Source: Bradymonadia bacterium (lineage in GTDB: Bacteria; Myxococcota_A; Bradymonadia; UBA7976; UBA1532). Taken from it: DNA of 64,000 bases. Each line of letters begins with the position of its first letter. Position 1 is the stretch's first letter. The stretch is taken from positions 28,505-92,504 of the forward strand of contig JBKAGE010000046.1 in assembly GCA_046290225.1 (NCBI GenBank), read 5' to 3'. This document shows positions 1 through 64,000 of the stretch, in pieces. Under the pieces are notes generated by a model. That model saw only the letters and a program-made list of their open reading frames with translations. It did no database searches and had not been told where the DNA came from. Made by a program: the position numbers and the translations under genes.

Positions 1-2370
1 AATCGTCGCCGCCTCGGGGATCTGATGGACGCCATCCCGAATCACCTGCACGACACCGGCGCCACCCGCGGCATAGACCTGCTCCCCATCGGGGGTCATC
101 GCCATGGCCCAGAGGGTGCCAGAAGCATCGGCGTATTCGGTGCTGGTGCCATCTGCGGCGAAGTGGATCAGGCCTGCCTTCTCAGTGGCTGCCCACAGGC
201 CCCCAGATGCATCGAACTGCAGTCGAGTCACGCCTGCGGCGGGCAGCAGGCTCTTCTTCTTGAGCGTGCCCGGCCGACACACGGTGATGTTGGCACCTTC
301 TCCTGCAAAGAGGGCTGCGCCGTCTGCCCTGACCGCCACGGCCCACACCCCATCGCGTTTGTTCACGCGCTCCGAGGTCTCGGTCTCGGGATCATAGATC
401 TCCACCCAGCTCTTCGAGCCTCGGCTCTTCTTCGCGTGGGCCAGCAACAGACGGCTGTCGGGCAGGAAGGCGATGTCCTGGTAGCTGCCTTCACCGGGGT
501 GATGTACCCACTGGGGCTTGCCCTTTTTCACATCCCAGCAGATGAGACGCCCGTCTTCTCCACCGGTGAACAGCCCGGCCTCACCCCACGCGATGGCCCG
601 CACGCCATTGGGTACGCCACTGTGCCCCTTGAGCGTCTTCACCTGCTTCTTCGAGGCCACATCCATGATCCAGACGTGACCTCCGTGGCAACAGATCGCC
701 AGCTGACGACCATCAGGGCTGAAAGCGCAGTCGTACACCCAGCCGTAGATCTCGAAGGGATCGATGGTCTCTCCATCGTTCACGTCTACGAGACAGAGCA
801 GACCCTCTCCGGCGAGGGCCAGCTTCTCGCCATTGGGGCTCAGCGCCATGCCGTTGATCTTGCGCCCGATGTGCCAGGGCGCGTTGTCGAGCTGACGCGC
901 CGGCCAGGGCTTCTCGGGCATCTCACTCCGTTCGGGCCTCGGCATCTCGCCGTCGCCGAGGATAAGATGCTGAATCCACGGGCTGGTGCTGCCCTCAAGC
1001 AGACGGGTCATCTCCCCCTTTGATTGCTGCGAGAGGTACTTCAGCGCGGTGTAAGCAGGCTCCGAGGCGCTGCCCACGCTGCTGATCCAGATGTTCTCGA
1101 TGCGCTCGAGCCAATGACGGCAACCCTTGATGAGTTCAATGCGCAGGGTGTCGGGGTAGTCACCCAGCGCCCCCTTGAGGGTGCTGATGATGCGAGCCTG
1201 GCCGAGGGTGGTGTCATCGAGCAGCGCCTCCGTGAGGGCTTCAGGGCCTTCGAGCTGCAGTGCCACCTGGCACCGAGCATCGTCCCACGGCTTCAATTTC
1301 AGAGCTGGCAAAGCGAGCTTCGCCCGGGCCCGGGCGCCCAATGGCTGTAGCTCCGGCTCATATGCATTCGCCCACCGCGCGACATGGCGCAGCTCGTCTT
1401 CGTCACCACCGAGCAGGAAGGCTTCGCCCACAAGTCGCTGAATCAGAGGCCAGTGCTTGTCCTTGGGCCAACCATAGCGGACCAGCTGGAGCCCCTCTCG
1501 CAGGTGGCGAGCGCTCTCGACCGCCTTTTGACGCCACGTGGCGTCGTGTACCGCGAGGGGCAACGTCGCCGCGAGACGGGCCACGAGATCAGTGGGATCA
1601 TGGCCGAGACGTGAGTCGTACACCTGCTCGAAATGCGCGTTCCCCTCTTCACCGGCCATGTGCATGACCGTCAGCGCAACCAGAGGGCCGAGGCTGTCGA
1701 AGGCAAAGGCCGCGAGCAGCCCGCGCGCTTCGGGCACGCACCCTGCCGCGCGCACGAGGGCACCACCGACATCCTCTGGCCAGTAGGCCTCCTCCCTGAG
1801 CGGGCCTCTGGGCAGCTCTCCAGGCGTCAGCGACCGCAAGCCCTCGCTTCTGTAGCCTCGATCGAGACCATAGCGCTCCAGCGACCACGACGAGAGATCT
1901 CGCAGGACCGCGACGAGGTGCTCGTGGGCCTGCGCGTCACCGTGCCGTGCAGCGAGGACCGACTGAGCCAGGCGCTCAGCGCCCGTGCCTGGTGTATCCC
2001 AGGCGAGCGCTCGATCTTTCGCGTGAGAGGAAGCTGCGAGGCACAGCAGCGTGTGCTCTTCGACCCCCTTAGGCAACACGTCCCGGACTGGCCGCCCGAG
2101 TTCTACCCCCATGGCCAGAGCGCCCCAGAGTGCATTGGGTGTGTCGGTGTAAAGCCGGCTGGCAAGCCAGGGGGCAGCGATGCCAGGCCCTTCCAGCCTC
2201 ATGGCGCTCAACGCCCCCGAGCTGTTGCTCGACGTCTTCTGTGCTCGCAGCGCCTGAAGTGCCAGATCGGGGCTCTGAGGGATCAGCTCAGCAATGCGCT
2301 CTTCCAGGGCGTTCGGCTCGGTGGCCAGCGACCACAAGGCGTCAAGGTCGGCCTTCGACGGCTCACTCAC
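1..2370 (-). CDS. Large protein with a helical N-terminal region and C-terminal WD40 beta-propeller repeats (3' end runs off the window)
   Basis: Absent from the ORF track because it has no stop inside the window. Manual translation from GTG at 2370 (GGAG upstream) gives INGMALSPNGEKLALAG, VYDCAFSPDGRQLAIC, VKTLKGHSG..VRAIAW..LFTGGEDGRLICWDV. The long + strand ORFs here are its antisense shadow. Confidence 0.8.
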   Translation of the reverse strand, partial: MSEPSKADLDALWSLATEPNALEERIAELIPQSPDLALQALRAQKTSSNSSGALSAMRLEGPGIAAPWLASRLYTDTPNALWGALAMGVELGRPVRDVLPKGVEEHTLLCLAASSHAKDRALAWDTPGTGAERLAQSVLAARHGDAQAHEHLVAVLRDLSSWSLERYGLDRGYRSEGLRSLTPGELPRGPLREEAYWPEDVGGALVRAAGCVPEARGLLAAFAFDSLGPLVALTVMHMAGEEGNAHFEQVYDSRLGHDPTDLVARLAATLPLAVHDATWRQKAVESARHLREGLQLVRYGWPKDKHWPLIQRLVGEAFLLGGDEDELRHVARWANAYEPELQPLGARARAKLALPALKLKPWDDARCQVALQLEGPEALTEALLDDTTLGQARIISTLKGALGDYPDTLRIELIKGCRHWLERIENIWISSVGSASEPAYTALKYLSQQSKGEMTRLLEGSTSPWIQHLILGDGEMPRPERSEMPEKPWPARQLDNAPWHIGRKINGMALSPNGEKLALAGEGLLCLVDVNDGETIDPFEIYGWVYDCAFSPDGRQLAICCHGGHVWIMDVASKKQVKTLKGHSGVPNGVRAIAWGEAGLFTGGEDGRLICWDVKKGKPQWVHHPGEGSYQDIAFLPDSRLLLAHAKKSRGSKSWVEIYDPETETSERVNKRDGVWAVAVRADGAALFAGEGANITVCRPGTLKKKSLLPAAGVTRLQFDASGGLWAATEKAGLIHFAADGTSTEYADASGTLWAMAMTPDGEQVYAAGGAGVVQVIRDGVHQIPEAATI

Positions 2371-2421
2371 AGGGCATCTCCAGATGGGTCTTCGGGGCGC
2401 CACCTGAGCCTGAGAGCACCC

Positions 2422-3684
2422 TCAGCGCCCGCTCACCGGTGGCCTCTGCAAGACTTCGGCATACAGGTTCGCAACCACTTTGGCCACAGCTTCGGGGCTG
2501 TGATGATCGTGCAGCCATCTGGCGCCTACCTGCGACCTCTCACGTGCCGCCTCAGGGCGCTCTGAGAGCAGCTCGCCGATGGCCTCGGTCCACGCATCTG
2601 CATCCTTCACGGGGGCGAATCGGATGAAGCGCTCTTCAGGGTCGATCCCCCGGTGCCCGGGAATGTCCGAAGCCACCGCCCTGCAACCGCACGCCAGAGC
2701 CTCCCTCAGGCTGCGGGGTGATCCCTCGAAGAGTGAGGGGAACACGAACAGATCGGCCCGGCGATACCATCGAAGCAGATCCTGACGGGGCACCTTGCCG
2801 GGCATCTCGAGGTGAGGTGCCACCCCCGTCTCGTCGATGACCCGCTGTACCCAGGCCTTCTCCCAGGGGGCCACCTGACCGAGCATGACCAGCTTCAGGG
2901 TGGGCCAGCGCTTCGCCAGACGGGCCACGGCCTCAAAGAGGAAGTCCACCCCCTTGTTGCGGAAGATGATGCCCGTATACAGCAGCGTGGGCCCCTCATC
3001 TCGGGGCTGCGCGGCATCGACGGTGAAGGTCTCGGTGTCGATCTCCGAGGGCAGCCAGCTCACACGCTCCGGGGCCACCCCATGGCCTTCGATGAGATCG
3101 TTTTCATGGCCGGGACCCAGCACCACCACCCGATCGGCGAGGGGGCACAGCCGCCGGTCACGCCAGAGGCCAATGGTGCGGATGATGCCATAGCGCCAGG
3201 AGTCCATCAGCTCTGTGGGGCGTACCCGGGTGTACCAGCCCCAGACCGTGGAGTACTGGGTGGTCACCAGTCGCAGCTTTCGCCCTTCAATCGGCGCCAC
3301 CCGCTGAAAGAACGCCGACAGGTGCCCGAAGGTGTCGTGAACCACGTCCACAGCTCCAGCGCGGTGCAAGCGCTCGAGCAACGCCACCGCACGCTGGTGA
3401 AAACGGGGCTTGCCCAGCGCGTGTACCCGCAAGTTCGGGTAACGCGTCGGATCAGGCAGCATCTCTTCAGGCAGACGATCAGTGAGCAGATGCAGTCGCC
3501 CCACACAGCGGGACAACTCGGTGATCATGTGGAAGCGATCGCGGTAGGCAGGCAGGTCGATCAGGTTGATGGCCACCCGCAGGTGAGCGGCCTCAGGCGC
3601 CAGCTTGGGTGCCCTCTTCGGTGCCGGGCTCGTCGCTGACGTAGGTGCCGTAGTAGCGGTAGTACCCATAGCGCTTCTGACCAT
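2422..3684 (-). CDS. Glycosyltransferase family 4 (GT-B fold); true start uncertain, possibly near 3577-3669
   Basis: Motifs LLYTGIIFRNKGVDFL and ADLFVFPSLFEGSPRSLREALACG..VASDIPG. Confidence 0.9.
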   Translation of the reverse strand: MVRSAMGTTATTAPTSATSPAPKRAPKLAPEAAHLRVAINLIDLPAYRDRFHMITELSRCVGRLHLLTDRLPEEMLPDPTRYPNLRVHALGKPRFHQRAVALLERLHRAGAVDVVHDTFGHLSAFFQRVAPIEGRKLRLVTTQYSTVWGWYTRVRPTELMDSWRYGIIRTIGLWRDRRLCPLADRVVVLGPGHENDLIEGHGVAPERVSWLPSEIDTETFTVDAAQPRDEGPTLLYTGIIFRNKGVDFLFEAVARLAKRWPTLKLVMLGQVAPWEKAWVQRVIDETGVAPHLEMPGKVPRQDLLRWYRRADLFVFPSLFEGSPRSLREALACGCRAVASDIPGHRGIDPEERFIRFAPVKDADAWTEAIGELLSERPEAARERSQVGARWLHDHHSPEAVAKVVANLYAEVLQRPPVSGR

Positions 3685-5785
3685 ACCCTCGGCGGTTCAC
3701 GTCGAGGCCGTTGAGCAGCGCCCCGAGCACATTGGCGCCCACGTCCTTGAGCAGGCGGTGGGCCTTCTTCACCATCTCGCGGCTCGTCTCGCCGGCGCGG
3801 ACCACCAGGATCGCCCCGTCGCACTGGTTCGCCAGAATCTGGGCATCGGTCACAGCGGCCACAGGGGGCGAATCGAAGATGACCCGGTCGTACTTCTCGA
3901 GCAGCCGGTCGAGGGTGCGACGGAAGGCCTGCGTGTGCAACAACTCCGCCGGGTTCGGCGGGATCGTGCCCGAGGTCAGCACGTGGAAGTTCTCCACCCC
4001 GGTCTCTTCGGCCACGTCTTCCACCGGCAGCGTCGGATCCATCACCAGGTTGGTGAGGCCGTTCTCGTGGCTCATGTCGAAGATCTTGTGCACGCGGGGG
4101 CGACGCAGGTCCGAGTCGACCAACAGAATCTTAGAGCCCGAGAGGGCCATGGTGGCGGCGAGGTTCACGCTGCTGCTGGTCTTGCCTTCCCGTGGGCCGG
4201 CGCTGGTGATGAGCAGCGTGCGCATCTCGTTCTCGGGGGCCATGAACATGATGTTGGTCCGCACCGCCCTCGCGCACTCCGCCGCTGTCGATCTCGGATG
4301 ATCGAGCACATAGCGATCCGGATTGAGTGGGGCGTCGCTTCGGCCCTTGAGCTTCTTCAGGTTGGCGAGGCTCGGGATCATGCCCAGAGCGGTGATGCCC
4401 ATCTCCTGCTCGAGCTGCTCCTGGCTCTTCACCGAGGCGTCGAGTCGATCGACGAGGAAGGCGAGACCCACCCCACCGAACAGGCTCAACATGAGGGCCA
4501 CAGCCATGTTCAACACCAGCCGGGGGGCCACGGGGATCGTGGGCACCACAGCAGGGTCGAGCATACGCACGTTGTTGGCCTTGGCCTCTGCCTGCAGCTC
4601 CGCCTCTTTCAGGCGGGCGAGCATCTGGGCGTGCAGCTCCTTCTTGGTGGCCACTCGGGCCTCAAGCTGGCGGTAGGCGCGCTCGTACTCTGCGAGCTGC
4701 TGAGCCTCCCCCTTGATGCCGTCGAGCTGACGTTGGAGCGAGCGCTCGGTCTGCTGGGCCGCAGCGAGGTTCTTCTCCAAGAGGGCTCGGACCCCCTTCA
4801 CCTCTCGACGCAGGGTCTTCTTCACCCGCTTGATCTTGCGATCGACGGCCTTCACGTCGGGGTGACCTTCGAGATAACGCTTGAGCAGCTCGGTGCGCTC
4901 GTTCTCAAGCCCCACCATCTGTTCTTTGAGGCGCTGGATCAGGCCATTGTCGAGGGCGCCGGCCATGATACTCTGGGCCTCATCGAGGCTCAGGGACTTG
5001 ACCTGATTGAGCACCGAGCCCACCCGCACGGTCTCCCCGTGGGCTTCACGCAGCTCGCGGCTGGCCTCCTGCAGGTTCTGGCCCACGAGATTCTGCTTGT
5101 CGGCCAGAGAGGCGGTGATGATGCCCCGAGACTTCTTGAACTCGAGGATCTCCTGCTCAGATGACGCCACCTCGTCTTCGAGGAGCTTCGCCTGCCGGGT
5201 CAGCCAGATGACCGCGTCCCGGGCCCCGGAGATTTTGCGATCGAGGTTGGCCTCGGCATAGGCCTCCACCAGTGTGTCGGCGATCTTCGCCGCTCGGGCA
5301 GGATCGTGATCCTTCACCCGAATCAGCACGATGTGGCTGCTGTCCACGGGCTCGATCTTCACCTTGCCCTGCAGCACGATGGCAGGGTCGATGCGCTCGA
5401 GCACTCGAGCCCTGCGCTCGGGCTCATCGATCTTGTTGATGCCCAGGAAGTCGAGATCGCGATCCAGGCCCATGCGCTCCACCACCATGGCGGCCACCAT
5501 GCGGCTGCGCAGGATCCGGTACTGCGTCTCGAAGTACTCCCGGGTGTTCCAGTAGTTCCCGGTGCCCAGGGAGATGACCTCCGATCCGGGGCGCCCAGGC
5601 AGATATTGCGGCGCGTGGGGGTCGATGACCATATGCGCCACCGCCTCGTAGATCTTCTGCTGCCGTTTGGTGATCACCATCGTGCAGGCGAGCACCAGGC
5701 CACAGAAGATGGCCACCAGCCATTTGTGCTTCCAGACGACGTGGAAATAGCTGAGCAATCCTTCGTCGCGATCCCCGTTCTCCAT
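3593..5785 (-). CDS. wzc: Wzc/GumC polysaccharide co-polymerase with fused BY-kinase domain
   Basis: Two TM segments flank a coiled-coil region. Walker A SAGPREGKTS, A' LVDSDLRRP, Walker B IFDSPP, C-terminal Tyr cluster GYGQKRYGYYRYYGTY. ATG overlaps the upstream TGA (TGATG). Confidence 0.93.
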   Translation of the reverse strand: MENGDRDEGLLSYFHVVWKHKWLVAIFCGLVLACTMVITKRQQKIYEAVAHMVIDPHAPQYLPGRPGSEVISLGTGNYWNTREYFETQYRILRSRMVAAMVVERMGLDRDLDFLGINKIDEPERRARVLERIDPAIVLQGKVKIEPVDSSHIVLIRVKDHDPARAAKIADTLVEAYAEANLDRKISGARDAVIWLTRQAKLLEDEVASSEQEILEFKKSRGIITASLADKQNLVGQNLQEASRELREAHGETVRVGSVLNQVKSLSLDEAQSIMAGALDNGLIQRLKEQMVGLENERTELLKRYLEGHPDVKAVDRKIKRVKKTLRREVKGVRALLEKNLAAAQQTERSLQRQLDGIKGEAQQLAEYERAYRQLEARVATKKELHAQMLARLKEAELQAEAKANNVRMLDPAVVPTIPVAPRLVLNMAVALMLSLFGGVGLAFLVDRLDASVKSQEQLEQEMGITALGMIPSLANLKKLKGRSDAPLNPDRYVLDHPRSTAAECARAVRTNIMFMAPENEMRTLLITSAGPREGKTSSSVNLAATMALSGSKILLVDSDLRRPRVHKIFDMSHENGLTNLVMDPTLPVEDVAEETGVENFHVLTSGTIPPNPAELLHTQAFRRTLDRLLEKYDRVIFDSPPVAAVTDAQILANQCDGAILVVRAGETSREMVKKAHRLLKDVGANVLGALLNGLDVNRRGYGQKRYGYYRYYGTYVSDEPGTEEGTQAGA

Positions 5786-7125
5786 CAGAGCTTGACCACC
5801 TTCTCCATCACCGCCGCCGCAGCGTCGCTGCGGCCGGTGAGGTTGCGGGTGTCGACGATGCGCTGACACCGGGTGAGGATCTGATCGGCGTCGAAGTACC
5901 GATGATCGGTGACGATGACGGCGCAGTCGTAGTCGGCCATGGCCTCATAATCGAGGGGAACCGACTCAAGGGTCATCTGCCCGCCGTGGCCACCGAGGCC
6001 GATGCGGGGCACGAAGTCGTCCTGGTAGTCCACCTCAGCCCCACGCTTGAGCAGACCCTCGATGACCGGGATCGCCGGGGACTCGCGCCAGTCGGTGATG
6101 TCGCGCTTGTAGGCAGCACCGAGCACCAGCACCCTGCTGCCCCGCAGAGGTTTGGCGTCGAGGTTCAGGGCCATGCCCACCTTGTCGACGACGTACTCGG
6201 GCATGGCGGAGTTGATGTCGTCGGCGAGCTCGATGAACCGGGTGCGGTAGTTCAGCGTCTTGAGCTTCCAGCTCAGGTAGTGCGGATCGATGGGGATGCA
6301 GTGACCGCCGAGACCGGGGCCCGGGTAGAAGGGCATGAAGCCAAAGGGCTTCGAAGCGGCGGCGTTGATGATCTCCCACACGTCGAGGTCGAGCTTGTCG
6401 GCGATGATGGCGATCTCGTTCACCAACCCGATGTTCACTGCCCGGAAGGTGTTCTCCAGCAGCTTCACCATCTCCGCAGCGGTGGGGCTGCTCACGGTGA
6501 TCACCTTGTCGACGATGGCCCCATAGAGCACCTGAGCGGCCTCGGAGCACTCCGGGCTCACGCCGCCGATGATCTTGGGGGTGTTCTTGACGTTGTAGAT
6601 GGGGTTGCCCGGATCGATGCGCTCGGGGCTGAAGGCGAGGTGTACCTCTCGGCCCACCTTCCAGCCCTTGGGCGTCAGCGCCTCTTCGAGGGCCGGGGCC
6701 ACCACCTCGATGGTGGTGCCGGGGTAGGTGGTGCTCTCGAGCACGATGACCTGGCCGGGGCGCAGGTGCTCCCTGATCTGCCGCGTGGCCTCGACGATGT
6801 AGCTGATGTCGGGGTCCCGGGTTTTTCTCAGGGGCGTGGGTACGCAGACGCTGATGGCGTCGCATTCCTCGAGGCGGCTGAAGTCGAGGGTGGCCTCGAA
6901 CTTCTTGGCGAGCACGAGCTGCGCCACGTCGGCGGCGGGCACGTCGGAGATGTACGACTCTCCCGCCATGAGAGCGTCGACCTTCTTGGAATCGACCTCG
7001 AAGCCGATGACGTGGTACCCGGCGTCGCCGAAGGCCGTGGCCAGGGGCAAGCCCACATAGCCGAGGCCGATGACCCCCACCTTGGCCTCACGGCTGCTCA
7101 GACGCTCGATCAGTGCATTGCTCAT
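5785..7125 (-). CDS. Nucleotide-sugar dehydrogenase (UDP-GlcNAc/UDP-ManNAc 6-dehydrogenase, WbpA/WecC type)
   Basis: GLGYVGLP Rossmann motif, CVPTP, LESTTYPGTT, FSPERIDPGN, KLLENTFRAVNI, PGPGLGGHCIPIDP. Confidence 0.93.
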   Translation of the reverse strand: MSNALIERLSSREAKVGVIGLGYVGLPLATAFGDAGYHVIGFEVDSKKVDALMAGESYISDVPAADVAQLVLAKKFEATLDFSRLEECDAISVCVPTPLRKTRDPDISYIVEATRQIREHLRPGQVIVLESTTYPGTTIEVVAPALEEALTPKGWKVGREVHLAFSPERIDPGNPIYNVKNTPKIIGGVSPECSEAAQVLYGAIVDKVITVSSPTAAEMVKLLENTFRAVNIGLVNEIAIIADKLDLDVWEIINAAASKPFGFMPFYPGPGLGGHCIPIDPHYLSWKLKTLNYRTRFIELADDINSAMPEYVVDKVGMALNLDAKPLRGSRVLVLGAAYKRDITDWRESPAIPVIEGLLKRGAEVDYQDDFVPRIGLGGHGGQMTLESVPLDYEAMADYDCAVIVTDHRYFDADQILTRCQRIVDTRNLTGRSDAAAAVMEKVVKL

Positions 7126-7132
7126 ACTCACC

Positions 7133-8074
7133 TCAGGCTTGGAGTCCGCGGTGCCACTCCACCGTACGGGCCAGCCCCTCTTTGAGGCTGATCTGGGCGG
7201 TGTAGCCCAGAGCCTCGGCGGCGGCAACCGTATCGGCACAGGAGTCCCGGACATCACCGGGGCGGGGTTCGATGTGTGTAGGTTCGATGGTGGTCCCCAG
7301 GATCTCGTTGAGCAGGGTGACCAGATCTTGAACTGAGGCCCGCTGACCACAGGCGGCGTTGTAGATGCGCCCACAGGCAGAGGCCGGCGCCGACAACGCA
7401 GCGAGGTTGGCCTGGACCACGTTGTCGATGAACGTAAAGTCTCGAGATTGCAGGCCGTCACCGTGGATCACTGGCGCGTCGCCTCCAAGCATGCGGGAGA
7501 CGAAGGCGGCGATGACGGCGGCGTAGGCGCTCTTGGGATCCTGGCGGGGACCAAAGACGTTGAAGTAGCGCAGGCCGATGGTCTCGAGACCATAGAGGTG
7601 GTTGTAGACCTGGCAGTAGTACTCACCGGTGAGCTTTTGTACGGCGTACGGGCTCAACGGGTTGGGCACCATGTCTTCACGCTTCTGATCGGCCTCTTGA
7701 TCACCGTAGGCGCTCGACGAAGCAGCGTAGACCACCCGCTTGACCGCGTGGCGTCGGGCCCCTTCGAGCAGGCTGAGGGTGCCCACGATGTTGTTGAGAT
7801 GAGACTTGTCGGGCCACCGGATCGACTTGGGCACCGAGGGCATGGCTGCCTGGTGCAACACTGCCGTAGCCCCCTCAAGGGCGCGATCCACAGCGGTCGT
7901 GTCGGTGAGGCAGCCTTCGACCACCTGCACCCGATCACCAAGGTGGCCCAGGTTGGCCCGATGCCCAGTGGAGAAGTTGTCGAGGATCACCACCTGATCA
8001 CCCCGCTCGACCAGCGCGGTCGCCAAGTGTGATCCGATGAAGCCTGCACCTCCGGTGACCGCGATCCGGGCCAT
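7133..8074 (-). CDS. NAD-dependent epimerase (UDP-GlcNAc/GlcNAcA 4-epimerase, WbpP type)
   Basis: TGGAGFIGSH, AASSSAYG, YAVQK (YxxxK), LRYFNVFGPRQDP..YAAVI. RBS GAGGGGAG upstream. Confidence 0.92.
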   Translation of the reverse strand: MARIAVTGGAGFIGSHLATALVERGDQVVILDNFSTGHRANLGHLGDRVQVVEGCLTDTTAVDRALEGATAVLHQAAMPSVPKSIRWPDKSHLNNIVGTLSLLEGARRHAVKRVVYAASSSAYGDQEADQKREDMVPNPLSPYAVQKLTGEYYCQVYNHLYGLETIGLRYFNVFGPRQDPKSAYAAVIAAFVSRMLGGDAPVIHGDGLQSRDFTFIDNVVQANLAALSAPASACGRIYNAACGQRASVQDLVTLLNEILGTTIEPTHIEPRPGDVRDSCADTVAAAEALGYTAQISLKEGLARTVEWHRGLQA

Positions 8075-8287
8075 TGAGCACTCCCCTCGTTGAGCTTGTC
8101 GTCGCCGCTGAGCCAAAGCTCTCGTCGGCGTCACCCTTCTTTGACCCTGAGGCCTCTACAGGTGTCCCACGGAAAACACCAGAGGGTGGTTGTCACCATA
8201 AGTCGGCCTTGCGCATGGTCGACTGAAGCAGAATCATCCGCGGTTCGAGCCTCGTCGAGACCTCTGTGTTGTATCAGGGAGAGCCCC

Positions 8288-9211
8288 ATGGCACGAAATT
8301 GTGTGAGCGCCGCCATGGAAGCCGTCCTCACGGCCCTGCGACGCTGGCGCCGAGGCGAGCCGCCTGGCCCGGTCTCCGATGCGTCGCTCGTCCTCGCCGA
8401 GGCCCACGGTCTGCTGGCGTGTCTGCATCACATCGGCGCGGATTTAAGCCCCACGGGGGCCCAGCGGGCAGAGCACGCCTGGTTCCAGAACACGGCCGCC
8501 CACATGCTGCGTATGCGCACGCTGGGCGATGTCTGGCCAGACTGGGCCCCACCCCCGATGATCATCAAGGGCGCTGACCTGTCAGAGATGCTCTACGGTG
8601 ATCCCGGGGTGCGTCGCAGCGCAGATCTCGACTTGTTGTTGCCTGATCCGATGTTCGAGCCTGTGTGCGCTCACCTCACCTCTTGTGCAGAAGAAGTCCG
8701 TACCCCCACGACCCGTGTGGCCACGTCACGTATCCACGAGAAGGGTTTTGTCTTCACCACCGGGCGGCATCGGGTGGTGCTCGAGCTGCACCGTGATGCC
8801 CAACCGCGCTGGCGAGGGCCTCTTCGCGGCACCGAGCTGTGGTTGAGGTCGAGCGTTCGAGGTCCCTATCGCGCACCGAGCCCGTCGGATCGGCTGCTCC
8901 TCTGGCTTACGAACCTCGCCAACGATGGCTGCCTCGATCGCCTGCGGGACTGGCTCGATCTCGCGGTGCTCCTGGATACGCTCCCTATGTCTCCGTCTCT
9001 GGACAATCACATCGCCGAGGCTGGCCTGAGGCACCCCTGGCACCTGGCTCAGATCCGCCTGGCACAAACCGGGTTGGGCGTTGTTGGGCATGGCTCGGGA
9101 TCTGCCCGAGCAATCAACCGGACCTTGCCCCACCCCTGCAGGGACGATCCCTACGCGGGTGAGCCTCGCCGTGCACGACAGGGGGTCAAGGTGTGGATGA
9201 TGGGATGGTGA
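8288..9211 (+). CDS. Uncharacterised nucleotidyltransferase family protein (NTP_transf_5-like)
   Basis: IIKGADLSEMLYGDPGVRRSADLDLLL (KG..Y..R..DxD) and VLELH motifs. RBS AGGGAG upstream of ATG 8288. Confidence 0.75.
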   Translation: MARNCVSAAMEAVLTALRRWRRGEPPGPVSDASLVLAEAHGLLACLHHIGADLSPTGAQRAEHAWFQNTAAHMLRMRTLGDVWPDWAPPPMIIKGADLSEMLYGDPGVRRSADLDLLLPDPMFEPVCAHLTSCAEEVRTPTTRVATSRIHEKGFVFTTGRHRVVLELHRDAQPRWRGPLRGTELWLRSSVRGPYRAPSPSDRLLLWLTNLANDGCLDRLRDWLDLAVLLDTLPMSPSLDNHIAEAGLRHPWHLAQIRLAQTGLGVVGHGSGSARAINRTLPHPCRDDPYAGEPRRARQGVKVWMMGW

Positions 9212-9255
9212 GTTGTCGAATTGGGCAGTGACGAAGGTTGGGCTGGGGCTTTGTA

Positions 9256-9420
9256 GGCAGTCGTCGCTTCGCTCCGCCTGCGTAGGCGCCCGGCCTTCGG
9301 CACATCTTCGATGCGCCTCGTCTGGCGCGTACACGTCGGCGGCCTCGCTGGCGCGAGCAGGCCTCCGGGTAGGCAGGGTCGCTCAGGGCTGTCGCCCTTC
9401 TCGCTCGCTCCCCTGCGTAA
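9256..9420. repeat. REP-like GC-rich palindromic intergenic element between convergent genes
   Basis: Short stem-loop motifs (cgcttcgctccg, ggccttcggc, cctcgctggcgcgag, gctcgctcccctgcg) in a non-coding spacer. A single copy is visible here. Confidence 0.35.
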
Positions 9421-9591
9421 AGAGCTTCTTCTGTATCTCGTCACTGAACTCCGCGGGGATTCGATCTACCGCGAACCTGCAAGTGCTCAGCATCAACGCT
9501 GGGCATAAGCCTCAATGACATTGGCCTGCTACCAACGACTCAACACAGCCACCATCCAAGTCAGAGAAGTGTAGTGCACGTGCAGTGCGGA

Positions 9592-9641
9592 GCCGTAGCG
9601 GCGGAGCAAAAGGGCGACTGACGCCGCCGTAGCGGCGGAGC
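9592..9641. repeat. 16-bp direct repeat GCCGTAGCGGCGGAGC x2 at the wza stop
   Basis: Identical copies at 9592-9607 and 9626-9641. Confidence 0.7.
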
Positions 9642-10261
9642 TAGAGCCAGGTCTGGGGGACAAAGATGATGTCGCCGGGTTTGAGCTCGATGTTTTGAGC
9701 TTGACCCTTCCCGATCTTCTCGACGGGGACCACGAACTTCTTCTCGCGCTCACCTCGGCGTCGGGTCACCACCGTCTTGTCTTTATCGGCGAGGTTCTTG
9801 AAGCCACCCGCCAGGGTGATCGCCTGCACGATGGTCATGTCGTCCTCGAAGGGGAAGGTGCCCGGCTTGTTCACCTCACCGAGCACGAAGACCTTCTTCG
9901 AGTTGAACTCTTTGACGAAGACGCTCACCTGCGGATCGCGCAGATATTGAGTCGACAAGCGCTCGGTGATCACCTTCGCCAGCGATGAGGGGGTCTCACC
10001 ATCGGCCTTGACCTGTCCGATGAGCGGGAAGTCGAAGGTGCCGTCAGAGCCCACCCGGTAAGTGCCAGAGAGCTCCTTCTCCTGATATACGCGCACTTCG
10101 AAGACATCGCTGGGGCCCAGCGTCGCCGCCGGCAGCTCAGGCATGGGGGGCAACGTGGTGTCGCCCTTATCGGTGACCTGTTGCTCTGTGACCCCAGAGC
10201 CACCGCCACATGCAGTGAAGAGGAAGATCCCAGCGAGCGTGATGAGGTAGGCCTTGAGCAT
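9641..10261 (-). CDS. wza: Short periplasmic OPX/Wza polysaccharide export lipoprotein (Poly_export + one SLBB domain)
   Basis: Lipobox FTAC, LGPSDVFEVRVYQEKELSG..VGSDGTFDFPLIG, VFVLGEVNKPG, LKPGDIIFVP at the C-terminus. No OM-spanning helix. Confidence 0.92.
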   Translation of the reverse strand: MLKAYLITLAGIFLFTACGGGSGVTEQQVTDKGDTTLPPMPELPAATLGPSDVFEVRVYQEKELSGTYRVGSDGTFDFPLIGQVKADGETPSSLAKVITERLSTQYLRDPQVSVFVKEFNSKKVFVLGEVNKPGTFPFEDDMTIVQAITLAGGFKNLADKDKTVVTRRRGEREKKFVVPVEKIGKGQAQNIELKPGDIIFVPQTWL

Positions 10262-10271
10262 CGTGTGCCTC

Positions 10272-11615
10272 TCAGTACCGTGCCTCGACCTGCAACATGG
10301 TCAGCTGCCGAGTATATGCCGCCTGGTCCTGCTCGTTGACAGGGGCGTTGGTGGGTGAAACGAAGTCAGTGGCGTTGTCTTCGAAGGCCCAGACCACCTT
10401 CACCTGCATCCAGGACTGAAGGTTGTAGCCCAGCTCTGCCCGGGCTCGGAGGATCGGATCCTCGCGAGAGGGCACGTTGGCTCGACGACCAGAATCGCTG
10501 TAGTCGTAGATGTTGTAGCCCAGCTTCGTCTTGACGAAGACCTTCTGGAAGTACAGGTCCAGTGCCGTGTAGGCACCGCGCTGCACCACGTAGTTCGAGA
10601 AGTTGCTTCCGCTCACGTTCCACTCAGCGCCAGCGGTGAAGGCCAGGCTGGGCTGGAGCTTGTACTGGAACTCCGCGAGACCCACAAAGCCGCTGTAGGA
10701 CGCCCCTTCGTCATTGAAGGTGTTGGCGTACCCTGCCCGCAGGTTGGTGGAGATCCGTCGGGAGATCAGACCCTGCAAGCCCAGCTGCACCGTCAGAGGC
10801 TTACCGTCGCGTGTGGGATCCGCCACCGAGTTTCCAGCCTCGTCGGTGCCCGAAAAGCTCTCGCCGTAGTCCGCAAAGGACCACTGCACGTCAAGGAGGG
10901 CCGTGGTCTTCGGGAACAGCTTCAGCCGCGTCAACAGCCGGGTCTTGTGCGTGGTCATCTGTGCTCGACCGGCGTTGATCGCCGAGGCGTCGAAGAACGA
11001 GATGGTGTGCAGGCGATAACCGAGGCTCATCGACAGCGCCCGGGCGAGCGGGTTGCTACCGGGCTGGAAGATGACGTCACCACCGATTTGGTTGTCGAGC
11101 TTCTCGAAGCCGATGACGGTGACCTCGAGGGCAGGCGTGTCGCTGAAGCGCAGACGCTCCACCAGGCGGAAGGCCACACTGTTCTTGGGGAACAGGGTCA
11201 AGCGACCATCGATGGAGCCAGACTCCACCCCATTGCGGGCGTTGACTGCATCTTCTTGCTGAAGGCGCTGGGCCTGCGTCTCTGCATTGGGCTCGAAGCC
11301 CGTGTACTGACGGAGGTTGATGCCCAAACCCAACTGCAACTTCATCTTGTTGGCGTTGCGGTTCTCGGCCTCAAGTGAACCACCGAACTTGAAGACCGCG
11401 GCCCCGTCGGGGTTCTCGGTCTGTTGAGCGCCGGTGTCGTTCTCGTAGAAGATGTTGTCGTCCCAGCCGGCGGCGAAGAAGGCCCCGGGGTGCAGCACGA
11501 AGTTGCCTGCCTGGATGCCCCGCTGCGCTGACTGTGCCGAGGCCCACTGCGGGCTGGCAAGTGCTGCGAAGAGGAAAAGCCCCAAGGGGGTAAGCTGTCG
11601 TCTTGCCCTGGTCAT
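10272..11615 (-). CDS. Outer-membrane beta-barrel partner of OPX (EpsX/Wzp-like porin)
   Basis: Signal peptide, LHPG...GWDDNIF motif, alternating beta-strand pattern, C-terminal aromatic (EARY), position directly upstream of a short wza. Confidence 0.8.
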   Translation of the reverse strand: MTRARRQLTPLGLFLFAALASPQWASAQSAQRGIQAGNFVLHPGAFFAAGWDDNIFYENDTGAQQTENPDGAAVFKFGGSLEAENRNANKMKLQLGLGINLRQYTGFEPNAETQAQRLQQEDAVNARNGVESGSIDGRLTLFPKNSVAFRLVERLRFSDTPALEVTVIGFEKLDNQIGGDVIFQPGSNPLARALSMSLGYRLHTISFFDASAINAGRAQMTTHKTRLLTRLKLFPKTTALLDVQWSFADYGESFSGTDEAGNSVADPTRDGKPLTVQLGLQGLISRRISTNLRAGYANTFNDEGASYSGFVGLAEFQYKLQPSLAFTAGAEWNVSGSNFSNYVVQRGAYTALDLYFQKVFVKTKLGYNIYDYSDSGRRANVPSREDPILRARAELGYNLQSWMQVKVVWAFEDNATDFVSPTNAPVNEQDQAAYTRQLTMLQVEARY

Positions 11616-11664
11616 CCGTGACCTCGTGTGCCGGCGTCGGCAACGTCGTGTTCAGTGCTCAGCG

Positions 11665-12255
11665 TCACTCGTCGGGGCTGACCACGGTGGGCCGATCGAG
11701 CTCGATGGGCGGCAGCGTCAGAGCCGCCTGCTCATCAGGCTGATCGGTACGGATCGCCTCGTCGATGATCCGCTCGACCTGTGTGTCGCCGGTGTACTGA
11801 CTCGAAGCCCCCACACAGCCGGAGATCTCCACGCGGAAGTTCTCTGCGCGGACGGCGGCGATGGAGATCTTGGTGAACTCGTGATCGATCAGCTCCTGGT
11901 CGCCTCGAGCGATGGCTTCACGCATCGAGACGTCAGCCTGCTCGGCGATCTTGAGCAGCCCCTTGATCGCGGAGAGCTTGTCCGAGATGCAGTTGAGCTG
12001 AACGAAGTCTTTCTTCTCGCTGGCGGACTCTCGACTGTTGAAGGCGAGGTCGAGGACCCCCTTCATCTTTTCGATGTCGCCCACCGCGGACTGCATCTTT
12101 TGATCGTTCGACAGGCGGCTGGCCCGTTCGAAGCTGCGCTCGATCTGGGGCCCCTGAGCCAGGGTGGTGCTGGCCCCAGCCAACAGCGCAACGATAGTGA
12201 TCAACCCACGGGCCGACCACCGCTTCATTGCTCGCTGGGGATTGTTCTGGCGCAT
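11665..12255 (-). CDS. Secreted helical protein with two Cys, hypothetical
   Basis: Signal peptide ending TTLA-Q, LNCISDKL and GCVG, strong high-GC codon bias, GGAG RBS. Confidence 0.75.
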   Translation of the reverse strand: MRQNNPQRAMKRWSARGLITIVALLAGASTTLAQGPQIERSFERASRLSNDQKMQSAVGDIEKMKGVLDLAFNSRESASEKKDFVQLNCISDKLSAIKGLLKIAEQADVSMREAIARGDQELIDHEFTKISIAAVRAENFRVEISGCVGASSQYTGDTQVERIIDEAIRTDQPDEQAALTLPPIELDRPTVVSPDE

Positions 12256-12607
12256 GACCTGGACTCCTTGTGAGCTCTACTGCATGCATTGAGACCCCAG
12301 ACCAGGGCCCCGTGGCTCAAATTCGACCAATCTTTCTAGCAGAAATTTCTGCCTGCAGATCGTCGAGCTTGCCGAGCACACGAGGGCCTACATGATTCCA
12401 GGGTGTAATCAGTAAAGACCCACTGAGCTTTTCGGCGTTTCAGCTGCGGGACCTTAGTACAGGTCGCAGGTAAATCGCCACTTTGAACGCACTTGCACCA
12501 CGAAGTCTTCATCGTGCTCCTCGGTGGGCTCAAAACACTCAATGTTAAGGAAAATATCGAAGGAGAGCGGCAGGCGGAGGGGCGTCGAGCGTGTGAGGCG
12601 GGCTCAC

Positions 12608-14023
12608 TTACCCTTGAGGCGAGAACACGAAGGGGAAGGCGAAGTTGATGGAGCCACCGTCGGGCCGCGGGAAGCGCATGCGCTTGAAGCGACCCATGAG
12701 GCACTTGCCCAGCTCGGGGCTGCCGGTGGAGTTGCTCTTCACCTTGGCGCTGCCGACGCGACCGCTCTCGAGAATCTCGAACTGCACGACCACCTTGCCG
12801 GCGAGCTTGTTGTTCTTCTTGAGCTGCTGCTCGTAGCAGCTCTTGAGCGCACCCGAGCGACGCTTGATGACCTTGGCCACCTTGCCGGCGTCGAGAGAGC
12901 CCAGACCGAACTCGGAGTCAGCCTTCGCTGCCACCTTGATGCGGCCAGAGACCTTCTTCTCGGCCTTCCTCGAGGTGGGCCCCTTGGCCACCTTGCGACC
13001 ACCGAGGAGCTCGCTGTTGCTCACAGAGGCGGCCTCACCAGCACCGGCTTTGCCGATGCGGCTTCGGGTGTCACGGCCAGCACCAGGTGCTTTGGCCATG
13101 GCCACACCCGTGGCACCGTCGAAGGCATCTTTCAACGCCACGTTGGTGGCGCCGTCGGTGAGGCTGTCGACGATGGAGCCTGGGCCGTCACCGCCCATGG
13201 TGCCGAGCTGGCTGAGCACGGTCTTGCTGCGCACGTTCTTGCGCATGGCCTGGAACTTCTTCTCTTCGGCCCGGGCCTGCTTCTCGACCTCTTTCTCGGG
13301 CTTGGGGTCTTTCTTCGCCACCTTGGGCTTCTCGACCTTGCGCTTCACCTTCGGCACAGGCTTCTTCTCGACCACCTTCTCCTCAGGCTCTTCCTTTTGA
13401 GGCTTCTCGGGCTCCTCAATGGGCTTCACCTCGGGCTTCTTGATGTCGAGCACCTCGACGAAGCGATCAGGCAGCGCATCGATGCCCTTGGGGGCCTCAG
13501 GGTAGTCCTGGTTCACCATGAAGAGCACGGAGAACACCTGGACCACCATGCTGGCCATGAGGGTGGTCACGAAGGGCCAGTCGAGGCTCTTCATCATGCC
13601 ACCGCGGACCGAGGCCGGCAGCTGCAGCCGCGAGGGCGGCGGCGGTGGGGTCACAAACTGGAAGAGCAGAGTGACCTCGCCGATGACGATCTTGCCTCGG
13701 CTGCGCTCTGACAGCTTCAAGCTGTAGTGCTCACCTCGCTTGGTGGCGAGGTTGCGGCCCTTCAGTGCATCAAAATCGAGGACTGCGTCGTCGACTGAGA
13801 CGCGCCCCTCCATCTCACCCTTGAAGTTGAGGTGGTAGACACCCCCCTTCAACTCGAAGAGCGAGTAACTCCGAGGCAGGGAGCCCACAGGCAACACAAA
13901 GGTGTTCTTGGGGCCCTGGCCAATGGTTACGCCTTCGCGCTTCCGAACCAGTCGCTCCTCGATCACCTTCGCGTTCTGGATGATTCCGATGCGAAGGATT
14001 TTGCGTTCGTTGTTGGACGCCAT
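12608..14023 (-). CDS. GltG/PglI-like TonB-type energy transducer (FHA-like N-terminus, TM, Pro/Lys/Glu linker, AgmX/PglI C-terminal TonB-C-like domain)
   Basis: N-terminal beta-rich VTIGQGPKNTF, single TM, KPEVKPIEEPEKP linker, C-terminal ALKSCYEQQLKKNNKLAGKVVVQFEI..G.V..CL..FPRP.GG..FAFPFVF. Confidence 0.85.
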   Translation of the reverse strand: MASNNERKILRIGIIQNAKVIEERLVRKREGVTIGQGPKNTFVLPVGSLPRSYSLFELKGGVYHLNFKGEMEGRVSVDDAVLDFDALKGRNLATKRGEHYSLKLSERSRGKIVIGEVTLLFQFVTPPPPPSRLQLPASVRGGMMKSLDWPFVTTLMASMVVQVFSVLFMVNQDYPEAPKGIDALPDRFVEVLDIKKPEVKPIEEPEKPQKEEPEEKVVEKKPVPKVKRKVEKPKVAKKDPKPEKEVEKQARAEEKKFQAMRKNVRSKTVLSQLGTMGGDGPGSIVDSLTDGATNVALKDAFDGATGVAMAKAPGAGRDTRSRIGKAGAGEAASVSNSELLGGRKVAKGPTSRKAEKKVSGRIKVAAKADSEFGLGSLDAGKVAKVIKRRSGALKSCYEQQLKKNNKLAGKVVVQFEILESGRVGSAKVKSNSTGSPELGKCLMGRFKRMRFPRPDGGSINFAFPFVFSPQG

Positions 14024-14177
14024 CTCCAGAATCCTTTCGACTTCCCCGATCAGGCCACTTCAAGGTGTGCCTTCAACGCTTCAGGTTATCCATCGGAACG
14101 GGTTGTAGCCACCTAAAGAACTGCGGTCCAGATGACCCTACCCACCCCCAACGCTGTAACTTCAGCCCTGAGCACCT

Positions 14178-14243
14178 AAATAAAAAGCCGGCATCTCACG
14201 CCTTATTCTTCTTTTTTAAGAAGAACAGGTGGGTGATGCCGGC
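14178..14243 (-). terminator. Long hairpin with U-tract (intrinsic terminator or attenuator) between exbD-like and gltG-like genes
   Basis: GCCGGCATC..TTCTTCTT-TTTT-AAGAAGAA..GATGCCGGC stem, followed on the minus strand by TTTTTATTT. Confidence 0.65.
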
Positions 14244-14354
14244 CCTTGCCTTGCCCTGCGCTTCGACCCGAAACGCTGCGACCCGAATTGGTCACAAGCA
14301 AGGTGGAGTGTGCCTGAGTCGTTTTTAACCGCTCAGCTTTAACCTCGCAGCGCT

Positions 14355-14936
14355 CTAACCTCGCTGTGCCCCCTTGAGCACAGCGAACTTGAACTTGGCG
14401 AACTCTGCCTGACCTGCGGTGTACAACACCTCGGTCAGGAGCCGGTAAGGCACCTTCCGGTCGGCGATGACCGTCAGCAGACCCTGGAACTTGCCGCCGC
14501 GCAGGGTGGCGATCTGCTTCTGGTTCGTTGCTTCTTTGTTCAACGCTTCAAAAAGCGGTTCGATCCGAAGAGCGGTTTCATCACCGGCTTTGTAGACCTT
14601 GTCCACCATGCCGTCCTTGATGGAGACCACCTCTTTGTCGGAGACGATGATCGACTTGCCCGTGATGACCACAGCAGCACTCTGCTCCGGGTTGATGTCC
14701 GTGGTGGACGCCGGCAGCTGCAGGTCGGGGAAGTCGACCTTCAACGGATCGACGGAGTAGTTGATGAGCAGGAACACCAGGATGATGGTCATGGCGTCCA
14801 TCAACGAGTTGATGGTCAGCCCACCCTCTGCTGCGGGGAGGCGACGACCACGACGCTCCTGGCGCTTACGGGCCTGCTCGTTGGCCAGCCACTCCTGGAT
14901 GACTTCTTCTCGAGTCTTTGGCTTCTGATCAGACAT
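14355..14936 (-). CDS. ExbD/TolR family protein (AglS-like)
   Basis: TM LTINSLMDAMTIILVFLL with conserved Asp, LQLPAST, IADRKVPYRLLTEVLYTAGQAEF. Confidence 0.88.
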   Translation of the reverse strand: MSDQKPKTREEVIQEWLANEQARKRQERRGRRLPAAEGGLTINSLMDAMTIILVFLLINYSVDPLKVDFPDLQLPASTTDINPEQSAAVVITGKSIIVSDKEVVSIKDGMVDKVYKAGDETALRIEPLFEALNKEATNQKQIATLRGGKFQGLLTVIADRKVPYRLLTEVLYTAGQAEFAKFKFAVLKGAQRG

Positions 14937-14998
14937 TGATCTCTCTTACTTTCACCAGGGGGCCTTACAGAAAGAAGGGCTGAAAAACCTGCCCTCGC

Positions 14999-15610
14999 TC
15001 ACTGCGCAACAGATAGGACCACGTCAGGCCACAAAAGTTCCTGCTGGCTGTCTTTTTGCTTCGGCTTTGCTGACTGGAACGCGGCGAGATCGTCGTAACG
15101 CTGCCCCTCGAGACGCAGTCGGAGCACGTCCATCGTCTTGATGACGAACTGGTACTCGGTCTTGGCGTCTGCGGTGAGCGTGACGATGTTCTCGTTGGGG
15201 TGCATATCCTTGATGGCCACCATCTTGTTGTAGAGCTCGACGAAATTGTAGTTCCCGTTCGAGTCCTTGGGGATGGTGGGGCCTTGCTGCTCTGTAGGCT
15301 CAGGCGGCGGGGCCGTGGGATCGAAGTTCTCGGGGCCGGTGATCCCAGGGATCACCACTGAGGCGCTCAGACGGAAGCCGTCTTCTGCGAGTGCCACGGT
15401 GAGGTTGAGCGGCTTCTCGTCGCTCTCCACCGCCTCGGACTTGCCCATACCAAACTTGGGGGTGTTGACGTTCACCACACCGAGCTGAACGAAGGAGGCC
15501 CCGAACAACACCATCGGGATGAGGCACACCACCAGGTTCATGATGGGCACCAAGTTCAGATCTTCGATCTCGGTGTCGACTTTCTTTTTGGCTGACGGAC
15601 GTCGGGCCAT
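14999..15610 (-). CDS. ExbD/TolR family protein (AglQ-like), Asn at the channel Asp position
   Basis: DLNLVPIMNLVVCLIPMVL TM, LTADAKTEYQFVIKTMDVLR, LWPDVVL. Confidence 0.85.
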   Translation of the reverse strand: MARRPSAKKKVDTEIEDLNLVPIMNLVVCLIPMVLFGASFVQLGVVNVNTPKFGMGKSEAVESDEKPLNLTVALAEDGFRLSASVVIPGITGPENFDPTAPPPEPTEQQGPTIPKDSNGNYNFVELYNKMVAIKDMHPNENIVTLTADAKTEYQFVIKTMDVLRLRLEGQRYDDLAAFQSAKPKQKDSQQELLWPDVVLSVAQ

Positions 15611-15745
15611 GGTCAGGTGCTCCTCAGAGGATGCAGGTCCGTGATTTGGGGTGTGATGCGGGGACGATGACTCTCAGGCACGAGGCCCAAACGTCACAAG
15701 GGGCGCCCCGCCTCAGGCCACCCCTCTCTCAGACAGTGAGATTGC

Positions 15746-16399
15746 TCAGCGGTTCTCGCCGGCGCCGCCGTGGAGCCGGGAGATGAGCAGGTTCTCGAGC
15801 TTGACCGAGTACTGGTCGATCTCGTCGATGATCTTCTTGGTCACCGAAGCGAGGAAGACCTGAGCGGCCAGACAGGGGATGGCCACGATGAGGCCGAAGG
15901 CGGTGGTGTTCATGGCCACGGAGATACCGTTGGCCAGGAGACGCTGACGATCCTCGGGGGGAATGCCTTCCTTCGCGAGGGCGTCGAATGCGCCGATCAG
16001 ACCGATAATCGTACCGAGCAGACCGAGCAGGGTGGCGATGTTCGCGATCTGCTGGAGCACCGTGGTGCGCTTGGTGACGATGGGCACGATCTCCAGGGTG
16101 GCCTCTTCAACGGCGTTCTGGATCTCTTCGGGGCCCTTGTTGGCCCGAGTGAGGCCGGCCTTGATCACCTTGGGCAACGCAGCGGAAGGCGCGGCGTTGC
16201 ACAGTTTGATGGCGCGGTCAATGTTGTTCGCCATCACGAGCTTCTGGATCTGAGCCATGAAGGCGCCGGCGTTGATGTTGTACTTGAAGTACAAAAAGAT
16301 GAACCGCTCGATCATCACGCCGAGAGCGATGATGCTCATGAAAAGGATGGGGTGCATCCAGCCCCCACCCTTCTGGTAGAAATCCGCGACAACCTGCAT
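15746..16399 (-). CDS. MotA/TolQ/ExbB proton channel (AglR-like)
   Basis: GGGWMHPI, ANIATLLGLLGTIIGLIGAF, LLANGISVAMNTTAFGLIVAIP. GGAGG RBS. Confidence 0.93.
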   Translation of the reverse strand: MQVVADFYQKGGGWMHPILFMSIIALGVMIERFIFLYFKYNINAGAFMAQIQKLVMANNIDRAIKLCNAAPSAALPKVIKAGLTRANKGPEEIQNAVEEATLEIVPIVTKRTTVLQQIANIATLLGLLGTIIGLIGAFDALAKEGIPPEDRQRLLANGISVAMNTTAFGLIVAIPCLAAQVFLASVTKKIIDEIDQYSVKLENLLISRLHGGAGENR

Positions 16400-16670
16400 T
16401 CGACGCTTCCTCCGGTCGGATGAAGAGGCTGTTCTGGGACCTGGCAAAAGCGAATTCTAGTAGAAGCCAGGCTGGGCAGATGTCAGTGCCCTTTGGTCAA
16501 ACCCAGAGTCTCTCAACCCCTCGATAACTCAGTGATAATCTTTAAGTTTTTACGTGCATCTTGCGATACCCGCCACCTAATACCACTCTCTAGAAACGGT
16601 GGTCCACAATTTTCTGAAGCAGGGAAGGATTTTGCCCCGGATCGGTGGATTCAGGTGGGGGTAAATGTAG

Positions 16671-16916
16671 TCAGAAGGGATCTTTTTCCACACTCTTGAG
16701 GATCAAAGGCAGGAAGCTCTTCTTTGGCTCCAAGTCTTTGAACTCCAACTCTCTACGCTGCAAGATATAGAACGCTTCGGGCTTTTGGATGATGCCTTCC
16801 ACGACCATCTCGTCGAGGGTCACCACCGGCGCCGGACTCCGACGACGATTCTGTGCCTCGGCAGAAGAAACGCTCAACAGCGTGCCTGCACACACCACAT
16901 ACATCCATGTACGCAT
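16671..16916 (-). CDS. Small secreted GltF/CglF-like protein
   Basis: Signal peptide, then VEGIIQKPEAFYILQR..F..SF..I.KSVEKDPF. Lies right after the GltE-like gene. Confidence 0.7.
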   Translation of the reverse strand: MRTWMYVVCAGTLLSVSSAEAQNRRRSPAPVVTLDEMVVEGIIQKPEAFYILQRRELEFKDLEPKKSFLPLILKSVEKDPF

Positions 16917-16929
16917 GATTCAGACTCCT

Positions 16930-18408
16930 TCAGCCTTCGCCATCGGCCCCATCGGAGGGCTCTGAGGGCGCATCTTCGGTGGGGGCCTCTCCCCCACCCT
17001 CCGCAGGCTCACCACCAGCATCTTCTGCTGATTCGGCACCACCCTCGGCCCCTGCCTCTCCTGACGACTCTACAGAGGGCGACTCTTCAGAGGGCGGCTC
17101 TTCAGGAGGCGGCTCGGGGGTCTTGGGCTGGTTGCGTTGAGCCTCTTTACGCTTTTGCTCCACCACGATGCGCTTGCGCGCCTCTTTGATGTAGCCCTCT
17201 ACCCGAGTCCGCATGTCGCCGTCAGCCCTGGGCATGTACTGTTCCAGGTAGCGTACGGACTGGTTGAGCCGCATCTCCGGATCCATGTCGGGGACCGCAG
17301 CATCGAGGTAGAAGATGCCCAGATTGTAGAGCACCTTGGGCTCCGCTGGGGCAAGGGACTCGGCTTTTTTAAGCGCCTGGAGGGCCTCGGTGAACTTCTG
17401 CTGGCCCTTGAGGGCGTTGCCGAGGTTCACGTGGGCCGGCAACATGTCGGGCCACCGCGCGATGGCCTTGCGGAACTGCTCTTCAGCCCCAGGAAAGTCG
17501 CCTGCCTTGGCGTAGATGAGGCCCAAGTTGTTGTGGGCCTCGGGGCCAGCGCCGCCTTCTTGCTGGACTGCCCGCTCCAGGGCGAGCTGGGTGTTGATGT
17601 CCTCGCCCATCGTCTGGTGGGAGAGCGACATACGGTAGTCGATGTCGGGATCATCCCCACGCAGGGCCTTGGCGTTCTTCAAGATGGCCACGGCGAGCTC
17701 GTGCTTGCCCTGCTTGGCATAGGCGCCGGCGAGGATCTTCATCGCGTCGACGTTGCGCTCGTCTCGCCGCAACACCTGCTTGCACGAGGTGATGACCGTC
17801 TCGGGGTTCCCGAGCTCGAGACGCACATGGTTCACGGCGTTGGCGAGGCCGTTGCTTTCGGGATCACGAGCGGCGGCGGCTTCGGCATAGCGCAGGGCCC
17901 CCGAAGAGTCACCCTGACGCATCATCAGGTTGGCGATGCCGATGACCGCAGGACCAAAATCGGGCCGCACCTGCAAGGTGGCCTCGTATGCGCGACGTGC
18001 CCCCCCGTAGTCGCCCTGCCACTCTTTGAGCACGGCGAGGTTGTAGAGGGGCTCCGCAAAGCCCGGATCGGACTGGGCGGCCTCTTCGAATCGGGCCCGG
18101 GCGCTGTTGAGATCGCCACTCGCAGCAGATCGCTTGCCCTCTTCGAGCATGGCGAGAGCGACGTCGCGCACCTTGGGGGCTTCGTCGACCTTCTGCTCGG
18201 GGATCTCGGTGGCGCCTGCGGCCTCTGGAGGCTTCTCCGCAGGCGTCGTCGCGGGCTTCTCTGCGGTCTTGGGCGCTTCGGCCTTCGTCGCTTCGGGATC
18301 AGCAGTGCTGGTCTTGGTCTGCTGCCCACCACATGCGCTCAGGGCGCCGAGAAGCAAGATACCGCTGGCGAAGCGGACCACGTGAGAGGTGTGCGTGTCG
18401 TTGCTCAC
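16930..18408 (-). CDS. TPR lipoprotein (GltE/AglT-like)
   Basis: Lipobox LSAC, multiple TPRs (YNLAVL, HNNLGLIY, HVNLGNAL, YNLGIFY), acidic tail. Confidence 0.85.
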   Translation of the reverse strand: MSNDTHTSHVVRFASGILLLGALSACGGQQTKTSTADPEATKAEAPKTAEKPATTPAEKPPEAAGATEIPEQKVDEAPKVRDVALAMLEEGKRSAASGDLNSARARFEEAAQSDPGFAEPLYNLAVLKEWQGDYGGARRAYEATLQVRPDFGPAVIGIANLMMRQGDSSGALRYAEAAAARDPESNGLANAVNHVRLELGNPETVITSCKQVLRRDERNVDAMKILAGAYAKQGKHELAVAILKNAKALRGDDPDIDYRMSLSHQTMGEDINTQLALERAVQQEGGAGPEAHNNLGLIYAKAGDFPGAEEQFRKAIARWPDMLPAHVNLGNALKGQQKFTEALQALKKAESLAPAEPKVLYNLGIFYLDAAVPDMDPEMRLNQSVRYLEQYMPRADGDMRTRVEGYIKEARKRIVVEQKRKEAQRNQPKTPEPPPEEPPSEESPSVESSGEAGAEGGAESAEDAGGEPAEGGGEAPTEDAPSEPSDGADGEG

Positions 18409-21400
18409 TTCGATCCCTCCGGCGTCGCCACGGGCACTGCGGGGGCGTCTTCCTCTTCGGGGGTGGCCTCTGGCGTCTTCGGCGGCGTCACGGGCTCATC
18501 CTCGGGCTCCTCTTCTGGCGGAGGCGGAGGCGAGAGCAGTTGTGGCGCCACTCGAGGCTGACTGGCCATCACGGGATCAGCCCGCTTGAAGACGGGGTAG
18601 TCGCTGGGCTTGTACTTGTTGAGCGACTCCAGGATCCGCTGGGTCCACTCGCTGTTGACCTTGAACTCCTTCGCCTTCTGATAGGCGATCTCGTAGCGCT
18701 CCACGGCCTTGTCCTCGATGGGCAGGGCGATGTCCTCGAGCTCGCTTCGGTAGAGGTCTTCCTCGTCCATGCTGAAGCTGCTGGGGATCGGGGCGTCGTA
18801 CAGGTCTTCGGCGAAGAGCTGGTAGATGTGGCCGAGCCGATAGAAGGCGGCGATGGTCCACTCCAGTGACTTGAACTGCGTGACCTCGGTGAACTTGCGC
18901 TCGAGATCCTTGATGCCCGCGAGCATCTTCTTGATGGTGCGGCCCTGGTTCTTCACCGAGCCGGTGAGCTTGAGGGCTTCGTACTGCTCGAAGTCCATCT
19001 CCGCGAGCAAGAACGACGCCTTGGCAGGGTACTGCGACTCGAGGGTGCCCATGGGCATGGCCCGGGCGTTGAACTCGTTGATCACCTTCTGATAGGCCTT
19101 GCGGGCTTTGCGCTGGTTGCGCTTGCCAGCGTAGGTGTCGGCGATCTTCGAGAGGCACTCGATGACAAGGCCGTTGTTCTTCGGATCTTTGCCGTAGCGC
19201 TTGATGAAGCTCTCGTAGATGCGGATCTCGTTCTTGTCGTCACCGAGCTTCTTGTAGTTGAGCGCCGCCTGATAATAGGTCTTGGCGGTGTCTTCCCGCT
19301 CGGGGAACAGCTGGGCGTACCGCTGGAAGTTCTGCGCAGCCTCTCGATATTGCTGGTTCTGCTCCTGGAGCAGGGCAGCTTGGTACAGGGCGTCTGCCCG
19401 GTACTTCGAATCTTCGTACTTGCCCACAAGGGCGAGGTTGGTCTCGATGGCCCGCTCGAAGTCGTAGAACCGCTCGGCGTTGATCGCCACCCGGTACAGG
19501 GCGTTCTCTGCGAACTCGCTGTCGGGGTAGTCCTTGTAGATGCGCTGATAGGTGTTCGTCGCTGATTCGAACCGACGGGTCTTCTCGAAGGCCACAGCGG
19601 CGTTGTTCAACGCCCGGTCGGCGTACTTGTTCTCGGGGTTCTCGTCGACGAGGCGGATGTACTCCTCGGCGGCCCGCTCGTACTTCTCGTCGTTGAAGAG
19701 CTTCTCGGCCTGCTTGAACAGCGCCCCCACCTTCAGCCGCTTGATCTCGCCCCGGAGCACATCGCGCTCTTCTTCGCTGCCGATGTTGGCGTTGGCGATG
19801 ATCTCTGACCACTCGGCCATCTTCTTCCAGTCGTTGGTCGCCCGGTACGACTGGATGATATTGTTGGCGGCGATGCTGGTGACACTGGCCTTGGGGTAGT
19901 TCTCGATGAGCCAGCTGAACCATGCCCGGGCTTTGTCGTAGTGCTTGTAGTCGAAGTAGGTGTCGCCCATGTCGAAGGCGATGCGGGCCCGCAGCGTCGG
20001 ATCGTCGGGGTTCACCAGCTCGCGCTTGACGTACACCTCTCGATCCGTCTGCAGGTTCATCACCACTTCGGGGATCTCTTCAGGCTCGACGACGATGATG
20101 CCGTCGGTCTCCTCGTCGGGCACGGCGGGGGGCTCAGCGTCTGCTGGGGCCTTGGCGTCGGGGCCCAGCAACGAGAGCTTGGGCTCGATCTCATTCCGGG
20201 CGATGGCCTCGCGTACGGCGTTCTGCCACGCGAGGATCGCCGAGGTGCCGCTGTCTTCGGCGTACTTTTCACCAAGCTTCGAGTCTCGGACCTGGGCGTA
20301 CTGCTTTGCCGCCTCGGGGTACCGAAACGAGTAGTAGAGACACTCAGCGTAGAAGTAAGCGAGCTCGTAGGTGTTGTCGGACTTCGGGTACCGATCGAGA
20401 TACTTCTCGTATGCGGTGGCCGCCTGCTCGTACTCACCGATGAACTCATCGGTCCTCTCAGGATCGCCCCCTGTGGCGGCTTTGAGATCCTGGGCCCGGG
20501 TGTGGTGGTAGGTGGCGGCCTGAATCAATGCCTGCTCAGCAAGACTCTCCGCCACCTCGAGGGCCTTCCCGGAGTTCTCGTTGGCTTTGTACCAGGCGCT
20601 GCCCTCACCATAGTTGTCGGCGAGCGCGTCACGCTCGGCGAAGGCCTTGTCGTATTCCTGCAAACGCTCGTACGCCAGGATCATCTGGTTGTGCAGCTCG
20701 GGGTTGTCGGGGTTCTCCGGGAACCGATCGAGCAAGAACCGGATGGCGGCGATGGACTCCTGGTACTTGGCGTTGTCGAAGTAGATGCGAGCCAGCTCTT
20801 TGAGGACCTCGACCTCATAATCCTTCTCACCGCTGAGGAACCGCAGGGCCCGGTCGAACCCGCCGTCTGCATCTGCTTCACCGTCGCCGTCCCAATCTTC
20901 TTCTTGAAGTGAGATGGCGAGGTACAAGATGGCTTCGCCGCGCAGCTCGGTGGCCTTCTTCCCCGTACGCGCTTCGCGATCGTCAGCGTATTCGATGAGG
21001 GTCTTGAAGCGGTCGATGGCCTTCTCGTACTGGTCGTCGCGGTAGTAGGTCCAGGCGAGCTTGTAGAGGCCCTTGTCGAAGTAGACGCTGTCCTTGAACT
21101 CCATCACCTTCAGATAGGCGGCGATGGCTTTGTCGAGCTGGTTGTAGTCGAAGTAGTACTCGCCGATGCGCATGTACGACTCGGGCACGAACTGGCTGTC
21201 GGGCATGCGCTGCACGAGGGCGAGGAACTGGTCGAGGGCTTGGCGATCTTCGCCCATCTCCAGCAGGCAGTACCCCTTGAGGTAGTACGCCCCGTCGATG
21301 TTGCTGTACCCGGGCCAGTTGTTGATGAGCCGCTCGAAGAGCGCGATGGTCCGCAGATAGTTCTGCTTGGGCTCGACGGGCTCGACCTCGAGCTTGCCGT

Positions 21401-22175
21401 CTTCAAAGGCGAGCATCTGCTCGTCGAACCGCTCCAGCGCCGAGATGTAGCTGTCGTTCGACTTCTCGAAGTGCAGCTCGGCGAGACGGAAGATGGCGTT
21501 GGGGGTGTGGGTCTTGTGGTTCGGGTACTTCGCCAGGAACTCTTCGAAGCGCCCAATGGCATCGTCTCGGCGACGACGCTCTTCTTCAACGAGCTGATCG
21601 ACGAGGGCAGCATACTGAGAGCGAATGCCCTCACGGCGGCGCTCATATTGGAACTGCACCATGCGGGTCACGTCGCGCCGGTAGGCCTCGGTCTCCTGCT
21701 CGAAGCCTGCGAGCTCTTCGATCATCTCCGCGAGATCTGCAGGGATGCTGGGATCGCGCTCGGTGATGGCGGGTACGTCAGGTGCGGGCTCTGAGGCCTC
21801 GCTCTGTGCCGAAGCCTCTGCTGCAGCCGCTGCAGCCTTCAGAGGGTTGGTGGGCTCAGCGCCTTCCTCTTCTGCCTTTGGGGGTGCCTCAGCAGCGGAC
21901 TCTGCGCTTTCTCCCTGGGCCGCTTCACCCTCAGCAGCGGGCTCCGCGGGGGCCTCTGCTGAAGATGGGGCCGCGGCAGGCGTCTCGGTGGCGCCGTCAG
22001 CGGGTGTGTCAGCGGGTGTGTCAGCGGGTGTGTCAGTGGGCGCCTCGTCGGCGGCCCCCTCTGCGGGCTGATCCGGGGGGTTCTGGGCGACCGCCGGGCT
22101 CAGCGCAAAAAACAGTGCCCCAGCACACAGCCAGGGCCACCGCTTGCCTTCTTGTCTGCCAGTTCGCCTAGTCAC
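18405..22175 (-). CDS. Large secreted TPR protein (GltD/AgmU-like)
   Basis: Signal peptide, Ala/Pro/Glu linker, AIFRLAELHFE, YMRIGEYYFD, LYKLAWTYY, C-terminal WTIAAFYRLG..APIP..Y..L...A.PIEDKA. 1256 aa. Confidence 0.87.
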   Translation of the reverse strand: MTRRTGRQEGKRWPWLCAGALFFALSPAVAQNPPDQPAEGAADEAPTDTPADTPADTPADGATETPAAAPSSAEAPAEPAAEGEAAQGESAESAAEAPPKAEEEGAEPTNPLKAAAAAAEASAQSEASEPAPDVPAITERDPSIPADLAEMIEELAGFEQETEAYRRDVTRMVQFQYERRREGIRSQYAALVDQLVEEERRRRDDAIGRFEEFLAKYPNHKTHTPNAIFRLAELHFEKSNDSYISALERFDEQMLAFEDGKLEVEPVEPKQNYLRTIALFERLINNWPGYSNIDGAYYLKGYCLLEMGEDRQALDQFLALVQRMPDSQFVPESYMRIGEYYFDYNQLDKAIAAYLKVMEFKDSVYFDKGLYKLAWTYYRDDQYEKAIDRFKTLIEYADDREARTGKKATELRGEAILYLAISLQEEDWDGDGEADADGGFDRALRFLSGEKDYEVEVLKELARIYFDNAKYQESIAAIRFLLDRFPENPDNPELHNQMILAYERLQEYDKAFAERDALADNYGEGSAWYKANENSGKALEVAESLAEQALIQAATYHHTRAQDLKAATGGDPERTDEFIGEYEQAATAYEKYLDRYPKSDNTYELAYFYAECLYYSFRYPEAAKQYAQVRDSKLGEKYAEDSGTSAILAWQNAVREAIARNEIEPKLSLLGPDAKAPADAEPPAVPDEETDGIIVVEPEEIPEVVMNLQTDREVYVKRELVNPDDPTLRARIAFDMGDTYFDYKHYDKARAWFSWLIENYPKASVTSIAANNIIQSYRATNDWKKMAEWSEIIANANIGSEEERDVLRGEIKRLKVGALFKQAEKLFNDEKYERAAEEYIRLVDENPENKYADRALNNAAVAFEKTRRFESATNTYQRIYKDYPDSEFAENALYRVAINAERFYDFERAIETNLALVGKYEDSKYRADALYQAALLQEQNQQYREAAQNFQRYAQLFPEREDTAKTYYQAALNYKKLGDDKNEIRIYESFIKRYGKDPKNNGLVIECLSKIADTYAGKRNQRKARKAYQKVINEFNARAMPMGTLESQYPAKASFLLAEMDFEQYEALKLTGSVKNQGRTIKKMLAGIKDLERKFTEVTQFKSLEWTIAAFYRLGHIYQLFAEDLYDAPIPSSFSMDEEDLYRSELEDIALPIEDKAVERYEIAYQKAKEFKVNSEWTQRILESLNKYKPSDYPVFKRADPVMASQPRVAPQLLSPPPPPEEEPEDEPVTPPKTPEATPEEEDAPAVPVATPEGSK
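21996..22036. repeat. In-frame 12-bp tandem repeat (GTCAGCGGGTGT x3.4) encoding TPAD repeats in the linker
   Basis: Exact copies at 21996, 22008 and 22020. Confidence 0.85.
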
Positions 22176-24474
22176 TCAGCTCATCCCTGAAATCACGATC
22201 GAGGGCTTGCAGCTCGCTGTTTTGCCGTTCGAGCTGACGCGTAATGCGATCGGACTGGTCCTTTTTCTGTTTCCAGGCGACATCGATCAAACCGACGTCG
22301 GCCTCGAGGACCACCGAATCTACCCGTTCGAGCACCATATTGAAGCTACGGGCGGCGATGCGGCCACTGAGGGATTCGGTCTCCCCCTGATAGGCCAGCA
22401 GCTCACCGTCGTATTGCTCCACACGGGCTCGCTCGCGAACGAGCTGCCGTTTCAGATCAGCCACCTTGTCGTCGACGAGGGCGCCCGCCTGGGACAGGAA
22501 CGCCCGGGCTCGGCGCTCCGACTCGCTCAGCTGACGCGTGATCTCACCGGAGATCGGGGCGCCGTTCCGAGCAAGCCATGCCGCTTCGCGATCCAGGGCC
22601 TCGACGAGACGCTTGCGAATGCGCTCGTCGTAGACCGTGGCCTCGTCGTTGGTGCCGATCTGAAGGCGATCATCTGAGATCTTCGCCTTCAGCTTCTCGA
22701 GCTCGTCCTTGAGCGTCTTCATTTCGTTGAGTTCGATGGAGATCCGGCCGAGCAGCTCTTGTCGCTTGCGGACCAGCTGCTCGTCGTCGCGGCTCTCAGC
22801 AACGTAGCGTTCCATGGCCACGAGCTGCGCTTCGAGCCCACGGATCTGAATGCCCACCTTGAAGGCCTCGGCGTCGACGGCAGCGATCTCGTCGTCGATG
22901 CGGGCATCACGAGCCTGAATCTGTACCGCGGAGGTGGGCACCTCGGAGAAAGCCTTGGCCCACTTTTGCCGCTCGGCCTTGAGCCGGGTGTACTGGCTGT
23001 CGTTGGGGTTCGACAGCTTCCGCTCTGCAGTCTCGTTCAGCTTGAGGCGCAGCTTCACCGTCCAGGACAGGATCTCTGCGGCCTTGAGCCAGCCCTCGTG
23101 CAGCTTGGGGAAGATCTCCACCCGGTTGTCCGCGTTCAGAGCGGTCTCGAGCCGTTCGATGATGCGGCGGGCTTCATCGATGGAGCGCTTCTCGGCGCCG
23201 AGCTCACCCACCAGTTCGAGGGCGGTGTCGGCCTCGACCTCACTGCCCGCGAAGGCCTCTGCTCCAGGGGGCAGAATGGAAGACAGCTCGAAGTCGGCGA
23301 GCTCTTCACCGATGAGATCGTGGAAGTAGCGCTCGAGACGGCCCCGCTGAGACTCAGCGAGGCTGCGCATCTGGGCCTGGATCGGGCCAAACTCGAAGAG
23401 CACCTCTTGAAATGCCAGCGAGGCGTCGGTGTAACGCTCGAGCATCATGAGCAACTTGCCCTGCAACAGCCGGGTGTCGGGGCGCTCCAGCACGTCAGGC
23501 TGGCTGATGAGCAGAATCTCAAGGCGCCGGAGGGCTTCCTCGTAGCGGTTCTGCTTCACGGAGATCCAGACGCTCTCGTAGAGGGCATCTTCGAAGTAGC
23601 TCGAGTCACGGGGCACCCGCGTGTACGCCTCGACGGCCTCGGCGAAGAGCCCCAGCTCGTAGTTCACGCGAGCGATGGCCAGCAGCGATAGATCTCGGAT
23701 CTCTCGGGCCTGTCGAGTGGGCGCACCACGACCGGCCTGGCCCGCTTTCTCTACTCGAGTCGCCACAGCTTCGAATGCAGCGCGGGCCTCTTCGAGGCGA
23801 CCGGCCTCTACGAGGAGTACCGCCTGATAGTAGCGCGCTCTCGGCGCATCGCTGTGGCTGTCAGGTACACGATCGAAGTAGCTCTGGGCCTTGTCCAGCT
23901 CACCACGCTGGTGGTGATACTTGCCTACGGCGTAGAGCAGCACCGGATCAGGCTCGGCCTTGAGCAGGTTGTCGGCGCGCTCCAGCAACTGACGAGCGGC
24001 CTCGTCGTCTTCGGAGATGAGGGCGATCTCGAGGAGACGGCCCACGCCTTTTTGCTGTTGCTCGGCGGTGCCCGCGGTGATCAGCATCTCGTAGAAACGA
24101 GAGGCGGCGTTGTAATTGCGGATCTGGTACAGCGCGTCGGCGAGGTAGACCAGCGCATCACGCCACGCAGGGTGGGTGCGCACGCGCGGATCTTCTACTA
24201 GGTCGAGCAGTATCATCGCCGCCCGGACATAGTCACCCGAGAGGTAGTAGAGCTGCCCTTCGCTCAGCCGCGAGGTGATCTGGTAGTTGCGCTCCAGCAG
24301 CTCGGGGGCGAGGTACTGCTGTTCCAAGCCACTCAAGATGCCGGTGATCTGAGAGAGATCTTTGCGCACATCGTCTTCGGGCCCGCTCTGGGCGGTGCCG
24401 GCAAAGAACGCCAGCGCCATGGAGAGCACCCCGGTACGGCGAGCGGTGGCATTGAGCAGAGTGGCCATGTTCAT
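22168..24474 (-). CDS. Secreted TPR/coiled-coil protein (GltC-like)
   Basis: Signal peptide, LAIARVNYELG..AVEAYTRVPRDSSYFEDALYESVW, long C-terminal coiled coil, VLEADVGLIDVAW. Confidence 0.8.
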   Translation of the reverse strand: MNMATLLNATARRTGVLSMALAFFAGTAQSGPEDDVRKDLSQITGILSGLEQQYLAPELLERNYQITSRLSEGQLYYLSGDYVRAAMILLDLVEDPRVRTHPAWRDALVYLADALYQIRNYNAASRFYEMLITAGTAEQQQKGVGRLLEIALISEDDEAARQLLERADNLLKAEPDPVLLYAVGKYHHQRGELDKAQSYFDRVPDSHSDAPRARYYQAVLLVEAGRLEEARAAFEAVATRVEKAGQAGRGAPTRQAREIRDLSLLAIARVNYELGLFAEAVEAYTRVPRDSSYFEDALYESVWISVKQNRYEEALRRLEILLISQPDVLERPDTRLLQGKLLMMLERYTDASLAFQEVLFEFGPIQAQMRSLAESQRGRLERYFHDLIGEELADFELSSILPPGAEAFAGSEVEADTALELVGELGAEKRSIDEARRIIERLETALNADNRVEIFPKLHEGWLKAAEILSWTVKLRLKLNETAERKLSNPNDSQYTRLKAERQKWAKAFSEVPTSAVQIQARDARIDDEIAAVDAEAFKVGIQIRGLEAQLVAMERYVAESRDDEQLVRKRQELLGRISIELNEMKTLKDELEKLKAKISDDRLQIGTNDEATVYDERIRKRLVEALDREAAWLARNGAPISGEITRQLSESERRARAFLSQAGALVDDKVADLKRQLVRERARVEQYDGELLAYQGETESLSGRIAARSFNMVLERVDSVVLEADVGLIDVAWKQKKDQSDRITRQLERQNSELQALDRDFRDELSD

Positions 24475-24478
24475 CGCC

Positions 24479-25285
24479 TCAGGGCTTCTTCTCGGCGCCC
24501 TCGTTCAAGCGCGCCGTGGTGGCCTGAGCCTGGAGATCCTGGACTTGCTTGTCGTATCGGATGCTCGGCCGCTCCTGCAGATCAGTGGTGAGGCCGCCCT
24601 TCTCGTACCCGACGATGCGGATCACGGTGCGCTTGCCCTCTTCGGCGTAGAAGGTTTCCGAGGAGCGCAGCTTGAAGACGTACCCTTCGAGGTAAGAGAA
24701 GATGCCGTAGCCGTGACCCCGGTACACCATCACCACGGAGACGGTGTGGTTTCCGGGAGGAATCGGCCCGTCAAGGATGGGGATCTCTTCTCGCTCGTCG
24801 AGGCTGCCCTCACGATCGACGTCCTGATAGATGGGACGCCCGTCGAGGCTGTACGACACCTTCTCAAGCTTGAAGCTGGAGCCCATCTCGTTGCGGTGCA
24901 GCAGCTGGATCTCAGCGCCGGCGATGCCGGTGTCGAGGATGGAGCTCTTGAGCATGTTCAGCCGCACCTTGGACTGAAAGATCTTCTCCTTGAGATCGTT
25001 CACGCGTCGACGAAGCTGAGTGATTTTCAGCTTATAGGCTTCATCCCCACTCTGAGGTCTGGCAGCGTTGCCCTTGGGCTCCTTCTGTACCTCAATGGTG
25101 GTTCCGGCAGCGTCGGCGGAGACGCCCTCTTTCGGCGGCGTGCTGGGTGCAGGTCCTTCTTTGGGTGTGGTGCGCCCAGCAGGATCGCCCTGAGGCTCAC
25201 CCTGAGCCCAGGCACAGGCGGGGGTCAAAGCCACCCCAGCCAAGATCAAGAGGACACATTGAAGAGCGCTGCGCATGATGTCCAT
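24479..25285 (-). CDS. Secreted protein (short coiled coil plus beta-sandwich), first gene of the Glt-like block
   Basis: Signal peptide AWA-Q, VNDLKEKIFQSKVRL coiled coil, PGNHTVSVVMVYRGHGYGIFSYL. Confidence 0.75.
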   Translation of the reverse strand: MDIMRSALQCVLLILAGVALTPACAWAQGEPQGDPAGRTTPKEGPAPSTPPKEGVSADAAGTTIEVQKEPKGNAARPQSGDEAYKLKITQLRRRVNDLKEKIFQSKVRLNMLKSSILDTGIAGAEIQLLHRNEMGSSFKLEKVSYSLDGRPIYQDVDREGSLDEREEIPILDGPIPPGNHTVSVVMVYRGHGYGIFSYLEGYVFKLRSSETFYAEEGKRTVIRIVGYEKGGLTTDLQERPSIRYDKQVQDLQAQATTARLNEGAEKKP

Positions 25286-25452
25286 CCCTGGATGTGGCTG
25301 CCAATGACGCCTGGTCTGGCAATGTGCGAGTTACCTGACGCCGTAGCATAGGGCCCCGACCGATGTCAAAATGAACTCCGGCGGGGTTTACTCCCTAATA
25401 TTTCTTTTATGTCGAAGGCTTACACTCCCCCACGTGTACCCATGGGGCGGTG

Positions 25453-27151
<1,699 letters not shown>

Positions 27152-27152
27152 C

Positions 27153-27401
27153 TCAGTAAACCGAGACGCGCTTGCGGCCGCCGGCGCCGGTCTCGAACTT
27201 CACCTTGCCGTCGATGAGGGCAAAGAGGGTGTAGTCGCGACCGAGGCCCACGTTGTTGCCAGCGTGGAAGTGGGTACCGCACTGACGCACGAGGATGTTA
27301 CCAGCGCGCACCACCTGGCCGTCGTAACGCTTCACGCCGCGGCGCTGAGCATTCGAATCGCGACCGTTACGGGTAGAGCCCTGACCTTTTTTGTGAGACA
27401 T
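27153..27401 (-). CDS. rpmA: 50S ribosomal protein L27
   Basis: [43 protein letters not shown]. Confidence 0.98.
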
Positions 27402-27473
27402 GGTTCAAATCTCCTGAAAATGAAGTTGCGTCTCGGGGCCAACAATCTGGCCGCGAGCCCACGCAGTAGAACT

Positions 27474-27782
27474 TCAGGCGTTGATGCCGGTGATCTCGAG
27501 CTCGGTGTAGAGCTGACGATGACCCTGCTTCTTGTGGTAGCCCTTGCGGCGACGCTTCTTGAAAACGATGACCTTCTTGGCCTTTGCCTGGGCGTTGATG
27601 CGAGCAGTGACGCTGGCACCCTCAACGCGGGGCGTGCCCACCTTGACGGTCTCGCCACCGACGAGGAGCACCTCGTCGAGGGTCACGTCGGACCCGACCT
27701 CACCGTTGAGCTTCTCAACACGGACACGCTGGCCCTGCTCGACCCGATACTGCTTCCCGCCGGTCTTGATGATCGCGTACAT
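27474..27782 (-). CDS. rplU: 50S ribosomal protein L21
   Basis: [31 protein letters not shown]. Confidence 0.98.
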
Positions 27783-27858
27783 CGAATAACGCTCTTGTCT
27801 GAATGAACTGTCTAAAAAGGAGACGAACCCCCGGGCTGGCCCGGGCCACGACCGGCGC

Positions 27859-27887
27859 AAGGTAGCGATGGCCTCTGCCCAAGTCAA
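27859..27887 (-). promoter_or_regulatory. Sigma70-type promoter of rplU-rpmA(-obgE)
   Basis: TTGACT-17 bp-TACCTT on the minus strand, about 75 bp upstream of rplU. Confidence 0.65.
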
Positions 27888-27941
27888 GAGCGATCCGCGA
27901 TCAAGCCCCTTCGACGGTGACGATCGCCTCAGGGCACGTGC

Positions 27942-29021
27942 TCAGGAGGCGAAGACCTTCATCTTCTCGGCGTCGGGGTGCTCCACAACGTGGTCTTCCG
28001 TCACCAGCGCCGTGACATAACGCGCAGGGGTCACGTCGAAGGCCGGGTTCTCCACCGGCACCCCCTCGGGTACGATGCGGGTGCCGCCCATGTGCGTCAC
28101 CTCGAGATCAGGGCGCCGCTCGATGGGGATGTCGGCCCCCGTGGGCGTACTCAGATCGATCGTGCTCGAGGGTGAGATCACGTAAAATGGCAGGTTGTGG
28201 GCGTGGGCCATGAGGGCCACAGCGTAGGTGCCGATTTTGTTGGCCACGTCGCCATTGGCCGCCACTCGATCCGTGCCCACCACCACAGCGTCGATCAACC
28301 CCCGCTGCATCAAGTGACCCGCCATGTTGTCGGTGATCACCTTCACGGGGATCTGCTCTTTGTGAAGCTCCCATGCAGTGAGGCGTGCGCCCTGAAGAAA
28401 CGGCCGGGTCTCGTCAGCGTACACCGAGGACAACCGACCTGAGCGCCACGCCGACCGGATCACGCCCAGGGCAGTGCCATAGCCACCCGTGGCAAGGCCA
28501 CCGGCGTTGCAGTGCGTGAGCACCCTGGCGCCCTCGGGCAGCAACGCGGCGCCGCGATCGCCCATGGCCTGACACATGGCGATGTCTTCCGACTTGATCG
28601 CGTGGGCCTCGGTGAGCAACTGAGCACACACAAAAGCCGGATCATCATGCTCGGCACAGGCGCGGTGCATCACCCCTCGCATGCGCTCGAGGGCCCAGAA
28701 CAGGTTCACCGCAGTCGGACGGGTCGCCGCGAGGCCCTCGAAGGCAGGCGCCATGTCGGCGGGCAGCGACTCGATGGAGGTGGTGGGGCCGATCTCGAGG
28801 GCAGCGAGGACGACGCCATATGCCGCGGCGATGCCGATGGCTGGCGCCCCGCGAATCGCCATCTCCTTGATGGTGGCGGCGGCTTCTACCCATGTGCGGG
28901 CCTCGATGTAGATCTCTTCAGTGGGCAGCCGACGTTGATCGATGAGCACCACCCGATCAGGCCCTTGCCCGTCGGCCTCCTGCCATCGAATGGTTTCGAA
29001 GGCGGCATGTACACTCCCCAT
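27942..29021 (-). CDS. mtnA: S-methyl-5-thioribose-1-phosphate isomerase
   Basis: IDQRRLP, IRGAPAIG, RPTAVNLFWA, THCNAGGLATGGYGTALG, ETRPFLQGARLTAWEL, NKIGTY, NPAFDVTP. Confidence 0.96.
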   Translation of the reverse strand: MGSVHAAFETIRWQEADGQGPDRVVLIDQRRLPTEEIYIEARTWVEAAATIKEMAIRGAPAIGIAAAYGVVLAALEIGPTTSIESLPADMAPAFEGLAATRPTAVNLFWALERMRGVMHRACAEHDDPAFVCAQLLTEAHAIKSEDIAMCQAMGDRGAALLPEGARVLTHCNAGGLATGGYGTALGVIRSAWRSGRLSSVYADETRPFLQGARLTAWELHKEQIPVKVITDNMAGHLMQRGLIDAVVVGTDRVAANGDVANKIGTYAVALMAHAHNLPFYVISPSSTIDLSTPTGADIPIERRPDLEVTHMGGTRIVPEGVPVENPAFDVTPARYVTALVTEDHVVEHPDAEKMKVFAS

Positions 29022-29101
29022 GGGAGATTCTCCTACGACACGTTTTGAGATGGGATGGATCTGGCTTGAAGCCTCATGTGAGGGCGCTCACCTGAGAGGC
29101 T

Positions 29102-31240
29102 TCATTTGAGGAGCTCGAGCTTGCGCTTCGCCATGCGCGCATGACGGCCATTGGGATGGGTATCGAGGTACTTCTGGTAGCTCCCCTTCGCCTTCTCGAT
29201 CTGCCCGGCGCGCTCATAGGCCACCGAGATGCCGTACATGGCGTCAGCAAAGCGACCGCTGCGACTCAGGGCATCTCTGAAATGCTTGAGCGCCTTGCTG
29301 TGCTGGCCCAGGTCGAGGGCGCACCAACCCAACGCCGAGCGCGGCTCGGGGCTGCGGGGATTCCGGCTCACAGCCTGCTCGAAGAGCTTGGTGGCCTGCC
29401 GGGTGCGACCACGCTCAAGCAGCTTGTCCCCCTTGGTCATCAGTGAGTCGAAGCTCTTCTCCACCACGTCGGTGGTGGCGTTCCCCGCGGGCTTGGGCGC
29501 GCTGGCCTTTGCCAGCGCCTTCGCTTGAGCGAGCTCTGCTTCGAGGCGGCTCTTGAGGGCCGCGGCCACAGGATGCTCGGGGTTACGCTTCAAGGCACCC
29601 TCGAGCACAGCGATGGCCTCGGGGGTCTTGCCCGCGTGGTGCAGGGTCATCGCCCTGGTGGCCTGGCCTCGGGGCAACGCATCGGTCTCGGCGGTCAGCG
29701 CACTGCTGGCCTTGAGGGCATCATTCTTGTCGGCAGACAGCTGGCTCAAGGCATTCTCGGCCAACTTGAACTGCGGCTGCGCCCCAAGCTGTACTCTCGC
29801 CCTGTCGAGATGCTCCACCGCAGCGGCTCGCTCGCCCTGAATGCGCTGCAGCTCCGCCTCCAAAATCGACAGTTCGAGCCTCTGTGGGCTGATCTGTCGG
29901 GCCTGAGCGAGGGCTTGCTGAGCTGCGGCGATCTGCTCGGAAGGGGCCCGGCCCTCGAGCATGCGGGCATAGTCGCCCTTGATGATGGCTACCCGAGCGA
30001 GCCCTTCGTGGGCACGGGCCTTCAAGGTGTCCGCTTCAGGGCCTTCGGCAGTGAGGGTGAGCACATCGCGATATTGAGCGATGGATGCTTCGAATGCGGC
30101 GTCGCTGTTCTTTGCAAGTGCCGCGTCACCGGCCGCGAGCGAGGCTCGGGCTTCGGAAAGGTCCGGCACAGGGGGTGCGGTATCAGAAGGTGCGGTCTCA
30201 GGGGCGCCGATGGCCCCCTCTGCGCCTTGCTTCGTATTGCCCTTGAGCGTGTTGGGCGCAGTCTCGGTCTTCGTCGGCGCACCCTTGGCCGTGTCGTTGA
30301 CAGCGAGCCGGGGCTGCTCCTGCGTCGTCTGCCCCTTCTGTCCGCCCTCGCCCTTGGGCTTCAGGTAGAAGACGTACACCGCCACCAGCACGGCGGCGCA
30401 CAAGCCCACGCCAGCAAGGAACGGCCAGAAAGATCCCCTGCGTTCACGGGAAGGCTCCTCCTCGAGTTGAACATCGAGGGACTCGGGGTTTCGGAGCGGG
30501 ATGCCGTCATCAGCCCACGCTGCCTGCTCTGCAAAAACCGGGGGTGCAACCTGGCTGCGCTCTATGGTGGGTGACCCGTCACCGGGGAACGGCGTCAGTT
30601 GCTGAATGGTTGGGAGATCAGGCGGACTGATTTGAGGCGGTGGCAGATCGATGGGCACAGCACCTGGCGCGATCTCTTCAGCGGGATCGAGAGACTGAGC
30701 GGCCCTCAGATCGAGGGTGGGGGCCTGCTCCATCACCCTGATCTTCTCCACCTCGGGAGGCGTCGCGGGGATGGGTGTGGGCCCTGCAGGCAGTGGGGGC
30801 GGCGGCTGGACCGGCGGAGGCGTGACCCGCGGGGGCTGCGTGCTCACCGAGTCGATGCCCTCCACTGCGAGGAAGAAGCTCGACAGCTCGACGATCTCGC
30901 CGAGGGGTTTCCAACGTGCACCCGTCCGAGACATCACGTCTGTTCGGCCGACCTTGCGCTCGATGATCCAACGCTGGAGGGTGCCGAAGTTGTAGAGCTC
31001 GAGCTGCTCGCCGTTGCTCTTTTTGATCTTCCAGGGCTGGTCGGGCTCTGCTGAGCCGGCAAGGGCGGCGTCGACCACCACCTTGGGCTCGTGATCGAGT
31101 GTGCTGGTCCCCTGCTCGGCACCGGGCTTGACGTTGAACACGTCGCCACAATGACTGCAGCGCACGTCGAGGCCCTCAGGGGGGATGCGGGACTCGTCGA
31201 AATCATACTGTGTACCGCAGTGCGGGCAGGTTGCGTCCAT
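29102..31240 (-). CDS. Zn-ribbon (MJ0042-type) + GYF-like + TM + TPR membrane protein
   Basis: CPHC..RCSHCGDVF, WKIKKSNG..LQRWIIE..WKPLGEIVELSSFF, Pro-rich linker, TM, C-terminal TPRs (YQKYLDTHPNG). Confidence 0.8.
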   Translation of the reverse strand: MDATCPHCGTQYDFDESRIPPEGLDVRCSHCGDVFNVKPGAEQGTSTLDHEPKVVVDAALAGSAEPDQPWKIKKSNGEQLELYNFGTLQRWIIERKVGRTDVMSRTGARWKPLGEIVELSSFFLAVEGIDSVSTQPPRVTPPPVQPPPPLPAGPTPIPATPPEVEKIRVMEQAPTLDLRAAQSLDPAEEIAPGAVPIDLPPPQISPPDLPTIQQLTPFPGDGSPTIERSQVAPPVFAEQAAWADDGIPLRNPESLDVQLEEEPSRERRGSFWPFLAGVGLCAAVLVAVYVFYLKPKGEGGQKGQTTQEQPRLAVNDTAKGAPTKTETAPNTLKGNTKQGAEGAIGAPETAPSDTAPPVPDLSEARASLAAGDAALAKNSDAAFEASIAQYRDVLTLTAEGPEADTLKARAHEGLARVAIIKGDYARMLEGRAPSEQIAAAQQALAQARQISPQRLELSILEAELQRIQGERAAAVEHLDRARVQLGAQPQFKLAENALSQLSADKNDALKASSALTAETDALPRGQATRAMTLHHAGKTPEAIAVLEGALKRNPEHPVAAALKSRLEAELAQAKALAKASAPKPAGNATTDVVEKSFDSLMTKGDKLLERGRTRQATKLFEQAVSRNPRSPEPRSALGWCALDLGQHSKALKHFRDALSRSGRFADAMYGISVAYERAGQIEKAKGSYQKYLDTHPNGRHARMAKRKLELLK

Positions 31241-31243
31241 GAC

Positions 31244-32338
31244 TCACTCTCCCTTCGAGGTCGAGGCCTTCTGATCTCTCAGGGCTCTGTAGCGACGCAG
31301 TGACAGCTTTGCCTCATGCTGGCGACCGGTTTTGTGCAACGCCGCAGCGAGATAGCGATGAACCTCCGCTGGAGCGTCTTCATCTGCAGCGATCTCTTCG
31401 AATAGCTGAGCAGCAGCGGTGAATTTCTCGGCATCGTATGCCGCCACGGCACGCACGACCCGATCATCCTTCGAGGGCGTCGCAGCGACGGAGGAAGCGA
31501 TCTCGGGTGCCTGCTCGGCCACGGGCAAGCTCAGCCAGCCCATCTGCACCGAGAGCACCATCGCCACTACGGTGACCGCAGCCCCCCCGATGGTGGACCA
31601 CAAGATGAAACCGAGGCCCAGAGTGCCCCCGTCGGTCTCTACCTTGGATTGCAGCAACAGATCGACAGAGGATCGGCGCGGATGAGCTGCAGGCTCGGGG
31701 GCCGGCGCCACCTCGACCACCTGTGGGGGCATTTCCGCGAGGGGGGGCGCCACCGACGGTGGGCCCGCTGACTGACCACCGATCCGGGCCAGCAACTCGG
31801 GGTGGGACTCTGGCGGCAGAAACTGGCCGTGACCGCGAGCGATGGCATACGCGGTCAAATTGGAACGACCTTCGAGCCAGTTGGCCGCCGCCTCGAGAGA
31901 GTCGAGCTCATAGATCGTGCCCCGGTCATTGCGGATGCGCCACTTCTCCTCCCCGAGGGCCAGCCGGGCCAGGGAGTCATCGAAATCATCAGCCGAGGTA
32001 GAGACGGTGAGCGCCTGATGGGCATTGCTGATGGCGGTGGCCTGGCCCACTTCGTCGAGATCGACGCCGGAGGCTCGAGGGATGTTGAGGGCCTCCATCT
32101 CCACGGCGAGGGTGTTCTCGCCCCCTTCGTCGTCATCCCAGGGGATGCCCCCAGCAGGCATGGCGGCCTCGAGAGGCGCCAGCAATGTGCGGCTGTCGAC
32201 GCCGCTCACATCGAGGGTGGCGTCTTCGTGATAGACGGTGAATGGCCGCCCACACGCCTGACACACCACGGTCTCCGAGCCCCCCATCGGCGGCTCGGCC
32301 TCGTTGAACGCCCCACAGTGTCGACACTCGACTCGCAC
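31244..32338 (-). CDS. Zn-ribbon + degenerate GYF-like + TM + single TPR membrane protein
   Basis: CRHC..CQAC, WRIRNDRGTIY..AANWL, TM, C-terminal TPR (HRYLAAALHKTGR). Confidence 0.7.
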   Translation of the reverse strand: MRVECRHCGAFNEAEPPMGGSETVVCQACGRPFTVYHEDATLDVSGVDSRTLLAPLEAAMPAGGIPWDDDEGGENTLAVEMEALNIPRASGVDLDEVGQATAISNAHQALTVSTSADDFDDSLARLALGEEKWRIRNDRGTIYELDSLEAAANWLEGRSNLTAYAIARGHGQFLPPESHPELLARIGGQSAGPPSVAPPLAEMPPQVVEVAPAPEPAAHPRRSSVDLLLQSKVETDGGTLGLGFILWSTIGGAAVTVVAMVLSVQMGWLSLPVAEQAPEIASSVAATPSKDDRVVRAVAAYDAEKFTAAAQLFEEIAADEDAPAEVHRYLAAALHKTGRQHEAKLSLRRYRALRDQKASTSKGE

Positions 32339-32390
32339 GTCTCTCCGATCAGGCCTCTGGCCTGTGATTGAGGCCAGTCAATCGTACACG

Positions 32391-34766
32391 TCAATCGTAC
32401 ACCGGGCCCTCGTCGAAGGCGCCTTCGTACACCGACAGGAAGCGGGCCACGATGCGTCGTGTACCCACATCGGGGAAATCTACAGTCACCCTGGGGATTT
32501 GACCAGCCTCAACCTCGGTGACCCGGCCGACCCCGAATTGTCCGTGGTACACAGCCATACCCACCTGAAAGTTTGCTTCGCCCATCGCCTCAGGGTGTAC
32601 GACCTGTGAGACCGCATCATAATCCGGGAATGGCTCCGAGGCACCCTCGACGTCGATCACTGGGCCATCGAAGTGCTCCGGCGGGGCCTCGTCGAGGGGC
32701 TCGATGTAGATCGAAGACCCCGGCTCCACAGGCTGATGCTTTGGTCTCTCGGGCCTTTTGACACGCTGGCGGCGGTGACGTTCCCGCCATCGACTGCCAC
32801 CCCCCGGTGGGGCCACCGATGACGGCCGAGGCACTCGCTCGGAGAGCAGATCTTCAGGCAGCTCGGCGAGGAACCGGCTCGGTCGGTTGTAGCGTACGCC
32901 ACCGAAGGTCTGCCGAGCCCGTGCGTAGGTGAGATACAGGCGCTCCTGAGCCCGGGTGAGGGCCACGTAGCAGAGGCGGCGCTCTTCTTCGATGCCGGCG
33001 TCATGGGTCGACAACCCGTGAGGGAAAATCCCCTCCTCCATACCCACCACGAAGACCACCGGGAACTCCAACCCCTTGGCTGCGTGCACCGTCATCAACG
33101 AGACCGCGCCGGCTTCGAGCTCGGTGAGATCGGCTTCTGATGCGAGCTTCACCGTCTCCAGGAAACCGCCGAGGGTGGGCGGCTCGGTGCCGCGCTCGTC
33201 GATGTCGCGGGCGTAGGCCTCGATGGCCACCAGGAGTCGCTCGACGTTCTCCACGCGTTCCTCAGGGCCGTGCACAGACTCTGCGGCCAGCTCCGGCAGG
33301 AAGCCCGAGTCGATCAAGATCGCGCGTGCCTGGGCCTCCGGACCTCGCTCGCCGGGATCGCGCAGGCGGTCGAGCAGCTCGACGAAGACCCCGAGCCCTT
33401 TGTGAGCCCGACCACGGAGCAGCTTCTCCTGCACGGCCATGGGCGCAGCCCGGCCCAACGAGACGCCATGATCTTTCGCATAGGCAGACAGCTTCTTGAG
33501 CGAGGTGGCCCCCACCCCACGAGGCGGCGTGTTCACCGCCCGCTTGAAGGCCACGTCGTCATCGGGGTTCACCAACAGCCGGATGAAGGCCAGCGCGTCT
33601 TTGATCTCCGCCCGCTGGTAGAACGAGCGCCCCTTGAAGACCACATAGGGCACCGCTTCGAAGCGCAGGGCCTCTTCCATGTCGAGGGAGAGGCTGTTGG
33701 TCCGGAAGAACACCGCCACGTCACCGGGGCGGACGTCGCTCTCGCGGCACAGGGCCCCGATCTGAGATGCCACCCACCGCGCCTCATCCCGAGCATCCTG
33801 CCCGCGATGAATCTCGATGTGCATCCCACCTTCTTTGGCGGTCCATAACGATTTACCCAGACGCTTGGCGTTGTGACCGATGACGGCGTTCGCCGCGGTG
33901 AGGATCACCGAGGTGGAGCGATAGTTCTGTTCGAGACGGATGACCTCGGCGCTGGGGTAAACCTCTTGAAAGTTCAAGATGTTGCCAACTTCGGCCCCCC
34001 GCCAGCCATAGATCGACTGATCATCATCACCCACGACGAGCAGGTTGGCCCCAGGCGGCGCCATGAGCTTGAGCCAGCGGTACTGGGCCACGTTGGTGTC
34101 CTGGAACTCGTCCACCATGATCCACTGCCAACGGCGGCGCACGGCCTTCTGCAGCCACTCGTCCTGGGCGAGCAGATCGCCAGGGCGCATGATCAAATCG
34201 CCAAAGTCGAAGGCGTCGGCGCGCTGCAGTCTGATCTCGTAGGCCTCGGAGATGCCCTGACCCCCGGCGAGGGCAGCCTCGTGGGGAATCTCCATGAGAT
34301 CGACGTCCCGGCAGCCGTTCTTGGCCGCGTCGAGCACCTTGCGCACAGCCCCTGGAGGCCACAGCCGATCACTGATGCCAATGTCGTCGAGGGCGTCTTT
34401 GATCACCACGAGCTGGTCGGCGTCGTCGTAGATGCTGAAGCGTCGAGATCTGCCCAGTGGCTCCGGGTGACTGCGCAGGAACTTCGCGCCGAAGGCGTGG
34501 AAGGTGCTCACCGTGAGCCCCTTGGCCAGCTCAGGGCCGATGAGACTCTCGATCCGCTCCCGCATCTCTCTCGCGGCCTTGTTGGTGAAGGTCACGGCGA
34601 GGATGCTGTCGGGATCCACCCCCTGCTCCAACAACCACGCGATCCGGTGGGTGACGACGCGTGTCTTGCCAGATCCGGCACCGGCGAGGAGCAGCATGGG
34701 CCCCTCCCCGTGGGTGACTGCCGCCCGCTGGGATGGGTTGAGTGTGTCGATGTTGATGCGGGACAC
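32391..34766 (-). CDS. uvrD: ATP-dependent DNA helicase UvrD/PcrA
   Basis: LAGAGSGKTRV, TFTNKAAREM, VDEFQDTN, VGDDDQSIYGWRGA, LEQNYRS, TVHAAKGLEFP, EEERRLCYVALTRA, C-terminal Tudor-like HGQFGVG. Confidence 0.95.
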   Translation of the reverse strand: MSRINIDTLNPSQRAAVTHGEGPMLLLAGAGSGKTRVVTHRIAWLLEQGVDPDSILAVTFTNKAAREMRERIESLIGPELAKGLTVSTFHAFGAKFLRSHPEPLGRSRRFSIYDDADQLVVIKDALDDIGISDRLWPPGAVRKVLDAAKNGCRDVDLMEIPHEAALAGGQGISEAYEIRLQRADAFDFGDLIMRPGDLLAQDEWLQKAVRRRWQWIMVDEFQDTNVAQYRWLKLMAPPGANLLVVGDDDQSIYGWRGAEVGNILNFQEVYPSAEVIRLEQNYRSTSVILTAANAVIGHNAKRLGKSLWTAKEGGMHIEIHRGQDARDEARWVASQIGALCRESDVRPGDVAVFFRTNSLSLDMEEALRFEAVPYVVFKGRSFYQRAEIKDALAFIRLLVNPDDDVAFKRAVNTPPRGVGATSLKKLSAYAKDHGVSLGRAAPMAVQEKLLRGRAHKGLGVFVELLDRLRDPGERGPEAQARAILIDSGFLPELAAESVHGPEERVENVERLLVAIEAYARDIDERGTEPPTLGGFLETVKLASEADLTELEAGAVSLMTVHAAKGLEFPVVFVVGMEEGIFPHGLSTHDAGIEEERRLCYVALTRAQERLYLTYARARQTFGGVRYNRPSRFLAELPEDLLSERVPRPSSVAPPGGGSRWRERHRRQRVKRPERPKHQPVEPGSSIYIEPLDEAPPEHFDGPVIDVEGASEPFPDYDAVSQVVHPEAMGEANFQVGMAVYHGQFGVGRVTEVEAGQIPRVTVDFPDVGTRRIVARFLSVYEGAFDEGPVYD

Positions 34767-34978
34767 AGGGCCTCCTCTCACAGCTCACCTGACCAACCGA
34801 TCAGCTCGGTGGATCAGATCAGTTGTGCCGAGTTCGTACCGCTGTGTCGAGGGATACGCTACAGAACAGATGCTCAGTGCTGCGCAGGCAGGGCCAAAAG
34901 GTGGCTACAAGGGTGGATGTATACGCCCACCCGTCAACCCGGCTCGGAGATCGGCGATTCTGCCGCCTACTCTACGGC

Positions 34979-36808
<1,830 letters not shown>

Positions 36809-36948
36809 AGGCGATTTCACTCCTCCCCGGCCTCACCGGGGTCTGACAGTCCACCCTCGAACATCGGCGGACCAAATGGGTGCCCATGAGGGAACTCGCC
36901 CTCATGGCCCGCTCTCCCCCTCGAAATGCGCGCCTCGACGATCTGCGA

Positions 36949-37977
36949 TCAGTCCAACAGGGTCAACGGAGGCACTTCGTGATCTGCTTCGATCTCCAAG
37001 CTCGACACCACGGCCCCGGCGCCAACGCGAGCGCCATCGGCGAGCACGACGTCGTGCAGCCGCGCCCCCTGGCCCACGTGGCAGCTCTGGCCCACCCGCG
37101 TGTTGCCGGTGAGGCAGGCGCCGGGTTCGATGACCGTGTCAGGGCCCACCTGCACGCCATCATGGATCCAGTTGGTCTCCGGGAGAGGCATGGCCACACC
37201 TGCGGTAAGCAACCCATCCTTAATGTGTCGTTGCATGCGCCCCTCGGCCCGGGCGAGGTCAGCGCGGTTGTTCACGCCTTCGGCCTCCTCGGCCTCCGCC
37301 CCTTCAAGGACCATGGCCGCCACGGCCCGTCCGGTCTCCACCGCCCGCGCCACGACGTCGGTGAGGTAGAACTCGCCTTGGGCGTTGTCGTTGCCCAGGT
37401 TCTTGAGGGTGTCGAAGAGGAATCGGGCCTCGACGCGATAAATACCGGCGTTCACTTCGTCGATCTCGAGCTGCGCTGGCGTGCAGTCCCGGGCCTCGGT
37501 GATGGCCACCACCTGCCCTTCGGCGTCGCGCACGATGCGGCCGTAAGCAGCGGGATCGTCAAGACGCATGGTGATGAGGGCCACAGGGGCCTCACCGGCG
37601 ATCTCGTCGAGCTTCTGCAACATGCTCAGCCCCAAGGTAGGCACGTCGCCGGACAGGATGAAGACATCACCCTCGAAGTCAGCGAGGGCCTGCTCCGCGC
37701 AGAGCACGGCATGGGCTGTACCGAGCTGCTCAGCCTGAAGTGCACCTGTGACTGGTGCGCCAGGGAAAGCCTCGGCGAGGTACCCCTCGACCTGCTCGCG
37801 CTGATGGCCCACGATGACCACCACCCGATCAGCACCGAGGCTCAGCGCGTCGCGGACCGGGTAGTGGATCATGGGCCGCCCGGCCACGGGATGCAGCACC
37901 TTGGCCTTCTGGGACTTCATGCGGGTGCCGAGACCCGCTGCCATGATCACCACCGCCTTCGCTCGAGCTGCTGCCAT
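36949..37977 (-). CDS. glmU: GlmU-like UDP-GlcNAc pyrophosphorylase, C-terminally short (342 aa)
   Basis: AAGLGTRMKS..KVLH, QLGTAHAV, YGRIVR, EVNAGIY, NAQGEFYLTD, GVNNRADLA, then only a few hexapeptide turns. Sits upstream of glmS. Confidence 0.85.
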   Translation of the reverse strand: MAAARAKAVVIMAAGLGTRMKSQKAKVLHPVAGRPMIHYPVRDALSLGADRVVVIVGHQREQVEGYLAEAFPGAPVTGALQAEQLGTAHAVLCAEQALADFEGDVFILSGDVPTLGLSMLQKLDEIAGEAPVALITMRLDDPAAYGRIVRDAEGQVVAITEARDCTPAQLEIDEVNAGIYRVEARFLFDTLKNLGNDNAQGEFYLTDVVARAVETGRAVAAMVLEGAEAEEAEGVNNRADLARAEGRMQRHIKDGLLTAGVAMPLPETNWIHDGVQVGPDTVIEPGACLTGNTRVGQSCHVGQGARLHDVVLADGARVGAGAVVSSLEIEADHEVPPLTLLD

Positions 37978-38108
37978 GAACCCTGGTCTCCTGTTTTTGA
38001 GGGGCTTCGACCTCTCATCGAGGTACGCGCTCGGCGCTATCCTCACCGAGGGGCCCGCAAACAGCAAGTGCTTGAGGTCCAGGCCCCGAAGCTCTAGAAA
38101 GTGCCGCC

Positions 38109-41078
38109 ATGAGTTCCCCACCTCAGGCCCTGCTCGATGCAGCCCGTCAGTGTCCGGATCCACACCTCGTCCTCACGGGGCTGGAGCGCCTGGCCGAAGC
38201 CGGCGCACGGCTCGAAGGGCCTGATCTCGCTCAGACCCTCCTACCGCTCCTGGCCAACAGCGGGTTCCTGACTCAGTGGCTGGTGCGTCATCCTGAAGGG
38301 GTACAGTGGCTCGATGACGCCGAGGTCCTCTTCTCTCCGCTCACGGCGGAGCAGCTCGAGGGTTGGTATCGAGAAGCGCTGACACCCTTCGGTGATGAGG
38401 GGACCGAAGACGCCGACGCGGTGATGGTGGCCTTGCGGCACATGAAGTTCAGGGCGTTCTTGCACATCACCGCCCGGGACGTAGCCCTCGACCGGCCCAT
38501 CACCGAGACGTGCGCCGAGCTCACCCTGCTCTCGGAGGTGGCCTGCGAGCAAGCCCTCGCCGTGGCCCGAGCCCTCGTGAGTGCAGCCCACGGCCCCGCC
38601 CTCGACCCTGAGGGGCAGATCATCCCCTTCGTCATCGTCGGCATGGGCAAGCTCGGGGGGGACGAGCTCAACTACAGCTCGGACATCGACCTCATCTACT
38701 TCTATGGCACGGACGAAGGCAGCGCGGGTGAGCTGACGGTGCATCAGCACTTCAAGCGCGTGTGCGAGCTGCTCACGCGACTGCTCGGTGAGCCCACCGC
38801 CGAGGGCTTCGTGTTCCGGGTCGACCTGCGCCTGCGGCCGGAGGGTCGCAGCGGACCTTTGTGCAACAGCCTCGCCTCTGCCGTGCGGTACTACGAGTCC
38901 TGGGGACGACTCTGGGAACGCATGGCGTGGTTGCGCGCTCGACCCATCGCCGGTGATCTGCAGCTCGGAGACACCCTGCTCGAGCAGCTCGAACCCTGGA
39001 TCTACCGCCGTACCCTCGACTATGGGCAGCTCGAGAAAATCAGAGCCCTCAAAGGCGAGATCCAACAACAGCGCCGAGCCGCCCGCACGCTGGGCATCGC
39101 CAAGGGTGTCGATCTCAAGCTCGATCGTGGAGGCATCCGCGCCGTGGAGTTCAGTGCCAACGCGCTCCAGCTCATCCACGGCGGCCGCACACCCGGTTTG
39201 CGGGATCAATCCACCCTCGGCGCGCTGAACCGGCTCTGGGCCGCAGGGCTGCTCACCGCCGAGGACCATGACACCCTCGCCGAGGCCTACCTGATGTTCC
39301 GCCGTGTGGAGCACAGGGTGCAGATGCAAGAGGAGCGGCAGACACACCGGCTCCCCACCGGTGATGGCCTGCCACGGCTCGCCAGACGGCTCGGCTACAC
39401 GGGCGACACCCCCGGGCAGGCGCTGGCCGACGATCTCGACGCGCGCCGTGATGCGGTCTCCACCATCTTCGAAGGCATCCTCGGACAACGGGGTGAGGCA
39501 GAAGCAGTTGATGATCAAGAAGACGCGCTGATCCAGCGGGCCCGCATCGTGCTCTCGCCCTCAGCCGAGCCTTCGGTTCAGAAAGACATCCTCTCGGAGG
39601 CGGGTTTTGCCGACCCTGCTCAGGGGCTTCATCTGCTCGGGATCGCCGGCCGTCGACCTCAGAGCCCCTTCTCCAGGCGGGCCTCCGCCGAGCGGCAGCG
39701 GCTCGGCCGGCGCCTCATGACCGCCTTGCTCGGCGCTGCGGAGCCTGAGCGGGCCCTCACTCATCTCACCGCGCTGTTGGGCACGCTCGGACCTCACGGT
39801 TTCTACCTGAACCTGCTCGAGGCCCATCCCCGAGCGGCCCGGCAGCTCGTGGAGATTTTGTCGGCGAGCGACTTCGTCGGTCAGGCCTTCGCCCGCCACC
39901 CCTCCTTGTTGGAGATCATGGTGGAGGCTCGGCCTGTGGGCGATCCCTCTGCCGAGCTCCGCGCCGCCATCGTCAGGGGCCCCGCCCTCGACGATCCCGA
40001 GGCCCGCCTCGAGCACCTCGCCCGGGCGAGACAATCTCAGCTGGTCACCATCGCCATCGGCGATCTCGGCGGCGCCCTCTCTCCCGACGAAGTCGAGCAG
40101 GCGCTCACCGGCCTCGCTGAAGAGACCCTCAAGGGGGCCCTCGAGGTGGCCGCCCACATGCTCGCTCAAAGATACGGCACACCAGACTCGGGCTGGTGCG
40201 TGCTCGGTCTGGGCAAGCTCGGCGGCAGCGAGATGAGCTATGGCAGCGATCTCGACCTCATCTTCGTATATGAGCGCAAGGGTATGACTGATGGCCCGAG
40301 GCCCCTCACCCACCAGGAGTGGTTCACCCGCCTTGTGAAGCGCACAGTGTCGTTGCTGTCGATGCCCACTGTGGCTGGTCAGCTCTACGAAGTGGACACC
40401 CGCCTCAGGCCCGGAGGGAACCAGGGCACTCTGGTGAGTCGGCTGGAGCGCCTCGTGGCCCATCACACGGATCACGCAGGTACGTGGGAGCGCATGGCCC
40501 TGGTCAGAGCCCGCCCAGTGGCCGGGACCGAAACTTTCTGCGACGCCGTACAGCGCGCACTGCTCGATCTCACTTACGGGCGTCCGGCACCTGAAGACCT
40601 GTGGCGCGAGATGGCCCGTCTCAGGCGGCGCATGGAGTTGGAGATCGCCCGGGAAGATGCCGCTCGCTACAATGCCAAGGTCGGCCGAGGTGGGCTCGTC
40701 GATCTCGAGTTCATCGCCCAGGGGTTGCAGATCACCCACGGTGCAGAGCATGCAGCTGTGCGCACCCCCAATACCCGGCACGCCATCCACACTCTGGGCC
40801 AGCTGGGCCTGCTGCCCGAGGCAGAGGGCCTGTTGACCGCTCATGGCTTCTTGAGGCGGTTGACGCACCGCATGCGCATCGTGCGGGCGCGCAGCTCCTC
40901 CGAGCTGCGTACCGAGGCGGTGGCCCTCGATCGCCTGGCCCGCCGGCTGGGCTACCGGCGCAACCCGCTGGCCGTGGATGACGAGGCCCCCGGGCAGGCC
41001 CTCTTGAATGATTACACCGCGACGACCGACTTCGTCCGTCGTCGCTTCGACGAACGTTTCGGTACAGGAGAAAGATGA
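38109..41078 (+). CDS. glnE: Bifunctional glutamine synthetase adenylyltransferase/adenylyl-removing enzyme
   Basis: Two NT domains: GMGKLGGDELNYSSDIDLI..VDLRLRPEG and GLGKLGGSEMSYGSDLDLIF..VDTRLRPGG. Confidence 0.95.
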   Translation: MSSPPQALLDAARQCPDPHLVLTGLERLAEAGARLEGPDLAQTLLPLLANSGFLTQWLVRHPEGVQWLDDAEVLFSPLTAEQLEGWYREALTPFGDEGTEDADAVMVALRHMKFRAFLHITARDVALDRPITETCAELTLLSEVACEQALAVARALVSAAHGPALDPEGQIIPFVIVGMGKLGGDELNYSSDIDLIYFYGTDEGSAGELTVHQHFKRVCELLTRLLGEPTAEGFVFRVDLRLRPEGRSGPLCNSLASAVRYYESWGRLWERMAWLRARPIAGDLQLGDTLLEQLEPWIYRRTLDYGQLEKIRALKGEIQQQRRAARTLGIAKGVDLKLDRGGIRAVEFSANALQLIHGGRTPGLRDQSTLGALNRLWAAGLLTAEDHDTLAEAYLMFRRVEHRVQMQEERQTHRLPTGDGLPRLARRLGYTGDTPGQALADDLDARRDAVSTIFEGILGQRGEAEAVDDQEDALIQRARIVLSPSAEPSVQKDILSEAGFADPAQGLHLLGIAGRRPQSPFSRRASAERQRLGRRLMTALLGAAEPERALTHLTALLGTLGPHGFYLNLLEAHPRAARQLVEILSASDFVGQAFARHPSLLEIMVEARPVGDPSAELRAAIVRGPALDDPEARLEHLARARQSQLVTIAIGDLGGALSPDEVEQALTGLAEETLKGALEVAAHMLAQRYGTPDSGWCVLGLGKLGGSEMSYGSDLDLIFVYERKGMTDGPRPLTHQEWFTRLVKRTVSLLSMPTVAGQLYEVDTRLRPGGNQGTLVSRLERLVAHHTDHAGTWERMALVRARPVAGTETFCDAVQRALLDLTYGRPAPEDLWREMARLRRRMELEIAREDAARYNAKVGRGGLVDLEFIAQGLQITHGAEHAAVRTPNTRHAIHTLGQLGLLPEAEGLLTAHGFLRRLTHRMRIVRARSSSELRTEAVALDRLARRLGYRRNPLAVDDEAPGQALLNDYTATTDFVRRRFDERFGTGER

Positions 41079-42010
41079 TGGCGATGGAGCTTGGTCAGGT
41101 CTGGCTGGATGGCGCTCTGGTCCCACAGAGTGAGGCCATGGTGCCGATCACCACCCACACGCTGCACTACGGCTATGGGGTCTTCGAGGGCATCCGGGCC
41201 TACCAGCGTGCCGACGGCACGAGTCACATCTTCCGTCTCGAGGAGCACATCGTGCGTCTCTTCGAAAGCGCCAAGATTCTGGGCATGGAGATCCCCTACT
41301 CAGAAGGGCAGCTCATCGAGGCGTGCATCGAAACCCTCACCGCCAACAATCTCGCCAGCGGTTACCTGCGCCCCCTCGCCTTCCTCGGCCACGAAGCCAT
41401 GGGGCTCGGCGCCCTGGGCAACACCGTGCGGGTGGCCATCGCCGCCTGGGACTGGGGACCCTACCTCGGCGCGAAAGGCATGCAGCAGGGAATCCGTTGT
41501 AAAGTCAGCAGCTTCTCTCGTTTGCACCCCAATGTGAACATGGTGAAGGGAAAAATCTGCGGCCAGTATGTCAATTCTGTCATAGCGAAGCGAGAGGTCA
41601 TGAAGGCCGGGTATGATGAGGCCATCATGCTCGACACGCAAGGTTATGTCTGCGAATGCACCGGCGAGAACCTGTTCATGGTCAAAGGCGGTCAAATCAT
41701 CACCGCCCCCTATGGCGCCAGCATCCTCGGCGGCATCACCCGAGACACCGTGCTCACCCTCGCCCGTGACCTCGGCGTCGTGGTTCAGGAGCGCGGATTC
41801 ACCCGAGACGAGCTCTATGTGGCCGATGAGATCTTCCTCTGCGGCACCGCTGCGGAGATTACGCCGGTCCGCGAAGTCGACGACCGCACCGTAGGCGCCG
41901 GCCGCCCTGGCGAAGTCACCTCACTGATCTCAAAGAACTTTTTCGAGTGCCTCAAGGGAAGCACCGAGGCGTATGACCGCTGGCGGCACACCTACACTCT
42001 GCCGGGCTGA
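41075..42010 (+). CDS. ilvE: Branched-chain amino acid aminotransferase
   Basis: THTLHYGYGVFEGIRAY, KICGQYVNS, ECTGENLF, ILGGITRDTV, GTAAEITP. Confidence 0.95.
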   Translation: MMAMELGQVWLDGALVPQSEAMVPITTHTLHYGYGVFEGIRAYQRADGTSHIFRLEEHIVRLFESAKILGMEIPYSEGQLIEACIETLTANNLASGYLRPLAFLGHEAMGLGALGNTVRVAIAAWDWGPYLGAKGMQQGIRCKVSSFSRLHPNVNMVKGKICGQYVNSVIAKREVMKAGYDEAIMLDTQGYVCECTGENLFMVKGGQIITAPYGASILGGITRDTVLTLARDLGVVVQERGFTRDELYVADEIFLCGTAAEITPVREVDDRTVGAGRPGEVTSLISKNFFECLKGSTEAYDRWRHTYTLPG

Positions 42011-42072
42011 GTACAAGTCGGCACGCTCTTCGCAATACGGGGTGGTGACCTGAAGATTCCAGGAGCCAGCCT

Positions 42073-42834
42073 ATGCACGCCGAGTTCATCCGCAGCCTCG
42101 AACAACACCGCGCACTCACCCTGGCCCACCCCACAGTCCCGCTCCCTCAGCTCCCACTTCCGATCCTGACGTCGTGGATCTTCCACGACAACATGGTGGA
42201 GGGTCATCGATTCACCCCCACCGAGATTCACCAGGCCCTCACCGGTGACGACCAGGATCTCGACCGCTACCTCCACCCTCTGATGTCGCGCATCCGGCGC
42301 TATCGGGACACGGTGGAGTTCGTGAGAGTTCAGGCAGCTCGAGGCCAGGATGGGGTGACCCTCGACAACCTCAAGGCGATCCACAAACGCCTCACGCCCA
42401 ACTCTGCAGATCGCGGCGGCTTCTACCGGCGCACTTCCCCTGTTCATCGCGACTACTACCAGAAGATTTGTGGTGCCGATAAAGTGCCCTACCACCTGCG
42501 GCGACTCTTCGAACAGATCGACGCCGAGTGGGAGACCACGATGCACCCTGTGGCCTTCGCCGCAGAGATGCACCGCACCCTCATGCACATCTACCCCTTC
42601 CGGCGTAACCCGGGCACTGCCGCCCGCCTCTTCACCGACTTGTTGCTGATGTCTCGTGGTTACCCGCCGGTGATCATCCCTGCGCAGCTGCGACCGGAAT
42701 ACTATGCCGCGCTGGCGAGCCCCTCGTCTGACGATCTCATCCGCATCTTCCAGGGCTCGGTGCAGGGCTTCATGGACGCCATGGCCCGCATCCGCGCCGT
42801 GACCCCCGCCGACGGCGCTCCCATCACCGCCTGA
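42073..42834 (+). CDS. Fic-domain protein with degenerate active-site motif
   Basis: WIFHDNMVEG, LKAIHKRL, GFYR, AAEMHRTLMHIYPFRRNPGTAARL..LLMSRGYPP, YYAAL. Confidence 0.8.
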   Translation: MHAEFIRSLEQHRALTLAHPTVPLPQLPLPILTSWIFHDNMVEGHRFTPTEIHQALTGDDQDLDRYLHPLMSRIRRYRDTVEFVRVQAARGQDGVTLDNLKAIHKRLTPNSADRGGFYRRTSPVHRDYYQKICGADKVPYHLRRLFEQIDAEWETTMHPVAFAAEMHRTLMHIYPFRRNPGTAARLFTDLLLMSRGYPPVIIPAQLRPEYYAALASPSSDDLIRIFQGSVQGFMDAMARIRAVTPADGAPITA

Positions 42835-42851
42835 TCCCCGCGTAACGCCTT

Positions 42852-43418
42852 CTACTCTGGCCTCACCCAGAAGCTGTCCACCAGGCTCTGCCCCACTCGG
42901 GTGCAGTTGCGCCCTCTCAAGGTGCCGGCGAGGTTCTTGGCGTCGATCAAGGCCGCCCGCGACCGGCTGATGGTGAACCGCCCGTGGGGCTGAGGCGCCC
43001 TCTCTTGTGAGTAGTTGCCCTTTCGATCAGGCTTCACGTGGGTCTGTACGTCGTAGAAGATCAACGTCACCTCGTTGACCATGCGCAGGTCGTCCAGCAG
43101 AGGCTTCACCCCACCCGCGATGGCAAGGCGGCCCATGAGCAACCACTTCAGCCCATCACACCCCAGGGTGTCCCGGTTGTTTTTGGTCACGGGCCGCATG
43201 AACCAGATCTCAAGGCGATCCCCTTTGAGCTCGATGCGCTCGAACCCCTCTCGACGCTCGGGGGTCGTGAGGAAGATGCCCAGGTGCTTGGTCACCGCCT
43301 CGACGACGGGCCCCGAAGCCGTACTCCCCTTCGTATCGGCAGCCGAAGCGGTCCCTGTGGCAAGGATGAGCAGACAGCACGCCGCCATGGCGAGACCCCA
43401 GCAGCGAAGCTGTGGCAT
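42852..43418 (-). CDS. Secreted hypothetical protein
   Basis: Signal peptide (LLILATGTASA), two Cys in the mature part, plausible codon usage. Start uncertain. Confidence 0.6.
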   Translation of the reverse strand: MPQLRCWGLAMAACCLLILATGTASAADTKGSTASGPVVEAVTKHLGIFLTTPERREGFERIELKGDRLEIWFMRPVTKNNRDTLGCDGLKWLLMGRLAIAGGVKPLLDDLRMVNEVTLIFYDVQTHVKPDRKGNYSQERAPQPHGRFTISRSRAALIDAKNLAGTLRGRNCTRVGQSLVDSFWVRPE

Positions 43419-43448
43419 TGCGGACCGATTTCCGACAGACTTCGGGGC

Positions 43449-44300
43449 ATGATCACCCTGCAGCCCAGGCACACCCGACATCACGTATCCTCTCTTCGGC
43501 GATCCCGATGGGGTCGGGTGCCTCTTTCACTGTGTGTGCTGTTCCTGACAAGTCTCGGCCTGTGCCTCTCTGCAGAGGCCGCCGACCAACAGGATACACT
43601 GAAGCGCGCCCGGATGCGCCAGGGGGTGTGGCTTGGAGGTGGCGCCACCACCGGTCGGCTCAAGCTGGTCTCCGACAGCACCATCTCCACCATCGACGTC
43701 AACGCGCTGTCGGTGGTCTCTCTCGGCGCCGACATCTGGACCGAAGAGCAGCAGGGTCTGTACATCGGCCTGACCACGGGCACCAGCGCCGACATCATCT
43801 CCCAGCAACGTCGGCTGTTGATCCCCTACAACGCCCACCAGCTCGAGCTCGGAGGCCGCTACCGCTGGTTCTTCGGGCCCAAAGCCACTGATGGCGCCTT
43901 TGTGCTGGGCCTCGGCGTGCGCGGGCTGCACCAGACCACGCAGCCACACCCCAACTCCATCGTCACCGGCTCTACAGCGGTCGGCCCGGAGCTGTCTCTG
44001 ACATACGAGCAGCCTTTGGGCACCAGCTTCTGGCTTCGCCTCACCGGCCGTGGGGGTCTGCCCTTCTTCTACCGGGAAGATCCCACCGACTCCGGTGATC
44101 CACAGGACTTCCTTCAGGTGGGTGGACGCCTCGATCTGGTCTGGGCCGCCTTCGGTGACTGGGGCTTTCAGTTGACTGTGGACTTCGTACGGCAGGAAGT
44201 GAGCTTCCTCGGCGAAGGTACACGTTCGGTGGGGGTGCGAAGCGCTGAGGTGACTGACCAGTTCGTCACGGGCCACCTGAACCTGAGGCGCGCTTTCTGA
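43449..44300 (+). CDS. Putative outer-membrane beta-barrel protein
   Basis: Signal peptide (LGLCLSAEA), Gly/aromatic alternating strands, C-terminal Phe. Start uncertain. Confidence 0.6.
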   Translation: MITLQPRHTRHHVSSLRRSRWGRVPLSLCVLFLTSLGLCLSAEAADQQDTLKRARMRQGVWLGGGATTGRLKLVSDSTISTIDVNALSVVSLGADIWTEEQQGLYIGLTTGTSADIISQQRRLLIPYNAHQLELGGRYRWFFGPKATDGAFVLGLGVRGLHQTTQPHPNSIVTGSTAVGPELSLTYEQPLGTSFWLRLTGRGGLPFFYREDPTDSGDPQDFLQVGGRLDLVWAAFGDWGFQLTVDFVRQEVSFLGEGTRSVGVRSAEVTDQFVTGHLNLRRAF

Positions 44301-44339
44301 TCGACGTCGAGTCGTCTACTTGAGCCCGACCAGATGGGC

Positions 44340-45386
44340 CTAGATTTCTTTGGACTTCACCCCGTTGAGGACCACCCCGAGGATGCGATCCTTGCCGAGG
44401 CGCTCTGCAGCCTTGTTCATCACGTTCACGGGGGTGCTGTTGGCCTTGAACACCATGAACACCCCATCGACCTTCTGCTTGATCACCAACACATCGTCAC
44501 TGCTGGCCACTGAAGGGCAGTCGATGATGATCAGATCGAAGGACTCGTAGAGCCGGTTGAGGAACAGGTCGAACTGCGAGGAGTTGAGCACATTCATGCT
44601 CTGCTCGTAGTGACCCCCGGTGTGCAACATATAGAGGTTACGCCCTTCGAGCTTGCGGAACGCCCGATCGAAGCTCACTCGACCTGCGAGCAAGTGCAAC
44701 AGCCCGGGATCTTCATCGCCGGCCTGCATGAGCCGCCCGAGCTCGGGGTTGCGGAAGTTGAGATCGATGAGGGCCACCTTCAGCCATGGATTCTCGCTCA
44801 TCACCATGGCCAGGTTGATGGCCGTGGTGGTGCGACCTTCGCCGTCTCGGGCGCTGGTGACGGCGATGGAGCGATACCGCAGACGATCGATGATCTCTTC
44901 TACCTGGATCTTGAGCAGCCGGAACTGACTCAACGCCCCGTGCTCGGGCTCGTCGACGGCGAGAATGCCCGTCTGAAACGTCTGGAGGGCGATCTCGGGG
45001 GTGACCTCGGTGGAGATCGGCTGCGCAGTCGCCGGTCGATGGGCCTTGGTGGGCGGCTCGTCGAGGCCATCGACGGCGATCAGCCCATCGAAGGTGGGCT
45101 CGTCGTGATCTCCACGGGCGGAGGTGGCGAGGGCATATCGTTGTGTCGGCGGGTCGAGGTTCGGCCCCGGGTGCTCTTCGGGATCTGGCACCCCCACCAC
45201 AGGGCGACCGACCACGGCGCTGATGTCGAAGAGTTCGAGTGAATCCTGCTCTTCAGCCTCTGTGGCGATGTCCACCATGCTGTCGTAGGTAAACGTCATC
45301 TCTTCCGCTTCTGCAGCGGTGGACGCCTCCCCAGAATCTTCCACGCCGGACGCTTCGTCAGCAGCCGGGTAGATTTTGTTGGACAT
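44340..45386 (-). CDS. Stand-alone CpsD/CapB-like BY-kinase domain protein (probable pseudokinase) with acidic N-terminal extension
   Basis: QFRLLK, IAVTSARDGEGRTTTAINLA, LIDLNFRNP, IIIDCPS, ILGVVLN. No Tyr cluster. Confidence 0.8.
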   Translation of the reverse strand: MSNKIYPAADEASGVEDSGEASTAAEAEEMTFTYDSMVDIATEAEEQDSLELFDISAVVGRPVVGVPDPEEHPGPNLDPPTQRYALATSARGDHDEPTFDGLIAVDGLDEPPTKAHRPATAQPISTEVTPEIALQTFQTGILAVDEPEHGALSQFRLLKIQVEEIIDRLRYRSIAVTSARDGEGRTTTAINLAMVMSENPWLKVALIDLNFRNPELGRLMQAGDEDPGLLHLLAGRVSFDRAFRKLEGRNLYMLHTGGHYEQSMNVLNSSQFDLFLNRLYESFDLIIIDCPSVASSDDVLVIKQKVDGVFMVFKANSTPVNVMNKAAERLGKDRILGVVLNGVKSKEI

Positions 45387-45682
45387 GTTGCTCACCTGAC
45401 GATGCAGGGCACCGCCATCTGGATCCCTGAGTCGCCCACTCCCTCCGAAGGCCACGCAGTTGGATCCGCTCCCGCCGATACAAAGCCTCGACCATCATCA
45501 CAAGAGGTAGATGACGAGGTCAAAATATCGGAAGCACTGCGTGTACCACAACCACGGTACGTTGAGCAGTCCCCATTGGGTGAGATTGCGTTCCCCTCTG
45601 GGGGCACCTACACTCCCGTATCGTCGACCTCCGGACAAAAATCGAGCCGCTCAGGCCATTTCATCTCCAGGGACCCCCCTAC

Positions 45683-47818
45683 ATGTACCCATCGTGCTCT
45701 CGATCTCTGACAGCTCTGACCACACGTCGGGGCAGTGTCAACCACGACAGTCGCCGGTGGCTGATCTGGGCATTGCTCGCGTTCCTCTGTGGCTGCGCCG
45801 CTGAAGGACCCGAGGAGCAGTTCAACCGGGAGTCGAAGGCCATCACCGGCGACTATGTGATGCCGATCAGGGCCATGCGGTACTCCGTCGATGGCCGACA
45901 GCTGCTCGCCAGCGACGACGAAGGCCGGGTCTACAGCTTCGATCTGACCTCGGGTCAGGAGAGCGTGATCCACACCGGGCACAATACGTCGGTCATCGAC
46001 ATGCAGCTCGGTCGGGATGGTCGCCTGGTCTCCTTCGGGCTCGACGGTGCCATCCGCGTGCTCAACGTCCGGCAGACCGAAGTCCAGTCCCGTGCACGAC
46101 TGCCAGAGGAGCCGGCGAGCCTGCTTCTGGTGAACCCCTCTGGCGGTGAGGGGCTGCTCCTCGCAGGCCGCACGCCGCGCAAGAAGGGCCCCACTTTCTG
46201 CAGCCCCCAGGGCGAGCCGCTCTATCTGGTGGACCACCGCGGCGAGGTCATGAAGTACGGCTTCCGCTCTGGCGCCGCCCGGTGTGTCGCCTGGGGCCAC
46301 GACGGACAGCACTACGCCTATGTTGAAGGGCGGTTCCTCATCTCTGCCAACTGGTTCGGCCGTCGCACCGTGTTCCGCGCGCTGCTGCCCAACGCCGAAG
46401 ACGTACAGGGCGTGGCGGTGACCAACGATGGCCTGCGTGCTGCGGCGATCACGCGGGGGGAGCTGCGACTGTACGAGCTCAACAACCCTGATCCGGTGCA
46501 CGTGCTCGGCCGCAAGGTCATCAGCAACCGTTCGCTCCCGGTCCTGTTCACCCCCGACGATCAGTCGATCATCGCCCTGCTCCCCGACATCGTCGAGCCC
46601 GGGCGCTACAACCTCGATCGGTACAACGCCCAGACCGGGCAGCTCGAAGCGCGCCTCTTCGCCAATGTGCCCGAGAGCCTCATCGCCGTGGCGGTCTCGC
46701 CCGATGGCAATCAGGTGGCGCTGGCCGAGCGGGGTGGTCGCATTCACCGCGCCCGCACCTCCGATGGCGAGCCCATCGGCAACCTCGAAGCCAAGACTTG
46801 GCTCGGGGGTGGCGCGGCGATCTCCCAGGACGGCCGCCGCATCGCCACGTGTTGGCAGTCCGAGGTGCAGATCAGGGCCACCGACTCCGGCCGCGTCGAG
46901 GGCCAGTTCACCGTGTCTGATCTCGAGTGCCTCAGAGACTTCCCCATCGCCCTCGGTCCTGCCGGTGAAGTGGTGCTCCTGGGCACGGACGCCAAGACAC
47001 AGCCCTTCCAGGCCTTCGATCGGCAAGGCCGCGGTCGCGCCACATACGATCGGCCCGCCAATACCACGGTCCACCACCCGGTCTTCTCCCAGAACGGTCA
47101 GTGGGTCTCGGCTCTCGTACTCTCCGGGGATCTGGGGCGGGTCTATATCTGGCCAGTCCGTGGAGGCGCCCCTACGGCAGAGATGGTCCTCCCGCCCATC
47201 GGCAGCATCCGCGATCTTGTCGTCACCAACGATGGCCGTCAGGCGTTCATCTCCATGGGGCGTACCCACTCAGACGGCACCCTCGTCGGTGAGGTCATCG
47301 GCCTCAACGGAAACACAGGCCTGAACTGGACAGCCCAGGGCCCCGACTTCTGGCTCACGGGCAAGCTGGCCCTCACCCCCGACGAGCGCTTCATCCTCTT
47401 CACCAGCGAAGCCGACGAGGGTTTGATTCTCGACACCCGGAGCGGCGAGGTCATCGCGCGCCTGGTCAACAGCGCTGACACCGTCTGGACCTTTGCCCGC
47501 TTCGGCACTGTGGGCGCTTTCTCGGTCTTGCCCGAGTTCGAGGATCAGACCCCGCGACAGCCGAGGCACTACCTGAACGCCATCGCCGTCAACCCTCAGG
47601 GCGATCGTGTGGCCATCGCCGGCTACAACCAGTCCAACCGTCAGGCCATGCTCGAGGTCTTCGACCTCACCGATGGTGATCTGCTCGCCGTCTACCCTTT
47701 GCGGACGTACCCTCGAGCGCTGCACTTCGACGGGCAGCGTATCCTGACCCCTGGTGTCGCCGTGCCCGAGGGCGACTTCACCCTGTTCAACCTCACAGAC
47801 CGACGGATGGCTCCATGA
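45683..47818 (+). CDS. WD40/beta-propeller lipoprotein
   Basis: Lipobox FLCGC, repeats such as YSVDGRQLLAS, TGHNTSVIDM..SFGLDGAIRV, AVSPDGNQVALA, ISQDGRRIAT. Confidence 0.8.
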   Translation: MYPSCSRSLTALTTRRGSVNHDSRRWLIWALLAFLCGCAAEGPEEQFNRESKAITGDYVMPIRAMRYSVDGRQLLASDDEGRVYSFDLTSGQESVIHTGHNTSVIDMQLGRDGRLVSFGLDGAIRVLNVRQTEVQSRARLPEEPASLLLVNPSGGEGLLLAGRTPRKKGPTFCSPQGEPLYLVDHRGEVMKYGFRSGAARCVAWGHDGQHYAYVEGRFLISANWFGRRTVFRALLPNAEDVQGVAVTNDGLRAAAITRGELRLYELNNPDPVHVLGRKVISNRSLPVLFTPDDQSIIALLPDIVEPGRYNLDRYNAQTGQLEARLFANVPESLIAVAVSPDGNQVALAERGGRIHRARTSDGEPIGNLEAKTWLGGGAAISQDGRRIATCWQSEVQIRATDSGRVEGQFTVSDLECLRDFPIALGPAGEVVLLGTDAKTQPFQAFDRQGRGRATYDRPANTTVHHPVFSQNGQWVSALVLSGDLGRVYIWPVRGGAPTAEMVLPPIGSIRDLVVTNDGRQAFISMGRTHSDGTLVGEVIGLNGNTGLNWTAQGPDFWLTGKLALTPDERFILFTSEADEGLILDTRSGEVIARLVNSADTVWTFARFGTVGAFSVLPEFEDQTPRQPRHYLNAIAVNPQGDRVAIAGYNQSNRQAMLEVFDLTDGDLLAVYPLRTYPRALHFDGQRILTPGVAVPEGDFTLFNLTDRRMAP

Positions 47819-48546
47819 AGATGCGCGTGTTGGTCCCCGGCCTCCTGATCCCCGGCGGGGGGTACATGGTGTTGGGCGCCTACAGACAAGGGCTCGCTTT
47901 TTTGAGCATCGGGCTCCTCGTCGCAGCCCTGTGGACTGATCTGTTCACCCAGTTCCGCTTCGGGCTGTTGCTCTTCTGGGGGGTCTTGAGCCTCGCGGGC
48001 ATCCTCGGCGCTGAGCAAGTGGAGCGGTACGATCTTGGCGAAGGCCTGGGCATCGCCTGGATCATCAACGGCACCTTCATCCTGGTGGGGCTGGGCCTCG
48101 CCCTGGGCTTCGTGCTGAAGTTCACCCATCTGCTCTCCGATGGCACCCAGGGCCCGGTGAACCTCGATCGTGCACGCTATTTGTTGCTCATCGGTGAAAT
48201 GACCGCTTACAGCCTCGGGGGCATCGTCCTCGGCATCGTACAGGCGCAGGGCGCGCCCCGCACCGCAGCGTGGAGCGCCGTTCTCGCCATCGGCTGGTCG
48301 CTCATCAAGGGCATCAACGAGGTGGGGGTGGAGCAAGGCATCAGCTTGCTCCAAGACCGCTGGGTGCAGATGCTCTTCTTGTACCTGATGTGTTTGATCT
48401 CGGCGGTGATGTCCGCCTGGGTGGCCAGCTATGTCACCGCCCGCTGGCGTCGCCAGCAGGCCACCCCCCACGTGAAGTTGATCCACCCACCCCCCGTGAG
48501 CCCCAGCAGGGCGATTCAGCTCAAAGGCCCGACGGACGAGTCTTGA
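47815..48546 (+). CDS. Multi-pass membrane protein, hypothetical
   Basis: About 6-7 hydrophobic segments. ATGA overlap with the upstream gene. Confidence 0.65.
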   Translation: MKMRVLVPGLLIPGGGYMVLGAYRQGLAFLSIGLLVAALWTDLFTQFRFGLLLFWGVLSLAGILGAEQVERYDLGEGLGIAWIINGTFILVGLGLALGFVLKFTHLLSDGTQGPVNLDRARYLLLIGEMTAYSLGGIVLGIVQAQGAPRTAAWSAVLAIGWSLIKGINEVGVEQGISLLQDRWVQMLFLYLMCLISAVMSAWVASYVTARWRRQQATPHVKLIHPPPVSPSRAIQLKGPTDES

Positions 48547-48574
48547 GCCTGCCCTCTCGCAGGATGATCAGCCT

Positions 48575-49684
48575 TCAGCCCCGCGTATGCCACGCGGACA
48601 TCAGACCTGCCCGGGCCTGCTCCAGATCTTCAGGGCTCTTCACAGGCACAAAGCGCGTCGTCTCGCCCTCCCGAGGCACCTTCACGAAGGCTGAGGGCAA
48701 GAAGGCCGTCATCTGACCCACCAGACGCTCGAACTGGATCACCGGCGCCCCCCCGGCCTTCTTCTTCACCATGAACCAGGTCAGCTCTGGCGACTCGGCG
48801 AGGGACTGCGCATCGAACCACAGCGTGTTGGTGTTGAAGACAGGGATCGAAGACTGATCGAACCCTTCGGGGAACCGGAACCCTTCGACGATTTGCAGGT
48901 GGCCGTCCACAGTGGCCGGCGCGCCGCCTGCATCACCGGCGAACTTCTGCACCACCTCCACCGAGATCTGCTGTGCCCCAGCGAGGTGCCAGCCCACGAG
49001 GGTGGGATCGAGGGTCGCCACGACGTTGTCGACGTTGCTCATCATCAGTAGACGGCCGCCACCGGCCATGAACTTCTCCAGCAGGCCGCTGCGCTTGATG
49101 CAGGTGGCGAGATCACCATGGCCAGGGCCATAAAACGACGGCTGGCCTTCAGCATCTTTGAAGATCTCACCTTCCGGTGTCAGCCGCACCGCCCATTGCT
49201 GCTCGAAGCACCAGACCTTGTCGCTGGGGTAGCCGAACCAGTTGTTCTCTTCGAGATGCGCGAGGGTGGCTGCGTGGGTGGCCTTGCTGTTCATCAAAAT
49301 CACCGGCGGCGGCTCACCACCAGCGGCCTTGGCCACCCGCAACGCGTCGAGAAGCTTGAGGGCGAGGAACGAGTGCTCGCCATCGACCTTCACCACCCCC
49401 TTCACCACCCCGCCGAAACGGGTGGCCATGCCCCCATTGAGCACCACTGAGGCGACCTGGCCCGCAGCGATGGCCGCCAGACCCGCAGCGCGGTGGCTTT
49501 GGTCTGGCCACTGATGAATCTGCCCGTCGGCGGGCGGCGTCGGATCAGCGCTCAGGCGATTGTGCTCGGGGCTCATGTCACCGGCGAGCATTTGATCGCG
49601 CAGGTGGGCGAGCACGGCGAGGCCGGGCCCCGCAGATTCCAACAGCTCAACATGCTCGGGGAGAAGGTGGGCGTCGAAACTCAT
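48575..49684 (-). CDS. UDPGP-family (eukaryote-like) UTP--sugar-1-phosphate uridylyltransferase
   Basis: LNGGMATRFGGVVKG, ILMNS..TH, FEQ, YGPGHGD, SNVDNVVA, FNTNTLW, RFVPVKS. AGGAG RBS. Confidence 0.88.
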   Translation of the reverse strand: MSFDAHLLPEHVELLESAGPGLAVLAHLRDQMLAGDMSPEHNRLSADPTPPADGQIHQWPDQSHRAAGLAAIAAGQVASVVLNGGMATRFGGVVKGVVKVDGEHSFLALKLLDALRVAKAAGGEPPPVILMNSKATHAATLAHLEENNWFGYPSDKVWCFEQQWAVRLTPEGEIFKDAEGQPSFYGPGHGDLATCIKRSGLLEKFMAGGGRLLMMSNVDNVVATLDPTLVGWHLAGAQQISVEVVQKFAGDAGGAPATVDGHLQIVEGFRFPEGFDQSSIPVFNTNTLWFDAQSLAESPELTWFMVKKKAGGAPVIQFERLVGQMTAFLPSAFVKVPREGETTRFVPVKSPEDLEQARAGLMSAWHTRG

Positions 49685-49744
49685 GATGCTCCTGTGTGAG
49701 GGTGGTCGAGGGATCATGGAGCCTGCCCCACCCCCCCGATCAAG

Positions 49745-50413
49745 TCAACGCAACGCCCAGTGTCGATGACCCGAGATCAGGAGCACCCGCTCGATGGGCA
49801 ACCCCACGAGAGAGGCCCCCTGCATCAACCGCTCGGCCACCGCCTTCTCTTCATCTCGTGGCTTGCCCGAGGGGCGGATCGCCACCACCCACCATGCATC
49901 TGAGCTCGGCGCCTGAAGCAGCCGCGCGAGGAGAGCTCCAGGGCGGGTGTGGGCGCCTAGATCCTCACCGAGAGCCAGCGTCACCGGTGCCCGCCCTGGC
50001 TCTGGGCAGTAGCCCAGTACAGCCGTCTCCCCTGTGGGGATCTGACCCCGCATACGGGCCACACACAGCTCGATGGGATCGGGCGCAGGCTCAGGGGCTG
50101 GCTCAGACGTAGGCCGTGGAGACTCAACATGCATCCGGCGGCTCAGCTCGCACAACGCACGTAAGCGGGCACCCTTCGCGGGGCCAATGCCCGAGATCGA
50201 GAGGAGCGCGCCCATCTGCATCAAGGGCAGACAGCTCAGTCCACCCACTGTGGCCAGCAAGCGCTCAGCGAGCATCAACGCGTCTTCACCGCTGCCCCTG
50301 CCCGTACCCAGAATGAGCGCCAGCAGTTCTGCATCTTCGAGGGTGTCGGATCCGGCGTCGAGCAGGCGCTCCCGTGGGCGCATGTGGGCAGGCAGTTGTT
50401 TCAAGCTGACCAT
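49745..50413 (-). CDS. radC: RadC/UPF0758-like protein with degenerate JAB domain
   Basis: RPRERLL..L.DAELLALILGTG, HhH GIGPAKG. C-terminus VVAIRPSG in place of HNHPSG. Confidence 0.75.
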   Translation of the reverse strand: MVSLKQLPAHMRPRERLLDAGSDTLEDAELLALILGTGRGSGEDALMLAERLLATVGGLSCLPLMQMGALLSISGIGPAKGARLRALCELSRRMHVESPRPTSEPAPEPAPDPIELCVARMRGQIPTGETAVLGYCPEPGRAPVTLALGEDLGAHTRPGALLARLLQAPSSDAWWVVAIRPSGKPRDEEKAVAERLMQGASLVGLPIERVLLISGHRHWALR

Positions 50414-50543
50414 GAGGCTCTCCTGTGTGGTGTGATCGATGAGAGATACACACCAGGGCCTCAGGTGATTCCGTGTTTTTTGCAGGGCGCTACAGCAGGC
50501 ATAGAGCCGAGGGCACGCTCAGCATATCGAGCGCTCAGGGATG

Positions 50544-50990
50544 CTACGTGCCAGGTGATCGGATGCCTCGCAGAGTAGAGGCCTCAGGCAGAATGATCGT
50601 GTGCGTCCAATAATGGGCAAAGATGCGCGCCAGCTCAGTGGCGCCGGGCGCCATGACCACATTCGAGGCGACGCCGAGGGCGTAGAGTTCGTCTCCCTCG
50701 TCACGTTCGTCGACGACGACGACGGGCAGATGGCACCAGGGGGCCGTGGCCTTGATCGATTTGATCAAGGCAGCATCGTTCAGCCGGGCTCGGGCCCCAT
50801 CGATGATCAACAAATGCGGAATGTCCGCGATGGGCTGCTCCAGGTTCTCGCTCCAGCGAGCCTCTGCCTCGGGGCTCAAACGCTGCACCCGGGCCCCTGA
50901 AGCCTCCAGGGCCGTGTGGAGCATCGACAACACATCATCTTCTTGTGTGGGGTTCTCTGGCATCGGCCCCACCACCCAGACCGTCACCAC
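50544..50990 (-). CDS. Atypical single-domain response-regulator receiver (Rcp1-like)
   Basis: PHLLIID, IKSIK..LPVVVV, YALGVASNVV, YWTHTIILP. Lacks the conserved Thr/Ser and Lys. Confidence 0.55.
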   Translation of the reverse strand: MVTVWVVGPMPENPTQEDDVLSMLHTALEASGARVQRLSPEAEARWSENLEQPIADIPHLLIIDGARARLNDAALIKSIKATAPWCHLPVVVVDERDEGDELYALGVASNVVMAPGATELARIFAHYWTHTIILPEASTLRGIRSPGT

Positions 50991-50996
50991 GAGACG

Positions 50997-51542
50997 CTAC
51001 TCCGTGTCATTGAACCTGAGCACCGGGCCACTCCGGATCTGCTCATTGTCATTGACCTCTGCCTGCCGCTCGAAACGCGAGAACGTGAGATCACAATCCA
51101 GATCGCCCTCGGCGATGGCGGTGAACTGTGCTTCTGTGCCCTTCCCGTCAGACTCGAATTTGTACCAGTAGTAGTGATCTTCGTTCATGGCGAAGGTCAG
51201 AGCCAGCCAGGTGGTGTGACGCCAGTCACCCAAATCAGGGGGACACAGGTCGGCGGCAGCACCTCCGCAGCACGAGTTCTGAGCGGGGGTGCCCCCTCGA
51301 GGCGCCGAGTCGGGGAACTGCCGTTCGAGGCTCCCACCGGTCCGGCTGCCCCAGTCCTTGGCATAGTAAGCCACAGCACCATTGTAGATTTTGCCAATGT
51401 TCGTCACCGCTTCGACGGTCTTGGCGTTGCGTAGATATTTGGAGAATGCCGGAATCGACACCGTGGCGAGGACAGCGATGATGGACACGACGACCATCAG
51501 TTCGACGAGGGTGAAGCCTCGATGGTTTTGGTGGTGACGCAT
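50997..51542 (-). CDS. Type IV pilin-like protein
   Basis: Class III signal RG|FTLVELMVVVSIIAVLA, AKTVEA, C-terminal AEGDLDCD. GGAGG RBS. Confidence 0.9.
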   Translation of the reverse strand: MRHHQNHRGFTLVELMVVVSIIAVLATVSIPAFSKYLRNAKTVEAVTNIGKIYNGAVAYYAKDWGSRTGGSLERQFPDSAPRGGTPAQNSCCGGAAADLCPPDLGDWRHTTWLALTFAMNEDHYYWYKFESDGKGTEAQFTAIAEGDLDCDLTFSRFERQAEVNDNEQIRSGPVLRFNDTE

Positions 51543-51681
51543 GGATCCTCCCTCCAAATCGGAACACAGGTTATCAAACGGCACCAACCGGCGTCACCTT
51601 TCGCGGCGGAAGAAAATCGCAGGTGGGCACATCACGCCCCTGACTCGGCCTGATGTGGTGTGAAGGCAAATCGCTCAGGGC

Positions 51682-51713
51682 AAAAAAAAACGGGGCGGCC
51701 GAAGCCACCCCGT
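51682..51713 (-). terminator. Intrinsic terminator after the OM protein gene
   Basis: ACGGGGTGGC-TTCG-GCCGCCCCG followed by T9 on the minus strand. Confidence 0.9.
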
Positions 51714-51772
51714 CTTCAAATCAACTCGCCTTCACACATGAAGGCTGAGCGACTTGTGCAGGCTCACCGGTC

Positions 51773-52375
51773 TCAGAACCAGAAGGTGAAGCCGATGTTG
51801 CCGAAGGCGCCAGCGCCGCCGTTGCCACCGATGATGATGTCGGTGCCCTTGGCGCCAGCGGCGCCGGGAGCGGCGAGGGTGCTGCCCTTCTCGGGGTTCG
51901 AGACGTAGGCGATGCCGGTCTCCATGTGCATGGAGAAGTACTTGATGGGGAACCAGTAGACGCGGACGGGGATGTCGATGCCGATCTGGGTCACGCTCTC
52001 GAGATCATCGCCGTCGTCGTTGACGGAGGTGGGAGCACCAGCGACGTGGTTACCGAGACCCACGTTGAGACGGCCACCAACGGTGAGGGCGGCGGCGTCA
52101 GCGCGAAGGGCCTGGAAGTGCACACCGGCGCCGAGGCGGATGTTGTTGGTGCGCTTGTCGGCGTCGGAGTCGTCGGGGCTGATGCTGTGCACCCCGAGGA
52201 TGCCCTCGATGATGAGGTTGCCGGTGGCGAAGTTGAAGGTGAGACCGTCGGTGCCACCGATGGCACGGGCGTACCCAACGCCCTTCTTGCCGTTCAGGGG
52301 CACTGCGCTGGCGGTGCTGAAGCTGGCGGCCACCATGGCGACCACGGCAAGAGCGAGAAGGCTGAGCTTACGCAT
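51773..52375 (-). CDS. Small outer-membrane beta-barrel protein, probably highly expressed
   Basis: Signal peptide (STASA), alternating strands, C-terminal FTFWF, strongly optimised codons, GGAGG RBS, own terminator. Confidence 0.75.
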   Translation of the reverse strand: MRKLSLLALAVVAMVAASFSTASAVPLNGKKGVGYARAIGGTDGLTFNFATGNLIIEGILGVHSISPDDSDADKRTNNIRLGAGVHFQALRADAAALTVGGRLNVGLGNHVAGAPTSVNDDGDDLESVTQIGIDIPVRVYWFPIKYFSMHMETGIAYVSNPEKGSTLAAPGAAGAKGTDIIIGGNGGAGAFGNIGFTFWF

Positions 52376-52557
52376 GTACTTCCTCCCAAAAACACCCATG
52401 TTTGAGGGTGTAGTCATAGGATAGATATGGCGATTCACTGGCCATATCTTTCATAAACAACTTGATTTTCTTTAGAGCGAAGCCACTGGTCACAGGACTT
52501 AGCGCCTCTGCGACCCCCCCATGCACACAATTCACGGGGCGCTCAAGATCGCAGGCA

Positions 52558-52585
52558 ATTAAAACACCCGAAAAAGGGTTGTCAA
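52558..52585 (-). promoter_or_regulatory. Sigma70-like promoter for the OM protein gene
   Basis: TTGACA-16 bp-TTTAAT with TG before the -10, in an AT-rich divergent spacer. Confidence 0.5.
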
Positions 52586-52718
52586 ACAAATCCTGTGAGC
52601 TTGTAAATGAACACAACAACCGAACATTCAGAGGCAACTGCTTGCTCTCCAGAAAGTCTCCGCTGTTGTCGGGGCACTCTAGTGGCTCCTTCGGGGATGT
52701 AAAGAGAAAATCCCCTGG

Positions 52719-52747
52719 TTGACAACCCCTCCGCCGGGCCTTATTCC
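52719..52747 (+). promoter_or_regulatory. Sigma70-like promoter of ribF (probably leaderless)
   Basis: TTGACA-17 bp-TATTCC ending 8 bp before the ATG. No SD sequence. Confidence 0.55.
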
Positions 52748-52755
52748 CTGCGACC

Positions 52756-53757
52756 ATGCGGGTCTTCTCCCACCATGAAGAGGTTGCGGGTCTCGAAGGA
52801 CCAGTGGCCGTCACCATCGGCAACTTCGACGGCGTGCATCGGGGACATCGCGCCCTCATCGAGCACGCTCGATCGCTCGTACGAGCAGAGGGTGGTGTGG
52901 TGTATGTGCTCACGTTCTCCCCTCACCCGGTGCGCATTCTCGCGCCCCAGGCAGCGCCGCCCTTGATTTGCAACCGGCACGATAAGAGACGATTGCTCAA
53001 AGGTGCGGGCGTCGACGGGGTACTTGAGCAGACATTCACAAAAAAATTCGCCGCCCTCTCCCCAAACGATTTTGTGGAGCGCGTGCTGGCCCGCTCGCTC
53101 AGGGCGAAACATGTCGTCGTGGGGTACGATTTCAGCTTTGGCGCCCGTCGTGCGGGTCGCACCACCGATCTCATCTCTCTCGGTGAACAACATGGCTTTG
53201 CCGCCCACGTCATCTCGGCCCAACAGGTCGAAGATGTGGAGGGCGCCGAGCCTTTTGTCGCGTCGAGCAGCGCCATCCGCGCAGCAGTGGCTGGGGGTCG
53301 ACTCGAGCAGGCGTGCCAGATCATGGGCCGCCCTTTTCACGTGCCGGGCACAGTGGTGCAAGGTGATCAGCGCGGTCGCCTCATCGGGTTCCCCACAGCA
53401 AACCTGGGCACAGAGCACGAGCTCCTGCCTCAAGGCGGGGTCTACGCCGGCTGGCTTGATGTAGATGGCACAATGCACCCCGCGGTGATCAATGTGGGCA
53501 CCAAGCCCACCTTCGATGGTGAGCAACTCACCATCGAGGCCCACGCCATCGACGTCGAGGGCCTCGATCTCTACGGCAAGGCAGCGCACGTCTACTTCGA
53601 GCGGCGCCTCCGGGCCGAGCAACGCTTTGATGGCATCGACGCCCTGGTGGCACAGATCGGCCAGGATCGAGATGCTGCTCGGGTCGATCTCCAGCGGCGC
53701 TCACCACCAGATTCTCTGATGTGCATCGACGTGCCCCTGCCCACCTCAGCCTCTTGA
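52756..53757 (+). CDS. ribF: Bifunctional riboflavin kinase/FAD synthetase
   Basis: TIGNFDGVHRGH, VGYDFSFG, SSSAIR, GRLIGFPTAN, GVYA, NVGTKPTF, IEAH. Confidence 0.96.
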   Translation: MRVFSHHEEVAGLEGPVAVTIGNFDGVHRGHRALIEHARSLVRAEGGVVYVLTFSPHPVRILAPQAAPPLICNRHDKRRLLKGAGVDGVLEQTFTKKFAALSPNDFVERVLARSLRAKHVVVGYDFSFGARRAGRTTDLISLGEQHGFAAHVISAQQVEDVEGAEPFVASSSAIRAAVAGGRLEQACQIMGRPFHVPGTVVQGDQRGRLIGFPTANLGTEHELLPQGGVYAGWLDVDGTMHPAVINVGTKPTFDGEQLTIEAHAIDVEGLDLYGKAAHVYFERRLRAEQRFDGIDALVAQIGQDRDAARVDLQRRSPPDSLMCIDVPLPTSAS

Positions 53758-54602
53758 GCCCGCCCCTACAGCTCGGTCTCATCGGACACCCGGTGGCCCA
53801 CAGCCTCTCTCCAGTGCTCCACAGCGCTGCAGGTCAGAGTGCAGACCTCGATGTGCATTATCGCCTGTTCGATGTGGCCCCAGAGGCGCTCCCCACGTGG
53901 CTGGCTCAGCTCGACCGCAGACAGCTCGTGGGGTTCAACGCCACCATCCCCCACAAAGAGGCGATGGCTCGCCACGTCGACCGGCTCACCCCTCTCGCGG
54001 CGCGGCTGGGCGCGGTGAACACCATCACGGTGGATGCCGACGGCACCCTTGAAGGGCACAACACCGATGTCGAGGGGTTTCAGCGCGATCTGGTGGCGCA
54101 CCTCGGCGGGATTCCGCGCCATCGCGCCGTAGTGCTCGGCGCAGGGGGGTCAGCCCGGGCAGTGGCCGTCGCTCTGGAGGCGCTGGGGTTCAACCAGTTG
54201 ATTTTCCTCAACCGTTCTCTTGCCCGCGCCGAACATCTTGTCAGCGATTTGGCATTGTCGATGGGCGAATGTGGCACCCTGAACGACCTGTCCGAGGCCC
54301 TCGTGGGCGCGTCGGTGCTCGTGAGCACGCTCCCTCATGGTGTGTGGGCTACGGCCTCGGGCGCATCTCTCGATCAGGCGTTGGCGCACACCCGCCCGGG
54401 GGCGGTGATCTGCGACATTGCGTACGGTGGGGGCGAGAGCCTCCTGCTCTCTGGTGCCCGGCGTCACGGTCGGGTGGCCATGGATGGTCTGGGCATGCTG
54501 GTTCACCAGGGTGTGCTGGCCTTCATGCGCTGGACAGGGCAGCAGCCAGACCTGCCGGCGGTGATGTCGGCGGTGCGCGCCGCAGCGCGTGCTCGCTCTT
54601 GA
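53754..54602 (+). CDS. aroE: Shikimate dehydrogenase
   Basis: GHPVAHSLSP, GFNATIPHK, GAVNT, NTDVEG, LGAGGSARA, DGLGMLVHQG. TTG start overlaps the ribF stop. Confidence 0.94.
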   Translation: MSPPLQLGLIGHPVAHSLSPVLHSAAGQSADLDVHYRLFDVAPEALPTWLAQLDRRQLVGFNATIPHKEAMARHVDRLTPLAARLGAVNTITVDADGTLEGHNTDVEGFQRDLVAHLGGIPRHRAVVLGAGGSARAVAVALEALGFNQLIFLNRSLARAEHLVSDLALSMGECGTLNDLSEALVGASVLVSTLPHGVWATASGASLDQALAHTRPGAVICDIAYGGGESLLLSGARRHGRVAMDGLGMLVHQGVLAFMRWTGQQPDLPAVMSAVRAAARARS

Positions 54603-54718
54603 GCTGGCTCGGGCATCATTGACAGGGCCCATGGTCGCTGCATAGATAGACACTCGGGCTCTTCCACATGGCGTGGTCGGGCCTTCACAGCAACGCTTCT
54701 CGAGGGTTGAGACGCCAT

Positions 54719-56416
54719 ATGTCTGATCGACTGGGTGAACTCCTGGTTCGTGAGAACTTCATCAGCCTCGCTCAGCTCAAAGATGCCCAGGAGGCCCAGC
54801 GGCGCTCCGGGGAGAAGCTGGGCTACACTCTGACCAAGCTCGGCTTCATCGGTCAGAAAGATCTCACCACCTTCCTCAGCAAGCAGTACGGGGTGCCCCC
54901 CATCGACCTCGAAGAGGATTCGATCGATCCCGAGGTCATCAAGCTGATCCCCAAAGAGGTGGCGCAACAACACATGGTGCTGCCGGTGCGCCGAGCGGGC
55001 TCTTCGCTCATCGTGGCCATGAGCGACCCGTCGAACATCTACGCCATCGACGATTTGTCGTTCCTCACGGGCTACAACATCGAGGTGGTGGTGGCGAGCG
55101 AGGTGGCCCTGCAAGAGGCCCTGGCCCGTTACTACGACGAGTCCAACGTCGACTACAGCGAGATCATGGAGGGCTTCAACGAGTCCGACATCGAGGTGGC
55201 CGACGACGACGATCTCGAAGACATCGTCGATCTCGAGAAGTCCTCTGAAGAGGCCCCGGTGGTCAGGCTGGTGAACCTGATCCTCGTCGACGCCATTAAG
55301 AAGGGCGCCTCCGACATCCACATCGAGCCCTACGAGAAATCGTTCCGGGTGCGTTATCGCATCGACGGGGTGCTCTACGAGATCATGAACCCCCCGATGA
55401 AGCTGCGCAACGCGATGATCTCGCGCTTGAAGATCATGAGCGCCCTCGACATCGCCGAGCGCCGCCTGCCTCAAGATGGCCGCATCAAGCTCAAGCTCGG
55501 CCAGGGCCGGGAGATGGACTTCCGCGTCAGCGTGCTGCCCACGCTCTTCGGCGAGAAGGTGGTGCTCCGCCTGCTCGACAAGAGCAACCTGCAGCTCGAC
55601 ATGACCAAGTTGGGTTTTGAGGGCCCACAGCTCGAAGACTTCAAGGACTCGATCCACAAGCCCTTCGGCATGGTCCTGGTGACGGGGCCCACGGGTTCCG
55701 GCAAGACCACCACGCTGTATTCCGCCCTCTCCGAGCTGAACAAGAGCTCCGAGAACATCAGCACCGCTGAAGATCCGGTGGAGTTCAACCTCGGCGGCAT
55801 CAACCAGGTGCAGATGAACGAGGGCATCGGCCTCAACTTCGCCGCATCGCTGCGCAGCTTCCTGCGTCAGGATCCCGACATCATCATGGTCGGTGAGATT
55901 CGAGACTTCGAAACCGCTGAGATCGCAGTCAAGGCAGCACTCACCGGCCACATGGTGTTGAGCACCCTGCACACCAACGACGCACCCTCGACGGTGAACC
56001 GTTTGCTCAACATGGGCGTGGAGCCCTTCCTGGTCACCGCATCAGTGAACTGCATCGTGGCCCAGCGTCTCGCTCGCCGCATCTGTTCGGACTGCAAGGC
56101 CCCCATCGATGTGCCCAAAGAGCGCCTGATCGAGATCGGAGTACCCGCGGACAAGCTGGCCTCGGCGACGATCTACAAGGGCCAGGGCTGCCGGACCTGC
56201 AACGACACGGGCTACAAAGGCCGTGTGGCGGTCTACGAAGTCATGAAGCTCGGTGACGAGCTCAAAGAATTCGTGCTGCAAGGGGTGAGCAACGTCGAGC
56301 TCAAGCGCGAGGCCATGCGCCTCGGCATGAAGACGCTCAGGCAATCGGCGCTGGGCAAACTGCTCGAGGGGGTCACCACCATCGACGAGGTCCTCCGCTG
56401 CTCCGCAGGCGACTGA
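54719..56416 (+). CDS. pilB: Type IV pilus assembly ATPase
   Basis: RLGELLV, ASDIHIEP, DIAERRLPQDG, GPTGSGKTTT, LRQDPDIIMVGEIRD, tetra-Cys motif. Confidence 0.96.
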   Translation: MSDRLGELLVRENFISLAQLKDAQEAQRRSGEKLGYTLTKLGFIGQKDLTTFLSKQYGVPPIDLEEDSIDPEVIKLIPKEVAQQHMVLPVRRAGSSLIVAMSDPSNIYAIDDLSFLTGYNIEVVVASEVALQEALARYYDESNVDYSEIMEGFNESDIEVADDDDLEDIVDLEKSSEEAPVVRLVNLILVDAIKKGASDIHIEPYEKSFRVRYRIDGVLYEIMNPPMKLRNAMISRLKIMSALDIAERRLPQDGRIKLKLGQGREMDFRVSVLPTLFGEKVVLRLLDKSNLQLDMTKLGFEGPQLEDFKDSIHKPFGMVLVTGPTGSGKTTTLYSALSELNKSSENISTAEDPVEFNLGGINQVQMNEGIGLNFAASLRSFLRQDPDIIMVGEIRDFETAEIAVKAALTGHMVLSTLHTNDAPSTVNRLLNMGVEPFLVTASVNCIVAQRLARRICSDCKAPIDVPKERLIEIGVPADKLASATIYKGQGCRTCNDTGYKGRVAVYEVMKLGDELKEFVLQGVSNVELKREAMRLGMKTLRQSALGKLLEGVTTIDEVLRCSAGD

Positions 56417-56429
56417 GGGCCGCTGCTTC

Positions 56430-57521
56430 ATGGGCAACCAGACCCCCACCTTGAATCAGCTGCTCGAGCTGATGATTCAACAAGGTGCCAGCGATCTGCA
56501 CATCACAACGGGCAGCCCGCCTCAGCTCCGCATCGACGGCCAGCTGATCCCGGTGCGTATCCCGCGGCTCATGGCACCGCAGGCACGAGCGCTGTGTCTG
56601 AGCCACGTCACCGAGGAGCAGCGACAACGCTTCGAGGAGACACGGGAGCTCGATTTCAGCTTCGGTATCCCGGGTCTCGCGCGATTCAGGGCCAACCTCT
56701 ACTGGCAACGTGGCTCGGTGAGTGGCGCTTTTCGCGCGATCCCCACCCGGGTGATGACCCTCGAAGAACTCCAGCTGCCCCGGGCCGTCACAGAGATGGC
56801 GAGCCGGCCTCAAGGGCTGTTTCTGGTCACGGGCCCCACTGGATCGGGGAAGTCGACGACGCTGGCCTCCATCATCGACTTCATCAACACCCACCACCGC
56901 GGCCACATCATCACCATCGAAGATCCCATCGAGTTTTTGCACGAGCACAAGAACTGCCTGATCAATCAGCGGGAGCTTCGATCGGACACACACTCCTTCG
57001 CCCATGCGCTCAAGTACGTACTCCGGCAAGATCCAGATGTAGTACTCATCGGCGAAATGCGGGATCCCGAGACGATGGAGGCCGCCCTCACCATCGCCGA
57101 GACAGGGCATCTGTGCATGGCCACGCTCCACACCAACGGTGCGGTGCAGTCCATCAACCGCATCATCGACTCGTTCCCGACCCACCGTCAGGCGCAGGTC
57201 CGGGTGCAGCTGAGCTTTGTGCTCGAGGCCGTGCTCAGCCAGCAACTGCTCCCCAAGGCTTCGGGGAGCGGACGAGTCATGGCCTGTGAGTTGATGCTGG
57301 CCACTCCAGCGATCCGCAACCTGATCCGAGAAGGAAAGACCCACCAAATCTACGGACAGATGCAGGTGGGACAACAACAGCACAGCATGCAGACTCTCAA
57401 TCAGTGCCTGCACCGCTTGATCGGTCAGAGACGGGTCACCCCAGAAGCCGCCCTCGCCCGCAGCCCTGATCCAGATGAGCTCAGGCAGATGATTCAGGGC
57501 AGACGCGGAGTGCGACCATGA
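56430..57521 (+). CDS. pilT: Type IV pilus retraction ATPase
   Basis: ASDLHIT, GPTGSGKSTT, TIEDPIE, LRQDPDV, AIRNLIRE motif. Confidence 0.96.
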   Translation: MGNQTPTLNQLLELMIQQGASDLHITTGSPPQLRIDGQLIPVRIPRLMAPQARALCLSHVTEEQRQRFEETRELDFSFGIPGLARFRANLYWQRGSVSGAFRAIPTRVMTLEELQLPRAVTEMASRPQGLFLVTGPTGSGKSTTLASIIDFINTHHRGHIITIEDPIEFLHEHKNCLINQRELRSDTHSFAHALKYVLRQDPDVVLIGEMRDPETMEAALTIAETGHLCMATLHTNGAVQSINRIIDSFPTHRQAQVRVQLSFVLEAVLSQQLLPKASGSGRVMACELMLATPAIRNLIREGKTHQIYGQMQVGQQQHSMQTLNQCLHRLIGQRRVTPEAALARSPDPDELRQMIQGRRGVRP

Positions 57522-57636
57522 CCGAGACACGCTGTTGTCCAGCGCTCACCGGGCGCCTTTGCTCGACGGGCCTTGATGGAGGTAACATGCGACCACACCA
57601 GAGCGCTCCTCGGGCGCCTGATGATCGGAGGTCTTG

Positions 57637-58853
<1,217 letters not shown>

Positions 58854-58857
<4 letters not shown>

Positions 58858-60584
58858 CCAGCGCCTCTCTCAATCAACCCCCCAGGATGGGGGTGGAGCC
58901 TCAAGCGCGGTCCTCTGCGCCTGCACCTCGGCTGACCCTCGCCGCCAAGCTTCAATGGCTGATGTTGTTCCGGGTGGTGATGATCACCGTGCTGTTGGGA
59001 TCCACCCTCGTGGTCAACATCCGCGCGGGCAGCGGCCTGGGACACCCCACGACTCAGGCCCTGCTGGCGATCATCATCACCACCTATGGCCTGACCATCG
59101 TCTATGCCATCTTGCTGCGCCAGCTCAAGCGGCTGGTGCGCTTCGCGCAGATACAGCTGCTCAGCGACGTGGTGCTCACGACGGCCCTGGTCTACCTCAC
59201 AGGGGAGGCCCAGAGCGTCTTCTTGTTCATGTACTCCCTCACGGTGCTCAACGCCGCGGTGTTGTTGTTCCGTAAGGGCGCTCTGATGTTTGCGGGCATT
59301 TGCTCGGTGGTGGTCGTGGCGCTGGTCATCCACCGGTGGTGGGTGCTCGATGGTCGGCTCCCCCACATGAAGCCCGAGCAGGTACGCTCGCTGCTGGAGA
59401 CAGGCGTCGTGAACATCGCCGCCCTCTTCGTGGTTGCTCTGCTCTCTGGATACCTCGCGGAGCAAGTGCGCAACACGGGTGAGCGCCTGCAACTGGCCGA
59501 CGCCGACGTGCGGCACCTCAAGGCCCTCAACAGCCTCATCGCAACCAGCATCCAGAGTGGCCTCATCGGCTACGACGCCGAGGCGCGACGCATCTTCTTC
59601 GTGAACCCCGCTGCAGCGCGCATCCTCGATATTTCGCCTGGCCACCTGATGGGACAACACATCGAGCACATCTTCCCCGAAACCTCGGGGCGGGAGGCGC
59701 TGACAATGCAGCCTCAGCCCGGTGATCTCGTACGTTGGGAGCACACCCACCCGAACGCGGACCGACACCAGATTCTGGGGTGCAGCCTGTCGCCGCTGAT
59801 CGATCCAGAGCAAGGCCGACAGGGATATGTGGTGGTCTTTCAAGATCTCACGGACCTGCGCAAGATGGAGAGCACACTCGCCCGCTCAGCTCACCTCGCC
59901 GCTCTGGGCCGGATGGCCGCAGGCATGGCCCACGAGCTGCGCAACCCTCTGGCGAGCATGAGCGGCAGCATCCAGATGCTCAGCGAGCGGCCCTCTCTCG
60001 ACGCCGACGATCGTCGCCTGATGAACATCGTGAGCCGGGAGACTGATCGTCTCGAAGGGCTGATCTCGGACTTTTTGCAGTACGCCGGCCATCGTCCCCT
60101 CAATGGTCAGGAGATCGATCTGACTCGATTCCTCGACGAGGTGGTGGAGATGTTCACGCACCGCACATCTCAGAACGACAGAGATCCAGTGCAGGTCGAT
60201 CTCGATATGAGCGCACCGCTGCGGCTCTTCGCTGATCCCGACGCGCTCCGGCAGATCGTCTGGAACCTGCTCAACAACGCCGCTCAAGCCATGGAGTCCG
60301 GCGGCACCATCACGATCTCGACCCGCACGATTCACAATCTGGTGGAGATCACCGTGGCCGATGAAGGGCCTGGTATTGCGCCAGAAGCCCTCGACCAGCT
60401 CTTCGAGCCCTTCTTCACCACGCGTCAACAGGGTACGGGTCTCGGCCTGGCCCTGGTACACCGTTTGATGGAGCGACATGGTGGCGACGTCGACGTCACC
60501 TCAGGTCCTGTGGGGGCGACCTTCATTCTCTCCCTGCCCATGAACGGGGGTGGAGAGCTGATGCAGAGCGAGGTGATCTCATGA
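58854..60584 (+). CDS. pilS: Sensor histidine kinase PilS
   Basis: Six-TM N-terminus, PAS-like domain, AHELRNPL, NLLNNA, DEGPG, FFTT..GTGLGL. Located after pilC. Confidence 0.9.
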
Positions 60585-62029
60585 GCCGGATCTTGATCAT
60601 CGATGACGAGCTCTCGATGCGAGAGTTTCTCGAGATCTACTTCCGTAAGATGGGCCACGAGGTGCGCTGCGCCGCCGATGGCCAGGCGGGCGTCGATCTG
60701 CTCGAGGCAGAGGCCTTCGATCTGGTGATCACCGACTTGAGCATGCCGGGGATGGGTGGCCTCGAGGTCCTCGAACACAGCCGAAACCTTCACCCTGACA
60801 CCCCTGTCTTGATGATCACGGCGTACGCCTCGACGCAAACCGCCCTCGATGCGATGAAGCTCGGGGCCTACGACTACTTCACCAAGCCCTTCAAGCTCGA
60901 TCAGATCGGGCTCACGGTGCGCAAGGCGCTCGAGCGCCGTCGGCTCGCTGTGGAGAACCATCAGCTCCGCTCGGCCCTCACAGAGGGGCAACTCGACACA
61001 AACGACAGCTTCGAGGGCATCATCGGCCGCAGCACGATCATGCGCAGGCTGTTCGGGCTCATCGATCAGGTCTCCGGGGCGCCCTCGAACATTTTGATCA
61101 ATGGGGAGTCGGGCACGGGCAAGGAGCTCGTGGCCCGGGCGATCCACAACCGCAGCGATCGGCGAGATCAGCCCTTCTTGGTCCTCAACTGCGGCGCCGT
61201 GCCCGAGAACCTCATCGAAGCGGAGCTCTTTGGCCACCGACGCGGGGCCTTCACCGGTGCGGATCGTGATCGGCAGGGCATGTTCAACGCCGCCGAGGGG
61301 GGCAGCCTGCTCCTCGACGAGATCGGAGAGATGCCGCTGCAAATGCAGGTGAAGCTGCTGAGGGTCCTGCAGAACGGCAAGATCAGAGCGGTGGGTGACT
61401 TTCACGAAGTCGCTGTAGACGTCAGGGTGCTCGCCGCCACCCACCGCGATCTCGAGGCCGAAGTCGCTGCGGGGCGGTTCCGCGAAGACCTGTACTACCG
61501 CCTCAACGTGATCCGCGTGGATCTCCCCCCGCTGAGGGAGCGCCCGGAAGACATCCCTCTGCTGGTGCACCACTTCATCCAGAAGTACGCGCGGGCCTTC
61601 AACCGCCCTGTGCCCACCCTGGCACCGGCGGTGATGCGGGCCCTGATGAGCCACAACTTCAGCGGCAACGTGAGGGAGCTGGAGAATCTCATCGAGCGGG
61701 CGGTGGCCCTCTCCGACGACCACCGGATCGGCCTCAGAGCCCTGCCTCCAACCTTGCTCGATGTCTCCGCCTCACCCACGCCCACGACGCCTGCCCCCAC
61801 CCCGAGTGTCTCCCTGCCCATGTTGGTGCCGGAGTCGGGGTTGGATCTCGAAGACGCCTTGGAGCGCTATGAGCGTCACCTGATAACCGCAGCCCTCGAG
61901 CGCACGGGTGGGCGTAAAAAACAGGCCGCTCGATTGCTCGGCATCTCGTTTCGCTCTCTGCGCTATCGGCTCGAGAAGCTGAAGATCGAGGGCGGCCGAG
62001 ACGATACCCTGGATGAATCACTGGTATGA
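60581..62029 (+). CDS. pilR: Sigma54-dependent response regulator PilR
   Basis: Receiver domain, GESGTGKE, GAFTGA, FREDLYYRL, C-terminal HTH LLGISFRSLRYRL. Confidence 0.92.
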   Translation: MSRILIIDDELSMREFLEIYFRKMGHEVRCAADGQAGVDLLEAEAFDLVITDLSMPGMGGLEVLEHSRNLHPDTPVLMITAYASTQTALDAMKLGAYDYFTKPFKLDQIGLTVRKALERRRLAVENHQLRSALTEGQLDTNDSFEGIIGRSTIMRRLFGLIDQVSGAPSNILINGESGTGKELVARAIHNRSDRRDQPFLVLNCGAVPENLIEAELFGHRRGAFTGADRDRQGMFNAAEGGSLLLDEIGEMPLQMQVKLLRVLQNGKIRAVGDFHEVAVDVRVLAATHRDLEAEVAAGRFREDLYYRLNVIRVDLPPLRERPEDIPLLVHHFIQKYARAFNRPVPTLAPAVMRALMSHNFSGNVRELENLIERAVALSDDHRIGLRALPPTLLDVSASPTPTTPAPTPSVSLPMLVPESGLDLEDALERYERHLITAALERTGGRKKQAARLLGISFRSLRYRLEKLKIEGGRDDTLDESLV

Positions 62030-62071
62030 TGCTCAGGATTTGAGCACACTCGATCTCAGCAGGAGGATCTC

Positions 62072-62593
62072 ATGAAGCGCACACGCCACCACTCACGTAA
62101 AGGCTTCACCCTCATCGAGCTGATGGCTGTGGTGTCTATTCTCGGGGTCCTCACGGTGTTGGCGGTGAATGGCTACCAGCACTACGTGGTCCAGGCGCGC
62201 ACCGCGGAGGCGGTCAACTTCCTCGGCGGCCTGCGCGCCTCGCAAGAGAGCTACTTTCAGACCTTTGGCACCTACTGCGGTGATCCCAACGCTTGGGCAG
62301 AGCACCCTGAAGGCCCGCCGGGCAAAGAGATGCTCCCCTGGCGCCCCATCTCCAATGATGCCTGGCAACACCTCGGCGTACAGCCTCCGAGCGAGGTGGT
62401 CTGGTATCAGTACCAGTTCAGGGCCGGCGGCCCTGACGACGCCCCCCCGAACGAGGCCTTCACAGAAGAAGACGACGGCAAGGACTGGTATCAGATCCAG
62501 GCCAAGAGCGACTTCGACGGCAACGGTCGGGAGGGCATCTTCGAGGTCACCTCTCGCAACCCCAGACCCTTCATGGTCGCCGACGACGAATAA
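62072..62593 (+). CDS. Type IV pilin-like protein at the pilA position
   Basis: KG|FTLIELMAVVSILGVL, ARTAEA, C-terminal AKSDFDGNG. AGGAGG RBS. Confidence 0.88.
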   Translation: MKRTRHHSRKGFTLIELMAVVSILGVLTVLAVNGYQHYVVQARTAEAVNFLGGLRASQESYFQTFGTYCGDPNAWAEHPEGPPGKEMLPWRPISNDAWQHLGVQPPSEVVWYQYQFRAGGPDDAPPNEAFTEEDDGKDWYQIQAKSDFDGNGREGIFEVTSRNPRPFMVADDE

Positions 62594-62602
62594 GAGCCCT
62601 CC

Positions 62603-63571
62603 ATGTCAGAACTGCAAGGCGCCCACATCCTGATCACCGGCGGCGCCGGCTTCATCGGGGCCACCCTGGCCCACCGCCTGCTCGGCCACAACCGGGTGAC
62701 CCTCTTCGACAACCTGCGACGCAACGCCCTCGACCGGCAGTCGATCCTCGATCACCCGAACGTGGAGCTGATCGTCGGCGACGTGCGCGACAAGGCCGCC
62801 CTCAACGCGGCAGCGGCAGAAGCCGACATGGTGGTTCACATGGCGTCGATCGCCGGGGTGGACACGGTGATGCAGAACCCCGTGCTCACCATGGAGGTGT
62901 CGCTCAAGGGTACGATCAACGCCCTCGAAGCGGCCCACGCCTCAGGCCGCTGTAAGCGCTTTGTGGATTTCAGTACCAGCGAGGTCTTCGGTCAATACGC
63001 CTACAAGGTGACCGAGGGCGACGTCACCAGCCTCGGCGCCGTGGGCGAGGCCCGCTGGACCTACGCGGTGAGCAAGCTGGCCACGGAGCACCTGGCCCTG
63101 AGCTATCACCGCCAGCACGGCTTGCCAACGACAAGCATCCGGCCCTTCAACATCTACGGCCCACGGCAGGTGGGTGAAGGGGCGATCCACCACTTCGTGA
63201 CCCGCGCGATCAAGGGTGAGCCACTCTACATTCATGGTGAAGGCTCGCAGATCAGGGCCTGGTGCTACATCGACGACATCATCGATGGGGTGATGTCGGT
63301 GCTCACGAAGGATGCTGCGGTGGGCCACGCCTTCAACATCGGCAACCCCCGGAGCGCGCTGACGATTTATCACTTGGCTCAGCAAACGATTCAGCTGGCC
63401 CAGTCGAAGAGTGAGCTGATCTTCCAGGAGCGCAGCGGGCCCGACGTGGAGTTGAGGATTCCAGACATCGACAAGGCGCGCCGCCTGTTGGGGTTTGAGC
63501 CGAAGGTGAACCTGGAAGAGGGGCTGTTGCGGACGATTGAGTGGTATCGGGCGAAGATTGCTGCTGAGTGA
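62603..63571 (+). CDS. NAD-dependent epimerase/dehydratase (extended SDR)
   Basis: TGGAGFIG, FSTSEVFG, YAVSK, RPFNIYGPRQ, RAWCYIDD. Confidence 0.92.
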   Translation: MSELQGAHILITGGAGFIGATLAHRLLGHNRVTLFDNLRRNALDRQSILDHPNVELIVGDVRDKAALNAAAAEADMVVHMASIAGVDTVMQNPVLTMEVSLKGTINALEAAHASGRCKRFVDFSTSEVFGQYAYKVTEGDVTSLGAVGEARWTYAVSKLATEHLALSYHRQHGLPTTSIRPFNIYGPRQVGEGAIHHFVTRAIKGEPLYIHGEGSQIRAWCYIDDIIDGVMSVLTKDAAVGHAFNIGNPRSALTIYHLAQQTIQLAQSKSELIFQERSGPDVELRIPDIDKARRLLGFEPKVNLEEGLLRTIEWYRAKIAAE

Positions 63572-63608
63572 GGGGGCCTGGCCTCGCTCCGCGGGTAAGA
63601 GAGTTTTT

Positions 63609-63640
63609 CGGGCACGGGCACGGGCACGGGCACGGGCACG
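63609..63640. repeat. Hexamer microsatellite (CGGGCA)x5
   Basis: Read directly from the sequence. Confidence 0.9.
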
Positions 63641-63652
63641 AGTTTCACGGGT

Positions 63653-63851
63653 GTGGACAGTGCAGCCTGAAGCTGCATGTCTTGGAGCGAGTGGAGGGCG
63701 GCGTAGCCGGCCGGAGGGAGCGGAAAGACACCCGAAGGGCTGTCCACTGTTTGGCCTGACAGTGCAGCCTGAAGCTGCATGTCTTGGAGCGAGTGGAGGG
63801 CGGCGTAGCCGGCCGGAGGGAGCGGAAAGACACCCGGAGGGCTGTCCACTG
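63653..63851. repeat. Tandem pair of ~94-bp REP-like units (period 102 bp)
   Basis: 63656-63749 and 63758-63851 differ at one base. Copy 1 is bounded by inverted GTGGACAG/CTGTCCAC. Confidence 0.9.
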
Positions 63852-64000
63852 GTTAACCTGACCCGTGGCCCTGCTGAGGGGCACCTGTGCAGGTTGTTGA
63901 TGCGTATCCCCCCAGGCGTTGGACACATTTGGGGCCTGGAAAACCCCTGGGTGTCCCGGGTAATTTGAAGGCATGAGCAACACGAAACGAGCGAATGAAG

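What the first reader, a model, noticed from the sequence alone, without database searches (positions are those of the whole stretch)
9641..25285. Complete Agl-Glt core motor co-located with a Wza/beta-barrel polysaccharide exit channel: candidate PMF-powered polysaccharide secretion machine
Seen: co-oriented, closely spaced genes for a secreted protein, GltC/D/E-like TPRs, a GltF-like peptide, a TolQ-like channel, two ExbD-like subunits and a GltG-like TonB-type protein, followed by a secreted protein, an OM barrel and a short OPX. Wzc and sugar enzymes follow in the same orientation. Known: in Myxococcus, AglRQS drives Glt (gliding) and Nfs (spore coat), and the motor genes are usually unlinked from glt genes. 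Short OPX proteins pair with an EpsX/Wzp barrel. From memory (unverified), a glt paralog cluster lies next to wzaB/wzpB in M. xanthus. Inference: this cluster carries its own motor and has no GltA/B/H barrels, so the TonB-C-like domain may act on the polysaccharide porin, energising export or surface spreading rather than gliding.
Basis: partly seen in the sequence, partly recalled or inferred. Interest (0 to 1): 0.85.

Follow-up and report, generated by a model that had tools for sequence, protein, structure and literature searches.

The report
Orphan motor joins polysaccharide exit pore
A proton-motor gene set and a gliding-like envelope scaffold sit in one widely conserved gene block with a sugar-polymer exit pore, and they likely act on that pore, which would give a job to two gene clusters of unknown function in the model bacterium Myxococcus xanthus.

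Summary
The 12-gene block is real and conserved. GltG, a small secreted protein and the barrel stay linked in 31 of 34 Myxococcota family codes examined, while flanking genes turn over. The Glt genes are orthologues of M. xanthus cluster G4, and the barrel/OPX of WzpB/WzaB, the biosurfactant-polysaccharide exit. The motor is not AglRQS: it groups (100/100) with the M2 type, MXAN_3003-3005. G4 and M2 have no known function; this operon unites them with the pore. Physical coupling is not shown. Against an essential role in export: G4 and M2 mutants were reported motile, and three f14 genomes keep the pore without a G4-type GltG. The motor is this genome's only three-gene Agl-type motor, so it may be shared. 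Best reading: a motor-driven accessory that positions or gates the pore and spreads the polymer. The scan earlier noted similar motor-Wza pairings in Fibrobacterota (not checked here).

The parts
24479..25285 (-). Secreted protein of no known family, specific to this operon type; one copy in most genomes; likely counterpart of the gene between mglA and MXAN_1923
   Evidence: 110 of 141 phylum genomes; 50% identity to the same-position gene in L254/L255; no Pfam/NCBIfam hit
22168..24474 (-). G4-type GltC: TPR half plus an all-helical C-terminal arm ending in a 125-residue helix
   Evidence: NF033756 below cut-off; model pLDDT 91.5; the genome's other two GltC match only profile positions about 32-426
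18405..22175 (-). GltD-like TPR scaffold
   Evidence: TPR families; 35% identity over about 1100 aa to the 1112-aa gene of L255; MXAN_1922 is 1111 aa
16930..18408 (-). GltE-like TPR lipoprotein
   Evidence: NF033758 E 9e-30, below cut-off
16671..16916 (-). GltF-like secreted peptide with a conserved TonB-box-like segment (resemblance recalled) and C-terminal helix
   Evidence: alignment; 51% identity to L254/L255 gene
15746..16399 (-). AglR/TolQ-like proton-channel subunit, M2 (MXAN_3003) clade
   Evidence: PF01618; start by alignment; trees
14999..15610 (-). First ExbD-like subunit; Asn25 where ExbD proteins usually carry Asp
   Evidence: PF02472; column N 87, S 17, A 7 of 113 rows
14355..14936 (-). 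Second ExbD-like subunit with invariant membrane Asp47
   Evidence: PF02472; D in 109 of 109 rows
12608..14023 (-). G4-type GltG: no N-terminal FHA, one membrane segment, linker, TonB-like C-terminal domain
   Evidence: NF033760 matched at profile 224-649 only, NF033768 over cut-off; 34-35% identity to the 445-447-aa gene of L254/L255
11665..12255 (-). Small secreted two-cysteine helical protein of no known family that travels with the barrel; candidate adaptor; likely counterpart of MXAN_1917
   Evidence: 96 of 141 genomes; barrel directly downstream in 59 of 60 regions; Atlas look-alikes unnamed, Myxococcota
10272..11615 (-). 18-stranded outer-membrane barrel, WzpB type
   Evidence: model; same position as the 421-aa barrel of L254/L255, 21% identity
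9641..10261 (-). Short class-3 OPX lipoprotein, WzaB type
   Evidence: PF02563 + SLBB; best PDB match 9N9A E 5e-54, which is WzaB
3593..8134 (-). Epimerase, nucleotide-sugar dehydrogenase and fused Wzc, co-oriented but outside the block
   Evidence: separated by a plus-strand gene at 8090-9211

Best explanation
The block encodes an M2-type three-subunit proton motor, a G4-type Glt scaffold and a WzpB/WzaB-type polysaccharide exit pore, and these likely form one trans-envelope machine in which the motor positions or gates the pore and spreads the secreted polymer, rather than driving gliding. Shown: gene content, order, conservation, orthology to G4, M2, WzaB and (by position and fold) WzpB, and the invariant Asp. 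Inferred from the published gliding model: the motor turns GltG, whose C-domain grips GltF and GltD, and force passes to GltC. Inferred here and untested: the G4-specific helical arm of GltC, with the 268-aa and 196-aa secreted proteins, replaces the GltA/B contact and reaches the barrel. The role is likely accessory, like Agl-Nfs acting on spore coat after its secretion, and not the energy source for every export event.
For: Sixty regions anchored on the 196-aa gene: barrel next in 59, GltG before in 52, OPX after the barrel in 45, motor inside in 33. Anchored on the far end, in genomes with no 196-aa hit: 10 of 11 with a long enough contig still end in GltG-small ORF-barrel (3 more were cut by contig ends). 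Anchored on the motor: of 61 loci with 6.5 kb downstream, GltG 56, barrel 55, OPX 54. Myxococcia: GltG 19, barrel 19, OPX 19 of 20. In 5 of 5 genomes tested where the OPX lies elsewhere, the single barrel of this family stays with the Glt genes. [quoted passage not shown] Operon motors and M2-sized motors share a branch of length 1.01, support 100/100, apart from AglRQS-sized motors. MXAN_3003 did not interact with GltG or NfsG, and the MXAN_3004 deletion sporulates. G4-type GltC differs from the other GltCs in its C-terminal half. WzpB and WzaB bind each other and are needed for BPS (PMC12819527).
Against: A polar MXAN_1922 (G4) mutant and an MXAN_3004 deletion had no appreciable motility defect (PMC3169522 text and legend; the figure itself could not be seen), whereas wzpB and wzaB deletions impair swarm spreading. 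Three of three f14 genomes tested have no G4-type GltG, and f14, f10, f40 and one f4 genome have the block broken, with the pore beside Wzc. The motor is absent from the block in 19 of the 52 GltG-linked regions and in 18 of 20 Myxococcia regions; G058 has the block but its only AglR-type motor falls in the other clade. A 352-bp gap could hold a separate promoter, and co-transcription is unshown. In 40 of 52 genomes (my count) the operon-type motor is the only AglR-type one, so it may serve other Glt systems. Kin are not independent.
Confidence: 0.45

Rival explanations
1. The Glt/motor half and the pore half are neighbours kept together by shared regulation, with no physical coupling.
For: 352-bp gap at the junction; median gap 105 bp over 50 loci, from longest-ORF starts; breaks at or near this junction in f10, f40 and G033; mutants without motility phenotype.
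Against: Flanking genes turn over while the junction persists in 31 of 34 family codes; the barrel stays with Glt when the OPX leaves.
Confidence: 0.2
2. It is a motility or adhesion machine that uses the barrel as its outer-membrane anchor, with polysaccharide as track or slime.
For: Sole AglR-type motor in this genome and in 40 of 52; mglA directly upstream in 15 of 20 Myxococcia regions; FG-GAP proteins of 1273-1601 aa inserted before the 196-aa gene in L074, L224, L247.
Against: G4 and M2 mutants glide, and G4/M2 do not replace glt/aglRQS; no GltA/B and no N-terminal FHA; mglA is adjacent in only 1 of 55 mostly non-Myxococcia loci.
Confidence: 0.15
3. The motor is the obligatory energy source that pulls the polymer through the barrel, TonB-style, with the GltG C-domain acting on the porin.
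For: TonB-like domain; invariant Asp47; the energy input of class-3 export is left speculative in PMC12819527.
Against: The published model binds the domain to GltF/GltD; a WzaB octamer is modelled on the barrel's periplasmic rim; f14 lacks this GltG; no mutant motility phenotype.
Confidence: 0.12
4. It is a Tol-like envelope-maintenance or barrel-assembly system, and the pore is merely a client.
For: TPR proteins hit CpoB/BamD-like models; ftsK follows the barrel in 8 of 10 large downstream genes scanned from loci lacking an adjacent OPX.
Against: A separate TolQ/TolR-type locus exists in the genome; TPR hits are generic.
Confidence: 0.08

Closest known systems
M. xanthus G4 glt cluster (MXAN_1919-1923) and M2 motor (MXAN_3003-3005), function unknown (PMC3169522)
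   Same: Same genes, order and sizes (768/1256/492/81/471 aa here against 809/1111/490/91/447); motor in the M2 clade.
   Different: Here the motor lies inside the cluster and Wzc is nearby; in Myxococcus-type genomes motor and Wzc are elsewhere. The passages read do not link G4, M2 and the pore.
BPS class-3 OPX/porin translocon WzaB-WzpB-WzcB (PMC12819527, PMC9603273, PMC9601211)
   Same: Short OPX lipoprotein (about 57% identical to WzaB by my count), adjacent 18-stranded barrel, fused Wzc.
   Different: Arg-Asp for the Arg-Arg motif and Trp-Leu for the terminal Phe-Phe; the published model has no motor, Glt scaffold or MXAN_1917-like protein (term searches).
Agl-Nfs spore-coat machine (PMC3858216)
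   Same: Agl-type motor plus Glt paralogue proposed to act on a Wza-exported polysaccharide.
   Different: Nfs has GltA/B/H-type barrels, uses AglRQS, and is separate from the Exo export site; here the only barrel in the block is the pore itself.
Agl-Glt gliding machine and the seven-gene core complex (PMC3169522, PMC11761067)
   Same: GltC/D/E/F/G and a TolQ + 2 ExbD motor; clustering of motor and core is known in gamma-proteobacteria and Geobacter.
   Different: No GltA/B barrels, no N-terminal FHA, a long-armed GltC, two extra secreted proteins, and a polysaccharide pore.

Membership tests
Agl-Glt core complex | GltC, D, E, G homologues plus TolQ + two ExbD subunits | tested here: met
   GltD by orthology to a gene matching MXAN_1922 in size and place
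M. xanthus G4 cluster | Order C-D-E-F-G, long GltC, short FHA-less GltG, position between mglBA and wzpB/wzaB | tested here: met
   L254/L255 reproduce the published sizes and order; window proteins 28-51% identical for C-G. M. xanthus sequences themselves were not in hand.
G1/G2 gliding machine | GltA/B-type outer-membrane barrels in the cluster | tested here: not met
   TIGR04565 absent from the window, present on C43 and C34
G1/G2 gliding machine | GltG with N-terminal FHA, over the NF033760 cut-off | tested here: not met
   155 bits against 650, profile 224-649 only; an FHA-type GltG is on C75
AglRQS (M1) motor | Groups with AglRQS-sized motors | tested here: not met
   three-gene tree, 100/100 separation; on TolQ alone an M1 grouping was not rejected, p-AU 0.32
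M2 motor (MXAN_3003-3005) | Groups with free motors whose ExbD subunits are 173 and 193 aa | tested here: met
   M2 identified by size, not by sequence; nested versus sister unresolved (53/39)
Class-3 OPX/porin translocon | Short OPX without a membrane helix, next to an 18-stranded barrel | tested here: met
BPS pathway (WzaB type) | Twin-Arg and terminal di-Phe motifs of WzaB | tested here: inconclusive
   RD and WL here; RR and FF in L254/L255
BPS pathway (WzaB type) | Exports a biosurfactant polysaccharide | not testable with these tools
   polymer identity unknown in this organism
Motor-coupled export machine (proposed) | Physical contact between Glt scaffold and barrel module | tested here: inconclusive
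   see Tried and rejected

The most novel reading that the evidence does not exclude
The ancestral Myxococcota Agl-Glt machine was a proton-powered polysaccharide secretion and spreading apparatus built around a class-3 OPX/porin channel. It survives intact in this operon and in three pieces in M. xanthus (G4 + MXAN_1917 + wzpB/wzaB; M2; the wzcB cluster), where M2-G4 acts directly on BPS export.
Probability: 0.35. Interest if true: 0.9.

Novelty: new variant of a known kind. Interest (0 to 1): 0.74.

Why it matters
G4 and M2 were described in 2011 as of unknown function, and library searches for their locus tags found only the 2011 and 2013 papers. The class-3 export papers read do not mention the neighbouring glt cluster. 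The conserved operon predicts specific partners (MXAN_3003 with MXAN_1919; MXAN_1917 with WzpB) testable with existing M. xanthus genetics. It bears on two open questions: what the core Agl-Glt complex did before gliding, and whether porin-based polysaccharide export has a proton-driven step.

Tried and rejected
Complex prediction of barrel + 196-aa protein + GltC residues 405-768, scoring GltC: no answer, score 0.00, controls not folded; no evidence either way, and only one of several possible pairs was tried. Inter-protein covariation over 61-120 paired loci was dominated by near-invariant columns and did not single out expected pairs: uninformative. RNA-library contigs from four runs (shares 0.08-0.10, contigs only) covered parts of the block, including one piece across both exbD-tolQ gaps; none of the 32 listed pieces (168 not shown) bridged gltG and the 196-aa gene: uninformative on co-transcription. 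The idea that small membrane genes between gltF and gltG in motor-less loci are decayed tolQ was not supported (hhalign probability 1.3-1.7%). Fold searches gave only generic barrels and generic TPRs. PDB sequence searches with the barrel and 268-aa alignments found nothing at E<0.001. A sigma-70 scan gave 2 sites against 2.8 expected. Two alignments were too variable for the named-genome scan. Searches gave relatives without useful names or context. Agrebi et al. 2015 (doi 10.1038/nrmicro3431) is not held; I saw only its title in a reference list, and it may already discuss such gene linkages. bioRxiv supplements were closed, so the fitness tables of 10.64898/2026.08.28.747804, which may cover G4, M2 and BPS genes, were not seen. 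Trees left out long-branch or duplicated rows (L103, L118; also L106 in 138) and kept one operon motor per family code plus the window's.
Full report
Observation. The twelve genes are present as described on the minus strand. The barrel is 18-stranded in a confident model and the OPX is closest to WzaB, PDB 9N9A. The 268-aa and 196-aa secreted proteins match no family. Three gaps of 271-352 bp interrupt the block, and Wzc with the sugar enzymes lies past a hairpin and an opposite-strand gene. The closest named relatives include records titled Bradymonadia bacterium, so the window likely comes from an uncultured member of Myxococcota.

Conservation. The 196-aa gene is in 96 of 141 and the 268-aa gene in 110 of 141 sampled phylum genomes. 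I fetched 60 regions around the 196-aa gene, chosen to spread over families: barrel next in 59, GltG before in 52, OPX after the barrel in 45, TolQ inside in 33, Wzc within about 7 kb in 19. To avoid defining groups by the junction I anchored elsewhere. Of 14 genomes with the 268-aa gene but no 196-aa hit (one weak hit, G041, left out), 11 had long enough contigs and 10 ended in GltG, small ORF, barrel. Of 80 motor-anchored named loci, 61 had 6.5 kb downstream: GltG 56, barrel 55, OPX 54; these overlap the first set and lean to close relatives. Twenty of 40 Myxococcia genomes with a hit were fetched: GltG 19, barrel 19, OPX 19, motor 2, Wzc 0. By family code the link holds in 31 of 34. Flanks turn over. 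In five genomes whose OPX lies elsewhere, the single barrel stays with the Glt genes and none of seven OPX loci has such a barrel within 1.5 kb.

Exceptions. In f14 the block breaks after gltF and no G4-type GltG was found in 3 of 3 genomes; in f10 and f40 it breaks after gltG; one f4 genome is also broken. In these the 196-aa gene, barrel, OPX and Wzc stay together, rearranged in f40. The 196-aa protein is thus a barrel companion, and the pore can persist without the G4 transducer.

Identity with M. xanthus loci. L254 and L255 read mglB, mglA, 268-aa homologue, GltC 810, GltD 1112, GltE, GltF 90, GltG 445-447, (cNMP protein in L254), 196-aa homologue, barrel 421, OPX with RRPQV and ESFF. This matches mglA/B MXAN_1925/1926, G4 sizes, hypothetical MXAN_1917, WzpB to residue 421 and WzaB 204 aa. 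Window proteins are 21-56% identical to these. M. xanthus sequences were not fetched, apart from the WzaB alignment; the assignment rests on order, sizes and motifs.

The motor. Five Myxococcus-type genomes each hold two free motors; in G191 they are sized 245/173/193 and 245/162/194, matching the ExbD sizes of M2 (260/173/193) and all three of AglRQS. A three-gene tree of 43 motors puts 18 operon motors, the five M2-sized ones and six other free motors on one side of a long branch, 100/100. TolQ alone is weaker, and whether M2 arose from within the operon motors is unresolved (53/39). M2 is dispensable for motility and sporulation and did not bind GltG or NfsG, so its partner is open; G4 GltG is the natural candidate. 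In the window's genome this is the only TolQ + 2 ExbD motor among seven MotA/ExbB genes, beside two more Glt clusters and GltA/B barrels, so it may be shared.

Mechanism. In the published model the GltG C-domain binds GltF and GltD, and GltC contacts the barrels. The GltC here shares only its TPR half with the genome's other GltCs and has a long helical arm instead. I infer that this arm and the two new secreted proteins link scaffold to pore. This is untested. Because G4 and M2 mutants were reported motile while wzaB/wzpB mutants spread poorly, and f14 lacks the transducer, an accessory role in positioning, gating or spreading is more likely than obligatory energising.

Literature seen. PMC3169522: abstract, parts 1 and 5 of the main section, passages, supplement 1 and rows of supplement 8. 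PMC3858216, PMC9601211, PMC9603273, PMC7484181, PMC4880591 and two bioRxiv preprints (2026.09.26.754727, 2026.08.28.747804): passages. PMC7310880: passages, section 6, supplement rows. PMC11761067: abstract, section 7, first part of section 11, passages. PMC12819527: abstract, first part of the discussion, passages. Searches for MXAN_1917-1924 tags and a guessed range of RS tags found nothing; subscription papers are mostly outside the library.

Verdict. Real and conserved; a new variant of the Agl-Glt/Nfs kind that joins two orphan clusters of a model organism to its BPS exit pore on genomic evidence. Coupling and function remain to be shown.

Noticed in passing
L074:7506-12308, L224:14312-18709, L247:9478-13296: FG-GAP repeat proteins of 1273-1601 aa inserted between gltG and the 196-aa gene; a 1594-aa gene without Pfam hit sits there in L258.
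   Followed up: partly
L247, L248, L254, L258, directly after gltG: cNMP-binding proteins (148-478 aa) inside the operon in several Myxococcia, a possible cyclic-nucleotide input.
   Followed up: partly
L241-L260: mglA lies directly upstream of the operon in 15 of 20 Myxococcia regions.
   Followed up: partly
L261, L262, L263, L269, L271: M1-clade and M2-clade motors stand head to head in five genomes.
   Followed up: partly
window 14999-15610: Operon-embedded motors carry Asn/Ser instead of Asp in the first ExbD, whereas free M2- and M1-type motors have Asp in both.
   Followed up: partly
L079, L080, L081, L091, L098, L099, L101, L115, L117: A small membrane protein of unknown family occupies the motor's place between gltF and gltG in motor-less loci; homology to TolQ not supported.
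   Followed up: partly
L083, L084, L093, L094, L096, L102, L108, L110: ftsK follows the barrel in loci that lack an adjacent OPX.
   Followed up: partly
G000:C75 about 303000-314600 and C43 about 57900-68000: Two further Glt clusters without a motor; C75 has an FHA-type GltG, C43 a GltA/B barrel and two GltF genes.
   Followed up: partly
window 29102-32338: Two zinc-ribbon/TPR proteins, one with a weak GltJ-like N-terminus.
   Followed up: no
window 54668-62029: pilB, pilT, pilC, pilS, pilR-like type IV pilus genes.
   Followed up: no
L230:14815-17376: Wzy_C/O-antigen ligase-TPR gene a few kb beyond the window start; no Wzx or Wzy was seen next to the Wzc.
   Followed up: no
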